Shown: positions 1 to 64,000 of the stretch, piece by piece | How the letters are laid out: each line of letters starts with the position of its first letter | How positions within the stretch are numbered: position 1 is the first letter of the stretch | Origin: Squalus acanthias | Lineage: Eukaryota | Assembly: GCA_030390025.1 (NCBI GenBank) | Contig: CM059432.1 | Span: forward strand, 83,082,001 to 83,146,000 | Direction of reading: 5' to 3' | DNA length: 64,000 bases | Translations under genes and position numbers: made by a program | The notes under the pieces: model-generated | Databases searched by the model: none | The model's input: only the letters and a program-made list of their open reading frames with translations | Told to the model about the DNA's origin: nothing

Positions 1-744
1 AATAGAAAACATGAAACTTGAGACAAAATTTGAAGAAAAAAAAATCAATTACTTTGTGTTTTTTTTTACCTTTAGCTGTAATAGAATATCAAAATTGAAC
101 AACCTATATCAGACTTTGAAGTAGTGACATGTCTTGCGGAGGTGAAATTTTTATAGTATTGATTAGATTCATTTACAGACACTGATAGGTAGGCTATTGA
201 AATACTGATGTCTAGACCACACAGCTGCTTGGAGATGACTAGCAAAGAATTAAAAAAAACAAGTGTGGGGAAGAGAAGAAAGCAAATCAGTTTTGAAATG
301 TTCTTCCCAGTTTGATTTACAGATTAATGGATGGATAAACCAAACACCATTTTCAGTGAAAGCAATTGCCTTGGGCAACCCTACCTTTCCTTAAAAGGGA
401 TCACTTGGTTAATGTACCGAATTTTTAAGCGGAATAAGATCGAAGGAGATGATAAAACACTTTGTTATAACTTGTAATTTTAATCTCAAATGACAAAATC
501 TCTTGATTGAAAAAGGATCAAACACAACTAAAGTATATAGCAACAATTTCAACCAGAAACATACTGATCATCAAGCATCTAAAACTGGCAAAAGAACTGA
601 CAGATACAATCAGAACAGTTAACATGTTGAGACTGAAATCTGAGCTCATTCTTTCAAGCTGAAACTTTCAAGCAACCCCTGACAGAAATACTAAAAGGAC
701 TTACTCCCTGGATAAACTTGTCAAGCTTCAGGGAAAGCCTGCTT

Positions 745-1030
745 GAGGCAGAGAGTATCTGAGCTGTACAGCTCGGGAAGTCCCAGATTCAGCTCTCAAG
801 CCAGGCACTTCAATTGGCTTCATTCTTGATGCTAGTTGTTGTCGAATGACCCCGATGGAAATTGTGCACGTGCATATGTTTGATCAGGACAGGATCAGTT
901 GTGATGCCCTCAAATAGCTTGTCAACACTCCAGTTTAGGCTCACATCTGCCATTTGGGCAAGGAAACAGAGAGCTGCCACTGCACGTGGAACAGTTGTCT
1001 GGCATGACTCGCCATGTCCAGGAGGAGAGG
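745..1030 (+). mobile_element. Degenerate copy of an old dispersed SINE-like repeat
   Basis: Shares motifs (AATTGGCYTCA, GGRCAGGATCA, CAGGAGGAGAGG-like end) with copies at ~45.6k, 58.7k, 59.5k and 61.8k. Confidence 0.5.
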
Positions 1031-1949
1031 TTAAACAAAACTGCTGTTTAATCCTTTTCTATATTAAAAGGACACGGCAAGACAGGAAAGATAGGTTCCT
1101 AAAAATAGCTCAATGCAGTTCCCACTCAAACAAGAACTCAAGCCAGCACACCGTGTTTCCTGCAACAACCAAACATCAATTCTTGCCAGTAGGTTAATGT
1201 CAAAATCACCTCCCAAATAAAGTGAAACACTCTGTTAATGGCTAAAGAGTCAGTACAAAAAGCAATCACAACTTAAACAAAAAAGTGAGTATTTATTGAC
1301 CTTTTATACATCATGGCTGAACTCATAAGGAAACAGAATCTGAAGGGTAAATTCAGGCAAAAAGATATGCAAATTAAAATGCAATTTCAATGACAGATTG
1401 ACATTGCATTGGTAACATAAATGAGCCATTTGTATAGGAAAAGAAAATGCTCCAAATGCCTAGCACTTGAAGGAATCATTATGGTGCAGGACTGCAAGTT
1501 AAATTAGCGCCAATGAATATCATAATATATAAATTTGTTTAGACAGGAAATCCTGCTGCAATCCTCAGAAGGGTTAAACATATAAACTGATTTCCAAATG
1601 AACATTCAGACCACTCAATTTGAAATCATACAACCAGTGAACTCTGTACTCAGCCCAGATCAGAAGCTAGAGATCACAAGATAATGTGTGTTCTTTGAAC
1701 AGTGCTATTTTCGAAATAGCCCACATGGTTTTTCCTCACACCAATCTTACGCCGCGTGAAAATATTAACGAACTACTACCAGTACATGGAACACCAATAA
1801 CACTGCAAGAAAAACAGCAACCAATTAAATAAACAGGGATAGAGATTGTGTTATATACTGATGGTCTACATGTCCGATTTATTTTTCCATCAGCTCAGGC
1901 TCAGTCTCTACCTATCTTACTCACGAGAATCCAGTGGTAAGAAACTATC

Positions 1950-2682
1950 CTTGGCCCCCTCCTATTTCTCAACTCTATGCTGCCTCTCAGCAACATCATC
2001 CGAAAACACGACAACAGGTTCCACATGTATGCTGACAACACTCAGCTCCATCTCCACCAACTCTTTTGATCCCTCCACTGTCTAATTTGTCAGACTGCTT
2101 GTCCGACATCCAGTACTGGATGAGCAGAAATTTCTTCCAGCTAAATATTGGGAAGACCGATGCCATTGTCTTCAGTCCCAGTCACTAGCGCCGTTCCCTA
2201 GCCACCAACTCCATCCCTCTCCCGGGTCACTGTCTGAGGCTGAACCAGACCGTTCGCAACCTTGGCGTCCTATTTGACCCAGAGAGGAGCGTCCGACCAC
2301 AGATCTGTTCCGTCACCAAGACCGCCTACTTCCACCTCCATAACAATCGCCCGACTCCGAACCTGCCCCAGCTCATCTGCTGCTGAAACCCTCAACTATG
2401 CCTTTGTTACCTCTAGACTTGACTATTCCAATGCTCTCCTGGCCGGCCTCCCATCTTCCACCCTACATAAACTTGAACTCATCAAAAACTCTGCTGCTCG
2501 TATCCTAACTCGCACCAAGTCCCGTTCACCCATCACCCTTGTGCTCGCTGACCTACACTGGCTCCTGGTCCGGCCATACCTCAATTTTAAAATTCTCATC
2601 CTTATTTTCAACTCCCTCCGTAGCCTCACCCCTTCCCGTCTCTGGTACCTCGTCCAGCTCTACGCTCCTCCAAATCTGGCCT
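1950..2682 (+). mobile_element. L2-clade LINE, RT 3' part (left segment)
   Basis: ORF 2262-2702 contains AFVTSRLDYSNALLAGLP...NSAARILT...LADLHWL, typical of L2. Continues at ~7455. Confidence 0.9.
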
Positions 2683-2735
2683 TTCCTACATTACAACAGT
2701 GACTACACTCCAAAAAATACTTCATTGGCTGTAAA
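2683..2735 (+). mobile_element. DeuSINE 3' fragment (left part; continues 7405-7454)
   Basis: TTCCTACATTACAACAGTGACTACAC...CATTGGCTGTAAA matches SINE copies at 36.6k and 53.6k. Confidence 0.8.
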
Positions 2736-5700
2736 CATAACAAGACGTAGGAGCAGGAGGAGGTCATTTGGCCCCTCGAGCCTGCTCCGCCATTCAATAA
2801 GATCATGGCTGATCTGATCTTGGCCTCAACTCCACTTCCCTGCCCGCTCCCAATAACCCTGGACTCCCTTACCATATAAAAATCTGACTATCTCCACCTT
2901 AAATATATTCAATGACCCAGCCTCCACAGCTCTCTGGGGAAGAGAATTCCATAGATTCACAACCCTGAGAGAGAAATTTCTCATTTCCGATTTAAAAGGG
3001 TGCCCTCTTATTCTGAAATTATGGTCCCTAGTTCTAGATTCCCCCACGAGGGGAAACATCCTCGCTACATCTACCCTGTCAAGCCCCTTCAGAATCTAAC
3101 ATTTCAATAAGATCCCCTCTCATTCTTCTAAACTCCAATGAGTATAGGCCCAACCTTTCTTCATAAGATAACCCCTTCATCTCCGGAATCAACCTCGTGA
3201 ACCTTCGCTGAACTGCCTCCAATGCAAGTATATCCTTCCTTAAATAAGGAGACCAAAACTGTACGCAGTACTCCAGGTGTGGTCTCACCAACGCCCTGTA
3301 CAGTTGTAACAGGACTTCCCTACTTTTATACTCCATTCCCTTTGCAATAAGGGCCAACACTCCATTTGCCTTCCTAATTACTTGCTGTACCTGCATGCTA
3401 ACTTTTTGTGATCCCTCTGTACCTCAGTATTTTGTAATCTCTCCCCATTTAAATAATAATTTGCTTTTTTATTTTTCCTACCAAAGTGGATAACCTCACA
3501 TTTTCCCACATTAAACTCCATCTGCAAGATTTTTGCCCACTCACTTAGCCTATCTATAGCCCTTGGAGATTCTTTGCGTCCTCCACACAATTTGCTTTCC
3601 CACCTATCTTTGTATCATCAGCAAATTTGGCTACATTACACTCAGTCCCTTCATATTAATATAGAATGTAAATAGTTGAAGCCCCAACACGATCCCTGCG
3701 GCACCCCACCAGTTACAGTTTGCCAACTTGAAAATGACCCATTTATCCCGACTCTCTGTTTTCTGTTAGTTAGCCAATCCTCTATCCATGCTAATTAATA
3801 TGTTACCCCCAACCCCATGAGCTCTTATCTTGTGTAGTAACTGTTTGTGGCACCTTATCGAATGCCTTCTGGAAATCCAAATACAGGATATCTACTGGTT
3901 CCCCTTTATCCACCCTGTTAGTTACATCCTCAAAAGAACTCCAGCAAATTTGTCAAACATGATTTCCCTTTCATAAAACCATGCTGACTCTGCTTGACTA
4001 TATTATGATTTTCTAAATGTCCTGCTATCACTTCCTTAATGATGGACCCATGCATTTTCCCAATGACAGATGTTAGGCTCACTGGTCGATGGTTGCCTGC
4101 TTTCTGTCTCCCTCCTTTCTTAAATAGGGGCGTTACATTTGCGGTTTTCTCATCCGCTAGGACCTCTGCAGAATCCAGGGAATTCTGGTAGATTACAACC
4201 AATGCATCCACTATCTTTGCAGACGCCTCTTTTAAGACCCTAGGATGCAGGCCATCGGGTCATGGGGACTTGTCCACCTTTAGTCCCATTAGTTTGCCTA
4301 GTACTTTCTTTCTAGTGATAGTGATTGTTTTAAGTCCCCTCCACCACCCCCCCCACCCCAATAGCCCCTTGATTATCTATTATTGGGATGCTTTTAGTGT
4401 CTTCTACCATGAAGACCGATACAAAATATTTGTTCACGGTCTCCACCATTTCCCTGTTCCCCATTATTAATTCCCCAGACTCATCCTCTAGGGAACCAAT
4501 GTTTACTTTAGCTACTCTCTTCCTTTTTATATACCTGTAGAAGCTCTTACTGTCTGTTTTTATATTTCTTGCTAGCTTACTCTCATAAGCCATCTACTCT
4601 CTCTATCATTTTTTTCGTCGTCCTTTGCTGCTTTTTAAAAATTTCCCAATCCTCTGGCCTTTCACTATTCTTCGCAACATTGTATGCTTTTGTTTTCAAT
4701 TTGATACCATCCTTTACTTCCTTAGTTAGCCACGGATGGTTTATCCTTCTCTTAGAGTCTTTCTTTCTCACTGGAATATATCTTTGCTGAGAGTTATGAA
4801 ATATCTCCTTAAATGTTTGCCGCTGCTTTTCTACAGTCTTACCCTGTAATATATTTTCCCAGACCACTTTAACCAAGTCTGCCTTCATACCTTTGTAATT
4901 ACCTTTATTTAAGTTCAGGACACTAGTTTGAGACCCAGCTTTCTCACCCTCAAACGGAATTTGAAATTCTACCATGCTATGATCACTCTTCCCAAGAGGA
5001 TCCTTCACTTCGAGATTAATTAATCCTGCCTCGTTACATATTACCATATCTAAAATAGTCTTCTTCCTGGTTGGTTCCACAACATATTGTTCCAAGAAAC
5101 CATCCCGTATACACTCTAAGAACTCCTCCTCAAGTCTATCTTTGCCAATTTGCTTTGTCCAATCAACATGAAGATTAAAATCTCCCATGATTATAGCCAT
5201 ACCTTTCTTACAAGCCTCTATTATTTCTTAATTTATTCTCTGTCCTACCATGTGGCTACTGTTTGGGGGCCTGTAGACCACTCCCACCAGTGACTTTTTA
5301 CCCTCATTATTTCTTATCTCCACCCAAACTGATTCTACATCTTGATCTTCTAGGCCAATATAATTTCTCATTACTGCACTGATCTCATCCCTTATTAACA
5401 GAGCTACACCACCTCCTTTTCCTTTCTGCCTATCCTTACAAAATGGCAAATACCCCTGAATATTCAGTTCCCAGCCTTGATCACCTTGCAACCACGTCTC
5501 TGTAATGGCCATCAGATCATACCCATTTATTTTTATTTGTGCGGTCAACTCATCTATCTTAAGAATGCTGCGTGCGTTCAGATATAGAGCTTTTAATTTT
5601 GTCTTTTTACCACTTTTCCCTACTCTGACCCCTCTTTCTGATGCGCTCATGTGTGTATACGCTCTGTCCCTTCCGGTCACACTCTGGTTATCATTACCCC

Positions 5701-7404
5701 CATCGCTACCCTGCACTTTTGCCTTCTCATTTTTCTTTGACTTTAATTTCCGCTCGGCGTATCCCTCCCCCCCCCACTATTTAGTTTAAAGCCCTATCTA
5801 TTCGATTCACCAGGACACTGGTCCCAGCCTGGTTTGAATGAAGCCCGTCCCGACGGAACAGCTCCCTCTTATCCCAGTACTGGTGCTAGTGCCCCAGGAA
5901 TCGAAACCCATTTCTCCCACACCAATTTTTGAGCCACTCGTTCATCTCTGATCTTATTTACCCGATGCCAATTTGCACGTGGCTCAGGTAGTAATCTAGA
6001 GATTACCTACCTTTGTGGTTCTGCTTTTTAATTTAGCCCCTAGCTGCACATACTCCCTCAGCAGAACCTCTTTCTTTGTCCTACCTATGTCGTTGGTACC
6101 TACATGGACCACGACAACTGGATCTTTCCCTTCCCACTCTAAGTTCCTCTCCAGCCCAGAAGAGATGTCCTTTACCCTGGCACCGGGCAGGCAACACCGC
6201 CTTCGGGACTCACGCTCTCGGCTGCACAGAACAGTATCAACCCCCTAGCTATACTGTCCCCTACCACTACCACATTTCTTTTTGCTCCCTCCACTTGAAT
6301 GGCTCCTTGTGGTCAGCTTGCTCATCCTCACTGCAGTCCCTGCTCTCACCCAGAGAGTAAGAACCTCGTAACTGTTGGACAAGAGCAAGGGTTGAGGCTC
6401 CTCCACCCCTACCTCCTGGTTCCCCATACCTACCTCGCTCGTAGTCACAACCACCTGTCCCTGACTGCCTCCTGGAACACAGCGTCCAGGTAACTCTCCC
6501 CCTCCCTGATGTGTCAGTGTTTAAAGCTTGGACTCCTGCTCATCAACACGGAGCTGAAGTTCCTCGAGCAACCAACACTTACTGCAAATGTGGTCACTGT
6601 GGACCTCAATGGTGTCCACCAGCAACACATCGCTGTCCTGCCATCTCTAATGTATTTAATTAATTAAGTGTTTAAGTTTGGAATGTTTAGTCTTTAATCC
6701 CAGCTCTTAATTTAAACCAATGCCCAAGGAAAGAGAGAAATACTGACCAATCACTTCCCTGCTTTCCTGTGACGTCAATCCTTGTTTTTGTTGTCAGGTC
6801 CGCTGCCTCTGCTCTCGAGCCTCCCTATGCCACTGCTGTTTATTTGCTCCGCCTCCGCTCTCGCTCAGATCCGCTGCCTCTGCCTTTTCCCTGTGATGTC
6901 ACCTTTTATTTTTCTCCGAATGCGGTTGGGGAGTTTCACAGAGCCAAACTACCGCTGGTTCTCTGTCCCCTCTTGTGCAGATTTTTAAATCCTGCTCTCC
7001 TGGAGGCAAACTCGCACGTTTACATTCTGTTCCAAGCTGCACTCAGTGAGAAACTGCACTCTAGCCTCCCTTATTTATACTACTGAGATTTATGAGTCAC
7101 CTCTCTGGCAGTTGCAGATCCAGACCAGTTAATTAATTAATTAGCCCCACCCACTCCAGCACAGAGCTTGCTTTGCCCTGCCCAAGCCTGGAAGAACCTA
7201 AACTTAAAAACAGTAAATTTAAGTTAAATGCTAATTGCAAGCGCACAAGACTAGATTTTATTTTAAAAAATTAACCCTTAAGATTCACTCCCTTACTCAC
7301 CAAACTCGCACGTTTACACTCTGTCCCAAGCTGCACACCGTGAGAAACTGCATTCTAGCCTCCCTTATTTATACTACTGAGATTTGAGAGTCACCTCTCT
7401 GGCA
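2736..7404 (-). mobile_element. Near-full-length CR1 LINE (copy A), frameshifted
   Basis: Minus-strand ORFs give APE endonuclease (YLNARS, ITETWL, VYRPP, GDFN, SDH), RT pieces (RPVSLTS, QHGF, RPHLEYCVQFWSP) and C-terminus (NFSLRVVNLWNSLP). ORF1 remnants ~5790-6640. CR1 3' tail at ~2736. Confidence 0.95.
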
Positions 7405-7405
7405 G
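7007..7405. repeat. Two ~105-bp direct repeats (7007-7111, 7301-7405) at the 5' end of CR1 copy A
   Basis: CAAACTCGCACGTTTACA...CCCTTATTTATACTACTGAGATTT..GAGTCACCTCTCTGGCAG present twice. Confidence 0.9.
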
Positions 7406-7454
7406 CTTTGGGATGTCCGGTGGTTGTGAAATGCAAGTTTTGCTTTTTTTTTTT

Positions 7455-7730
7455 TGCGCATCTCCGATTTTAATCGCTCCACCATTGGCGGCCGTGCCTT
7501 CAGCTGCCTAGGCCCCAAGCACTGGAATTCCATCCCTAAGCCTCTTCGCTTTTCTATCTCTCTCCTCCTTTAAGACGCTCTTAAAACCTACCTCTGACAA
7601 AGCTTTTGGTCAACTGTCCTAATATCGCACGTGACTCAGTGTCAAATTTTGTTTGATAACGCTCCGATGAAGCACCTTGTGACGCTTTACTATATTAAAG
7701 GCACCAGATAAATGCAAGTTGTTGTTGTAG
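7455..7730 (+). mobile_element. L2 LINE 3' end (right segment of 1950-2682)
   Basis: GCGCATCTCCGATTTTAATCGCTCC...ATAAATGCAAGTTGTTGTTGT, colinear with uninterrupted L2 ends at 32.5k and 37.0k. Confidence 0.9.
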
Positions 7731-8130
7731 TACACAGTCACATCCAATTAAATCAAATCCATTAGTGCAGATGAAAATCAAATCATAGTGTTGGCAAACC
7801 CTCTTCAAGGAGCAGAGATGACCAGAGTCTCAACTTCTGCAGTAAGTTCCTGTAAAAATGGGAACCCCACTTCTCATGCTTGACTACTGCCAGAAGATTG
7901 AGAGAAAGATTTAAAAGGAGTGAACTTTAAGATCAACTCCAATGTTTCAATTTACCTATTTGCCCAGTGCTGACATTACAATTTCTGAAATAGTATCAAA
8001 TAGACAACCCTGAACTAGTGTTTTTCAAAAAGATACACAGACCTTATCAGCCTATCTGAAAAGCAAAAGGATATTTCTCACTTAATATCTGGAGATGAGA
8101 TATTAGCTGGAGTCTATAGGTTTGTTTCAG

Positions 8131-8290
8131 TATCATAAAATCTTATAGCACAGGAGGCGGCTCTTTGGCCCATCTTCCTTGCATCAGCTCTTTGAAAGAG
8201 CTATCCAATTAGTCCCACTCCCCAGTAGGGGCACAATCCCTGAAAGATTGCTGGTGTGATGTACAAATTCCTTCCGCAATACTACATGCA
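8131..8290 (-). mobile_element. Short CR1 3'-tail fragment
   Basis: Resembles the CR1 tail at 33751-33850 and, in reverse, 60530-60615. Confidence 0.6.
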
Positions 8291-9594
8291 GTTTGCCAAG
8301 TGACAATGAACTCCACTCATTTGCATTTGTTGCTTGAGTGAATAATCGCCTGCCTAGCCAGTGAAAATAGTACGCACTCTCACCAGAACTGAAACTTAAT
8401 TTTGTTTTGCGTAAAGGACAATTTTTTAAATTAGTGCTCTTAATATAGATCAAGAAAATGTTGACAAGTTGTTTCATATGCTTGTTAAAATGATGTCAGA
8501 TTAACTCAATTGGTTCCATTCTACAAAAAACAAAATGTTAAACACCAAAAACCACTGAATAAAGAATTGCATCAAATACAGCTCAACAATTTTTAGATAA
8601 AATAGACACAGTCTCCCCCCCCCCCCCCCCAACCACCCCCCCCACTGGCTTTGCCGTGCCAATAACCTACCACCAAAAAGCTATGCTTCAGATCTTGTGC
8701 ACTACGCATCTGTTAAACTTATTTTTTCCTCGGAGTTCTGCTGGTATTCAGCCAGTTTTACTGGCCAAGACACACCAGGCTAACTGCCAATCACGTGTCG
8801 TCTCATAGGCTCTTCCTCACAAAGCAAGAGGAAGCTGACTCTAAACTACACTACCTGCTTTCATTATGAACGACTGGCAGCGCCAGTCTTCTGCTTTAGT
8901 AAGTTCAGTCAAGCACATCCATTTTCAGCTCACTGCATTGTACAGCAACAGCTTTCCACCAGTTTTTTAAAAAAGGAACAATTTGTATTAGGGAGTAGCT
9001 CCTCTGAAAAATACACTTAAAAAAAATGAAACTATACAGCTCTCCAAAGCCTACAGTTATACATAAACAAAAATTTACTGCAACTTTTTTTTGTAAATAG
9101 AAGAGCAGCCCTATATTAGCAAAAGACAAGAATACATTTAACAAAAAAGTTCTTGTATTTAATCTATTCACCAAACTAAAGACACAACATTCTTACCATT
9201 TCACCAACAAAGACCAGCTATCAATTTTAACAATCTCTACAAACATGGCAAAACCAAACTTTTGTGGCAAATCAATTAAAATAATGAGCCACCTCATGAC
9301 TCAAACTGCCAACAATTTGGGTTTGAGGGAACCAATGATTTATTCATAAGCCTCAGTCATTATATTTACTCCTTTAGACTAAATAACTTTTCCTTTGACA
9401 CGGTCAGTACAAATACAAAAAATGGAAGGGGCAATAGTATAGTTATAGACCGAGTACTTTCCAAGGCTAGTAAATACCATAAGAGTAGTGAAGCAAAAGT
9501 GAGATTGCAGCTAAAACCTGCTCTTCCACTTACACCATTTGTCATACTTTATTAAACAAATTCTCCTACATACTAGCTCAGGATATTGGATTTG

Positions 9595-9710
9595 ATAAGT
9601 GACTACATTATGACGGCAACTACATTTCAAAAGTACTTGATTGGCTGTGAAATGCTTTGGGATATCTTGAGTCATGAAAGGGGCTATATAAATGCAAGTT
9701 CTTTTTTTTC
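9595..9710 (+). mobile_element. DeuSINE 3' fragment
   Basis: TCAAAAGTACTTGATTGGCTGTGAAATGCTTTGGGA...GCTATATAAATGCAAG. Confidence 0.75.
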
Positions 9711-9872
9711 CTTTAAGCATGAAACCAATGGTGTAACTGTGTCACAGCTGACAAAAATTCAACTTTCATTTCCACTCAAGTCAAAAATTAATAAAATTCA
9801 ATACTGTTCACTGGCACTAAAGCAATGTAGAATTATGTAATATCCTTCCATAGAAACCTACAATCACATCAC

Positions 9873-10675
9873 AGCAGCGGCGAGAGGATAAAGAGCGGCC
9901 CGGGAGCGGAGCTGAATTAAAGCAGCGGCAGCGGCGAGAGGATAAAGAGCGGCCCGGGAGCGGAGCTGAATTAAAGCAGCGGCAGGAGGATAAAGAGCGG
10001 CCCGGGAGTGGAGCTGAATTAAAGCAGCGGCAGCGGAGAGAGGATAAAGAGCGGCCCGAGAGTGGACCTGAATTAAAGCAGCGGAGAGAGGATAAAGAGC
10101 GGCCCGGGAGCGGACCTGAATTAAAGCAGCGGAGAGAGGATAAAGAGCGGCCCGGGAGCGGAGCTGAATTAAAGCAGCGGTAGCGGCGAGAGGATAAAGA
10201 GCGGCCCGGGAGTGGAGCTGAATTAAAGCAGCGGTAGCGGCGAGAGGATAAAGAGCGGCCCGGGAGTGGAGCTGAATTAAAGCAGCAGTAGCGGAGAGAG
10301 GATAAAGAGCGGCCCGAGAGTGGAGCTGAATTAAAGCAGCAGTAGCGGCGAGAGGATAAAGAGCGGCCCGAGAGTGGACCTGAATTAAAGCAGCAGTAGC
10401 GGCGAGAGGATAAAGAGCGGCCCGAGAGTGGAGCTGAATTAAAGCAGCGGTAGCGGAGAGAGGATAAAGAGCAGCCCGGGAGCGGAGCTGAATTAAAGCA
10501 GCAGTAGCGGCGAGAGGATAAAGAGCGGCCCGAGAGTGGAGCTGAATTAAAGCAGCGGTAGCGGAGAGAGGATAAAGAGCGGCCCGAGAGTGGAGCTGAA
10601 TTAAAGCAGCGGTAGCGGAGAGGATAAAGAGCGGCCCGAGAGTGGAGCTGAATTAAAGCAGCGGCAGCGGCGAGG
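9873..10675 (+). repeat. CpG-rich minisatellite, 15 units of mostly 54 bp (some 48 bp)
   Basis: Unit AGGATAAAGAGCGGCCCG(G/A)GAG(C/T)GGA(G/C)CTGAATTAAAGCAGC(GGTAGC)GG(C/A)GAG counted directly. Confidence 0.97.
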
Positions 10676-10907
10676 CTTGGATTCAAAAACGTTAGAGTGA
10701 TGTCACAGGAGAGCAGGTAGGTGATTGGTTGGTGAGTATTACAGCTCTTTTTGCTCTAAGTTAGGGAAGGGGGTTAAATTAAGAGCTGAGAAACTGTAAC
10801 TTGCTAGTACTTAACTTAAACTAAATAAAATAATCAAACAATAAACCTAAAATATCAATTGAATAAAATCTTTAACTAATGAATTAATAAATAAAACAAG
10901 GTTAGAG

Positions 10908-11886
10908 ATGGCAGGGCAGGTGGTGTGTCATAACTGCAGCATGTGGGAGTCTGTGGAGAGCATCGCGATCCCAAGCAACCACATCTGCAGTAAGTGTCTG
11001 CAACTCGAGGAACTTCGGCTCAGAATTGTTGAGCTGGAGTACGAGCTGCAGACATTGCGATGCATGAGGGAGGGGGAGAGTTACCTGGACACTTTGTTCC
11101 AGGAGGCAGACACACCCTTTAGGTTAAGTAGTACTTTAGAGTTCATCAGTGGTCAGGGACAGGAGGGTGTGACTGCGAGTCAGGAAGGTAGGGGGACCCA
11201 GGATGTAGTGATGGAGGAGACTCAGCCCTGGACCTTGTCCAACAGGTACGAGGTACTTTCTACCTGTATGGATGAGGAAAAGGACTGCAGGGAGGATGGG
11301 CAAACTGACCACGGCACTGTGGTACAGGGGGCCATCCAAGTGGGGGGGGGAGAAGAGGGAAGGAATGTGGTAGTAGTAGGGGACAGTATAGTCAGGGGGA
11401 TAGATACTGTTCTCTGCAGCCACAAAAGAGAGAGTCCCGAAGGCTGTGTTGCCTGCCAGGGTTAAGGATATCTCCTCGCGGCTGGAGAAGAACTTGGACC
11501 ACGACAACTGGATCCTCCCCCTCCCACTCCATGTAGGAACCAACGACATAGGTAGAAATAACAATGAGGTTCTGCTGAGGGAGTTTGAGGAGCTAGGGTC
11601 TAAATTAATAAGCAGAACCACAAGGGTAATAACCTCTGGATTACTACCTGAGCCACACGCAAATTGGCATAGGGTCAAGCAGATCAGAGAATTAAATGCG
11701 TGGCTCAAAGAGTGCTGTGGGAAAAAGGGGGTTTCCATTCATGGGGCACTGACACCAGTACTGGGGAAAGAGGGAGATGTTCCGTCGAGTCAGCTCCACT
11801 TAAACCGGGCTGGGACCAGCGTCCTGGCGAATCGAATAACTAGGGCTGTAGATAGGGCTTTAGCTAAAAAAAAAAAGGGGGGGTAA
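10908..11886 (+). pseudogene. CR1 ORF1 (Cys/His zinc finger, leucine-zipper-like segment, SGNH esterase), frameshifted
   Basis: MAGQVVCHNCSMW...HICSKC...LRIVELEYELQTL, VVGDSIVR, HVGTND, LHLN. Confidence 0.9.
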
Positions 11887-12039
11887 GGGGTCAAGTGAGG
11901 GTAAATTTAGAAATCTAAAAAGAGAAAGGTCAAGGCAATAGAGCAGTGTAGCGATTTGGGTAAAAATAAGCAGTGCGACAGGAAGGGACAGAGAGTTTAA
12001 CGGTAGCAGTGCAGCAGAGAATAACGATAAAAAATGTAA

Positions 12040-14820
12040 ATTAAAGGCACTTTATCTAAATGCATGAAGCATTCGTAACACGATAGATGAACTCGTGGCA
12101 CAAATAAAAATGGGTTTGATCTAACAGCCATTATAGAGACATGGTTGCAAGGTGGCCAAGGTTAGGAACTAAATGTTCCAGGGTACTTGATGTTTCGAAA
12201 AGACAGGAAGAATGGAAAAGGAGGGGGAGTAGCCCTGATAATAAAGGATGGCATTGGGACAGTAGCGAGAAAGGATCTTGGCTTGGAAGATCAGGAAGTA
12301 GAATCAGTATGGGTGGAGATAAGTAATAACAAGGGGCAGAAAACACTGGTGGAGTAGTATATAGGCCCCCTAACAGTAGCTGTACCGTTGGACAGAATAT
12401 TAAATCAAGAAATAGTAGAAGCTTGCAACAAAGGTAATGCAATAATCTTGGGGGACTTTAATCTTCATATAGACTGGACAAATCAAATTGACAAAGGTAG
12501 TCTGGAGGACAAGTTCATGGAATGCATTCAGGACAGTTTCCTAAAACAAGGTGTTATGGAATCAACCAGGGAACAGGCTATTTTAGATCTTGTACTGTGT
12601 AATGAGACAGGGTTAATTAGCAATCTCATAATAAAAGGATCCTCTGGGGCAGAGTGATCATAATGTGATAGAATTTCACATTAATTTTGACAGTGATTTG
12701 CCCAAGTCCGAAACTACAGTCTTAAACTTAAATAAAGCCAATTACATAGGTATGAGGGATGAGTTGGCTAAGGTAGATTGGAAAAATAGATTAAAAGGTA
12801 TGGCGGTAGATAAGCAGTGGCTAGCATTTAAAGAAATATTTCATAATTCTCAACAAAAATACATTCCATTGAGAAACAAAAATTCCATGGGAAAAGTGAT
12901 CCAACCGTGGCTAACTAAAGAAGTAAAGGATAGCATTAGATTGAAAGAAGAAGCTTATAATGTTGCAAAGAATAATAGTAAGCGTGAGGATTGGGAGAGT
13001 TTCGGAAACCAGCAAAGGTTGACCAAAAAAATTGATAAAAAAGGAAAAAGAGAAAACTTGCAAGAAATATAAAAGCAGATTGTAAGAGCTTCTACAAGTA
13101 TGTAAAAAGGAAGAGTAGCAAAAGTAAACGTTGGTCCCTTAAAGGCTGAGACAGGAGAAATTATTATGGGGAATAAGGAAATGGCAGAAATGTTAAACAA
13201 ATATTTTGCATCGGTTTTCACAGTAGAAGACACAAAAAGCATACCAATAATGGTGGGGAACCAAGGATCTAATGAAGGTGAGGAACTTAACGTAATTAAT
13301 CTAAGTAGAGAAAAAAGTACAAGAGGAATTAATGGGACTAAAAGCCAACAAATCCCGTGGAACTGACAGCCTACATCCTAGGGGTCTAAAAGAGGTGGCT
13401 GAAGAGATAGTGGATGCACTGCTTTTGATCTTCCAAAATTCCCGAGATTCTAAAATGGTCCCAGCGGATTGGAAGGTCGCAAATGTAACACCGCTATTCA
13501 AGAAAGGAGGGAGAGAAAAAACAGGGAACTACAGGCCAGTTAGCCTGACATCAGTCATCAGGAAAATGCTGGAAACCATTGTTAAGGAAGTGGTATCAGG
13601 GCACTTAGAAAATCATAACATGATTAGGCAGAGTCAACATGGTTTTATGAAAGGGAAATCGTGTTTGACAAATTTATTAGAGTTTTTTGAGAATGTAACT
13701 AGCAGGGTAGATAAAGGGGAACCAGTGGATGTGGTATATTTGGATTTCCAAAGGCATTCAATAAGGTGCCACATAAAAAGGTTATTACACAAGATTAGGG
13801 CTCATGGGGTTGGGAGTAATATAGTAGCATGGAGAGGATTGGCTAACGGACAGAAAACAGACAGTAGGGATAAATGGATCTTTTTCAGGTTGGCAGGCTG
13901 CAACTAGTGGGGTGCCGCAAGGATCAGTGTTGGGGCCTCAGCTATTTACAATCTATATTAATGACCTAGATGAAGGGACCGAGTGTAATGTATCCAAGTT
14001 TGCTGATGATACAAAGCTAGGTGGGACAGTAGGCTGTGAGGAGAACACAGAGTCTGCAAAGGGATATAGATAGACTAAGTGAGTGGGCAGTAAGGTGGCA
14101 GATGGAGTATAATGTAGGGAAAAGTGAGGTTATTCACTTTGGTAGGAAGAATAGAAAAACAGAATATTTTTTAAATGGGGAGAAACTTTCAAATGTTGGT
14201 GGTCAGAGCAATTTGGGTGTCCTCATGCAAGGAACACAGAAAGCTAGCATGCAGGTACAGCAAGCAATAAGCAAATGGCATGTTGGCCTTTATTGCAAGG
14301 GGGTTGGAGTATAAGAGTATGGAAGTCTTGCTACAATTGTACAGGGCTCTGGTGAGACCACACCTGGAGTACTGTGCACAGTTTTGGTCTCCTTATCTAA
14401 GGAAGGATATAGAGGCGGTGCAACGAAGGTTCACTAGATTGATTCCTGGGATGAGAGGGCTGTCCTATGATGAGAGATTGTGTAGAATGGGCCTATACTC
14501 TCTGGAGTTTTGAAGAATGAGAGGGGATCTCATTGAAACATACAATATTCTGAAGGGGATTGACAGGGTAGATGCTGAGAGGTTGTTTCCCCTGGCTGGA
14601 GTGTCTAGAACTAGGGGCATAGTCTCAGGATAAGGGGTCAGCCATTTAAGACCGAGATGAGAAGGAATTTCTTCACTCAGAGGGTTGTGAATCTTTGGAA
14701 TTCTCTGCCCCAGAGGATTGTGGATGCTGAGTCTTTGAGTATATTCAAGGCTGAGATAGATAGATTTTTGGACACTAGGGAATCAAGGGATATGGAGATC
14801 AGGTGGGAAAGTGGAGTTGA
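12040..14820 (+). pseudogene. CR1 ORF2 (APE endonuclease + reverse transcriptase), disrupted
   Basis: ORF fragments with LGDFN, NYRPVSLTS, QHGFMKGKSCLTNLL, VYLDFQ, RPHLEYCAQFWSP. The KFADDTKL region is visible at ~13995. Confidence 0.93.
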
Positions 14821-15214
14821 GGTCGAAGATCAGCCATGATCTTATTGAATGGCAGAGCAGGCTCGAGGGGCCATATGGCCTACTTCTGCTCTTATTTCTT
14901 ATATTCTAACCATCTCTAGAATGGTCCAAACTTTTTACCTCCAGTATCAAACCAAAGGCTATTCCAAGTATTAATCACTCTGTGAAGAGCTGGATCCTTA
15001 CATCAGTCCTGAACCACCATGGGGAGAATATGTTCCAACAGTCATGATCATTCAACACATCATCAGCTGAAAAGTACTCCCTGGGAGCAGGATATGGTCA
15101 ACCCATCTGCAATGGCAGATCTCGAGGGGATCAGCAGTAAAGGACAAAATACATAAAGAATCTTTCAGGAACAAAAAAAATGAAGTCACCCAGCTTCCAA
15201 CCAGATCTGTCCCT

Positions 15215-15345
15215 TGTCCTGAAGCAGAAACAAAGGAATTGATGGTTGAGTAGGCGAAACTGTGGCAGATGGATTTCAACACAGGCAAGTGTGAGGTCAT
15301 CCATTTTGGACCAAAAAAAGAATAGCTCCGAGTATTTTTAAATAG
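15215..15345 (+). mobile_element. Short CR1 RT fragment
   Basis: TGGCAGATGGATTTCAACACAGGCAAGTGTGAGGTCATCCATTTTGG (WQMDFN..KCEVIHFG). Confidence 0.7.
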
Positions 15346-15349
15346 AAAG

Positions 15350-15425
15350 AAAGAAAATACTTGCATTTATATAGTGCCTTTCACGACCACCGGACGTCTC
15401 AAAGCACTATACAACCAATGAAGTC
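15350..15425 (-). mobile_element. DeuSINE 3' tail
   Basis: CTTGCATTTATATAGTGCCTTTCACGACCACCGGACGTC is the reverse complement of the SINE tail. Confidence 0.8.
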
Positions 15426-15591
15426 TCAGTGCATTTATTCTGCAATATCCATTTTTTGAATTCTTGTACAAATAGGATTCCGCATCAGACTAGGGCCTAG
15501 AAGGTGACTGCTGAAAATCCGAGGGGAAAATGGAAGCTATGTATGTAGTTAACAAAGCTAAAACCCAAAAGATTGCAAATATCTTGAATGC

Positions 15592-17590
15592 AAGTAGGAA
15601 AAACCTACGTGACCTCATCCTCACCAATCTACCTGTCGCAGATGCATCTGTCCATGAGGGTATTGGTAGAGTGACCACCGCACAGTCCTTGTGGAGACAA
15701 AGTCTAGTCTTCACACTGAACACTCTCCATCGTGTTGTGTGGCACTATCACAATGCTAAATTGGATAGCTTCAGAACAGATCTAGCAGCTCAAAAACTGG
15801 GAATCCATGAGGCGATGTGGGACATCAGCAGCAGCAGAATTATATTCCACCACAATCTGTAACCTCATGATCTGGCATATCACTCATTCTACCATTACCA
15901 TCAAGCCAGGGGACCAACCCTGGGTTCAATGAGTGGAGGAGAGCATGCCAGAAGCAACACCAGGTGTACCTAAAAATGAAGTGCCAACCAGGTGACACTG
16001 GATACAGCAACGGCTATGGGCACCGACAACATCCCGGCTATCGTGCTGAAGACTTGTGCTCCAGAACTAGCCGCGCCTCTAGCCAAGCTGTTCCAGTACA
16101 GCTACAACACTGGCATCTATCCAACAGTGTGGAAAACTGCCCAGGTGTCCTGTCCACAAAAAGCAGGACAAATCCAACCCGGCCAATTACCGCCCCATCA
16201 GTCTACTCTCAATCATCAGCAAAGTGATGGAAGGCGTCATCGACAGTGCTATCAAGCAGCACTTACTCACCAATAACCTGCTCACTGATGCCCAGTTTGG
16301 GTTCCGCCAAGACCACTTAGCTCCCGGCCTCATTACAGCCTTGTTCCAAACATGGACAAAGGAGCTGAATTCCAGAGATGAGGTGAGAGTGACTGCCCTT
16401 GACATCAAGGCAGCATTTGACAGAGTCTGGCATCAAGGATCCCTAGTAAAACTGAAGTCAATGGGAATCAGGGGGAAAACACTCCACTGGCTGGAGTCAT
16501 ACCTAGCACAAAGGCAGATGGTTGTGGTGGTTGAAGGTCAATCATCACAGCCCCAGGACATCGCTGCAGGAGTTCCTCAGGGCAGTGTCCTCGGCCCAAC
16601 CATCTTCAGCTGCTTCATCAATGACCTTCCCTCCAACATAAGGTCAGAAATGGGGATGTTCACTGATGACTGCACAGTGTTCTGATGACTGCACAGTGTT
16701 CAGCGCCATTCGCAACTCCACAGATAATGAAGCAGTCCATGCCCGCATGCAACAAGACCTGGACGACGTTCAGGCTTGGGCTGATAAGCGCCAGGTAACA
16801 TTCATGCCAGACAAGTGCCAGGCAATGACCATCTCCAACAAGAGAGTCTAACCACCACCCCTTGACATTCAACGGCATTACCATCGCCAAAACCCCTACC
16901 ATCAACATCCTGGGGGGTCACCATTAAGCAGAAACATAACTGGACCAGCCACATAAATACTGTGGCAACAAGAGCAGGTCAGAGGCTGGGTATTCTGCGG
17001 AAAGTGACTCACCTCCTCCTGACTCCCCAAAGCCTTTCCACCATCTACGAGGCACAAGGTCAGGAGTGTGATGGAATATTCTCCACTTGCCTGGATGAGT
17101 GCAGCTCCAACAACACTCAAGAAGCTCGACATCATCCAGGACAAAGCAGTCCGTTTGATTGGCACCCCATTGCACCACCTTAAACATTCACTCCCTCCAC
17201 CACTGGCACACCGTGGCTGCAGTGTCTACCATCTGAGATGCACTGCAGCAACTCGCCAAGGCTTCCTCGACAACACCTCCCAAACCCACGACCTCTACCG
17301 GCTAGAAGGACAAGGGCAGGAGGCGCACGGGAACATCACCACCTCCAAATTCCCCTCCAAGTCACGCACCATCATGACTTGGAAATATATTGCCAATTCT
17401 TCATTGTCGCTGGTTCCAAATCCTGGAACTCCCTCCCCAACAGCACTGTGGGAGTACCTTCACCACATGGACTGCAGCGGTTTAAGGCGGCGGCTCCTCA
17501 TCACCTTCGAGGGCAATTAGGGATGGGCAATAAATGCAGGCCTTGCCAGCAACGCCTACATCCCATGAATGAATATTTAAAAAAAAAAAA
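15592..17590 (+). mobile_element. Second CR1-clade LINE family, 5'-truncated with internal deletion
   Basis: ORFs with LDIKAAFDRVWH, GVPQGSVLGP, FTDD, MEYSPLAW. Ends GGGCAATAAATG...CATCCCATGAATGAAT plus poly-A. Confidence 0.9.
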
Positions 17591-19289
17591 TCAGACCATA
17601 CTCCGATGACAGTTGTCTATAAGAAGTTAGGTGTAAAAAGCCCATTAAAAATTGTAGAGTGTGACGACGTGGAATTTGGACGAACAGTTCAACCCTAGCT
17701 GCAAAAGTCCTACAAGACCTACACCAAACAAGTACTGAACACTGAACTATGAACCAGTTTTTACTGCGCTACTTTGCTGCATGATCACCCTCTCCCTCCC
17801 CCCCACCCCTTTCCCTTCGCGAAGGACCATACACTGCAGAGCACAACTTGAACAATTTTCCTGTCCACCATGACACAAATGAAAATGTTATTGTCACAGA
17901 CAAAGCAGCCATTTTTTGGTCTTACCTGACAATCCACGTTTGTGTACTCTTGGGTCTGAATCAGCAGAAGTATATTGGGGGTCAATCCCAGTCACTGCTC
18001 GTTACCTTTATGTTTTGCACCCACCTTGCAACTAAAAAATGGCTGAAGGTGCAAATTACCCAAACACCCTCTTGTAAACAGAGATTGGCTGGGTGTAGAG
18101 ATTACGCACGCCATTATACACATATACTTAATCTGTATACCAGAGACCACACTTTAATAATGCTTGCGATTCTGGTTGCATATTTTAGTTTGTATTATAG
18201 ACATAACCCAATATCTGTTCAGGTATCATGTCGAGTTTATATTTATGCTATTTTTTGCTAGTCAGGGTCGAAGGAACTCAGCCAAGGTACCCTGTTCTGC
18301 TTTAATATTGAGTATGGGTCCAAGAAGTTAAGCTGAGATATTGAGCTTTATTTCCTTTTGTGTGAGGGAACATCTACCAACAGGGACAGCGGAATCCCTT
18401 TTGTAAGAAAAAAAGCTTTTTTTTGTTGCCTAGTATTCCTACTAACTCGCTCGGGTCTCTAAGGTATCTATTGTTCCATGGAATGTATTTGTTTATTCAA
18501 GCCTGCCAACAGCACGAGAGCTCACCAATTTTTCAATTCTCTCGCTACAACTCACGGATTTGCACCTTCAAGTTTACGGCAGATTCAAATTGGTGCACGC
18601 CAAGTTTCTAAATGAGCCCAGAGTACAAAGGAAACATAATTAGAAAAGCCAAGAGGCACTAGAAATCATAATTGTCCTACCTTAAAAAAACACTAAGCCA
18701 CAGGGTTTGGCTCTAGAAAACAGCAAATTACGATGGTTGGAGCAAATGTTAACTGGTAATTTACACAAGGCAGAATTAGGTGATCACGTGTTGCCACCCA
18801 CCATGATGCAAACACTTATGGGCATGCTCAGCACGAGGCATCCCCAGGACTAGTCAACTTCCTACGTTTGTGAAGTGTGCCCGAACAGAAGCTGGAGAAA
18901 TTTTTAAACCTAGAGGTCAAAACCCACTAAAGAGAGGCAAAAAATAAAAGTAGCCATGCAGACATTAATAAGTACAGTTAAGAAAAAGCTACTGACCATT
19001 TAGAGATAAAAGAAATTTCAGGCCAAAGCTACAGATACCCAAACAGTGGAGCAAAAAGAGTTAAGCAAATGAGAAGTCTAATTTTAAAAAAAAATTTTTT
19101 GCAATGAACTGAATTATTATTGGCTTTCTGTAACTATAATTTAGTTACACTCAAAGTTAAAATTCACATGTCAGAATGGTTGATCAAAAGATCTGGGTAT
19201 GTAAAAACACCTTTTAGATTACTTAATTTTGACAGTCATGATAAATACAAAAACTTTTGCAATATTGAAATTCATAAATTCCAACCCTT

Positions 19290-19455
19290 CCCCTCAATGG
19301 TTAAGAGTGAGAAGCTGAGCCATATGGACCGGAAGTTTTCACATTCACAGTCTGTGCCGAGTGAGCTCACCTCAAACTGGAACACGAGAATTAGCAGCAG
19401 TGATTTCAGGATTAAAGCAGGTAAAATCAGACAGGTTCCCACTGTGGATCCCTAG
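19290..19455 (+). mobile_element. Old SINE-like repeat fragment
   Basis: GCTGAGCCATATGGACC...GTCTGTGCCGAGTGAGCT similar to copies at 44.5k and 58.7k. Confidence 0.45.
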
Positions 19456-19456
19456 C

Positions 19457-22400
19457 ACAGAGCAGGATTAAACCAGAGTGTACTTAAACAGGGTGTTTTA
19501 TTTGGGCATTTGGAAAGAGTGGGAATTTGGAGAGGATGGCGAAGGAGTTGCTGCTTTTTGCCTACCCTACTTGTAGTGCTTTGTGTTACAGGTAGATATT
19601 TAATTTCAGTACCCATAACTTAATCTAGATCAAGTAAGCAGTCAAGAAACTACACTGTAAACTAAGTTACCTAATTACAAATTTAATTAGATTTAATTAA
19701 ATAAAACAAGTTCATATAGGGATGGCAGTACAGGTGGTGTGCCGCAACTGCAGCATGTGAGAGTTTGTGGAGAGCATTGTGATCCCGGACAATCACGTTT
19801 GCAATAAGTGCCTGCATCTTGAGGAACTTCAGCTCATTGAGCTGGAGTCGGAGGAGCAGACATTGTGGGGCATCAGGGATGGGGAGAGTTACCTGGACAC
19901 TGTGATCCAGGAGGCAGTCACACCCCCTTAGGTTAGGTAGTGGTACATGTCTGGTTAGTGGTCAGGGACAGGAGGGTATGACTGCAACTCGGGCAGGTAA
20001 GGGGACCCAGGTGCAGTGCTGGAGGAGCCTCAGCCTTTGCCCTTGTCCAACAGGTATGAGGTTCTTGCTGCCTGTATGGATGAGGGGAAAAGCCTGCAGG
20101 ATGGATGAGCAGGCTGACCATGGCGCAGGAGGCCATTCAAGTGGGGAGAGTGAAAGGGAATGTAGTTGTGGTAGGAGACAGTATAGTCAGGGGGATAAAT
20201 ACTGTTTTCTGCAGCCGCGACGAGAGTTCCAAAGGTTCTGCTGCCTGCCCGGTGCCAGGGTTAAAGACATCTCCTCGCGGTTGGAGGAGAACTTGGAGTG
20301 GGAGGGGGAGGATCCAGTTGTCGTGGTCCACGTAGGAACCAACAACATAGGTAGAACTAGGAATGAGGTTCTGCTGAGGGAGTTTGAGGAGCTAGGATCC
20401 AAATTAAAAAGCAGAACCTCAAAAAGGTAATAATCTCTGGATTGTTACCCGAGCCACGCGCAAATTGGCATAGGGACAAACAGATTAGAGGTTTAAATGC
20501 GTGGCTGAAAGAGTGGTGTGGGAGGAAGGGGTTTCAGTTCAGGGGGCACTGGCACCAGTACTGGGGAAAGTGGGAGCTGTTCCGTTGGGATGGACTCCAC
20601 TTCAACCAGGGCTGGGACCAGAGTCCTGGTGAACTGAATAACTAGGGCAGTAGACAGGGCTTTAAACTAATGAAGGGGGTGGGGGGGGGGGGGAAAGCAT
20701 TCAGGGAAGAGTAAATTTAAAAGCAGCGAGAGAAATGTCAAGCTCTAGAGCAGAGTAGAGTTTGGGGTAAAAATAAGCAGAGTGGGTCAGGAAGGGACAG
20801 AGAGTAACAAAGGTAATAAGGCATCAGTGACTAAGGTGACATCAGGGAAAAATAGAAATAAGTCAAAGCTAAAGGCACTATATCTGAATGCGCGAAGCAT
20901 TTGCAACAAAATAGATGAATTAATAGCGCAGATAGAAATTAATAGGTTTGATCTAATAGCCATTACGGAGGCATGGATGCAATGCTGGCCAAGGTTGGGA
21001 ACTAAATATTCCAGGACACTTAACTTTTAGAAAGATAGGCAAAATGGAAAAGGAGGAGGGGTAGCCCTGATAATAAAGGATGGGATAAAGATAGTAGAGA
21101 GAAAGAATCTTAGCTCCGAAAATCAAGTAGTAGAATCAGTTTGGGTGGAGCCAAGAAACAGCAAGAGGCAGAAAACATTGGTGGGAGTTGTTTATAGGCC
21201 CCCAAACAGTAGTTGTAATGTAGGGACAGAGTATAAATCAGGAAATTAGAGGCGCATGTAGCAAGGGTAATACAGTAATCATGGGGGACTTTAATCTACA
21301 TATAGACTGGGCAAACCAAATTTGCAGTAATAGTATGGAGGACGAGTTCATGGAATGTATGCAAGATAGGTTTCTAGATCAGTATGTTGAGGAACTAACT
21401 AGGGAACAAGCTATTTTAGATATAGTATTGTGCAACGAGAAAGAGTTAATTAATAACCTTGTAGTAAAGGAGCCTTTAGGGAAGCATGACCATAATATGA
21501 TAGAATTTTATATTGAGTTTGAAAGTGATTTAGTTAAATCTGAAACTAGGGTCTTAAGTCTAAACAAAGCAAACTACATAGGTATTAGGGGCAAGTTGGC
21601 TAAGGTAGATTGGGAAACTACATTAAAAGGTATAACAGTAGAGAAGCAATGTCTAGCATTTAAAAATTAATACATAATTTACAACAAATATACATTCCTT
21701 AAAGGCACAAAAACCCCACAGGAAAAGTAATCCAACTGTGGCTAACGAGAGGTTTAAAGATAGTATTAGATCAAGCGAAGAGGCTTATAATGTTGCCAAA
21801 AAGAGTAGTAAGCCTGAGAATTGGGAGGATTTTAGAATTCAGCAAAGGAGGACCAAGAAATTGATAAAGAAAGGGACAATAGAATGAGAGTAAACTAGCA
21901 AGAGATATAAAAACAGACTGTAAAAGCTTCTATAGGTATGTAAAAAGGAAAAGATTAGCGAAAGTAAATGAGAGTCCTTTACAGACTGAGACAGGAGAAA
22001 TTATAATGGGGAATAAGGAAATGGAAGAGAAATTAAACAAATACTTTGTGTCTCTTCACGGAAGACGACGCAAAAAACTTCCCGGAAATAGTGGAGACCC
22101 AAGGGTCTATCGAGAATGAGGAACTGAAAGAAATTAGTAAAAAAAAATAGTACTGGAGAAATTAATGGGTCTGAAAGCTGATAAATCCCCTGGACCTGAT
22201 GGCCTACATCCTAGGGTTTTGAAAGAGGTGGCTATAGAGATAGTGGATGCACTGGCTGTCATTTTATAAAAATCCATAGATTCTAGAACCGATCCCATGG
22301 ATTGGAAGATAGCAAATGTAACCCCACTATTTAAGAAAGGCGGGAGAGAGAAAACGGGAACTACAGACCAGTTAGCCTGACATCAGTAGTAGGGAAAATG

Positions 22401-23742
22401 CTAGAATCTATTATTAAGGACGTGGTAACAGGGCACTTGGAAAATAATAGGATTGGGCAGAGTCAACACAGATTTATGAAAGGGAAATAGTGTTCAACAA
22501 ATCTGTTAGAATTTTATGAGCTTGTAACTAGCAGAATAGATATGGGGAAACCAGTGGATGTGGTGTATTTGGATTTTCAGAAGGCATTCGATAAGGTGTC
22601 ACACAAGAGGTTATTGAACAAAATTATGGCTCATGGGATTGGGGGTAATATACTAGCATGGACTGAGGATTGGTTAACGGACAGAAAACAGAGAGTAGGA
22701 ATAAACGGGTCATTTTCGGGTTGGCAGGCTGTAACTAGTAGGGTACCGCAAGGATCAGTGCTTGGGCCTCAGCTATTCACAATCTATATCAATGATTTGG
22801 ATCAGGGGACCAAATGTAATATATCCAAGTTTGCTGATAATACAAAGCTGGGTTGGAATGTAAGTTGTGAGGAGGATGCAAAGAGGCTTCAAGGGGATAT
22901 AGACAGGCTAAGTGAGTGGGCAAGAACATGGCAAATGGAATATAATGTGGAGAAATGTGAAGTTATTCACTGTTAGGAAAAAAGGAAAAATAAAAAAGCA
23001 GAGTATTTTTTAAAATGGTGAGAAATTGGGGAATGTTGTTGTTCAGAGGGACCTTGGGTGTCCTTGTACACGAATCACTGAAAGGTAACATGCAGGTACA
23101 GCAAGCAAATGGTATGTTGGCCTTTATTACAAGAGGATTTGAGTGTAAGAGTAAAGATGTCTTACTGCAATTATATATGAGACCACACCTGGAGTATTGT
23201 GTACAGTTTTGGTCTCCTTACATAAGGAAGGATATACTTGCCATAGAGGGAGTGCAATGAAGGTTCACCAGACTGGTTCCTGGGATGGGGGGGATTGTCC
23301 TATGAGGAGAGATTGAATAGACTAGGCCTATATTTTCTGGGGTTTAGAAGAATGAGAGGTGATCTCATTGAAACATACAAAATTCTTACAGGGCTTGACA
23401 GGGTAGATGCAGGGAGCATGTTTCCCCTGACCGGGGAGTCTAGAACCAGGGGTCACAGTTGCAGAATATGGGGTCGGCCATTTAGGACTGAGATGAGGAG
23501 AAATTTATTCACTCAGATGGTGGTGAATCTTTGGAATTCTCTACCCCAGAGGGCTGTGGAGGCTCAGTTGTTGAATATATTCAAGACAAAGATCGATAGA
23601 TTTTTGGATATTAAGCAAATCAAGGGATATGGGGATAGTGCAGAAAAGTGGAGTTGAGATAGAAGATCAGCCATGATCTTATTGAATGGCAGAGCAGGCT
23701 CGAGGGGCTGAATGGCCTACTCCTGCTCCTATTTCTTATGTT
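19457..23742 (+). mobile_element. Near-full-length CR1 LINE (copy C), frameshifted
   Basis: ORF1 remnants ~19723-20670 (VVGDSIVR, HVGTNN), ORF2 ~20870-23657 (YLNARS, GDFN, YLDFQKAFDKV, PQGSVLGP, FADN), tail CTCCTATTTCTTATGTTCT. Confidence 0.93.
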
Positions 23743-24169
23743 CTTCCTCCCCCTCCCATCAGAGGATATTGTGGGGGTGGGGGAGGGAGAAAGAGAAATG
23801 TGTAAAAATGTTACACTTGCTTCAAAAATTCACCAATCCAAACAAACAAACAATCACTTCCCCACACCCCCCCCCCCCCCACCCCCCACCTTCCCCAAGA
23901 GTAATATTTTGACAATGTAGGGATTGTTGCATTTCACTACAATATTATGTAAGCAGCGGACAGTCACCTAAAGCCATGATCACCTGATTAAGAGTTTCAC
24001 ATAGAGTAGGCATTGCGTTTTAAATTCACGAGCAATCTTAATAGATTACAATGCCATGGATACTGACATATGACTCAAAACTAGGAATGTAGGCAGCTCT
24101 AGTTTAGTTCAGCATTCAGTTTTTAAGTATTTGAATCCATCCCATTTAGAATCTTTTGCTTCGAGGCTT

Positions 24170-24545
24170 CCCCATGGCAGAGTTTCTGAAAGCAAAGGTG
24201 GTAGCCTTTTGGTCCACTCTGCCAGCTCCATTCCCCTGCCCTTTCCCGTTTCATTTTTTTCCCCAATGGATTTGCAAACATCCCTTTTAAAAGTTATTCT
24301 ACATTATGCTTCCACCCCCGTTTCCGATAGAGAATTCACATTTTAACAACCCTCCGAGTAAGAACATTTCTTCCAAAGTCTTCATTCATTTTTTTGGGTG
24401 ATATCTTAAATTTACACCCTCTAATTAGGACTCACTGACCAGCAGAAATAGATTTCCCCTATTTACCTAATCAAAACCCCTCATAATTATGAGCACCTCT
24501 ATCAGACTCCTCTTTTGTTCTAATGAAAAGAGCCAGAGTTTCATT
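24170..24545 (-). mobile_element. Old CR1 3' fragment
   Basis: Degenerate reverse match to CR1 C-terminus and 3' UTR (GAGAATTCACATTTTAACAACCCTC). Confidence 0.6.
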
Positions 24546-26259
24546 TATGACTGCGTTTAGTAACACCGACTGGTGTAATTAACAAGATTTTGTATTGGCA
24601 CCGCCAGGAAGTGACAGGACAAAAATCACCGAAGTCTTTGCCCAGAATGTGTAATTTGATCCAGTCAAGCTGTAGACTCACAGCACTTAATTGAAGTTCT
24701 CTACAAGGCTAGCTTCAATGTGTAATTTGATCCAGTCATTGTCAAGCCAGCTACAGAGCTCAGAGCAGGCACCGCGCCAACACTCCCGAGCTCACAGCAG
24801 GCACCGCGCCAACACTCCCGAGTGCAAATATTGGAGGTGAACGTGCATCGCACTTTGCTATGGAGCCATGTGTGGTTTTTGAGCAGCAGCAAGTGTCCCT
24901 CTCATGCGTTTCAGGCCTGCCGCCGTGGGCATGCGCAGCAGTGCTCTTCACATCTTTTAATAAGGAAGTAGCTGTGGGACCGTGCTCCGGCCAGGAGTCA
25001 GACCTTCAGAAGGCGGCAAGATGGAAAAAACTGGCTAAACAAATTGGTAAAAAAGAGAAGCCAATTCCTGAAGTTTGGTTAAAGCAATCTTGAGAGAGTG
25101 TGTCTGGGGGGGGGGGGGGGGGGGGGAGCAAGCGAAATTTGAGAGTTGTCAATAGCTATTTTTTTTTTAAATCAAGATTTGCTTTTAATCATCAATTAAA
25201 AAGTATATAGATTTTTCTCTTTCTCATGTCAAGGTAAATAAAAATGGGTAAACAAGCTCCTTTTAAAAGGTCACTACTACTATCTAACCACTAAGAAGCA
25301 TGCAAAAGCAGCGTGCAGGGAACTCCTCTCCAATTCCATTTTGCTTATCATGCAAAAGGGACAACCTCTCTTGGCCCCTACCAGAGTACCACAGGCATTA
25401 TGAGGAATTACCAGCATAAGCCCATCATTCCACAGTACAGTCCACAAAAATGTTATTGTAAATGAAAACCCACCATTAAGTTTTTATAAAACGGACAGTG
25501 CAGTCTAAACCTACCATAAAATGTTTCAACATTAATACAAACAATTAATGGAGCAAATTGGAAATTTAGTAGAGTTAAAAAAAACTCAAGTCTGGAACAG
25601 AGTTGAATGATGCAAAACCTCTATAGCAAAATTTAAAAAGAAAAACACCTTTCAAAGATGTTCTATACATTTTCACAAAAAAAACCTCCGCCATAATAAG
25701 ATGCAATACTAATTAGCAGACTAAAATCTACGCTCACAAAAAATAATTTATACACATGGGAATTTATCTCCGATTTTAAGGTTGCGAACAATGGTCCTCC
25801 CCAATGTTTGAAAAGGCTTATTAAAAATGCAGAATGTGAAGATTCCCAGTCAATCTCAGTTAACCACTCACAAATCTGCATTGTTTAGTACCTTTCATAA
25901 TAAAACACAGGATCGCTGAAGTCTGAACATACAGAACTAATCTATATGCTTCAGCCACATAACTGCAGTATTGATGTCAGCACTTTTAAAACACACCAGT
26001 GCTTTAGGCTGAAATTTTGTGTGAAGAATTCATTGTATTTTAAACATTTGTTTGCATATTTTAGTTAATCCATTCACTGGCCTGATTAAATTATAGTACT
26101 AAGTTATTCAATATGGTACTTTACAGATATGTTGTAAATCTCAAACTTGGTGTTACCTATTACTACTTCCCAAATTACCTCAGTCAACCAAGTATGGCAC
26201 CAAGAAGCCCGAGCAAAACAGAGATCAAGGGGGAAACTCTCTAGCGGCTGGAGACGTAC

Positions 26260-27170
26260 ATGCCGGAGGAAGATGGCCATGGTTGTTGGAGGCCAATCAG
26301 AGCTCCAGTATATCACTACCTGAGCTCCTCAGAGCAACAACAGACTTCAGCTGCTTCATCAATGGCCTTCCCTTTGCCGATGGGATTGTTCACCGACAAT
26401 TCTGCAGTGTTGGCTCCTTTCACTACTCCTCCAATAAAGAAGAAGCCATACTAGCCTACATAGCACCTGGATAACATCCAAACTTGGGCTGATAAATGGC
26501 AGGTAACACCAGACAATGACCATCTCCAACAAGTCCCAACCACCTCCCCCTAAGCTTCAACACCACCACTATCATTTGGAGGACACCAGAAGTTTAACTG
26601 GACCTGCTATATAAACACAATGGCTATGAGCAAGTCAGATGCTAGGTACTCTGCGATGACTGGCTCACCTCCTGCCCCCTCAAAGCCTCTCTACATCTAC
26701 AAAGATCAAGTCAGGAATATGATAGAATACTTGCAATTCGCCTGGATAAGTGCAACCACAACAGCACTCAACACAAAGCAATCTGTTTAATCAACTGCCA
26801 TGCCCAGAGACTCAATATCCACCTCTCCACCAGTGGTGAACTGTAGCTGCATTATGTACCATCTACAGGATGTACTACAGCAACTACAAAACTTACTTCA
26901 ACACCACCTCCCAACCCCATGACCACTACCATGGAGAAGGACAAAAGCAATGAGATCATGGGAACACCATCACCTTTTAAGTTCCCCTCCATATCACACA
27001 CCATCCTGACCTAGACACATACCACTGCTCCATCATAGTCACTGGCTCAATACTCTAGAGTTCAACACCTTGAGAATACCATCTGCGCAGGACTGCAGCA
27101 GTTCAAGGAAAAGGCCCATCACCATCTTTTCAAGAGAACAAATGCAGCATTGCCCACATCACAACAAAAA
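26260..27170 (+). mobile_element. Highly decayed copy of the second CR1-clade family
   Basis: Colinear with ~16520-17580 (TTCAGCTGCTTCATCAATG, GGCTGATAAATGGCAGGTAAC, GGACTGCAGCAGTTCAAG). Confidence 0.8.
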
Positions 27171-28129
27171 AAAACCTCTCCTATTCCCTTCAATTTTGCT
27201 GGCATCCTCCATTATGTCCCTTTACTTAGGTTTTTCAACAATTAAAAAAATATAGTTCCATGACTAGAGCTTTGATTTGGAGGGTTTTCCTGAACGTTCA
27301 GTTCTTTGGACTGGCCTCTGCCAGAGTGTTCCTTTTTCTCTATCTCCACACACTACATATTTTTATACTGAGAATACAAGGTTGCTGGTTTAAATTTGGG
27401 GGGAAAAAACAGGATGGGTAAATCAAGTAGTAATTTGTGATGCAAAAATTAAGTTTCAAAAGCCCGAGATTGTCGGAGGGGACAAAGACATGAGGGAGAT
27501 GAAAATGTCCACAGATTTGAGATCCTGGAATACAAATGGGTTAGAATAGGAGATTGTGCAAGGCATCAGAGTTCAACATAGTGGGGAGGAAGGGCAGGGA
27601 ATTTTTGTAGCAAGGGAGAAAATGGGAAGAACTAAATCAAAAAAGAGGTAATGGGATAATAAGGAAAGAGAAAAAGCAACACTCAAGAGGTTGGGTGGGG
27701 GAAGGAGGGGGCGAGAGAGAGAGAGCATAAAAGAGGGGAGAACCAGAAAAAGGGGAGGGGAAATAGAGACGGAGAGAGAGTGCAAGAGAAAGAAACAAAA
27801 GAAAGAAAAAATAAATAAATGCCTGGCAACCACCCCAGAATACGGTGGTATTCCTGTGGGACTGGAGTGTCCATAAGCAGCAGCTGCGTGATCCAAGGAA
27901 ACTACTTCACTATGAAAGATGCTGTGCCTCTACCCGGAGCAGAGAGATGGTCCTATGCCCAGCTTACTGTGGACAGATGAGAGACACCCAAAATAAAACA
28001 AAATGCTTACCATAAAGAAAAATGCAGTGGAAACAATAAGAGAAGAGATATGGAAGCCCAAATAGTTTACTGCAAAGCTGACGGTGCAACTGAATTTAGG
28101 CGCACAGTGACAAACTTTGCCTTCAGGGT

Positions 28130-28755
28130 GTCAGCCCTGGCTCAGTGTTGGCACTCTTGCCTCTTGAGTCAGAAGGTTGTGGGTTGAAACCCCACTCCAG
28201 CGACTTGAGCACATAATCCAGACTGACACTCCAGTGCAGTGCTGAGGGAGTGCTGCACTGTCGGAGGTGCCGTCTTTTGGATGAGACGTTAAACCGAAGC
28301 CCCGTTTGCTCTCAGGTGGACATAAAAGATCCCACTGCCCCTATTTGAAGAAGTGCAGGGTAGTTTTCCCTCAACCAACGCACAAAAACAGATTATCCGG
28401 TCAGTCAGAGAGCAGTGGACATTAAATAAATTTAAAACGGAGATAGACAGTTTCCTAGCTGATAAGGGAATTAAGGGTTATGGGGAGCGGGCAGGGAAGT
28501 GGACGTGAGTCTAGGTTCGGATCAGCCATGATCCTATTGAATGGCGGAGCAGGCCCGAAGGGTCGTATGGCCTACTCCTGCTCCTACTTCTTATGATCTT
28601 ATGATCTCATTGCAGTTTGTGGGACCTTGCTTGGTGCAAATTGGCTGCTGCGCTTCCCTACATTACTACACTTCAAAAGTACCTAATTGGCTGTAAAGCA
28701 TGTTGGGTCATTCAGAGGTCATGAAAGGTGCTATATAAATGCAATTCTTTCTTCA
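28130..28755 (+). mobile_element. DeuSINE (SacSINE1-like) interrupted by CR1 3' fragment at ~28404-28605
   Basis: tRNA-like head TGGCTCAGTGTTGG...GGGTTGAAACCC, central GCAGTGCTGAGGGAGTGCTGCACTGTCGGAGGTGCCGTCTTT, tail GCTATATAAATGCAA. Insert ends CTCCTACTTCTTATGATCTTATGA. Confidence 0.85.
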
Positions 28756-31349
28756 AGTCAGTTACACTTACTACCACTAAGCTATTTGAAGCAAGCACTT
28801 TTCAGACCACTTGTTGCTCCAAATCAAAGTGGTTCTTTTGCATCCCTTGCCTTCTGGAAAAGCTTGGCATTTTTCAGTTAGCAGGGAAGTTGTACCAGTC
28901 AGGCACCGGTGGGCCAGAGTCCCCGGTGGCTCCTTTGCTTTTCAAGGTGCCGGCTTATGAAAATGGAGTTTTAAAAATTCCATCAACTGACCTCCAACAT
29001 CAATGAATGCACTTCAAAAGTAATTTGTTGAATGTGGAGCCCTTTGGGAAATCCCAAGGACATGATAAGGTCCTATGTAAATGAAGGTCTGTTCTTTCTT
29101 TAAGTGCATCATGAACTACCCAAAACAGTCCAAATATAAGATAGACCCACTTCAAGTTTTCAAGCTTTTGATTATTTGGATGCCTGCCCATGGGACTATG
29201 GACTTTCAATGCCAAGCCTGAACTATAGCACTAGCTGTCTGTATTAGAGGCACAAACCAGGTTTTGAAAATGACGACATGAATCCAAATTTAGATTTCTG
29301 GTACTTTTTTTCCTGGGATCTCAAAAGGTTTCAGTTTGTTCTGGACTATGCAAACCCCTGAACTGAGTAATTTCATACTTTTCATTTACCAGCACAATTT
29401 ACTGGTTATGCTCCTAAAATATTCTTGCATCAGTGAAATGCAGAGAAGTTACAACATGGAAACACGTCAATAGACCCAACCTTTCCATGATGGTATTTAC
29501 CCTCCACACGAGCAAACAGGTTGAACTCACCCTGTTCCCATATCCCTTCAACCCCCCCCCCCAAACAACCTTTCCTTCATCCACCGATCCAATCAGGTTT
29601 TGAATGTTGCCATAGTTTCTGCCTCAACCACTAACCCTGGAAGTGAATTCCACAGCCTTGCAACTCTGAAGTTTCTCCTGCCCTCTGTTCTAAATCTCTT
29701 ACATTTATTCTTGTATCTATGATCCCTCATTCTTGAGGCCTTAACTACTTGAAACAATCTGCTTATATCTACCGTCCCATCCATCGTAATTTTAAACATT
29801 TCTACTATATAGTCCCATAATATGCATTGTTCTAAAGTAAAAAGACCCAACTTCTCCAGTCTTTCTTCGTATTTCCTCATAGCAGGTAGCATCCTAATGA
29901 ATTTGCATTGCACCATCTCTAAAGCCTCAATATCCTTCCTATGGTGTGGAATCCAATACTGCACACTGAGGTCTTAAGGTTTTATAGAGGCACATCTTTA
30001 CCTCAAGATAAAACCTAGAATTCCATTAGCTTTTTTTTTTAAAAACAGCCTGATGTGCTGTCTTGAATGTTCTGTGAACCAGTACCCAAAGTTCCTCTGC
30101 TCTTCCACAGCACCAAGCCTATATCCAGAGTATAATTACTATTGTTATTTTTATCAAAATGTATCACCTCACACTTAGACATCGAATTCCATCCATCACC
30201 TTTTAGCCTATTCCCCCATTTTATCAATATCCCTTTGCAGTTTTCTTTGGTCTAAATAATTCACACCCATTTTGGTTTCATCTGCAAATTTTTGACACCA
30301 CTCCTCCTTGAACTATATCCAAATCATTGATATACATAGTGAACAAAGGTCGTCCCAGAACTGAACCCCAAGGAACACCATACCCACTTCCAACCACTCT
30401 GAAAAACTTCCCTTAAATCTATTCTCTGGTTTCTCCCTCCTAACCAATTTTTAAATCTATTTTGCTATCCTCCTACTGAATTCAATTCCTCTTAATCTTC
30501 TCTAGTAATCTCCCATGTGGTACCTTGTCAAAAGCTTCCCTAAAGTCTATGTATAGTACATCCACTGCATTTCCCCCATCTACCAGATTTGTTCCCTCCT
30601 CAAGGAATTCTGAGGTTTGTCAAGCACAATTGTCCCTTTTGAAATCCATGCAGGCTACTTCTATTTTCTCTTTATCTAGATACATGGTAATTTCATCCTT
30701 AATTGAGGACTAAAAATTTTCAACCATAGATACTAAACTAGCTGCCCTGTAATTACCCAGATTAGCAGTTCTGTCTCACTTTTTAAAAATGGGTACCACA
30801 TTGGCCAGTCCTCCAGCATACATCCACTCAACTGAGCCCTGAAGTATACAGTAATTTCCAGAGCCTCTGCAATTTCCTCCCTCAACTCCTTCAGGATCCT
30901 AGGATGTATCTAGTCACGCCCTGACATTTTGTCTTCCTTTAGCTTAATTAACTTACCTAAAATGTTCCTTTTATCAATCATAGTATCCCTCATCTTGCTC
31001 TCAATTACTTCAGGATTCACCTCAGATATTCTTCTCTTTAGTAAAGATTGATATAAACTATTAAATACCTCTGCCATTTTTTGATCATCCTCTACAAATT
31101 GATAATCCTCTCCACTCGGGGTCCCAGCACAATTTCAACAAACCTATTTTCACTGATTTTGTAAAATATCTTACAATTCTTTGATTTTTTTTAAATCCTC
31201 ATACTCCCTTTTTCCTTATCCCACTCTTAACCTCTTATTTTCTCATATTCTCTTAGTTTTTACTACAATTCTTACAGTTCTCATACACTCTCCAAGTTTA
31301 ATTGGTTTCTAACCTCCATTTATCCATGGAATTCTAAAACTACTAGTAG

Positions 31350-31660
31350 GGGGGTGCAGTAGTGTCATGGCTATGTTACTGGACTAGTAATCCAGAGACC
31401 TGGACTAAACCATAGAATCTTACAGCACAGGAGGCTATTCAACCATTGTGCCTCTAATCCAGAGAAAGCAAATTCAAATCCCACCCACCATAGCAGCTGA
31501 GAACTTGAATTAAAAAAAAAAAAAAATCTAGAAATTAAAAAAAGTGAACATGAAGCTATTAGATTGTTGTAAAAATCTAACTGGTTCACTAATGTTCTTC
31601 AGGGAAGGAAACCCATCATCCTTACCAAGTCTGGCCTATATGTGACGGCAGTCCGACACC
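31350..31660 (+). mobile_element. tRNA-derived SINE fragment containing a ~43-bp reverse CR1 tail (31411-31453)
   Basis: TATGTTACTGGACTAGTAATCCAGAG...TTCAAATCCCACC...CTGGTTCACTAATG..TTCAGGGAAGGAAA. Confidence 0.65.
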
Positions 31661-31949
31661 TTTGTCCATTTAATGGAATATTCTTATTCTGTGCCTTTGC
31701 AATCTTTTTTTTTTAAATCCCACTGTTGCCCCACATTCCTGTGTGCCAATTTCTCCATCTACCTCACCTTAGCTAGCTCACTCTTCACCTTCTAAAATCT
31801 GCCCTAATCCAATCTGGTGTTCTAGTTTTCGTACTGACATTTTTCTTTCTAATTGGATCTTAAACCTGATCATATTGTGGTCACTACTCCCAAGGTACTC
31901 ACCCACATTTAGTTCATCCACCTGATCTATTTCATTACTCATTGAGATC

Positions 31950-32790
31950 TACCAACCCCTCCACCCTTGCAAACTACTGCCCCATCTCCAACCTCTCTTT
32001 CCTCTTCAAAGTCCCTGAACGTGTTGTCGCCTCCCAAATCCGTATCCATCTTTCCCTGCAATTCCATGTTTTAATCCCTCCAATCAGGTTTCCGGCTCGG
32101 CCACAGTACTGAAACGGCCCTTGTCAAAGTCACAAATGACATTCTTTGTGACTGTGACGGTGATAAACTATCCCTCCTCATCCTTCACAACCTACCTGCA
32201 GCCTTCGACAGTTGACTACACCATCCTCCTCCAACACCTCTCCTCCGTCATCCAACTATGTGGAACTGCTCTAGCTTGGTACCATTCTTATCTATCTAAT
32301 CGTAACCATCCAAAACTCTGCTGCCCATATCTTAACTCACTCCAAATCTCGCTCACCCATCACCTATGTGCTTGCTGACCTTCACTGGCTCCCAGTCAGA
32401 CAACGCCTCAATTATAAAATCCTCCCCCTGGTTTTCAAATTCCTCCATGGCGTCGCCCCTCCTTATCTCTGTAGCCTCCTCCAGCCCTTCGAGATCTCTG
32501 CGCTTTTCCAATTCTGACCCCTCCTGCACATCCCCGATTTTAATTGCTCCACCATTGGCGGCCGTGCTTTCAGCTGCCTTGGCCCCAAGCTCTGGAATTC
32601 CCTCCCTAAACCTCTCCTCTTAAAATTCTCCTTAAAACCTACCTCTTTGATCAAGCTTTTGATCATCTGTCCTGATATCTCTTTCTGTGGCTCAGTGTCA
32701 AAAATGTTTTTTTATTGATATCGCTCTTGCTAAGCACCTTAGGACATTTTACTATGTTAAATGCGCTATATAAATGTACGTTGTTATTCC
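31950..32790 (+). mobile_element. L2 LINE with internal deletion
   Basis: RT-type nucleotide motifs (QSGF..HSTETAL, AAFDTVD) joined directly to the L2 3' end and GCGCTATATAAATG tail. Confidence 0.85.
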
Positions 32791-33624
32791 TATCAGAGCA
32801 GATTTCCTCAATTTCTTTTGCACAATTTGGAGGTCTGCAATACACCCCTACTAATGTAACAAGTCCTTTTTAATCTCTGAACTCCCAATCATTTATTCTG
32901 CTTGTGCACCTTCCATGTCTACATTAACCTTCTCTGAAGCACATATTCCCTCATTAACCAATATTACCACTTTGCCTCCTTTCCTATTTTTTCCATCCCT
33001 CCTAAATATATTATATACGGATGTTTATTTTCTGTCTTGTCCTATTTGCAGCCAGGTTTCTGTTAATGCTATTAGTCTAGATCCTCCTGTAAAATTGCTT
33101 CCAGTTCCCCAGTGTATTCCCATACTTTGTGCATTGTAATATTAATCTTTTTAAAGCCATAATTTCTTTTGTCTAGGCTACCCCTACTGTCACTTCAGTC
33201 TTTGCCCTCTTTATACTTAGTCGACTTGATTTTAGTCCTCTACTCCATATACCTCTTACTAAATTGTTTTCTGCATTATTACCCTCAGCTATTTCTCCCT
33301 TCTCTATTAGCTGATCCTGGCTGTTTTTAATTTCTCAGGCCCTCACCCCTTTCTAGTTTAAAAAACTGTACTGAGTACGATATACCTTCAAGGACTTTAT
33401 TAAATACTCCCAATGTTACTGTTGTAGTGAAACATTTGCAGATGCCAAATAAATTTAATTCTCCTACTAGCCCCCTCATAACAAAATGTTCTTGTGAATT
33501 TGCTACATAGCAAAAGTCACTGCATCCCTTAAATAATCCATTACGTGTTGCACTTCTGGAGATGTTTTGATGTGATAAGGAGTTACGTAAATGCAACTCC
33601 TGTACTAGTAATGTAGGTCAGCAA

Positions 33625-35450
33625 GTATGGAGTGATGGGTGAACGGGACTTGGTGCAAGTTAGGATACGGGCAGCAGAATTTTGGATGCTCAAGTTTATG
33701 GCGGGTAGAAGATGGGAGGCCAGCCAGGAGATGATTGGGGTAGTCGAGTCATAGAATCATAAAAATTTACAGCACAGAAGGAGGCCATTCAGCCCATTTT
33801 GTCTGTGTCGGCCGACAAAGAGCTATGCAGCCTAATCCCACTTTCCAGCACTTGGTCTGTATCCTTGTAGGTTACGGCACTTCAAGTGCATAGCCAAGTT
33901 CTTTTTAAATGCAATGAGGTTTTCTGCCTCTACCACCCTTTCAGGCAGTGAGTTCCAGATCCTCACCACCCTCTGGGTGCAAAAATTTCTCAATTCCCCT
34001 CTAAACCGCCTACCAATTACTTTAAATCCATGCCCCCTGGTCATCGACCACTCTGCTAAGGGAAATAGGTCCCTCCTATCCACTCTATCTAGGCCCCATA
34101 TAATTTTATACACCTCAATTAGGTCTCCCCTCAGCTCCTCTGTTCCAAAGAAAACCCCAGCCTATCCAATCTTTCCTCAGCTAAAATTCCCCAGCCCAGG
34201 CAACATCCTCGTAAATCTCCTCTGCACCCTCTCTAGTGCACTCACATCCTTCCTGCAATGCGGTGACCAGAACTGCACGCAGTATTCCAGCTGCAGCCTA
34301 ACTAGTGTTTTATACAGTTCAAGCATAACCTCCCTGCTCTTATATTCTATGCCTCAGCTAATAAAGGAAAGTATCCCGTATGCCTTCTACCTGTCCTGCT
34401 ACCTTCAGGGATCTGTGGACATGCACTCCAATGTCCCTCTGATCTTCTGCACTTGCGTCTTATCATTGATAGTGTATTCCCTTGCCTTGTTAGCCCTCCC
34501 CAAATGCATTACCTCACACTTCTCCAGATTGAATTCCATTTGCCACTGTTCTGCCCACCAGACCAGTCCATTGATATCTTCCTGCAGTCTACAGCTTTCT
34601 TCTTCATTATCAACCACACGGCCAATTTTTGTATCATCTGCAAACTTCTTAATCATACTTACTACATTCAAGTCCAAATCATTGATATATATCACAAAAA
34701 GCAAGGCAGGAATCCCGAGTGCATCTCGCTCGCTAACCGGTTTTCAGCTCTGAATACTGGTGGGGGTGATAGTTCCTCTGGGGAGTGCAGCCAGAGCTGA
34801 GTCCACAGTACCATGGGTGGCTCGGCTGCACCTGGGGTGGGGGGGGGGGGGGGGCGCGAAGGAAGAAGAGTGGAAGAGCAACAGTCATGGGGGATTCGAT
34901 AGTTAGGGGAATAAAGAGGCGTTTCTGCGGCTGCAGATGTGACTCCAGGATGGTATGTTGCCTCCCTGGTGCCAGGGTCAAGGATGTCACTGAGCGGCTA
35001 CAGGACACTGAGGGGGGAGGGTGAACAGCCAGAGGTTGTGGCCCATATCGGTACCAACGACATAGGTAGAAAGAGGGATGAGGTCCTGCAGGCAGATTTT
35101 AGGGAGCTAGGAAAGAGATTAAAAAGCAGGACCTCAAAAGGTAGTAATCTCCGGATTACTCCCGGTGCCACGTGCTGGTGAGTACAGAAATAGGAGGATA
35201 GAGCAGATGAATGCGTGGCTGGAGAGTCTAGTGGTAACAAAGGCATAGATGAGAGTTTCAGCAGCAGATGAGTTGAGGTGGGGCGGAGTTGGCAATGTTA
35301 AGGAGGTGGAAGTCGGTGGTTTTGGTGATGGAGAGGATTTGGGGTCGGAAGCTCAGCTCAGGGTCAAATAGGACACTAAGGTTGTGAACAGTCTGGTTCA
35401 GCCTCAGATGGTGGTCAGGGTGAGGGAATGGAGTTCGTGGCAGGGACCAA
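33625..35450 (-). mobile_element. L2 fragment (33625-33750 + 35224-35450) split by a CR1 insertion
   Basis: The two halves are the reverse complement of contiguous L2 sequence at ~2200-2545. Confidence 0.85.
33751..35223 (-). mobile_element. CR1 insertion: 3' ~955 bp on - strand joined to ~520 bp ORF1 segment on + strand
   Basis: Minus ORFs 33832-34113 and 34405-34704 (KFADDTK). Plus ORF1 motifs VMGDSIVR, CCLPGARVKD, HIGTND. GAGTC at both junctions. Confidence 0.85.
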
Positions 35451-35524
35451 AGACACCTACTCTGTCCTGTTGCCATTAGGGGCATTGCAATTGACTGTAG
35501 CTTATAAACCAAGTAACACTTCAG

Positions 35525-35805
35525 TGCATACTGAAAGAGCGCTGCAATGTCAGAGGTGCTATCTCTCAGATGAGATGTTAATCAAGGCCTCATCTGCTTG
35601 TTCAGATGGATGTAAAAAATCTGATGGTACTTTTCCCAGGAAGAGCAGGAGGTTCTCCCAGAATCCTTGAGGCAACACCACCAAAACAGATTAAGTGGTC
35701 ATTCATCTAACTGATGTGTACAAATTGGCTGCCACATTTGCCTATGAAACAGCAGTGACTACACTTCAAAAGTAATCTTGAGGACATGCAAGCTCCTCTT
35801 CTTCA
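35525..35805 (+). mobile_element. Degenerate DeuSINE
   Basis: GCTGCAATGTCAGAGGTGCTATCTCTCAGATGAGATGTTAA...CAGTGACTACACTTCAAAAG. Confidence 0.7.
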
Positions 35806-36184
35806 CAATTGGCATCTGTCTCCCCACACTAGGGAAGGAAAATATATCAGGTCAGGGTGTATACGTCAGGCAAGGAAAGGATGTCTCCCATAGTCAAGGC
35901 TACTTGGCCAGTGTATTTTAAGGGAACTGGTAATGATGGAATTATATACCAACATGGAGTCAAAACCTTCAGGTAGAGAGGAAAGAGAAATTAGTGCAGA
36001 AAAGAAAATTGGCAAAAAATGCTACTTTTCATACAAATAATATAGAACACTGAAGAATTAAATCAAGACATTTCTGTTTAGAAAGTGTCAAATTCAAATG
36101 AAAATAGGTAATAAAACACTGGTGAATAATGCTACAGAATTTTACTTTTTGGTAGAGTTCAGCCTCCCTCCCTTTTATCTGTGA

Positions 36185-36690
36185 ATCCCAGTGCTGAGGA
36201 AGTGCTGCACTGTTGGAGTCCTCGTCTTTTGGAAAAGACTTTAAACCGAGGCCCTGTCTGCTCTCTCAGCTAGACGTAAAGGATCTCAGGGCACCATTTC
36301 GAAGAAGAGCTGGGCAATGTTCCTGCTAACTTTTTTTTTTGGGTGCGCAGCCCATTCAAATTACCGCGCATGCGTAGTTTTTAACCATTAGAACGCAGTT
36401 AAGCTAACTGCGCGGGATCTGCAGGTCGCTGCGCGGCCACACAGCTTAAAGGGAACATTGGAGCTGGGGTGTCCTAGCCAATATTTATTCCTCAATCAAC
36501 ATCATTTAAAAAAAATTCTGGTCATTGATCTCATTGCGGTTTGTGGGAGCTTGCTGTGCGCAAATAGGCTGTCGCGTTTCCTACATTACAACAGTGATTA
36601 CACTTCAAAAAGTACTTCATTTGCTGTATAGTGCTTTGGGACGTCCGGAGTTTGTGAAAGGCGCTATATAAATGCACGTCCTTTCTCAAT
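36185..36690 (+). mobile_element. DeuSINE interrupted by hAT MITE
   Basis: Central domain and tail as in 28130 and 63290 copies. Confidence 0.85.
36315..36460. mobile_element. 146-bp non-autonomous hAT-type MITE
   Basis: TIR CAATGTTCC...GGAACATTG with perfect 8-bp TSD GAGCTGGG (36307-36314, 36461-36468). Confidence 0.9.
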
Positions 36691-36871
36691 GAATAATTGT
36701 CTCTGGAGCACTGAACTGTATCTTCCAATTAGAAGCTTGAAGCCATTTTAGTAAAAGAAATACGCGCTAAAAGAATTCTTGAAGAAAAAGGCAAAAAAAG
36801 TAAAAACTATGCAGAGAGAGCAGACATACACTGATAAATTTTCCAATCATGCTCAGTGGTTGGACAAACTA

Positions 36872-37268
36872 ACTGTGCTTGCTGACCTACATTGGCTCCT
36901 GGGCCAGCAACACCCCAATTTTAAAATTCTCATCCTTCTTTTCAAATTCCTCCATGGCCTCGCCCCTCCCCAACTCTAATCTCCTTCACCCCTACAACAC
37001 TCCAAGATATCTGCGCTCCTCCAATTCAGGCCTCTTGCGCATCCCCAATTTTAATCCCTCCACCATTGGCGGCCGTGCTTTCAGCTGCCGAGGCCCTAAG
37101 CTCTGGAATTCCCTCCCTAAACCTCTCCACTGCTCTTTCCTCCTTTAAGACATTCCTTAAAACTTACGTCATCTACCATAACAGCTCCTTATGTGGCTCA
37201 GTGTTGTCAAATTTTGTTTGATAATGCCTTGGGACGTTTTATGATGTTAAAGGCGCTATATAAATGGT
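36872..37268 (+). mobile_element. L2 3' fragment
   Basis: LADLHWL..FKILILLFK..GLAPP, tail GGCGCTATATAAATG. Confidence 0.9.
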
Positions 37269-37833
37269 CTATTTTTACTGTGTGTGGGGGGGAATGAGAC
37301 AAAGGAAAAAAATGGTTTTGTAAACATCACAGCACAGGGAAGAGATTATCCTAACTGATGTCACCATTAATTCTTACACTACAAATCTATAGCTTTAAAC
37401 TTAATTCAAGGAACAATGCAAACATTCTCCTTAGATGCTTTGATTTCTCAAAACATCTATTCTCCTAGTAAACAGCAATTTGAATTTTAATGACTATGCC
37501 CTTTCAGTTTTAAAGTAACATGCAACATTTTTTTAAAATGTACAAGTTTCCAAAGTATATTTGCAACATGTCTTGAAAACAATGCTATTTTAAAATTGGT
37601 CAAAGTGTTGATAAAGGCATTCTTTTCCACAGTGTAAACAAGTAACTGCACCATGGAACAGAGGTTACCTACTGATAGTGAGCTCTGTTGACTTATCCTC
37701 TGCAATTCCAGAATGACTTACAGGTATTCAGTTCATTTTATATTGAAATGAACACAATACAAACCATTCATTTGTAATGTTAGTTTTTGCAATACACAGC
37801 ATTAATGTTAAGGTTTTAAACAAAACGTCTTAC

Positions 37834-37866
37834 CAACAGGAAAATATTCAAACTCGACGAGAGTGC
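37834..37866 (-). other. Candidate 33-nt exon of an unidentified minus-strand host gene
   Basis: Minus strand reads TTTCCCACAG|GCACTCTCGTCGAGTTTGAATATTTTCCTGTTG|GTAAGA, in ~1.7 kb with no confidently recognised repeat. Confidence 0.5.
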
Positions 37867-39014
37867 CTGTGGGAAATTGATAAATTTCCTTTTATGAAAA
37901 TAGGTGGTATTTAAGGTGGTTTCATTACCATTGTGTTTGCACCACTTTCTGGGCCAAGAGGACAGCGTCAGCACTGCATTTAATTTGAGAGATCATGAAG
38001 AATAGAATCAAGATAATTATATTGTTTCTGGACGACAATTTAGACTGCTATGAATTAACAATCTGGTTGTGCATTTGGTATCATTTGAGTCGCAGATGGA
38101 ATAGCTGGAATTTAAATGAGGGCAAGCATTTATTTCCTGCTATCCAGCTGAATGATTTCTACCCCTGACGGCGCTGCTCTCTACAAGCATATGATCAGTT
38201 GCTTAGCACAACATAATCATCACATCACAGTCATGTGACTGATAAAAATTTCCAGAGGATTTGGCAGCAGCAAAGACAATGCTGAACCTAATAAAGCCAG
38301 TGGGAACTCATGGTGCTATCAACTCGAAGCTCCGCTAATATTCCACCTGCAAATTCAGCCAATATACAATTAACTCAAATGTAATTTACTTCAATTACAC
38401 ACGAGTCAACCTCTAACCTCCTGACCTTGTTTTACGCAGGGGCTGCAAAGTGGGCGATCCATCACCCGGATTCTCCACGGCATTATGTGGAGTGGTTACT
38501 AGTTCTATCTGGGCATACTGTACATGCCAGTACATGCACCAGCTCACAATTTAAAACCACTCCAGCTACTAACTAGTTACGGTCAGCCTCACAAAGCGAG
38601 AGAGAAAGTGTGTTTCAGTTTGCAAAATCCGGACCAAAACTGAAAGCTATGTATGCAAGGTTAAAAGTATAACCAAAAGAAACTCATTTTTAACCATGAG
38701 ATGAACAAAGTTAAATTGCAGTCAGTGGAGCAAGTCCTCTGATATGGTTTCTTCAGATCTTTACGCCATTGTGTCGTCAGCCACTGGTGCAACTTTTGTA
38801 GGGTATATTTGGGGTGAACCGAAGCAAACAAAGTCTAACATGTCGCCACTTAACACGGTCTTCCTTGGAGAGACAAATATTCTGTTTTTAACAAAAATAC
38901 AAAAGGGCTTGGCACCTTTCAGCAGCACAAACCAGTTCGAACCACATACTAATTGACAAAAACACCTTTCACACAGACAATATATAATCTGAATAAACAG
39001 AAAATATATTTCTT

Positions 39015-41365
39015 AGAATCAAAAATTTACGGCAAAGGCGGCCGCCGTTCGACCCACCATAGAAACATAGAAACATAGAATCTAGGAGCAGGAGTAGGCC
39101 ATTCGGCCCGTCGAGCCTGCTCCGCCATTCAATACGATCATGGCTGATCATCCAAATCCAGTACCCTGTCCCTGCTTTAATCCCCACAGTACACATATCC
39201 CACCCTACCCCCGTAACCCCACGTATTTAATTCCCCCTAACATATCCCATCCTATCCCCATAACCCCACATATTTAATCCCCCCTAACACTAAGGGTCAA
39301 TTTATCATAGCCAAATCAACCTAACCCACACATTTTTGGACTGTGGGAGGAAACCGGAGCACCCGGAGGAAACCCACGCAGACACGGGGAGAATGTGCAA
39401 ACTCCACACAGACAGTCACCCGAGGTCAGATTCGAACCCGGGTCTCTGGCGCTGTGAGGCACCAGTGCTAACCACTATGCCACCATGTCTGTGTCGGCCG
39501 AAAAAGAGCCATCAGCCTAATCCCACCTTCCAGCTCTTGGTCCGTAGCCTTGTAGGTTACAGCTCTTCAACTGCATATCCAAGTACTTTTTAAATGCGAT
39601 GAGGGTTTCTGCCTCTATCACCCTTTCAGGCAGCGAGTTCCAGATCCTCACCACCCTCTAGGTGCAAAAATTTCTCAACTCCCCACTAATCCTTCTACCA
39701 ATTACTTTAAATCTATGCCCCCTGGTTATGGACCTCTGCGCTAGAGGAAGTCTGCTCTATCTAGGACTCTCATAATTTTATACACCTCAATTAAGTCTCC
39801 CCTCCACCTCCTTTGCTCCAAAGAAAACAACCCCAGCCTATCCAATCTCTCCTCATAACTAAAATTCTCCAGTCCTGACAACATCCTCATAAAATCTCCT
39901 CTGTACACTCTAGTGCAATCACATCTTTCCTGTAATGTGGCGACCAGAACTGAGCAAAGTACTCTAGCTGTGGCCGAACTAGTTTTTTTTTTTTAATACA
40001 GTTCAAACATAACCTCCCTGCTCTTGTATTCTATGCCTCGGCTAATAAAGGAAAGTATCCTGTATGCCTTCTTAACCACCTTATCTACCCGTCCTGCTAC
40101 CTTCAGGGATCTGTGGACATGTACTCCAAAGTCCCTCTGTTCCTCTACACTTCAGTGTCCTACCATTTGTGTATTCCCTTGCCTTGTTAGCCCTCCCCAA
40201 ATGAATTACCTCACACTTCTCCAGATTGAATTCCATTTGCCACTTTTCTGCCCACCTGACCAGTCCATTGATATCTTCCTCCAGTCTACAGCTTTCTTTC
40301 TCACCATCAACCACATGGCCAATTTTTGAACTTCTTAATCATGCCTCCTACATTGAAGTATAAACCATTGATATATACCACAAAAAGCAAGGGACCTAGT
40401 ACTGAGCCCTGCGGAACCCTACTGGAAGCGGTCTTCCAGTCACAAAACACCCGTCGACCATTACCATTTGCTTCCTGCCACTGAGCCCATTTTGGATCTA
40501 ACTTGCCACTTTCCTTTGGATCTCATGGGCTTTTACTTTTCTGACCATGTAGACTACATCTAACATGCTACCCTCATCTACCCTCCTTGTTACCTCCTCA
40601 AAAAATTCAATCAAGTTAGTCAGACACAACCTTCCCTTAACAAATCCATGCTCACGGTCCTTGATTAATCCGTGGCTTTCTAAATGATGGTTAATACTGT
40701 CCCTCAGAATTTTTTCTAATAATTTGCCCACCACTGAGGTTAGGCTGACTGGCCTATAATTACCCGATCTATCCCTTTCTCACTTTTTAAACAGTACAAC
40801 ATTAGCAGTCCTCCGGTACAACAACTGTAGCCAGAGAGGATTGGAAAATAATGGTCAGAGCCTCCGCTATTTTCTCCCTTGCTTCTCAATAGCCTGGGAT
40901 ACATTTCATCCGGGCTTGGTGATTTATCTACTTTCAAAGATGCTAAACCTCTTAATATTTCCTCTCTCACTATGTTTATCTCATCTAATATTTCACACTT
41001 CTCCTCAACTACAACGTCGGCATCTCTTTTGTGAAGACAGACGCAAAGTATTCATTAAGAACCATACCCACGTCTTCCACCTCCACATGTCGATCTGTGC
41101 CCTCACCTCATCTGCCTTATTTCACTAGACTCCTTGCATTGAAGTATATACACCATTAAGCACTGCCAAACTCCTTTGGCGTCTATTTTCTAGCCTTTGT
41201 TTCCCCATGTCTTCCAAATTTACTGCCTTCCATTTCCAGTTTTCTTCTCTCCCTTCTGAATCTACGCTCAGTTTCCCATCCCCCTGCCAAGCTAGTTTAA
41301 ACCTTCCCCAACAGCACTAGCAAACCCCCCACCCAACCCCACCGCTCGAGGATATTGGTCCAGGC
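39015..41365 (-). mobile_element. CR1 LINE with internal deletions, 3' end interrupted by HE1 SINE
   Basis: Minus ORFs 40081-40314, 40498-40734 (HGFVKGRLCLTNLIEFF) and 40740-40970. Same subfamily as 33751-34705. Confidence 0.85.
39061..39486 (-). mobile_element. HE1-type V-SINE
   Basis: Minus strand: tRNA head (GGTGGCATAGTGGTTAGC..GGTTCGAATC), V domain GTGGAGTTTGCACATTCTCCCCGTGTCTGCGTGGGTTTCCTCCGGGTGCTCCGG, CR1-derived tail ending in TTTCTATG repeats. CCACCAT at both junctions. Confidence 0.9.
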
Positions 41366-41924
41366 CAATCTTTGGGCTAATGAAATCTATTCATAATGAA
41401 TACAAACTGCAGGAGTGTTCTATAATCCTGGACACAAAAATTAATCAAGCACGTCCAGCTACTTTACCCAAAGTTGCAATGGATGTGGTGCCTCAGAAAT
41501 TCCTCCAAACATTAAATGTTCAACCCATTTGAACCTTGATGTGTGAAAACAGGTCAGGAGTTCCAGCAAAGTGTCTGACGGTACATTCACACCACCACAG
41601 GTTTAATGTCGGTACAAAATTGTTTTGACTTTGCTAAACGTTGGAGTGTAAATTTAGTGTCAAAGCTCAAACTGACTGAAGCAAAGCAAAATGAGACTAC
41701 CCCATCCAGGAAGTCTCACTTCAGCGGCAGGTCAGGCCCCGACTCTGGATTCAGGCCACATTTACACTACAATTGCAGCATCACTGAAGTGAAACCACTT
41801 CGCACTGATGCTACAATTATAGGGTGAATGCACCCTTAGTCCAGTGCCAACAGTTCAGAAGTGGTTGCAAGTTTCCAGTCTTTCATATAGATTCATGTAT
41901 TCTGAAACCATGCAGAATAAAAAA

Positions 41925-42335
41925 AACTTGCATTTATATAGCATCCGTCATGTCCTCAGGTCATCCCAACGTGCTTTTAAAATGTAGTTACTGTTGCTCT
42001 GTAGCCAAATACAGCAGCCAATTTGCAAACGGTAAGATCCCACAAAATGCAATGAGATAAATGACCAATTCATACATTCTGGTGGTGATGGCGGAGGGAT
42101 AAATGTTGGACACCAGGAAAATTTCTCAGCTTTGCTTCAAATGGGACAATTGGATCGATTATGTCCATTTGATTAAGCAGAGACAGGAACTCAGTGTAAC
42201 ATTTGATCCGAACAACACCACCTCTGATCAGTGCAGTGTTGAGAGAGTACTGCATTAACAGCTTAAATCCTACAGTGGGGATTGAACCCATGATCTTCTG
42301 ACTCAGAGGCAAGAGTGCTACAACTGAATTAAGTC
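41925..42335 (-). mobile_element. Degenerate DeuSINE
   Basis: CTTGCATTTATATAGC...TTCTGACTCAGAGGCAAGAGTGCTAC is the reverse complement of the SINE tail and head. Confidence 0.8.
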
Positions 42336-42589
42336 AATACTAATGCATTCCAAGTAAACCTGTGCCAGTCTTCTTTAAATGATACACAATTCAGAAGTCA
42401 ATCTAAGTTTCCACTGCACTTGTATAAACCTTTCCCTTTGTAAAAAAAAAGTAAAAAAGGAACTTACGCGCACAAACTGCAGTATTGACACTGGATTTTA
42501 GTCAACTGTAATTTGGGCATGTAAAGTTTTCATACTTTGGCCACTTAGACTATGAAAAAAACCAATGGTCCTCAGCTTCATCCCCTTAC

Positions 42590-43775
42590 ATCAACTTTGC
42601 TTCCAATTTCCACCCTTCCCTCGCCTTCACATGGTCCATCTCCGACTCTTCCCTTCCTCGACTTCTGTGTCTCCATTTCTGGGGGGTAGGCTATCGACCA
42701 ATATCCACTATAAGCCCACTGACTCCCACAGCTGCATTGACTACAGTTCATCCCACCCCGCTTCCTGTAAGGACTCTATTCCATTCTCTCCCAGTTTCTC
42801 AGTCTCCGTTGCATCTGTTCTGACGATGCCACCTTCCATATCAGCGCTTCAGATTGGTCTGCCTTTTTCTTCAACCGAGGATTCCCCTTCACCGCAGTTG
42901 ACAGGGCCCTCAAACGTGTCTGTTCCATTTCCCGCACTTCTGCCCTCAACCCTTCCCCTCCCTCTTAGAACAATGGGGTTTCCCTTGACCTCACCTTCCA
43001 CCCCACCAGCCTCCACATCCAATGGATCATACGCCACCATTTCCGCCACCTCCAGCATGATCCCACCACCAAACACATCTTCTACTCTCTTTTCAGCATT
43101 CTGAAAGGACAGTTCCCTCCGCGACACCTTGGTCTACTCCTCAATCACAGCTAACACCCCCTCCCTTCCCACGCAAGCACAGGAGATGCAATACCTGTCC
43201 TTTTACCTCCTCCGTCCCCACCACCCAGGGTCCCAAACACTCCTTCCAGGTAAAACTGCAATTTACTTGCACTTCTTTCAATTTAGTATATTGTATTCAC
43301 TGCTCATGATGCAGTCTCCTCTACACTGGAGACCAAACACAGATTAGGTGACCGCTTTACGGAACACCTCCTTTCAATCCACAAGCGTGACCCCGAGCTT
43401 CCGGTCACCAGTCACTTTAATTCTCCACTCGACTCCCACTGTCCTCGGCCAACGTAAGTTTGAGGAACAGCACCTCATCTTTCGATTAGGCACTTTACAG
43501 CCTTCCGGACACAGTGAATTCAACAATTTCAGATCATAACCTCTGCCCCCACGGCAGCTGATGATGATTCGGCTATTCCCATTTACACCTCATCTAGACT
43601 CATCTTTTGTTTCTTTACTTGTCCTATTATCATCTACTTTTGCTTTGTACAATCATACTGTTTGTCATTTAATCTCTCCTGCCTTCCACCCTATCACAGA
43701 CCTTCCCTGTTGTTCTTTCCTCCCTTCCCCCCTTTCCCTGCCTCTGCACGTGCTGAAAACCGGTTATATCTCTTC
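42590..43775 (+). mobile_element. Penelope-like element (RT C-terminal part + GIY-YIG), decayed
   Basis: NFASNFHP, IHYKPTDSHS, EEQHLIFRLGTLQPSG. Colinear with 51097-52290. Confidence 0.85.
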
Positions 43776-43951
43776 CGATCCTTCATCGTCGCTGGGTCAA
43801 AATCCTGGAACTCCCTCCCTAACAGCACTGTGGGAGTACCTTCACCACACGGACTACAGCGGTTCAAAAAGGCGGCTCACCACCACATTCTCAAGGGCAA
43901 TAAATGTTGGCCTTGCCAGCGACACCCACATCCCATAAACGAATAAAAAAA
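43776..43951 (+). mobile_element. 3' end of the second CR1-clade family
   Basis: SFIVAGSKSWNSLPNSTVGVPSPHGLQRFKKAAHHH plus poly-A, as at 17400-17590. Confidence 0.9.
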
Positions 43952-44739
43952 TGCCCTGTGCAACTCTGCAATGCAAATCTACCCACATTACTCTCTTCCA
44001 TCTGCTGGAAGTCAGGTAAAAAACAATGGCAACAGCTTGGAAGCAGGCCTGCTGCCCCACCAATTACAGAAGGTACATGGTCCATGGATGGAAAGGACAG
44101 GGGAAAAAAACTGCTGCATTCAACATATCCAAAACAAAGGCACACATCATTCCAGGCTTACAACAGAGTTCAGAATCCTTCATTAAAGGCTTGATGATCT
44201 CAAAGCAACTTCTAACTGCCAACATGTTGTGCAAGGTACAGAACCTGCAATACTTGTTTGCCAACTAGAGAATATGGCCAGATGTACCGTATAAAGAACT
44301 ACCATTTTGTTATATGTATTTCAAACACTTATCAGTGACACTACCTAATTATTTTCACCAATTATCATTCATTTTTCTTCTGTTCACTTTTACTGCATGT
44401 TAACTGCATAAGTAGTTATAGAATTCAGTTATACTTTTATTTTCTTCCAAGATGCTGTGGGTAATTGCAGGACCTGGTGTTGTACTGAGCCATGCAGACA
44501 AGATCTCAGGTCCGGTCCATGGTCTGACTTGCCGGATCTCTGCCACGGTACCAGTAGGAGTGTTACAAGTGACCTCAGAGCCCTTGAGCTTCAGAAGTTT
44601 GGGAGATGAGAGTAAGGCGAGAAGGTGGAAACCAGCCAGTGATCTAAATGCTTATCACTATCATAAACCAAGTTTAGAGACAGCACTTGTGTCATCATTC
44701 TGTGCGGTAAAAACTCTTCATCTTTGCTCTCAACTCTAT

Positions 44740-45450
44740 CCCTCTCGTAGCTGCTCACTAAGGTTGAATCAGATGGTGCACAAATTTAGTGTCCCACTAT
44801 CTGAAGCCGAGCGTCAGACCCCATATCCTATCCATCAGTAACACAGCATGCCTCTATATTTGCTACAGTGCCTACCTTTGCCATCGCACCTCATCCACCA
44901 TTGAAACCCTTACCCCATGGTTTTTTAACCTCAACGTCTTAAGTCCCTCCTCGCTAACTTCCTGAGCTCACTATAAAAACTTCACTTGTCCAAAACTCCA
45001 CTGGCTGCATCCTGTTCTATACTACCATCACCTTTCTCCTTACTAATATCCATTAGCTCCCCGTCACCCCCAGCGTACCAAAATCAAATACCTTATAATT
45101 TACAAATCCCTCCATGGTCTTGCCCATCTCAGTAACCTCCGCCAGCCTTGCATACCAGCTATGGTCCTCCTCCAAATTCTATACATTCCACTTCACATTC
45201 TGCACCGCTTCCCTCCCCTCCTTACCCCACCGCCATGGACTCTCATTTGATGGCAAAACTTTCAGCAGTCTCGGTTCCTATTCTCCAGAATTCCCTCTCT
45301 AAACCTCTTTGCCTTGCTACTTCAGTTTCTACCTTTAAAAGTCTGCTCAAAATCTATCTTTTAAACTATGCAATCAGTTACCTCTCCCAATTCTTTTACT
45401 ACCACTTGGTTCATTCTCTGTGAAGGACTTTGGGACGTTTATTACATTAA
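44740..45450 (+). mobile_element. Highly decayed L2
   Basis: Colinear degenerate match to L2 3' region. Confidence 0.65.
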
Positions 45451-45624
45451 AAAATGTGGATCGGGCTCTTCTCCCACCAGCACAACCGTAACAATTGAGA
45501 CTCCTCCGTCAATTTGATGGGAGACTCCATCAGCATACGGACAGAATTTCTGAAAAATGTTCCGGATTGCAACATATGCCCCAAACTTTGCATCATATCT
45601 ACATGCAGCTGGTTTCAAAACACT

Positions 45625-45900
45625 AGTCTTGAGTTAGCCAATCCTAGCTGGGGCATTACAATTAGCCTCAGCATATTGGGCTAAGAGGGAAACAAAATTA
45701 GCTAGGGATCCTGTTCACATGACCCATGCTAGAAAGTACACGTACAGACATCAGACAAGGGCAGGATCATGCTTGGCTATGATGAAGCCATGGTCGATTA
45801 ACCTGCCATACTCCCCATCAGGACCACCATAGAAATAATGGCCACTTGGCCATGGAAATATACTCCAGCAATGAGGCAACACCTTCCAGAGGTGAGAAAA
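45625..45900 (+). mobile_element. Old SINE-like repeat copy
   Basis: TACAATTAGCCTCAGC...GGGCAGGATCATGCTTGGCTATGATG...ATGGCCACTTGG. Confidence 0.6.
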
Positions 45901-48420
45901 TAATTTGCAAAAATATGGTTTCAGTTCTAATTTTAATCAACATTTTCCACAATAGCCACTTGTCTCTACAAAGCTAGACTGTCCATGGTTTTGTTACTTT
46001 TTTCCGACGGACCTGCAGGGTGGGAGACAAAATTGTATGAGGAACAAGATTATAGCAATCCCACTGTCAAGCAAATATTTTCAATACAATTGCTAAATTG
46101 GATCTAGACAAATAAACTGGCTCTTCTTTCTTCATTCTTTTAGTCATTATACGCCTGCCCTTTGGAATTCACTCCCTAACCACATTGTCTCTCTCCATGC
46201 CTCAGAAGCCTTTTTAAAAAGCTATTTCGTTGACAACAAATTTAGTTTCCTATTTCTCTTCCCCCTTTAATCGTTGTTTGGTCGCATCCGATGTGCCTTG
46301 TAAAGCACCGAGGTCGTTCCCTACAAGAAGAGTGCCATAAAAATCCAAATCCTTGTTATTGATTTTGCAGTCAGATTTCCCTATTCCGTGTAACATTTTA
46401 TGGAAAAGGACACAGCAGGATCATTGTCCTGCAATAACATACATAACTTCCAAATGCCTTTGATGGTTAAAAGTAGATGAATTTGAACATGTAAATTTTG
46501 TTACTGCATGTAACAAAATCAAAATTAAAACAAAAAAGGAATCCATAATCGAAATCAGTATTAAAGCCATGAAAATCTAACAGCACTGTCCCTTTAAAGT
46601 GAACACATGAAGTCTTTACAAGGCAGTGTTAGAAAAAAATGCCAAACAGAGGTCACACACAGATTTTAATGCAAATTACTTCAAGAACAAACCACATTGA
46701 AGGGATCTGGCCATGAGAAAGACTGTTGGAACAGCAAACATACTGGAGGTGAACAGTTGGACTGGCGAGTGTGATCAGGACTAGACAATGGATTCAGGAG
46801 GAGGAGTTCTATGGTCCATGCAGAGGCATTTTCACAGAGTACACAATGGTGAAAAAGACAGGCCACCTGACAGTGATGATGAATGTTGCAAAAGGACAAA
46901 GGATCAGTGACTCAACCACTGATACTTAAATGAAGAGCAAGATTGTTCCATTATTATACAAAGAGGAAAACAAAATTTACATTAACCTTACAAAAACTAG
47001 GATTACATTTAGTCTGATAAATCTCACATTAAAAATGCCTGCCTCTGTAAATGTATCACATTGTATTGCAGCTGTAAGACCTCAGTTGCAGTAACCTGCT
47101 CTTGACCCCCATACCAGGGACTCGAGTCACTGTTTATAGGCTATAGCTAGCATTGTTTATACAGACTCATCAATCTAAATTAAAGAAAAAGTATTGACTT
47201 CCCATGCTTTTTAATATCCCTTCTGCAATTTAATCAATCCTTTCTTTCAATGTGATTTAATACTGTATGTAATGAAGTGTAAAAAAACCCTCTTTGCCCC
47301 ATATACTGTTACTGCACATAAACTGTATTCAAACCAGTTATGTTTTTGATCATAATGGTTTACATATGGAAAACATCAATTTTAAGTTGCACATTTAGCC
47401 AGGATGCTATGCTCAGGAACGAAAAGGGTGCATAACCCACACAAACAAACACCACCTTCCTTCCCTTTCTGTAATACCAACCAGTTCTTGCTCATGACAT
47501 AAACTCCATTTACTGCTGAGCTAAGAGTTTCCCTTATGCATTACTGGGTGGGGCAATCACAAGCTAGGACAAAACAAACTCTACTGAATGCAATTCCCAG
47601 TGGCCCATCAGCTGAGCCACAAAGACAGCTCTGGTACAAGAACTCATGTTCTAGGATAGATCAGTATACATGCATTATGACATGGGTCAGCCTCTGCTCA
47701 CAGTCACACAATCGCACTCTCGCCAGCAAGAGTCACAGCCTGAGAAAGGATACAGAAAGAAATAGAAAATAAGATACTTTAGTACAAATATAACCACCTT
47801 CAAAATTCTTGGAAAATCCACAGAAGGGTTAAATTTCAGAAGCCATATAAATTTTAAATTACAGCCTATAGCTATTGCACTGATCTCTGAAGCAGTTTAC
47901 ACAAGAGAGCAAGTTATGTTCAGACCTAGTAAACTGAAGTGAATTCAACCTGCATCTAGTCTTCAACTAAATGAAACTCGAACACTGTAGTGAAACCTGC
48001 GCACCACTTCAAAGGAAACAGGAGTCAACAGACTTGATTGGCAGAGTAAATAAACTGCACTATCCACACAGTCCAACAATTTAAGATAGCCATAAACTGG
48101 AGGAATAATAATAGACCAGTCAACAAATTTCACTCCACAACTGACCTAAAAATCCAACTCTACTAGATTAAGCAACAAGTACATACTTCAGACCAATATC
48201 TTAATAAATTAAATGTAATCCTTAAGTAAACTTTACATTCTAAATTTCTGAAATATTTATCAGAATATTCAAATAATGTAAGAGGCATTGAAGTATCACA
48301 TCACTGAGTGCAGAACTCATTCTGGGTATTAGCCGGCTCACCATTTGACAATGTTTCCAGCGAGAGAAATGCCATATATATTTCCTTTTGAAAGAGAGAC
48401 CAATAGACATCCTGGCTGCA

Positions 48421-50614
48421 CATAAGAACCTAAGACGTAGGAGCAGGAGTAGGTCATTTGGCTCCTCGAGCCTGCTCCGCCATTCAATAAGATCATGGCT
48501 GATCTGATCTTGGCCTCAACTCCACTTCCCTGATCGCTCCCCATAACCCTTGACTCCCTTACCATTCAAAAATCTGTCTATCTCCACCTTAAATATATTC
48601 AATGACCCAGCCTCCATAGCTCTCTGGGGAAGAGAATTCCAAAGATTCACAACCCTCAGAAGAAATGCCTCCTCATTTCGGATTTAAAAGGGTGCCCCTT
48701 ATTCTGAAATTATGCCCCCTAGTTCTAGATTCCCCCACGAGGGGAAACATCCTCGCTACATCTACCCTGTCAAGCCCCTTCAGAATCTTATACATTTCAA
48801 TAAGATCCCCTCTCATTCTTCTAAAGTCCAATGAGTATAGGCCCAACCTGCTCAACCATGCTTCATAAGATAACCCCTTCATCTCCGGAATCAACCTCAT
48901 GAACCTTCTCTGAACTGCCTCCAATGCAAGTATATCCTTCCTTAAATAAGGAGACCAAAACTGTACGTAGTACTCCAGGTGTGGTCTCACCAATAGTTGT
49001 AACAGGACTTCCCTACTTTTATACTCCATTCCCTTTGCAATAAAGGCCAACACTCCATTTGCCTTCCTAATTACTTGCTGTACCTGCATGCTAACTTTGT
49101 GTGATTCATGTACAAGGACCCCCAGATCTCTCTGTACCTCAGCATTTTGTAATCTCTCCCCATTTAAATAATAATTTGCTTTTCTATTTTTGCTACCAAA
49201 GTGGATAACCTCACATTTTCCCCACATTAAACGCCATCTGCCAGATTTTTGCCCACTCACTTAGCCTATCTATATCCCTTTGGAGATTCTTTGCGTCCTC
49301 CACACAATTTGCTTTCCCACCTATCTTTGTATCATCAGCAAATTTGGCTACATTACATTCGGTCCCTTCATCCAAGTCATTAATATAGATTGTAAATAGT
49401 TGAGGCCCCAGCACTGATCCCTGCGGCACCTCGCTAGTTACAGTTTGCTAACCTGAAAATGACCCATTTATCCCGACTCTCTGTTTTCTGTTAGTTAGCC
49501 AACCCTCTATCCATGCTAATATATTACCCCCAACCCTGTGAGCTCTTATCTTGTGTGGTAACCTTTTATGTGGCACCTTATCGAATGCCTTCTGGAAATC
49601 CAAATACATATCTACTGGTTCCCCTTTATCCACCCTGTTCGTTACATCCTCAAAAGAACTCCAGCAAATTTGTCAAACATGATTTCCCTTTCATAAAACC
49701 ATGCTGACTCTGCTTGACTAGATTATGATTTTCTAAATGTCCTGCTATCACTTCCTTAATGATGGACCCCTGCATTTTCCCAATGACAGATGTTAGGCTA
49801 ACTGGTCGATAGTTGCCTGTTTTCTGTCTCCCTCCTTTCTTTAATAGGGGCGTTACATTTGCGGTTTTCCAGTCCACTGGGACCTCTCCAGAATCCAGGG
49901 AATTTTGGTAGATTACAACCAATGCATCCACTATCTCTGCAGCCACCTCTTAAGACTCTAGGATGCAGGCCATCAGGTCCAGGGGACTTGTCCACCTTTA
50001 GTCCCATTAGTTTGCCTAGTACTTTCTCTCTAGTGATAGTGATCGTTTTAAGTTCCCCCCCACCCACCACCCCATAGCCCCTTGATTATCCATTATTGGG
50101 ATGCTTTTAGTGTCTTCTAACGTGAAGATCGATGCAAAATATTTGTTGAAAGTCTCCGCCATTTCCCTGTTTCCCATTATTAATTCCCCAGACTCATCCT
50201 CTAGGGGACCAACGTTTACTTTAGCTACTCTCTTCCTTTTTATATACCTGTAGAAGCTCTTACTGTCTGTTTTTATATTTCTTGCTAGCTTACTCTCATA
50301 AGCCATCTTCTCTCTCTCTATCATTTTTTTAGTTGTCCTTCGCTGGTTTTTAAAAATTTCCCAATCCTCTGGCCTTCACTATTCTTCGCAACATTGTATG
50401 CTTTTGTTTTCAATTTGATACCATCCTTTACTTCCTTAGTTAGCCACGGATGGTTCATCCTTCTCAGTCTTTCTTTCTCACTGGAAAATATCTTTGCTGA
50501 GAGTTATGAAATATCTCCTTAAATGTTTGCCACTGCTTTTCTACAGTCTTACCCTGCAATATATTTTCCCAGTCCACTTTAACCAAGTCTGCCTTCATAC
50601 CTTTGTAATTACCT
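48421..50614 (-). mobile_element. 5'-truncated CR1, same subfamily as copy A
   Basis: Near-identical to 2736-4905. Minus ORFs with PQGSVLGP, FADDTK, YLDFQKAFDKV. Confidence 0.95.
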
Positions 50615-51059
50615 GTGCTTTCTGATGCCCAACAACTCCAGGGACAATCTACAAACACAATGATCTCAACAGGCAGGATGACAAAGCCCCATGTCATCTT
50701 AGAATGGTAGTTTGCAGGCTTTTGCTGCAATGTAAAAGACCAGAAATACCATTACATCACTACTGATGAAGTCACTAGAAACATAAGTTTAAGAAAACAT
50801 CTTAACTTTCATTATCTTCCAGATTACTGTACAAATTGATACTTCAAATTCCTACTGAAGCACCTTCTACTACTGCCTTCAAAATGTTCAAAACTACAAC
50901 TTAACAAAATTCATCACTATGCAAGCCATTTCAAATGCGTTGATGACACCTAGCTCCACCACCTCTCGATCCCTCGGCTGCCTCTGCCTTGTCAAACTTG
51001 TCCAACAGGCACTCGTAGATAAGTCTTAACTTCCGCCAACACAACATCAGGAAGACTGA

Positions 51060-52403
51060 TACAAATGTTTGTCAAAGTGAATGAAATTTTCCAGTTACTT
51101 GGCTTCCAATTTCCACCCTTCCCTCACCTTCACATGGTCCATCTCTGACTCTTCCCTTCCTCAATTTCTCTGTCTCCATCTCCAGGGATAGGCTATTGAC
51201 AAACATTCACTACAAGCCCACCCCGCTTCCTGTAAGGACTCTATTCCATTCTCCCAGTTTCTCCGTCTCATCTGCTCTGACGATGCCACCTTCCATATTA
51301 GTGCTTCAGACATGTCTTCCTTTTTCCTCTACTGTGGTTGACACGGCCCTTGACCGGTGTCCATTCTATTTCCCGCACTTCTGCTCTCACCCCTTCCCCT
51401 CCCTCCCAGAATCACGATAGGGTTCCCCTTGTCCGCACTTTTCACACCACCAGCCTCCACATTCAACGGATCATCCTCCGCCATTTCCGCCACATCCAGC
51501 GTGATCCCATCACCAAACACATCTTCCCCTCACCTCCCCTTTCAGCATTCCGAAGGGACCGCTCCCTCCACGACACCCTGGTCCACTCCTCTATCACCCC
51601 CAACACCCCTTCCCCTTGCACCTTCCCGTGCAAGCGCAGAAGATGCAACACATGCCCTTTTACCTCCACCCTTCCCACTGTTCAGGGCCCCCAAACACTC
51701 CTTCCAGGTGAAATAGTGATTTACTTGTACTTCTTGCAATTTAGTATACTGTATTCGCTGCTCACAATGCGGTCTCCTCTACATTGGGGAGACCAAAACG
51801 CAGATCGGAGGTGTTCCGCAAAACGGTCACCCATTCAGTCCATAAGGGTGATCCCAAGCTTCCGGTCGCCTGTCACTTTAATGCTCTGCTCCACTCCCAC
51901 TCAGACCTCACCGTCCTCGGCCTCTTACACTGTTCCAATGAAGCTCAACGTAAGCTCGAGGAACAGCACCTCATCTTTCGATTCGGCACTTTACAGCCTT
52001 CTGGACTCAGTTCAACAATTTCAGACCATAACCTCTACCCCTATCCTTTTTTTCCCATTTTTTTTCTCACATGGCAGCTGGCTTTCATTCTGCCATTGCC
52101 ATTTACACTTAATCTAGAGCCATCTTTTGTTTCTTAACTTGTCCCATTACCATCTCCTTTTGCCTTGCCCCATCATACTTTTGTCTCTTAATCTCTCCTG
52201 CCTTCCATCCTATCACAGACCTTCCCTTTTGTTCTTTCCTCCCCTCCCCCTTTCCCTGCTCCTACACTTGCTTTAAAACCTGTTTCATCTCCAGCTTTTT
52301 CCAGTTCTGACGAAGGGTCATTGACCTGAAACGTTAACTCTGTTTCTCTCTCCACAGATGCTGCCTGACCTGCTGAGTATTTCCAGCATTTTACTGTTTT
52401 TAT
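51060..52403 (+). mobile_element. Penelope-like element 3' part with GIY-YIG endonuclease remnant and pLTR
   Basis: RRDRSLHDTLVHS, PCKRRRCNTCP, PVACHFN, RKLEEQHLIFRFGTLQPSGL. 3' end CAGATGCTGCCTGACCTGCTGAGTATTTCCAGCA. Confidence 0.9.
52303..52339 (+). ncRNA. Minimal type I hammerhead ribozyme motif in Penelope-like pLTR
   Basis: AGTT-CTGACGA-A-GGGTCA-T-TGACCT-GAAA-CG-TT-AACT: conserved core, helices I and II, palindromic AACGTT helix III. Confidence 0.75.
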
Positions 52404-53277
52404 ATCAGGAAGGCTGAAGCCACTGTCTTTGTGCCCCACAGCAAACACCGTTCCCTGGCCACCGATTCAACTCCCACCACCCTGCTATGGCCCAGATATA
52501 ACTAGACTGTTTGCAACCTCGGCATCCTGTTCAATGTTGAGCAGAGCTTCAGACTCCATTTCCTCTCCATCACAAAGACTGCATACTTCCACCATTGCAA
52601 CATTTTCTGCCTCTGCTCCTGAAATCTTTATACATGTATTTGTCACTTCCATACTCGACTACTCCAACACACTCCTTGCTGGCCACCTATCCTCCATTAA
52701 CTCCAAATTGTTAAAACGCACGTATCTTGTCCTGCACCAAGTCGTGCTCACCCATCACCCCGTCCTCGCTGACCTACAGTGGCGGAAATTTTAAATCCTG
52801 GCCTTAGTCTTCAAATCCCTCCGTGGCCTCACCCCACTTCATCTCCTTTATATATCCTTCTTGAACACCCCTTTCTTCTGAAAAGTCTTTTGCGGACTGG
52901 GTCTTAGGCTTTGGAATTCTCTCCTTAAATGCCTATGCCGCTCCATATCCTTTAAAAACCCATCTCTTCAACCAAACTTTTAATCTCCCTTCTTAATGTC
53001 TCCTTCTGTGGGTCAGTGTGTGTTTGTCTGCAGTAGCACCGTGCCTCTGAGTCAGAAGGTTGTGGGTTCAAGTCCCACTCCAGAGACTTGAGCAGAAAAA
53101 TCTAGGGTGACACTTCAGTGCAGTGCTGAGGGAGTGCTGCACTGTCAGAGGTGCCGTCTTTCAGATGAGTCGTTAAATTGAGGCCGTCTACTCTCTCAGG
53201 TGGACGTAAAAGATCCCATGGCACTATTTTGAAGGGTCGCACAACACCAGGTTATAGTCCAACAGTTTTATTTGAAA

Positions 53278-53320
53278 TCACAAGCTTTCGGAGCTATCGA
53301 TTTGCTCCTTCCTCAGGTGA
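53278..53320 (-). ncRNA. Minimal hammerhead ribozyme motif (left arm, mirror copy)
   Basis: Exact reverse complement of 53350-53392. Confidence 0.7.
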
Positions 53321-53349
53321 AGTAAATTAGATCCTGTATCTAATTTACT

Positions 53350-53392
53350 TCACCTGAGGAAGGAGCAAATCGATAGCTCCGAAAGCTTGTGA
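53350..53392 (+). ncRNA. Minimal hammerhead ribozyme motif (right arm)
   Basis: TCAC-CTGAGGA-A-GGAGC-AAATCGATA-GCTCC-GAAA-GC-TT-GTGA. Confidence 0.7.
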
Positions 53393-55439
53393 TTTCAAAT
53401 AAAACTGTTGGACTATAACCTGGTGTTGTGCGACCTCTCAATTTTGTCCACCCCAGTCCAACACCGGCATCTCCGCATCATGACCACTATTTTGAAGAGC
53501 AGGGGAATTACCCTCCTGGTCAATATTTATCCCTCGATCAACATCACTAAAACAAATTACCTGGTCATGATCACATTGCTATTTGTGGGAGCTTGCTGTG
53601 TGCAAATTGGCTGCTGTGTTTCCTGCATTACAACAGTGACTACACTTCAAAAAAGTACTTCATTGGCTGCAAAGTGCTTTGGGACGTCCGGTGATCGTAA
53701 AAAACGCTCTATAAATGCAAGTTTTTCATTCACCTATTCCTTGTCACATTATGTCAAAAGGCACTATATAAAAGGCAATTTGATAGTCTGAATATATTTC
53801 AAATTCCTGTTGGAAATGTCAGCACAATTTTGCCTTTGAAATATTCTGGCACAAAGCAGTATACCCATCAGTTAGAAGTTTGCGTACAGCACTGCGAATG
53901 GGTGGGCAGCACCATTTAGCCTTTTAGTTTGGACGTGTCTTAGGATTCTTCTGTCGTCAAAAAAATTAAAATGGACTTTCCTAAAATGGATACTTCATAA
54001 AATATAAAACTGGTTAGCCAACTTCCAGTCAAAGTTTTGGGCAGCAATCCATTGCATGCTCACAACACATGAGCCATTGAATAGATGTATGCTCTAATCA
54101 CAGTGACACATATCTAAAGCCTGCAATCTGCACCTCCAAATGGAAAGAAGAATGTCACCAAAGCTGACTATTTTTATCGAGAAACATTCTTTATAGAATT
54201 TTAACTACATAATTGCCAGTTTCTTTCCGTACAATTGCAAGATTTACTGATTTGCAAACATTTAACTTGTTAAAGCAGCTAGACTATAAACTACAAACAG
54301 ACAGAGATCATTTGAAAGCATTCATACTATTCCCTACACTATTTCCTGGCTTAGAGTGTAAGTAAGGTGCGCCCAAGCCTGGAGCAATATCCTACAAACC
54401 AGACAAAATATGATAGCATGGAGTGAACAGCTTCTCAAATGTTCTCTCCCCATGGGGAAGCTCACAACCTCTGATTGATGCCTCCTTGTTGCCCAGACAA
54501 GATCGTAAATTTGCCCTGTGGGGAAACATCAGAGATCCAATCACACAACAGTGCAGCACGGCGGAGTAGCAATTAAACTCCACCAGAAACTCTTATTGCC
54601 CACCTACTACTATGGAAAAGTCTCCTTTACAAATGCTAGCTGAACAAAGGTAGCTTCCAATTTACAGGTGATGACTATTTACACAATGCTAAGAATCAAA
54701 AAATCAGAAAATGCTGAAACTGAGAGGGGAGAAAGAGAGGGAGAGAGAAATGAAAAGAGGGGAGAGAACGATCGAGAGAGAAAGTGAGGGAGCAAGAAAG
54801 GTCAGCGGTGCAGGTCTCTGCAGTGAACATGCTCTTGAAGACCGGCCAGCTTTCTTCTTCACGAGCACATTCTCTACTGTAAACAATATGTAGGCTCTCA
54901 GTTTTGTACGTAGATAAAACAGGATTTATACACCGCTAGAAAAATGCAAACATGATGTTTGAACAGGTTAATGAGTTTGATTGCTACAATGCAGCCACTT
55001 TATTATGTGCAACGTGATGAAGTGTTAGATGTGATGAAGTGTTAACTGTGCTAATCGGTACACAGTACCCGTTAGATTCCACAGCTGTGAGCTGTAAGAA
55101 TTGAATTAGCTGTTACTGACTTTGATTGAGGCCCCAGTGGAGCGACAGATGGTACAGAAAGTACATTAAGACTATTTTCCTAATACAGCATTTAGAGAAT
55201 TAACTACAGGAATTTTAATAATTTACGAGTCTCGCAGCTAAACTTTTTATTTTGATAGGAATGAAAAAATGGTTTGGTACATCAAGATTGTGTTCATTTA
55301 ATCCTATTATTGATACAAGTGTTATTCATTTAAGTAGGTTTTACTATACTACTAATTTGGCGTCAGAATTACACCTGTATTGCCACCAAATTGGTAACAC
55401 TGTTGATCTCACTGACATACTTTCAAAACACAGGGAGGA

Positions 55440-55788
55440 AGATGCACTGCAGCAACTCTGCCAAGGCTCCTTCGACAGCACCTCCCAAACCTGCGACCTC
55501 TTCCACCTAGAAGGACAAGGGCAGCAGGCGCATGGGAACACCATCCCCTCCAAGTTCCCCTCCAAGTCACACACCATCCTGACTTGGCAGTATATCGACG
55601 ATCCTTCATCATCGCTGGGTCAAAATCCTGGCACTCCCTCCCTAACAGCACTGTGGGAGTACCTTCACCACATGGACTGCAGCAGTTCAAGAAGGCAGCT
55701 CACCACCACCTTCTCAAGGGCAACTAGGGATGGGCAATAAATGCTGGCCTTGCCAGCGACGCCCACATCCCATGACCGAATAATAAAG
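55440..55788 (+). mobile_element. 3' end of the second CR1-clade family
   Basis: Colinear with 17237-17580. Confidence 0.9.
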
Positions 55789-56064
55789 TGATGTCCACTG
55801 CCCACTGATACAGGTTGTCTGCAGGTACCCTTGCAGCAAATGGCACAGATCGGCAAGTGTCTGTGCCGACCTGGAGCACCAGTTCCCCAGACATTGGCAG
55901 GTAGCTGCTTCGAGGCTTGCAGAAAGGGTTGGTGCCATATAGCAGGTGCAGTAAGTGTGGCTTTTGCACCTGCTGGTCAAACTGGTGTACCTTCTTTCAT
56001 CTGGTCCTACCGCAGCCATGAAATACTGTAATTCTGGTGCTTCAAACCCCATTTAAAAAATGCA

Positions 56065-57630
56065 TTCATGGGATGTGGTCGTCACTGGCAAGGCCAGCAT
56101 TTATTGCCCATCCCCAACTGCCCTTGAAGGTAGTGGTGAGCCACCTTCTTGAACCACTGCAGTCCATGTGGTAAAGGTACTCCCACCACAGTGCTCTTAG
56201 GGAAGGAGTTCCAGGATTTTGACCCAGCGATGATGAAGGAATAGATATATATTTCCAAGTCAGGATGTTATGTGACTTGGAGGGGAACTTGGGCGTGGTG
56301 GTGTTCCCATGCGCCTGCTGCCCTTGTCCTTCTAGGCAGTAGAGGTCATGGGTTTGGGAGGTGCTGCCGAAGACTTGGCGAGTTGCTGCAGTGCATCGTG
56401 TAGATGGTGCACACTGCAGCCACGGTACGCCGGGAGTGATGTTTAAGGTGGTGGATGGAGTGCCAATCAAGCGGGCTGCTTTGTCCAGGATGGTGTCGAG
56501 CTTAGAGTGTTGTTGGAGCTGCACTCGCCCAGGCAAGTGGAGAGTATTCCATCACACTCTGACTTGTGCTTTGTAGGTGGTGGAAAGGCTTTAGGGAGTC
56601 AGGTGGCGAGTCACTTGCTGCAGAATACCCAGCCTCTGACCTGCTCTATGTGGCTGGTCCAGCTAAGTTTCTGGTCAATGCTGACCCTCAGGATGTTGAT
56701 AGTGGGGGATTTGACAATGGTAATGCCATTGAATGTCAAGGGAAGGTGGTTAGACTCTCTCTTGTTGGGAGTTCATTGCCTGGCACTTGTGTGGCACAAA
56801 TGTGACTTGCCACTTATCAGCCAAAGCCTGAATGTTGTCCAGGTCTTTCTGCATTCGGGCATGGACTGCTTCATTATCTGAGGAGTTGCGAATGGAACTG
56901 AACAGTGTAAACATCAGCGAACATCCCCACTTCTGACCTAATGATGGAGGAAAGGTCATTGAAGAAGTAGCTGAAGATGGTTGGACCTAGGACACTGCCC
57001 TGAGGAACTCCTGCAGCGAGTCCTGGGGCTGAGATGATTGGTCTCCAACAATCACAACCATCTGCCTTTGTGCTAGGTATGACTCCAGCCAGTGGAGACC
57101 CCCCCCCCCCGATTCCCACTGACATCAATTTTACTAGGTCTCCTTGATGCCACACTCGGTTAAATGCTGCCTTGATGTCAAGGGCAGTCACGCTCTCAAC
57201 TCTGGAATTCAGCTCTTTTGTCCATGTTTGGACCAAGGCTGTAATGAGGTCTGGAGCCAAGCGGTCCTGGCGGAACCCAAACTGGGCATCAGTGAGCAGG
57301 TTATTGGTGAGTTAAGTGCCGCTTGATAGCACTGTCAATGCCACCTTCCATCACTTTGCTGATGATTCAGAGTAAACTGATGGGGCGGTAATTGGTTGGA
57401 TTGGATTTGTTTTGTTTTTTGTGGACAGGACATACCTGGGCAATTTTCCACTTTGTCAGGTAGATGCCAGTGTTGTAGCTGTACTGGAACAGCTTGGCTA
57501 GAGGCGCAGCTAGCTCTGGAGTGTGAAGACGGGACTTTGTGGTGGTCACTCCTACCAATACGGTCATGGACAGATGCATCCGCATCCGGTAGATTGGTGA
57601 GGAAGAGGTCAAGTAGTTTTTTCCCCTCGT
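56065..57630 (-). mobile_element. Second CR1-clade family copy, 5'-truncated with internal deletion
   Basis: Minus ORFs with LDIKAAFNRVWH, GVPQGSVLGP, FAD, NYRPISLL. Confidence 0.9.
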
Positions 57631-58286
57631 ATTATCAATTTTACTTTTTTTTTTTAATTTGTTCTCGGGACATGGACGACAAAAAAAAAATTTAAAGGAA
57701 AGCTCAACATACCAAGCTCCAGGGACTCTACTTGGATACCCTATTGCTCCTATGGAAGTTCCTATTACAAGTGTACCTTTTTCACGTCCCTCTTCAGTCA
57801 TCCTGACTTCAATTACAGCAGACTTTTTGGTGAACAATATTCAACTATTTTAGGCTCCACATAAAACAAAAAATCTCAATCTTTAAAAAGATGAAAAGAT
57901 TACAAAGTGACAAAAATGAACAGAAGCCAATGCTAAAAATATACTGTAAAAGTTCAGAATTAAAAAAGGCAACAAAGGCATAGAACCTTTAAGAGTGCCA
58001 CAGCCCATTGAGCAAAGGGAGCAATCAGCCCAATCTGGTCTAAGTGGACAAAAAATTTAGCTATTATAATATTTAAATGAAGCTTGGCTACCTTTCAGTG
58101 AGACCACTTTAGGTCGATCCAAAAGTCCTACCAAAAAATAATGCTCGGCACTAAAGTGGTACAAATGCGGTTATATGGATCCGAGCCAGATATTCCTGTC
58201 TCAATCCTGTGCCATGAACTTTAGTGAAAGCAAAATTCCTGTAAATTTTGCTTGCCTATAACTAAAATTGCACTGCAAGTGACATA

Positions 58287-58638
58287 CAGGAAACTCTTTA
58301 TTAACCGGCACCCAAATATCCGGAAATCTCTCTTAACCGGCAAAATTCTTGAGTAGGTAACCGGGGTTTTCCTTCATCTCTCGTTTAAAATTAACTTTAA
58401 AAAAAAACCGAGGCGTTCGCCTTGTATCGGAGCGTGTAGATTGGGAGGGGAATGTGCAGCCCGGGTAGGCAGCGGACACGACAGATGGTCAGCTGGCGGT
58501 CCCCGGGGAGACGGAGCTCCGAATGCAGGCGCATGTCAATGTGTACGGGGCTCTCGTACGTTGGGAGATATAACTCTCCGTTATCCGGACTTTGATTAAC
58601 CGGCACCACGCCGGTCCCGGTTAATAAAGAGTTTCCTG
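58287..58638. mobile_element. 352-bp Tc1/mariner-pogo (Tigger-like) MITE
   Basis: Perfect 22-bp TIR CAGGAAACTCTTTATTAACCGG / CCGGTTAATAAAGAGTTTCCTG flanked by TA on both sides. Confidence 0.92.
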
Positions 58639-58714
58639 TATTTGGCCGATGTATTCAGAAAACTTACAAACAGGGCTTGTATAAAGCAAGTTGCATAGAA
58701 ATTGGCTCAACAAT

Positions 58715-58930
58715 CTCTGGTCTGTGCTACATTATCTGAGCTCAACTAGGACAGCATAATTGGCCTCATCATCCCCCGATTACTAAGAGAGTGGACAGGC
58801 TGGGGCGGTATCAGTCAGGTACCTACTCTCATCACAGTCTACGCTCCCATATGAAGGACCACATGGGAACAGTAGTATGCCTGCACTCGTACCTGAGCAC
58901 GAGTTACATCATCCGCAGGGGGAGGAGGAA
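58715..58930 (+). mobile_element. Old SINE-like repeat copy
   Basis: CTGGTCTGTGCT...AATTGGCCTCATC...CATATGAAGG...GCAGGGGGAGGAGG. Confidence 0.5.
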
Positions 58931-59169
58931 AAAGAAAATGGGACTTCAGTAAGCATTTTGAATTTTAATGTCTGTGCCATTCCCAAAAGCAACAAAGAGA
59001 TTTTACACTTTGAGGCAGCCGCGATTTACGGCCCCTGGTAAGGTGAGTGACTCAGCCAATCTGTACAGACAAGCTGTGCAGTTTATGCTCAGGCTATTGA
59101 GGAATGCATGGTAACTAGTAAACCTGGTCATGAGATGCAACTTTAAAATAACCATGAAATGTTAATATA

Positions 59170-59260
59170 AATTGTAGCGACTGCTGGACATCCCAAAGCA
59201 CTTTACAGCCAATTAAGTACTTTTGAAGTGTAGTCACTGTTGTAATGTAAGAAATATGGG
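59170..59260 (-). mobile_element. DeuSINE 3' fragment
   Basis: GGACATCCCAAAGCACTTTACAGCCAAT...GTAGTCACTGTTGTAATGTA. Confidence 0.8.
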
Positions 59261-59514
59261 GTAATTTTATAATTTCAGCAGAGAGCCACACTCGCAGGAG
59301 CACAGGTTGGAGAATCCAGGCTGTAAAGTGCTCTCTGTGAGCACAATTCCCTGCTGGGTGTGCTGAATGATGGAATTATTCACACCTTTTCTTCCCCCTA
59401 CCCACCACATGCACCAAAGCATAACGTGTAGTAACAACTATAATTTAATGAATTCTGATGAATAATAGGTACAAGTTAAAGCTCTACTGTCATCTCTAAA
59501 GACACATTTTGTTC

Positions 59515-59885
59515 CGTTGACCTAGTGGGTAAAGGCACCACACATTGAAACACTAAACTATACAGAACAAAAAGGTCTCTAGTTTGATTGGCAGTCCATG
59601 CTGAGTCAGTTGATCTCTGCTAGGGCAGCAGTTAGGACATGATAATTGGCTTCAGCACCTTAAGGGAGAGGGGGGGGGGGGGGGACAACACAAATATTAG
59701 CAAGAGTTCCTGGTCAATGGCTTTCTGAATATGCTCTCTGTAGTTAAATGATCTGCTGATATTAACTGGGCAAATTCATAAATGAAGAAAAAAGTAGCCA
59801 CTTGGTTAAGGTACCAGAGGGCAATTGGCATTGTGAAACGGTGGCCCAACAAATCAATATTTTCAGGAGAGGAATGGAGAAAATT
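59515..59885 (+). mobile_element. Old SINE-like repeat copy
   Basis: CTAGTGGGTAAAGGCACC...TGCTGAGTCAGTTGATCTC...AATTGGCTTCAGC...GCCACTTGG...TTCAGGAGAGGA. Confidence 0.6.
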
Positions 59886-60279
59886 TGCCAAAAAGCCCAC
59901 TGTATTTTTTACTTTACAACTGTACCAATCCCAATATCACCTTCCTGTGCTTTTTATTAAGTCTGACATTTTAGCAATATTGGGATTGGTGATTATACTA
60001 CATTATGCAAACAGCAACATTCCAACAAGCTGACAGTCAACAGTCACCTGAATCCATTATCACTTAATTTCACAATAACCTTCATGTGGATTGGGCATTG
60101 CTGTTTCAGTTGAGTAATAAGTCACACAACAATGGATTGTAATGCCACTGAAACTGTTTAACATACATGACTCAAAAGCAGGAATGTAGGCAGCGTTCAT
60201 TTATTTTTGTCCTGCCGTCAATTTTTAAATACCTATACTGTATCCTGTTCACAATCATCCATATGGGGCTCTCCGCAAT

Positions 60280-60615
60280 GGCTAAGCAAGTTTATTCAAG
60301 TAAATGAGCAGAGAAGATACTTAGCCAAAGTATCAGAGTGATTGGTACCCATGGAACCACAAAAGAACCAGAGGGGAGACGAGAACGTTTTTTATGCAGC
60401 GAATTATGATGATCTAGAATGCACAGCCTGAAAGGCTGGTGGAAGCAGATTCAATAGTAACTTTCAAAAGGGAATTGGATCAATACTTGAAAAAGGAAAG
60501 TTTGCAGGACTATGCGGAAAGAGCAGGAGAGTGGGACCAATTGGATAGCTCTTTCAAAGAGGCTTCTCAGGCACGATGGGCCAATGGCCTCCTTCTGTGC
60601 TGTAAGATTCTATGA
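60280..60615 (+). mobile_element. CR1 3' fragment
   Basis: CCTGAAAGGCTGGTGGAAGCAGATTC...CCTCCTTCTGTGCTGTAAGATTCTATGAT. Confidence 0.8.
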
Positions 60616-60741
60616 TACAATGCACCATGACAACAATGCCAATGGAATAAAGTTGGCAAGAAAAACAGCAAAATCTTTCACATGAAAAGTCATGTCCAAC
60701 AGCCACAAATTCTTTAAACACAAGCGGTTGTAACTATAAGG

Positions 60742-61722
60742 CAGGGGTTTCTCAACTGGGGGTCTGCAGCCCCCTGGGGTCCACGAGAAGACTTCAAGTG
60801 GTCCGCAATCGGGCCAGGGGTAGTGGAGAAGGGAGAGAAGGAGCCGTCACCACCCCCACGCCATTTGCAAAGGCTCCACTTGCTGGATCCATCTGCCTCC
60901 TCCCCCACGACAGCGACGTCGCTTTAGCCTGGGCTTACATCCGCAATGCACCGCTGAAGCCGAGCCACAGTGGGGGCTGGCCTGCTCTGTGCTTCTCTCC
61001 CTCACTCACTGTAGGCCGCCTGCACCCTCCCCAGCTGTTGTGTCATGTATTGAGGGGTATTGAGGGGAAGCAGCGCCACCGGAACATCACCAACCACCAC
61101 CAACAGCGTCCCTCCTGCTGTGGCTGGTGGCAGAGAAGATTAAAAATAACACATCGAGAATGGGTTTCGAGTGAAATTAAACTTTTGAAAATAAAATGAC
61201 ACTAAAGCGGTTTTAAATATAAACAGACCTGGCGTGAAAAAAAACACGCCTAAATAGAAAGGGGGAGGGGCTGAAAGGTCCGACCTTCCCTTCGATAGAC
61301 TAACGTTATCCAATCAGAACGTGCATCATTTTGAGACGTGATGCAGAGGCGTGCTGGGAGCAATTGAGCAGCTGCCAGGTGCTGTTGTCACGCAGATGTC
61401 TGGGATGTGTTAAACACTGGTCACACTGAAACTCCCGCAAACCCTTCATGTTCCGTTACAAGGGCAAGGCAGCAATGCCTCGAGTGCTGCAGGTGTGGCC
61501 AGAAAAACAATCGGTGCTTTGCACTCAGGTCATGCACGCAAGGGCGCCCGTTTTCCAGTGCACTCTCTGATCCAGCAGCTTTATTTCAAGCTGCTTGTAT
61601 TTTTTTTTTTTTATATACACACAGAAACAATACTTGTGTTGGGTCACAGGGGGTCCGTGGATTTTTTTTTTTTTTAAAACACGGGAGGGGTGTCTCAGAA
61701 GCAAAAAGGTTGAGAATCCCAG
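60742..61722. mobile_element. ~980-bp non-autonomous hAT-Charlie-type element
   Basis: Ends CAGGGGTTTCTCAAC / GTTGAGAATCCCAG, subterminal GGGGTCC repeats, degenerate 8-bp TSD CTATAAGG / CTCCAAGG. Confidence 0.7.
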
Positions 61723-61759
61723 CTCCAAGGTCTTTTCCTCTCCCCACCCCTATTCTCAA

Positions 61760-62105
61760 AGACAGAGTTCCATAAGCTCAGCAGGTCTTCACTACTTTAG
61801 CCATTCTTCATATCAGTCTTGACTGTGCACCAACAGGCTATTTCACTATGGGGGAATAAGGAAGTATCACACCTGAGCCTGATCCTATCCTCACCCAACA
61901 TCCATAGCTATCTCGTGATGTCTGTCCATATCTATCAGGAGTGGGAACCCTAGCTGATTTATATCTCCTCCATAGCCCAAGAAAACCAAGCCTAATTACA
62001 ATACAGCCGCCCCAACTAACTCAGCCCAGACTAAGTGTGAACCTAGGGCCATCCTGGTCTTCATGGTTCGGTGCTCACCAGATAGGTCCACTACCCACAG
62101 CCATA
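61760..62105 (-). mobile_element. Old SINE-like repeat copy
   Basis: CCATTCTTCATAT..., CCTGATCCTATCCTCACC, GGAACCCTAGCTGATTT are reverse complements of family motifs. Confidence 0.6.
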
Positions 62106-62149
62106 AGGACATGCCACCTCAGATATATTTATTTTATAGAAGAACAAAC

Positions 62150-62552
62150 AAACTTGCATTTATATAACATCTTTCCTGGCTTCAGGACATCCCAAAGCAT
62201 TTTACCCTCAATGAATTATTTTCAAAGTACAGTCACTCTTGTTGTGAACACAAATGTGCACAGCAAGATTTTACAAACAGCAATGAGATGAATGACCAGT
62301 TAATCTGTTTTTGGTGGTGTTGATTGAGGGATAAATGTTGTTTAGGACACCAGGAGAACCCCCCTGCTCTTTTTCGAATAGTGCCATGGCATATTTTACA
62401 TCCACCTGAGAGTTTTGTGTTTCATCCAAAAGACGGCACCTCCAATAATTCAGTACTAAATTGAAGTGTCAGCCTAGATTATGTGCTCAAATCCTGTTGG
62501 GAGTCTTGAACTCACAACCTTCTGACTCAGGCTACGATTGAGCCAAGGCTGA
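62150..62552 (-). mobile_element. DeuSINE
   Basis: Reverse complement of the 63290 copy, from tail CTTGCATTTATATA to head ACAACCTTCTGACTCAGG. Confidence 0.85.
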
Positions 62553-63289
62553 CTCTTTTATGACTTGCAGAGTCTGGTTTCTAAACTGCAATGATATTAA
62601 CAACTTCATGAAATATATTGTGCCTGGTGCTGTATATTTTTGAAGAAAAACTATAGTAAATAAAACACCTAGTAGTAAAACAACCTATTTATTTTGAAGA
62701 GGGTTTTAAACATAGGAAGGAAGTGTTCCGACTATTCGGGTTAGATAGTTGATCACTGCATTTATCTGCATTTTCCAGTGCAGTCTTCATGTGTGTACAG
62801 TGTCTACGCAGCAGGTTTTAAAAAAATACTAACCCTTGCTTTCTCACATTTTAAATAAATCTATGAAGGAAATAGTGTCATTTATTTCTGTACTTGCAAG
62901 TCTAGGTCATTTGTTCTGATAGGAGTAAAGAAAGCAAGAACATACATATATCAGCATGACAACAACAAGGCAAATCTTTGGGGCATTTAAAATGGCATAG
63001 TATGTTTTAAAATAAAGTCAAGGCCTGGAATTTTCAGCCGCTTGTCTGAATTTTGACTAATTCTAGAGCAAATGTACACAGACAACACACCATCATGTTT
63101 AGTCAATCACAAATTATGTCAGTAATGAAAAAGTGGCAATTGATTTTACCTTTAAAGGGTAAGCACAACACTGTTCAACAGTAAACTAGAACTGAAGAAT
63201 TGTGTGTTCAAAATTAGGTTTTATTATGGAAAAAACATTTTTGTTTCCTTGGTTTTGTAGTTTTCCCCACACGACACACTGTCTCATAG

Positions 63290-63640
63290 GTGTCAGCTGT
63301 GGCTCAGTTGGTAGCACTCTCGCCTGAGTCAGAAGGTTGTGGGTTCAAGTCCATCTCCAGAGACTTGAGCACAAAATCTAGGCTGACACTCTAGTGCAGT
63401 GCTGAGGGAGTGCTGCACTGTCAAGAGTTGCCATCTTTCGAATGAGACTTTAAACCAATGGCCTCTCGGGTGAATGTAAAAGATCTCATGGCACGATTTC
63501 AAAGAATAGCAGGGGAGTTTTCCCCAGTGTCCTGACCAATAGTTATCCCTCAACCAACATCGCTAAAACAGATTATCTGGTCATTATCTCATTGCTGTTT
63601 GTGGGACCTTGCTGTGTGCATATTGGAAGTGTTTCCAAAT
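63290..63640 (+). mobile_element. DeuSINE (3'-truncated)
   Basis: A box TGGCTCAGTTGG, B box GGTTCAAGTCC, central CAGTGCTGAGGGAGTGCTGCACTGTC. Confidence 0.88.
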
Positions 63641-64000
63641 TACTTCCTGGGGAGAATTCTCAGTTTCACTGCTAGATTCCACATTATGTCACATAGATTT
63701 AAAACAACTTCCCTATTTTAACAGTTATTCCATCAGAGTTTGCAGACTTGATAAAACAATGCTCCCTTTCCCATCCCAGTAAACCAGTGTTTTGATGATC
63801 TCTAAAGCAGAGATTTATCCAGCAGCACTGGGGGAAATTAGGAAATGCCAGAATGACATCCATGTAACATAACTTCATTTTATTTCATTTTATAATTCAG
63901 AAGCTCACAAGTGAAGAATTGTGCCAAATAGTTACAAGGAGTGCACAAGCCCTCTGGATAAATCCTTGATAAAGTATTGTAAATGTGGGATAATCGTATT

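What the first reader, a model, noticed from the sequence alone, without database searches (positions are those of the whole stretch)
53222..53497. Perfect 98-bp foldback element with a hammerhead ribozyme motif on both strands
Seen: a 250-bp insert in a DeuSINE, bounded by a 13-bp TSD (CACTATTTTGAAG). It has two 98-bp arms with no mismatch, a 5-nt loop and a 49-bp tail. Each arm holds TCAC-CTGAGGA-A-GGAGC-loop-GCTCC-GAAA-GCTT-GTGA, a minimal hammerhead core with a palindromic helix III. Known: Penelope-like elements carry such minimal hammerheads in pLTRs, and inverted pLTRs occur. Inference: this is either an extreme 5'-truncated/inverted Penelope insertion or a non-autonomous, non-coding ribozyme-bearing family. 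A transcript of either strand contains both the ribozyme and its exact antisense, so hairpin formation would compete with ribozyme folding and also yield long dsRNA. The sequence differs from the Penelope pLTR at 52.3k, so a second family is implied.
Basis: partly seen in the sequence, partly recalled or inferred. Interest (0 to 1): 0.72.

Follow-up and report, generated by a model that had tools for sequence, protein, structure and literature searches.

The report
Head-to-head stump of Penelope-like retrotransposon
This 250-base mirror-image insert is real and is a cut-short end piece of a very abundant repeat, likely a Penelope-type jumping gene, laid down in a head-to-head layout already described for that class; its two ribozyme motifs are predicted to be locked inside the hairpin, so it is mostly ordinary.

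Summary
Public contigs show that arm plus tail is the 3' end of a very high-copy repeat (14,830 contigs in run X1). The repeat continues upstream of the fold, which sits on a native 3-bp GAT/ATC match. Only 5 of 150 contigs in X1 and 0 of 83 in X5 cross this fold, none listed as identical to the window, while other copies truncate or invert elsewhere. So this is likely one 5'-truncated, inverted insertion of a Penelope-like element, not a ribozyme family. Inverted copy, tail, duplication and opposite-strand hammerheads are published (PMC3846280, PMC8557442, PMC4209133). Likely mechanism: both cut target strands primed reverse transcription and the two cDNAs were joined (about 55%); snap-back is the rival. 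On either strand the antisense arm is transcribed first, so the ribozyme is predicted to be trapped. The parent ORF was not retrieved. The scan has noted such stumps many times, in this genome and others.

The parts
53027..53234 (+). 5' part of the host SINE-like repeat (tRNA-like head; DeuSINE name recalled, not tested)
   Evidence: 83-85% match to window copies at 28158-28350 and 63324-63499; weak tRNA match 53027-53085 below gathering
53222..53234 (+). Target-site duplication, left copy, 13 bp, 69% A+T
53235..53332 (-). Inverted arm, 98 bp; its outer end mirrors 53435, the inner edge of the tail
53278..53320 (-). Minimal hammerhead motif on the - strand (core starts at 53316)
   Evidence: descriptor hit; mirror of 53350-53392
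53330..53340 (+). Fold: native GAT (53330-32), loop CCTGT, native ATC (53338-40); the repeat's own sequence starts at 53330
   Evidence: native contigs align from 53330 with other letters upstream, 5 contigs each in X1 and X5
53338..53435 (+). Direct arm, 98 bp, 3' end region (likely pLTR) of a very high-copy repeat
53350..53392 (+). Minimal type-I hammerhead motif: helix I TCAC/GTGA, core CTGAGGA at 53354, extra A, helix II 53362-66/53376-80, GAAA, palindromic AGCT, predicted cut between 53388 and 53389
   Evidence: features as listed in PMC4209133; activity untested
53436..53484 (+). One-sided tail, 49 nt, C-rich; its end coincides with the family's 3' ends
   Evidence: loose ends at 53481-53488 in X5 (66, 54, 19 contigs), X6 (19, 6, 9 contigs) and X21 (3 reads)
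53485..53497 (+). Target-site duplication, right copy
53485..53732 (+). 3' part of the host SINE-like repeat
   Evidence: matches window copies at 63504-63626, 36472-36679 and 28601-28755

Best explanation
The insert is a head-to-head pair of cut-short copies of the 3' end of a very abundant hammerhead-bearing repeat, likely a Penelope-like retrotransposon, and likely made in one insertion in which both cut strands of the target primed reverse transcription and the two cDNAs were joined at a 3-base match. Shown: anatomy, target duplication, high copy number, native continuation upstream of the fold, GAT/ATC at the fold, variable junctions in other copies. Inferred steps: (1) the element's GIY-YIG endonuclease made a 13-nt staggered cut in the SINE; (2) one 3' end primed at the outer start (53484), the other at the inner start (53435), which leaves a tail on one side only; (3) the cDNAs stopped at about 53330 and 53338, annealed through GAT/ATC and were filled in on each other, giving perfect arms and a 5-nt loop; (4) the product has no ORF, lacks the upstream TATA-like motif and, if read through, forms a 98-bp hairpin that traps the ribozyme: a dead-end passenger. 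The stated confidence is for the twin-priming route; that it is a one-off truncated and inverted insertion of a Penelope-like element I put at about 0.85.
For: Family size and 3' ends at 53481-53488. Native contigs start aligning at 53330 and continue upstream with non-palindromic letters; 5 of 150 contigs in X1 and 0 of 83 in X5 cross the fold, none listed without a difference. Other junctions: five joints at 53347>53383, 53376>53446, 53428>53410, 53432>53389, 53480>53449 (the first two labelled 'opposite strands', the others listed in table 5c without a kind); 5' loose ends at 53333, 53334, 53339, 53340, 53342. One X5 contig has a target-like stretch (15 of 16 letters as 53219-53234), then 15 nt of reversed tail starting exactly at the outer end, then a direct copy from 53345: an asymmetric product that fits two primings better than a hairpin. 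PMC11167929: a PLE protein cuts and extends both target strands, is predicted to be a dimer, and its two RT start sites bracket the tail, starting 111-118 nt after the start of stem II; here the outer end lies 123 nt after helix II starts. Layout published in PMC8557442 and PMC3846280.
Against: No parent ORF was retrieved, so PLE identity rests on the ribozyme type and the layout. The tail is 49 nt, longer than the published 30-40. That 53435 is a family-wide start site is only weakly supported (depth falls over 53431-53451 in X1, X5 and X21, but family variants lie there too). A nearly symmetric fold with a 5-nt loop is what snap-back gives by itself, whereas two independent cDNAs need a reason to stop within 8 nt of each other. 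PMC3846280 reads such junction palindromes as self-priming. Five fold contigs at depths 25-116 in X1 could be several genomic copies or library fold-back chimeras. Contigs drop variants and a filter removes some, so the rarity of the fold is a lower bound.
Confidence: 0.55

Rival explanations
1. Same element and same single insertion, but the inverted arm was made by snap-back: one cDNA ran to 53330, its 3' ATC folded onto GAT eight bases back and it copied itself up to 53435 before being joined to the other target end.
For: The fold is nearly symmetric and sits on a native 3-bp match. The arms are identical, including the minority C at 53435 where about 70% of X1 depth reads T. PMC3846280 favours self-priming (Discussion). 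Five contigs fold at about the same place with different loops.
Against: It does not explain why copying stops at the inner tail edge and abuts the target duplication directly, nor the X5 contig whose 15-nt inverted piece begins at the outer end right after target-like sequence. Identical arms also follow from two primings on one RNA or one source copy.
Confidence: 0.27
2. The 250-bp foldback is a non-autonomous, non-coding family that is copied as a unit by a Penelope-like enzyme.
For: In X1 five contigs cross a fold at about this place at depths 115.6, 83.9, 61.7, 51.8 and 25, above the 10-26 of most listed pieces of that run, so some junctions may be multi-copy. Non-autonomous PLE derivatives exist (bioRxiv 10.64898/2026.07.22.740005).
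Against: The five differ from each other and from the window (one, one, three inserted letters; one and three mismatches), sum to 338 against 119,000-843,000 on the native side, and are absent from X5 (0 of 83; about 55% of the run read). No second copy in the window. Published retrozymes are direct tandems, not inversions. A 98-bp hairpin is a poor RT template (inference).
Confidence: 0.08
3. Assembly or library artefact (a fold-back chimera), or later homogenisation of the arms of an older insertion by gene conversion.
For: The exact junction was not among the contigs laid in X1 or X5, and no listed piece bridges tail and flank. Perfect palindromes are a known chimera type (own knowledge).
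Against: A chimera would not stop at the tail edge, produce a 13-bp duplication and leave the host SINE continuous on both sides. It is not known that these runs are the window's individual or species (best share of words 0.54).
Confidence: 0.05

Closest known systems
Insertions of endonuclease-positive Penelope-like elements with inverted pLTR, tail and TSD (Pen2a_Av and Pen2_Av, PMC3846280, passages and Discussion read; general scheme in PMC8557442, passages and Fig. 2 legend read)
   Same: 5'-truncated direct copy with an adjacent inverted copy, head to head; palindrome at the junction; extension on one side only; short target duplication; hammerhead in the repeat.
   Different: No ORF between the repeats (extreme truncation); tail 49 nt against 30-40; duplication 13 bp against 8-10 in the passages read; parent ORF not retrieved here.
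Minimal hammerheads of metazoan PLE pLTRs (PMC4209133, parts 1-2 of 4 read)
   Same: Type-I core, extra base between positions 9 and 10.1, G10.1-C11.1 pair, palindromic 15.2-16.2, 4-bp helix I. The paper already reports dual motifs 100-700 bp apart on opposite strands and relates scattered motifs to truncated PLEs.
   Different: The two cores here are only about 40 bp apart and perfectly complementary in context; helix II is 5 bp; activity untested.
PAc (Poseidon of Anolis carolinensis; PMC11167929, parts 1-2 of 4 read)
   Same: Similar spacing from hammerhead stem II to the outer end (123 nt here, 111-118 there); tail explained as the stretch between two RT start sites; both target strands extended.
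   Different: No ATG at stem II here (core reads CTGAGGA; an ATG lies at 53480-53482 instead). The parts read do not discuss inverted copies.
Non-LTR retrozymes (bioRxiv 10.64898/2026.07.22.740005, part 1 of 5 and passages read)
   Same: Short, non-coding, type-I hammerhead, PLE-related.
   Different: Defined as direct tandem repeats with at least two same-strand ribozymes; this insert is an inversion with one motif per strand.
Twin priming of L1 elements (recalled, no call)
   Same: Works like it: both target strands prime, and the cDNAs are joined at a short match.
   Different: In L1 the second primer binds upstream on the RNA, giving an inversion without a palindrome; here both starts lie 49 nt apart at the 3' end, so the product is a palindrome.

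Membership tests
Endonuclease-positive Penelope-like element insertion | Parent encodes telomerase-like RT plus GIY-YIG endonuclease | not testable with these tools
   No whole genome held; no match in metagenome, viral or prokaryote contigs; read laying shows at most 30 loose letters.
Endonuclease-positive Penelope-like element insertion | Minimal hammerhead in the terminal repeat | tested here: met
   Descriptor hit with all four extra features of PMC4209133.
Endonuclease-positive Penelope-like element insertion | Dispersed high-copy repeat with fixed 3' end and variable 5' truncation | tested here: met
   14,830, 8,978 and 2,187 contigs laid in X1, X5, X6; 3' loose ends at 53481-53488; 5' loose ends at six positions in 53333-53345.
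Endonuclease-positive Penelope-like element insertion | Inverted 5'-truncated copy adjacent to the 5' end, head to head | tested here: met
Endonuclease-positive Penelope-like element insertion | Extension (tail) on one end only | tested here: met
   53436-53484 has no mirror on the left.
Endonuclease-positive Penelope-like element insertion | Tail of the typical 30-40 nt, bounded by two RT start sites | tested here: inconclusive
   49 nt here; outer site well supported, inner site only by a fall in depth confounded by variants.
Endonuclease-positive Penelope-like element insertion | Short target duplication at an AT-rich site | tested here: met
   13 bp, 69% A+T; present once in uninterrupted SINE copies.
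Minimal hammerhead ribozyme (active) | Self-cleavage, as a dimer or with protein help | not testable with these tools
   Needs an assay; folding predicts sequestration in the hairpin.
Rfam hammerhead families | Match to a covariance model | tested here: not met
   No hammerhead family at gathering or at E up to 10; the motif lacks a true helix III.
Non-LTR retrozyme | Direct tandem units, each with a same-strand hammerhead | tested here: not met
   One motif per strand, inverted.
Non-autonomous foldback family (MITE-like) | Many copies sharing loop and arm length | tested here: not met
   5 of 150 and 0 of 83 contigs cross the fold, all differing; other junctions seen. Contig filters make this a lower bound.
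DeuSINE (host repeat) | Deu conserved domain | not tested
   No SINE library; name recalled. PMC5499810 (passages) says tRNA-headed Deu SINEs occur in sharks but showed no sequence.

The most novel reading that the evidence does not exclude
The foldback is a small mobile unit of its own: a hairpin RNA that a Penelope-like enzyme re-copies whole, carrying a ribozyme on each strand that is silenced by its own antisense. The several near-identical folds at GAT/ATC with depths of 25-116 in run X1 would be its sister copies.
Probability: 0.07. Interest if true: 0.65.

Novelty: new member of a known kind. Interest (0 to 1): 0.22.

Why it matters
As one locus it matters little: a young, dead stump in a published layout. 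As a footprint it has modest value. How Penelope-like elements make their inverted copy is unsettled in the papers read (self-priming in PMC3846280; two start sites and both strands extended in PMC11167929), and very short, perfect stumps with sharp ends can discriminate twin priming from snap-back when surveyed genome-wide. My searches for Penelope with 'twin priming' (2 papers, search listing only, each naming Penelope once) and 'twin-priming' (0 papers) found no statement of that model, but the library lacks most subscription papers.

Tried and rejected
Whole-genome search: none held, so copies, empty alleles and the parent could not be read directly. Exact-pattern scans of metagenome, viral and prokaryote-genome contigs: 0 matches each. 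Rfam: only generic hairpin matches (miRNA models far below gathering); a miRNA reading was rejected. Single-arm folding shows helices I and II but no unusual stability (z -0.14 to -1.16). Co-folding two core copies did not give the dimeric hammerhead; the method is weak for this. No RNA holder listed. X7 and X11 laid nothing on 53309-53374; no proof of absence. X21 gave 9 reads only. Summed contig depth is no copy number, and the ramps at the ends of the laid stretch look like tiling edges, so I did not read a truncation profile from them. Run-off at the RNA's 5' end (lead from earlier notes): a TATA-like motif upstream in X5 contigs (agreement 0.97; X1's consensus differs, 0.73) and initiator-like sites at 53342 and 53347 predict a start 12-17 nt downstream of 53330, yet this copy keeps native letters from 53330; pile-up could not be tested because the 66-nt stretch shows starts only within about 53330-53345. 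A possible 68-nt intron (53389-53456) has no joint listed in X6. The neighbouring element's endonuclease was confirmed only weakly: GIY-YIG E 0.03, 15.1 bits, below the cut-off of 22.6; 0 families for its 6 open stretches among 30 scanned; homologue searches gave 1 unnamed protein without Pfam match and none. Literature searches for a shark Penelope foldback or MITE-like derivative listed nothing on the point. Look-ups by sequence and by nearby place in earlier notes were empty. No supplements were read; Fig. S2 of PMC11167929 may bear on the spacing of the two start sites.

Full report
Observation. The sequence was read. The arms 53235-53332 and 53338-53435 are complementary over exactly 98 bp, the loop is CCTGT, the tail 53436-53484 is 49 nt and the insert 250 bp. 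A 13-nt direct repeat bounds it. No other perfect inverted repeat of 12 bp or more with a loop up to 11 nt exists in the window, and there is no second copy of the insert in it. The flanks are consecutive parts of one SINE-like repeat: they match 63324-63499 and 63504-63626 of an uninterrupted copy, and four other copies show the homologous site once. The name DeuSINE is recalled, not tested. That the host is a shark comes from earlier AI notes on this genome and my recall, not from a test.

The ribozyme motif. A descriptor of my own (CTGAnGA, helix II of 4 bp or more, GAAA, short helix III, UH, helix I of 4 bp or more) finds 3 sites in both strands of 64 kb: the two arms and 52307; 100 shuffles give none. 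The arm motif has the four features that PMC4209133 lists beyond its descriptor or as typical: an extra base after position 9, the G10.1-C11.1 pair, a palindrome at 15.2-16.2 and a short helix I. Indels seen in family contigs lie at 53366-53367, the edge of loop II. Rfam has no hammerhead match. The same paper found no cleavage by a single minimal motif and low cleavage by dimers; PMC11167929 found cleavage only with the element's protein and no need of it for insertion in vitro. In the insert the hairpin folds at -187 and -193 kcal/mol; forcing helix II costs 31 kcal/mol; and on either strand the antisense arm is transcribed before the ribozyme arm. The two motifs are on opposite strands, so they cannot dimerise in one RNA. 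The ribozyme is therefore predicted to be a trapped passenger. Transcription was not tested.

What the arm belongs to. No genome was held, so I used public runs (21 listed, 6 laid). On 53333-53520, 14,830 contigs of X1, 8,978 of X5 and 2,187 of X6 were laid, and 9 raw reads of X21. Loose ends with poor agreement gather at 53481-53488 (66, 54 and 19 contigs in X5; 19, 6 and 9 in X6; 3 reads in X21; 20 rows shown, 335 not shown): the family's 3' end is the insert's tail end. On 53309-53374 native contigs align from 53330 and carry other, non-palindromic letters upstream (5 contigs each in X1 and X5). So GAT at 53330-32, the loop and ATC at 53338-40 are all native sequence, and the fold sits on a natural 3-bp match.

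Family or event. In X1, 5 of 150 laid contigs reach into the left arm; their depths (115.6, 61.7, 25, 51.8, 83.9) sum to 338, equal to the depth of those bins, against 119,000 in the first native bin and 843,000 at the plateau (0.3% to 0.04%; summed depth is no copy number). All five differ from the window, three by inserted letters and three by mismatches (one by both). In X5, 0 of 83 cross (about 55% of the run read); X7 and X11 laid nothing. Other copies break at 53333, 53334, 53339, 53340 and 53342 into unrelated sequence (12 rows shown, 3 not), and five other joints were listed, two labelled as strand changes. This argues for separate events, with this GAT/ATC site used more than once. 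Against that reading: the five depths exceed the 10-26 of most listed X1 pieces, so a few junctions may be multi-copy; they may also be library chimeras; and contig filters can hide a junction.

Mechanism. PMC8557442 describes an inverted 5'-truncated copy next to the 5' end and a 30-40-bp tail at one end; PMC3846280 shows it with 8-10-bp duplications and palindromes at the inverted junction, and reads these as self-priming; PMC4209133 already notes dual minimal hammerheads on opposite strands. PMC11167929 shows that a PLE protein cuts and extends both target strands and that two RT start sites bracket the tail. The geometry here is similar: 123 nt from helix II to the outer end against 111-118. 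I infer that one target end primed at 53484 and the other at 53435, that the cDNAs ended near 53330 and 53338, paired by ATC/GAT and were filled in. One X5 contig supports independent priming on the left: target-like letters (15 of 16 as 53219-53234), 15 nt of reversed tail beginning exactly at the outer end, then a direct copy from 53345 (a single contig). Snap-back remains a serious rival, because it yields symmetry and identical arms without further assumptions; both arms carry the minority C at 53435, which fits either route.

The run-off idea. Earlier notes propose that such folds mark the start of the element's RNA. Here a TATA-like motif in upstream X5 letters and initiator-like sites at 53342 and 53347 put the predicted start 12-17 nt downstream of 53330, yet the insert keeps native letters from 53330. 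For this copy the template likely began further upstream, or my predicted start is wrong; X1's upstream consensus does not read as cleanly. The fold is near the predicted start but not at it. I could not test pile-up.

The neighbour. 51097-52400 has a second, diverged copy at 42594-43772 (75%), a CxxC-bearing stretch and a YIGET motif by eye, a GIY-YIG match below cut-off and its own minimal hammerhead with different helices. Its end shares no significant sequence with the arm. This supports a second PLE-type family and, weakly, the link between this ribozyme type and PLEs in this genome.

Verdict. Real, young-looking, and in a published layout: a new member of a known kind. PLE identity rests on ribozyme type, layout and family behaviour; the parent ORF was not retrieved. 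Papers: PMC4209133 and PMC11167929, parts 1-2 of 4; PMC3846280, passages and Discussion; PMC8557442, PMC8969392, PMC5499810, PMC6155905, passages; bioRxiv 10.64898/2026.07.22.740005, part 1 of 5 and passages; no supplements. The scan has many similar notes (814 and 1,172 notes of 2,615 fit two word look-ups in this genome, 8 shown each); these are unchecked and were not counted as support. Interest 0.22.

Noticed in passing
window 53219-53234 and one X5 contig (loose end before 53345): An independent insertion of the same repeat appears to sit at the same position of another copy of the host SINE (15 of 16 letters alike), which hints at a preferred target site. One contig only.
   Followed up: no
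window 53389-53482: A donor-like GTGATT begins exactly at the predicted ribozyme cut (53389); a pyrimidine run and CAG end at 53456; an ATG follows at 53480, where family copies end. This could be a 68-nt intron before the parent's start codon. No such joint was listed in run X6.
   Followed up: partly
upstream of 53330 in X5 contigs; window 53340-53351: TATA-like motif 27-32 nt before two initiator-like sites; the foldback has lost the TATA-like motif.
   Followed up: partly
window 51097-52400 and 42594-43772: Two diverged 3' fragments of a second PLE-type family with a CxxC linker and GIY-YIG-like motif (weak Pfam match); only the first has a minimal hammerhead by my descriptor (52307).
   Followed up: partly
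window 53485-53503: The host SINE copy is three letters shorter here than four other window copies and than 4 X1 contigs: an older slip, or a small loss at insertion.
   Followed up: no
window 2742-6619, 10871-14907, 19682-23744, 48424-50614: Several 2-4 kb copies (73-92% alike) of a LINE-like element with GDSL-esterase, AP-endonuclease and RT matches.
   Followed up: partly
window 16059-17582, 55441-57521: A second RT-bearing repeat family in both orientations, with an inverted pair at 55441-55775 and 56066-56397 (87%).
   Followed up: no
window 9872-10674: Tandem array with a period of about 51-54 bp and open frames of 262-312 codons on the - strand.
   Followed up: no
loose ends before 53369-53376: Related repeat families share the 3' part of the arm but have other letters upstream and other bases at core position 7 and in helix II (mixed consensus, agreement 0.5-0.95).
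   Followed up: no
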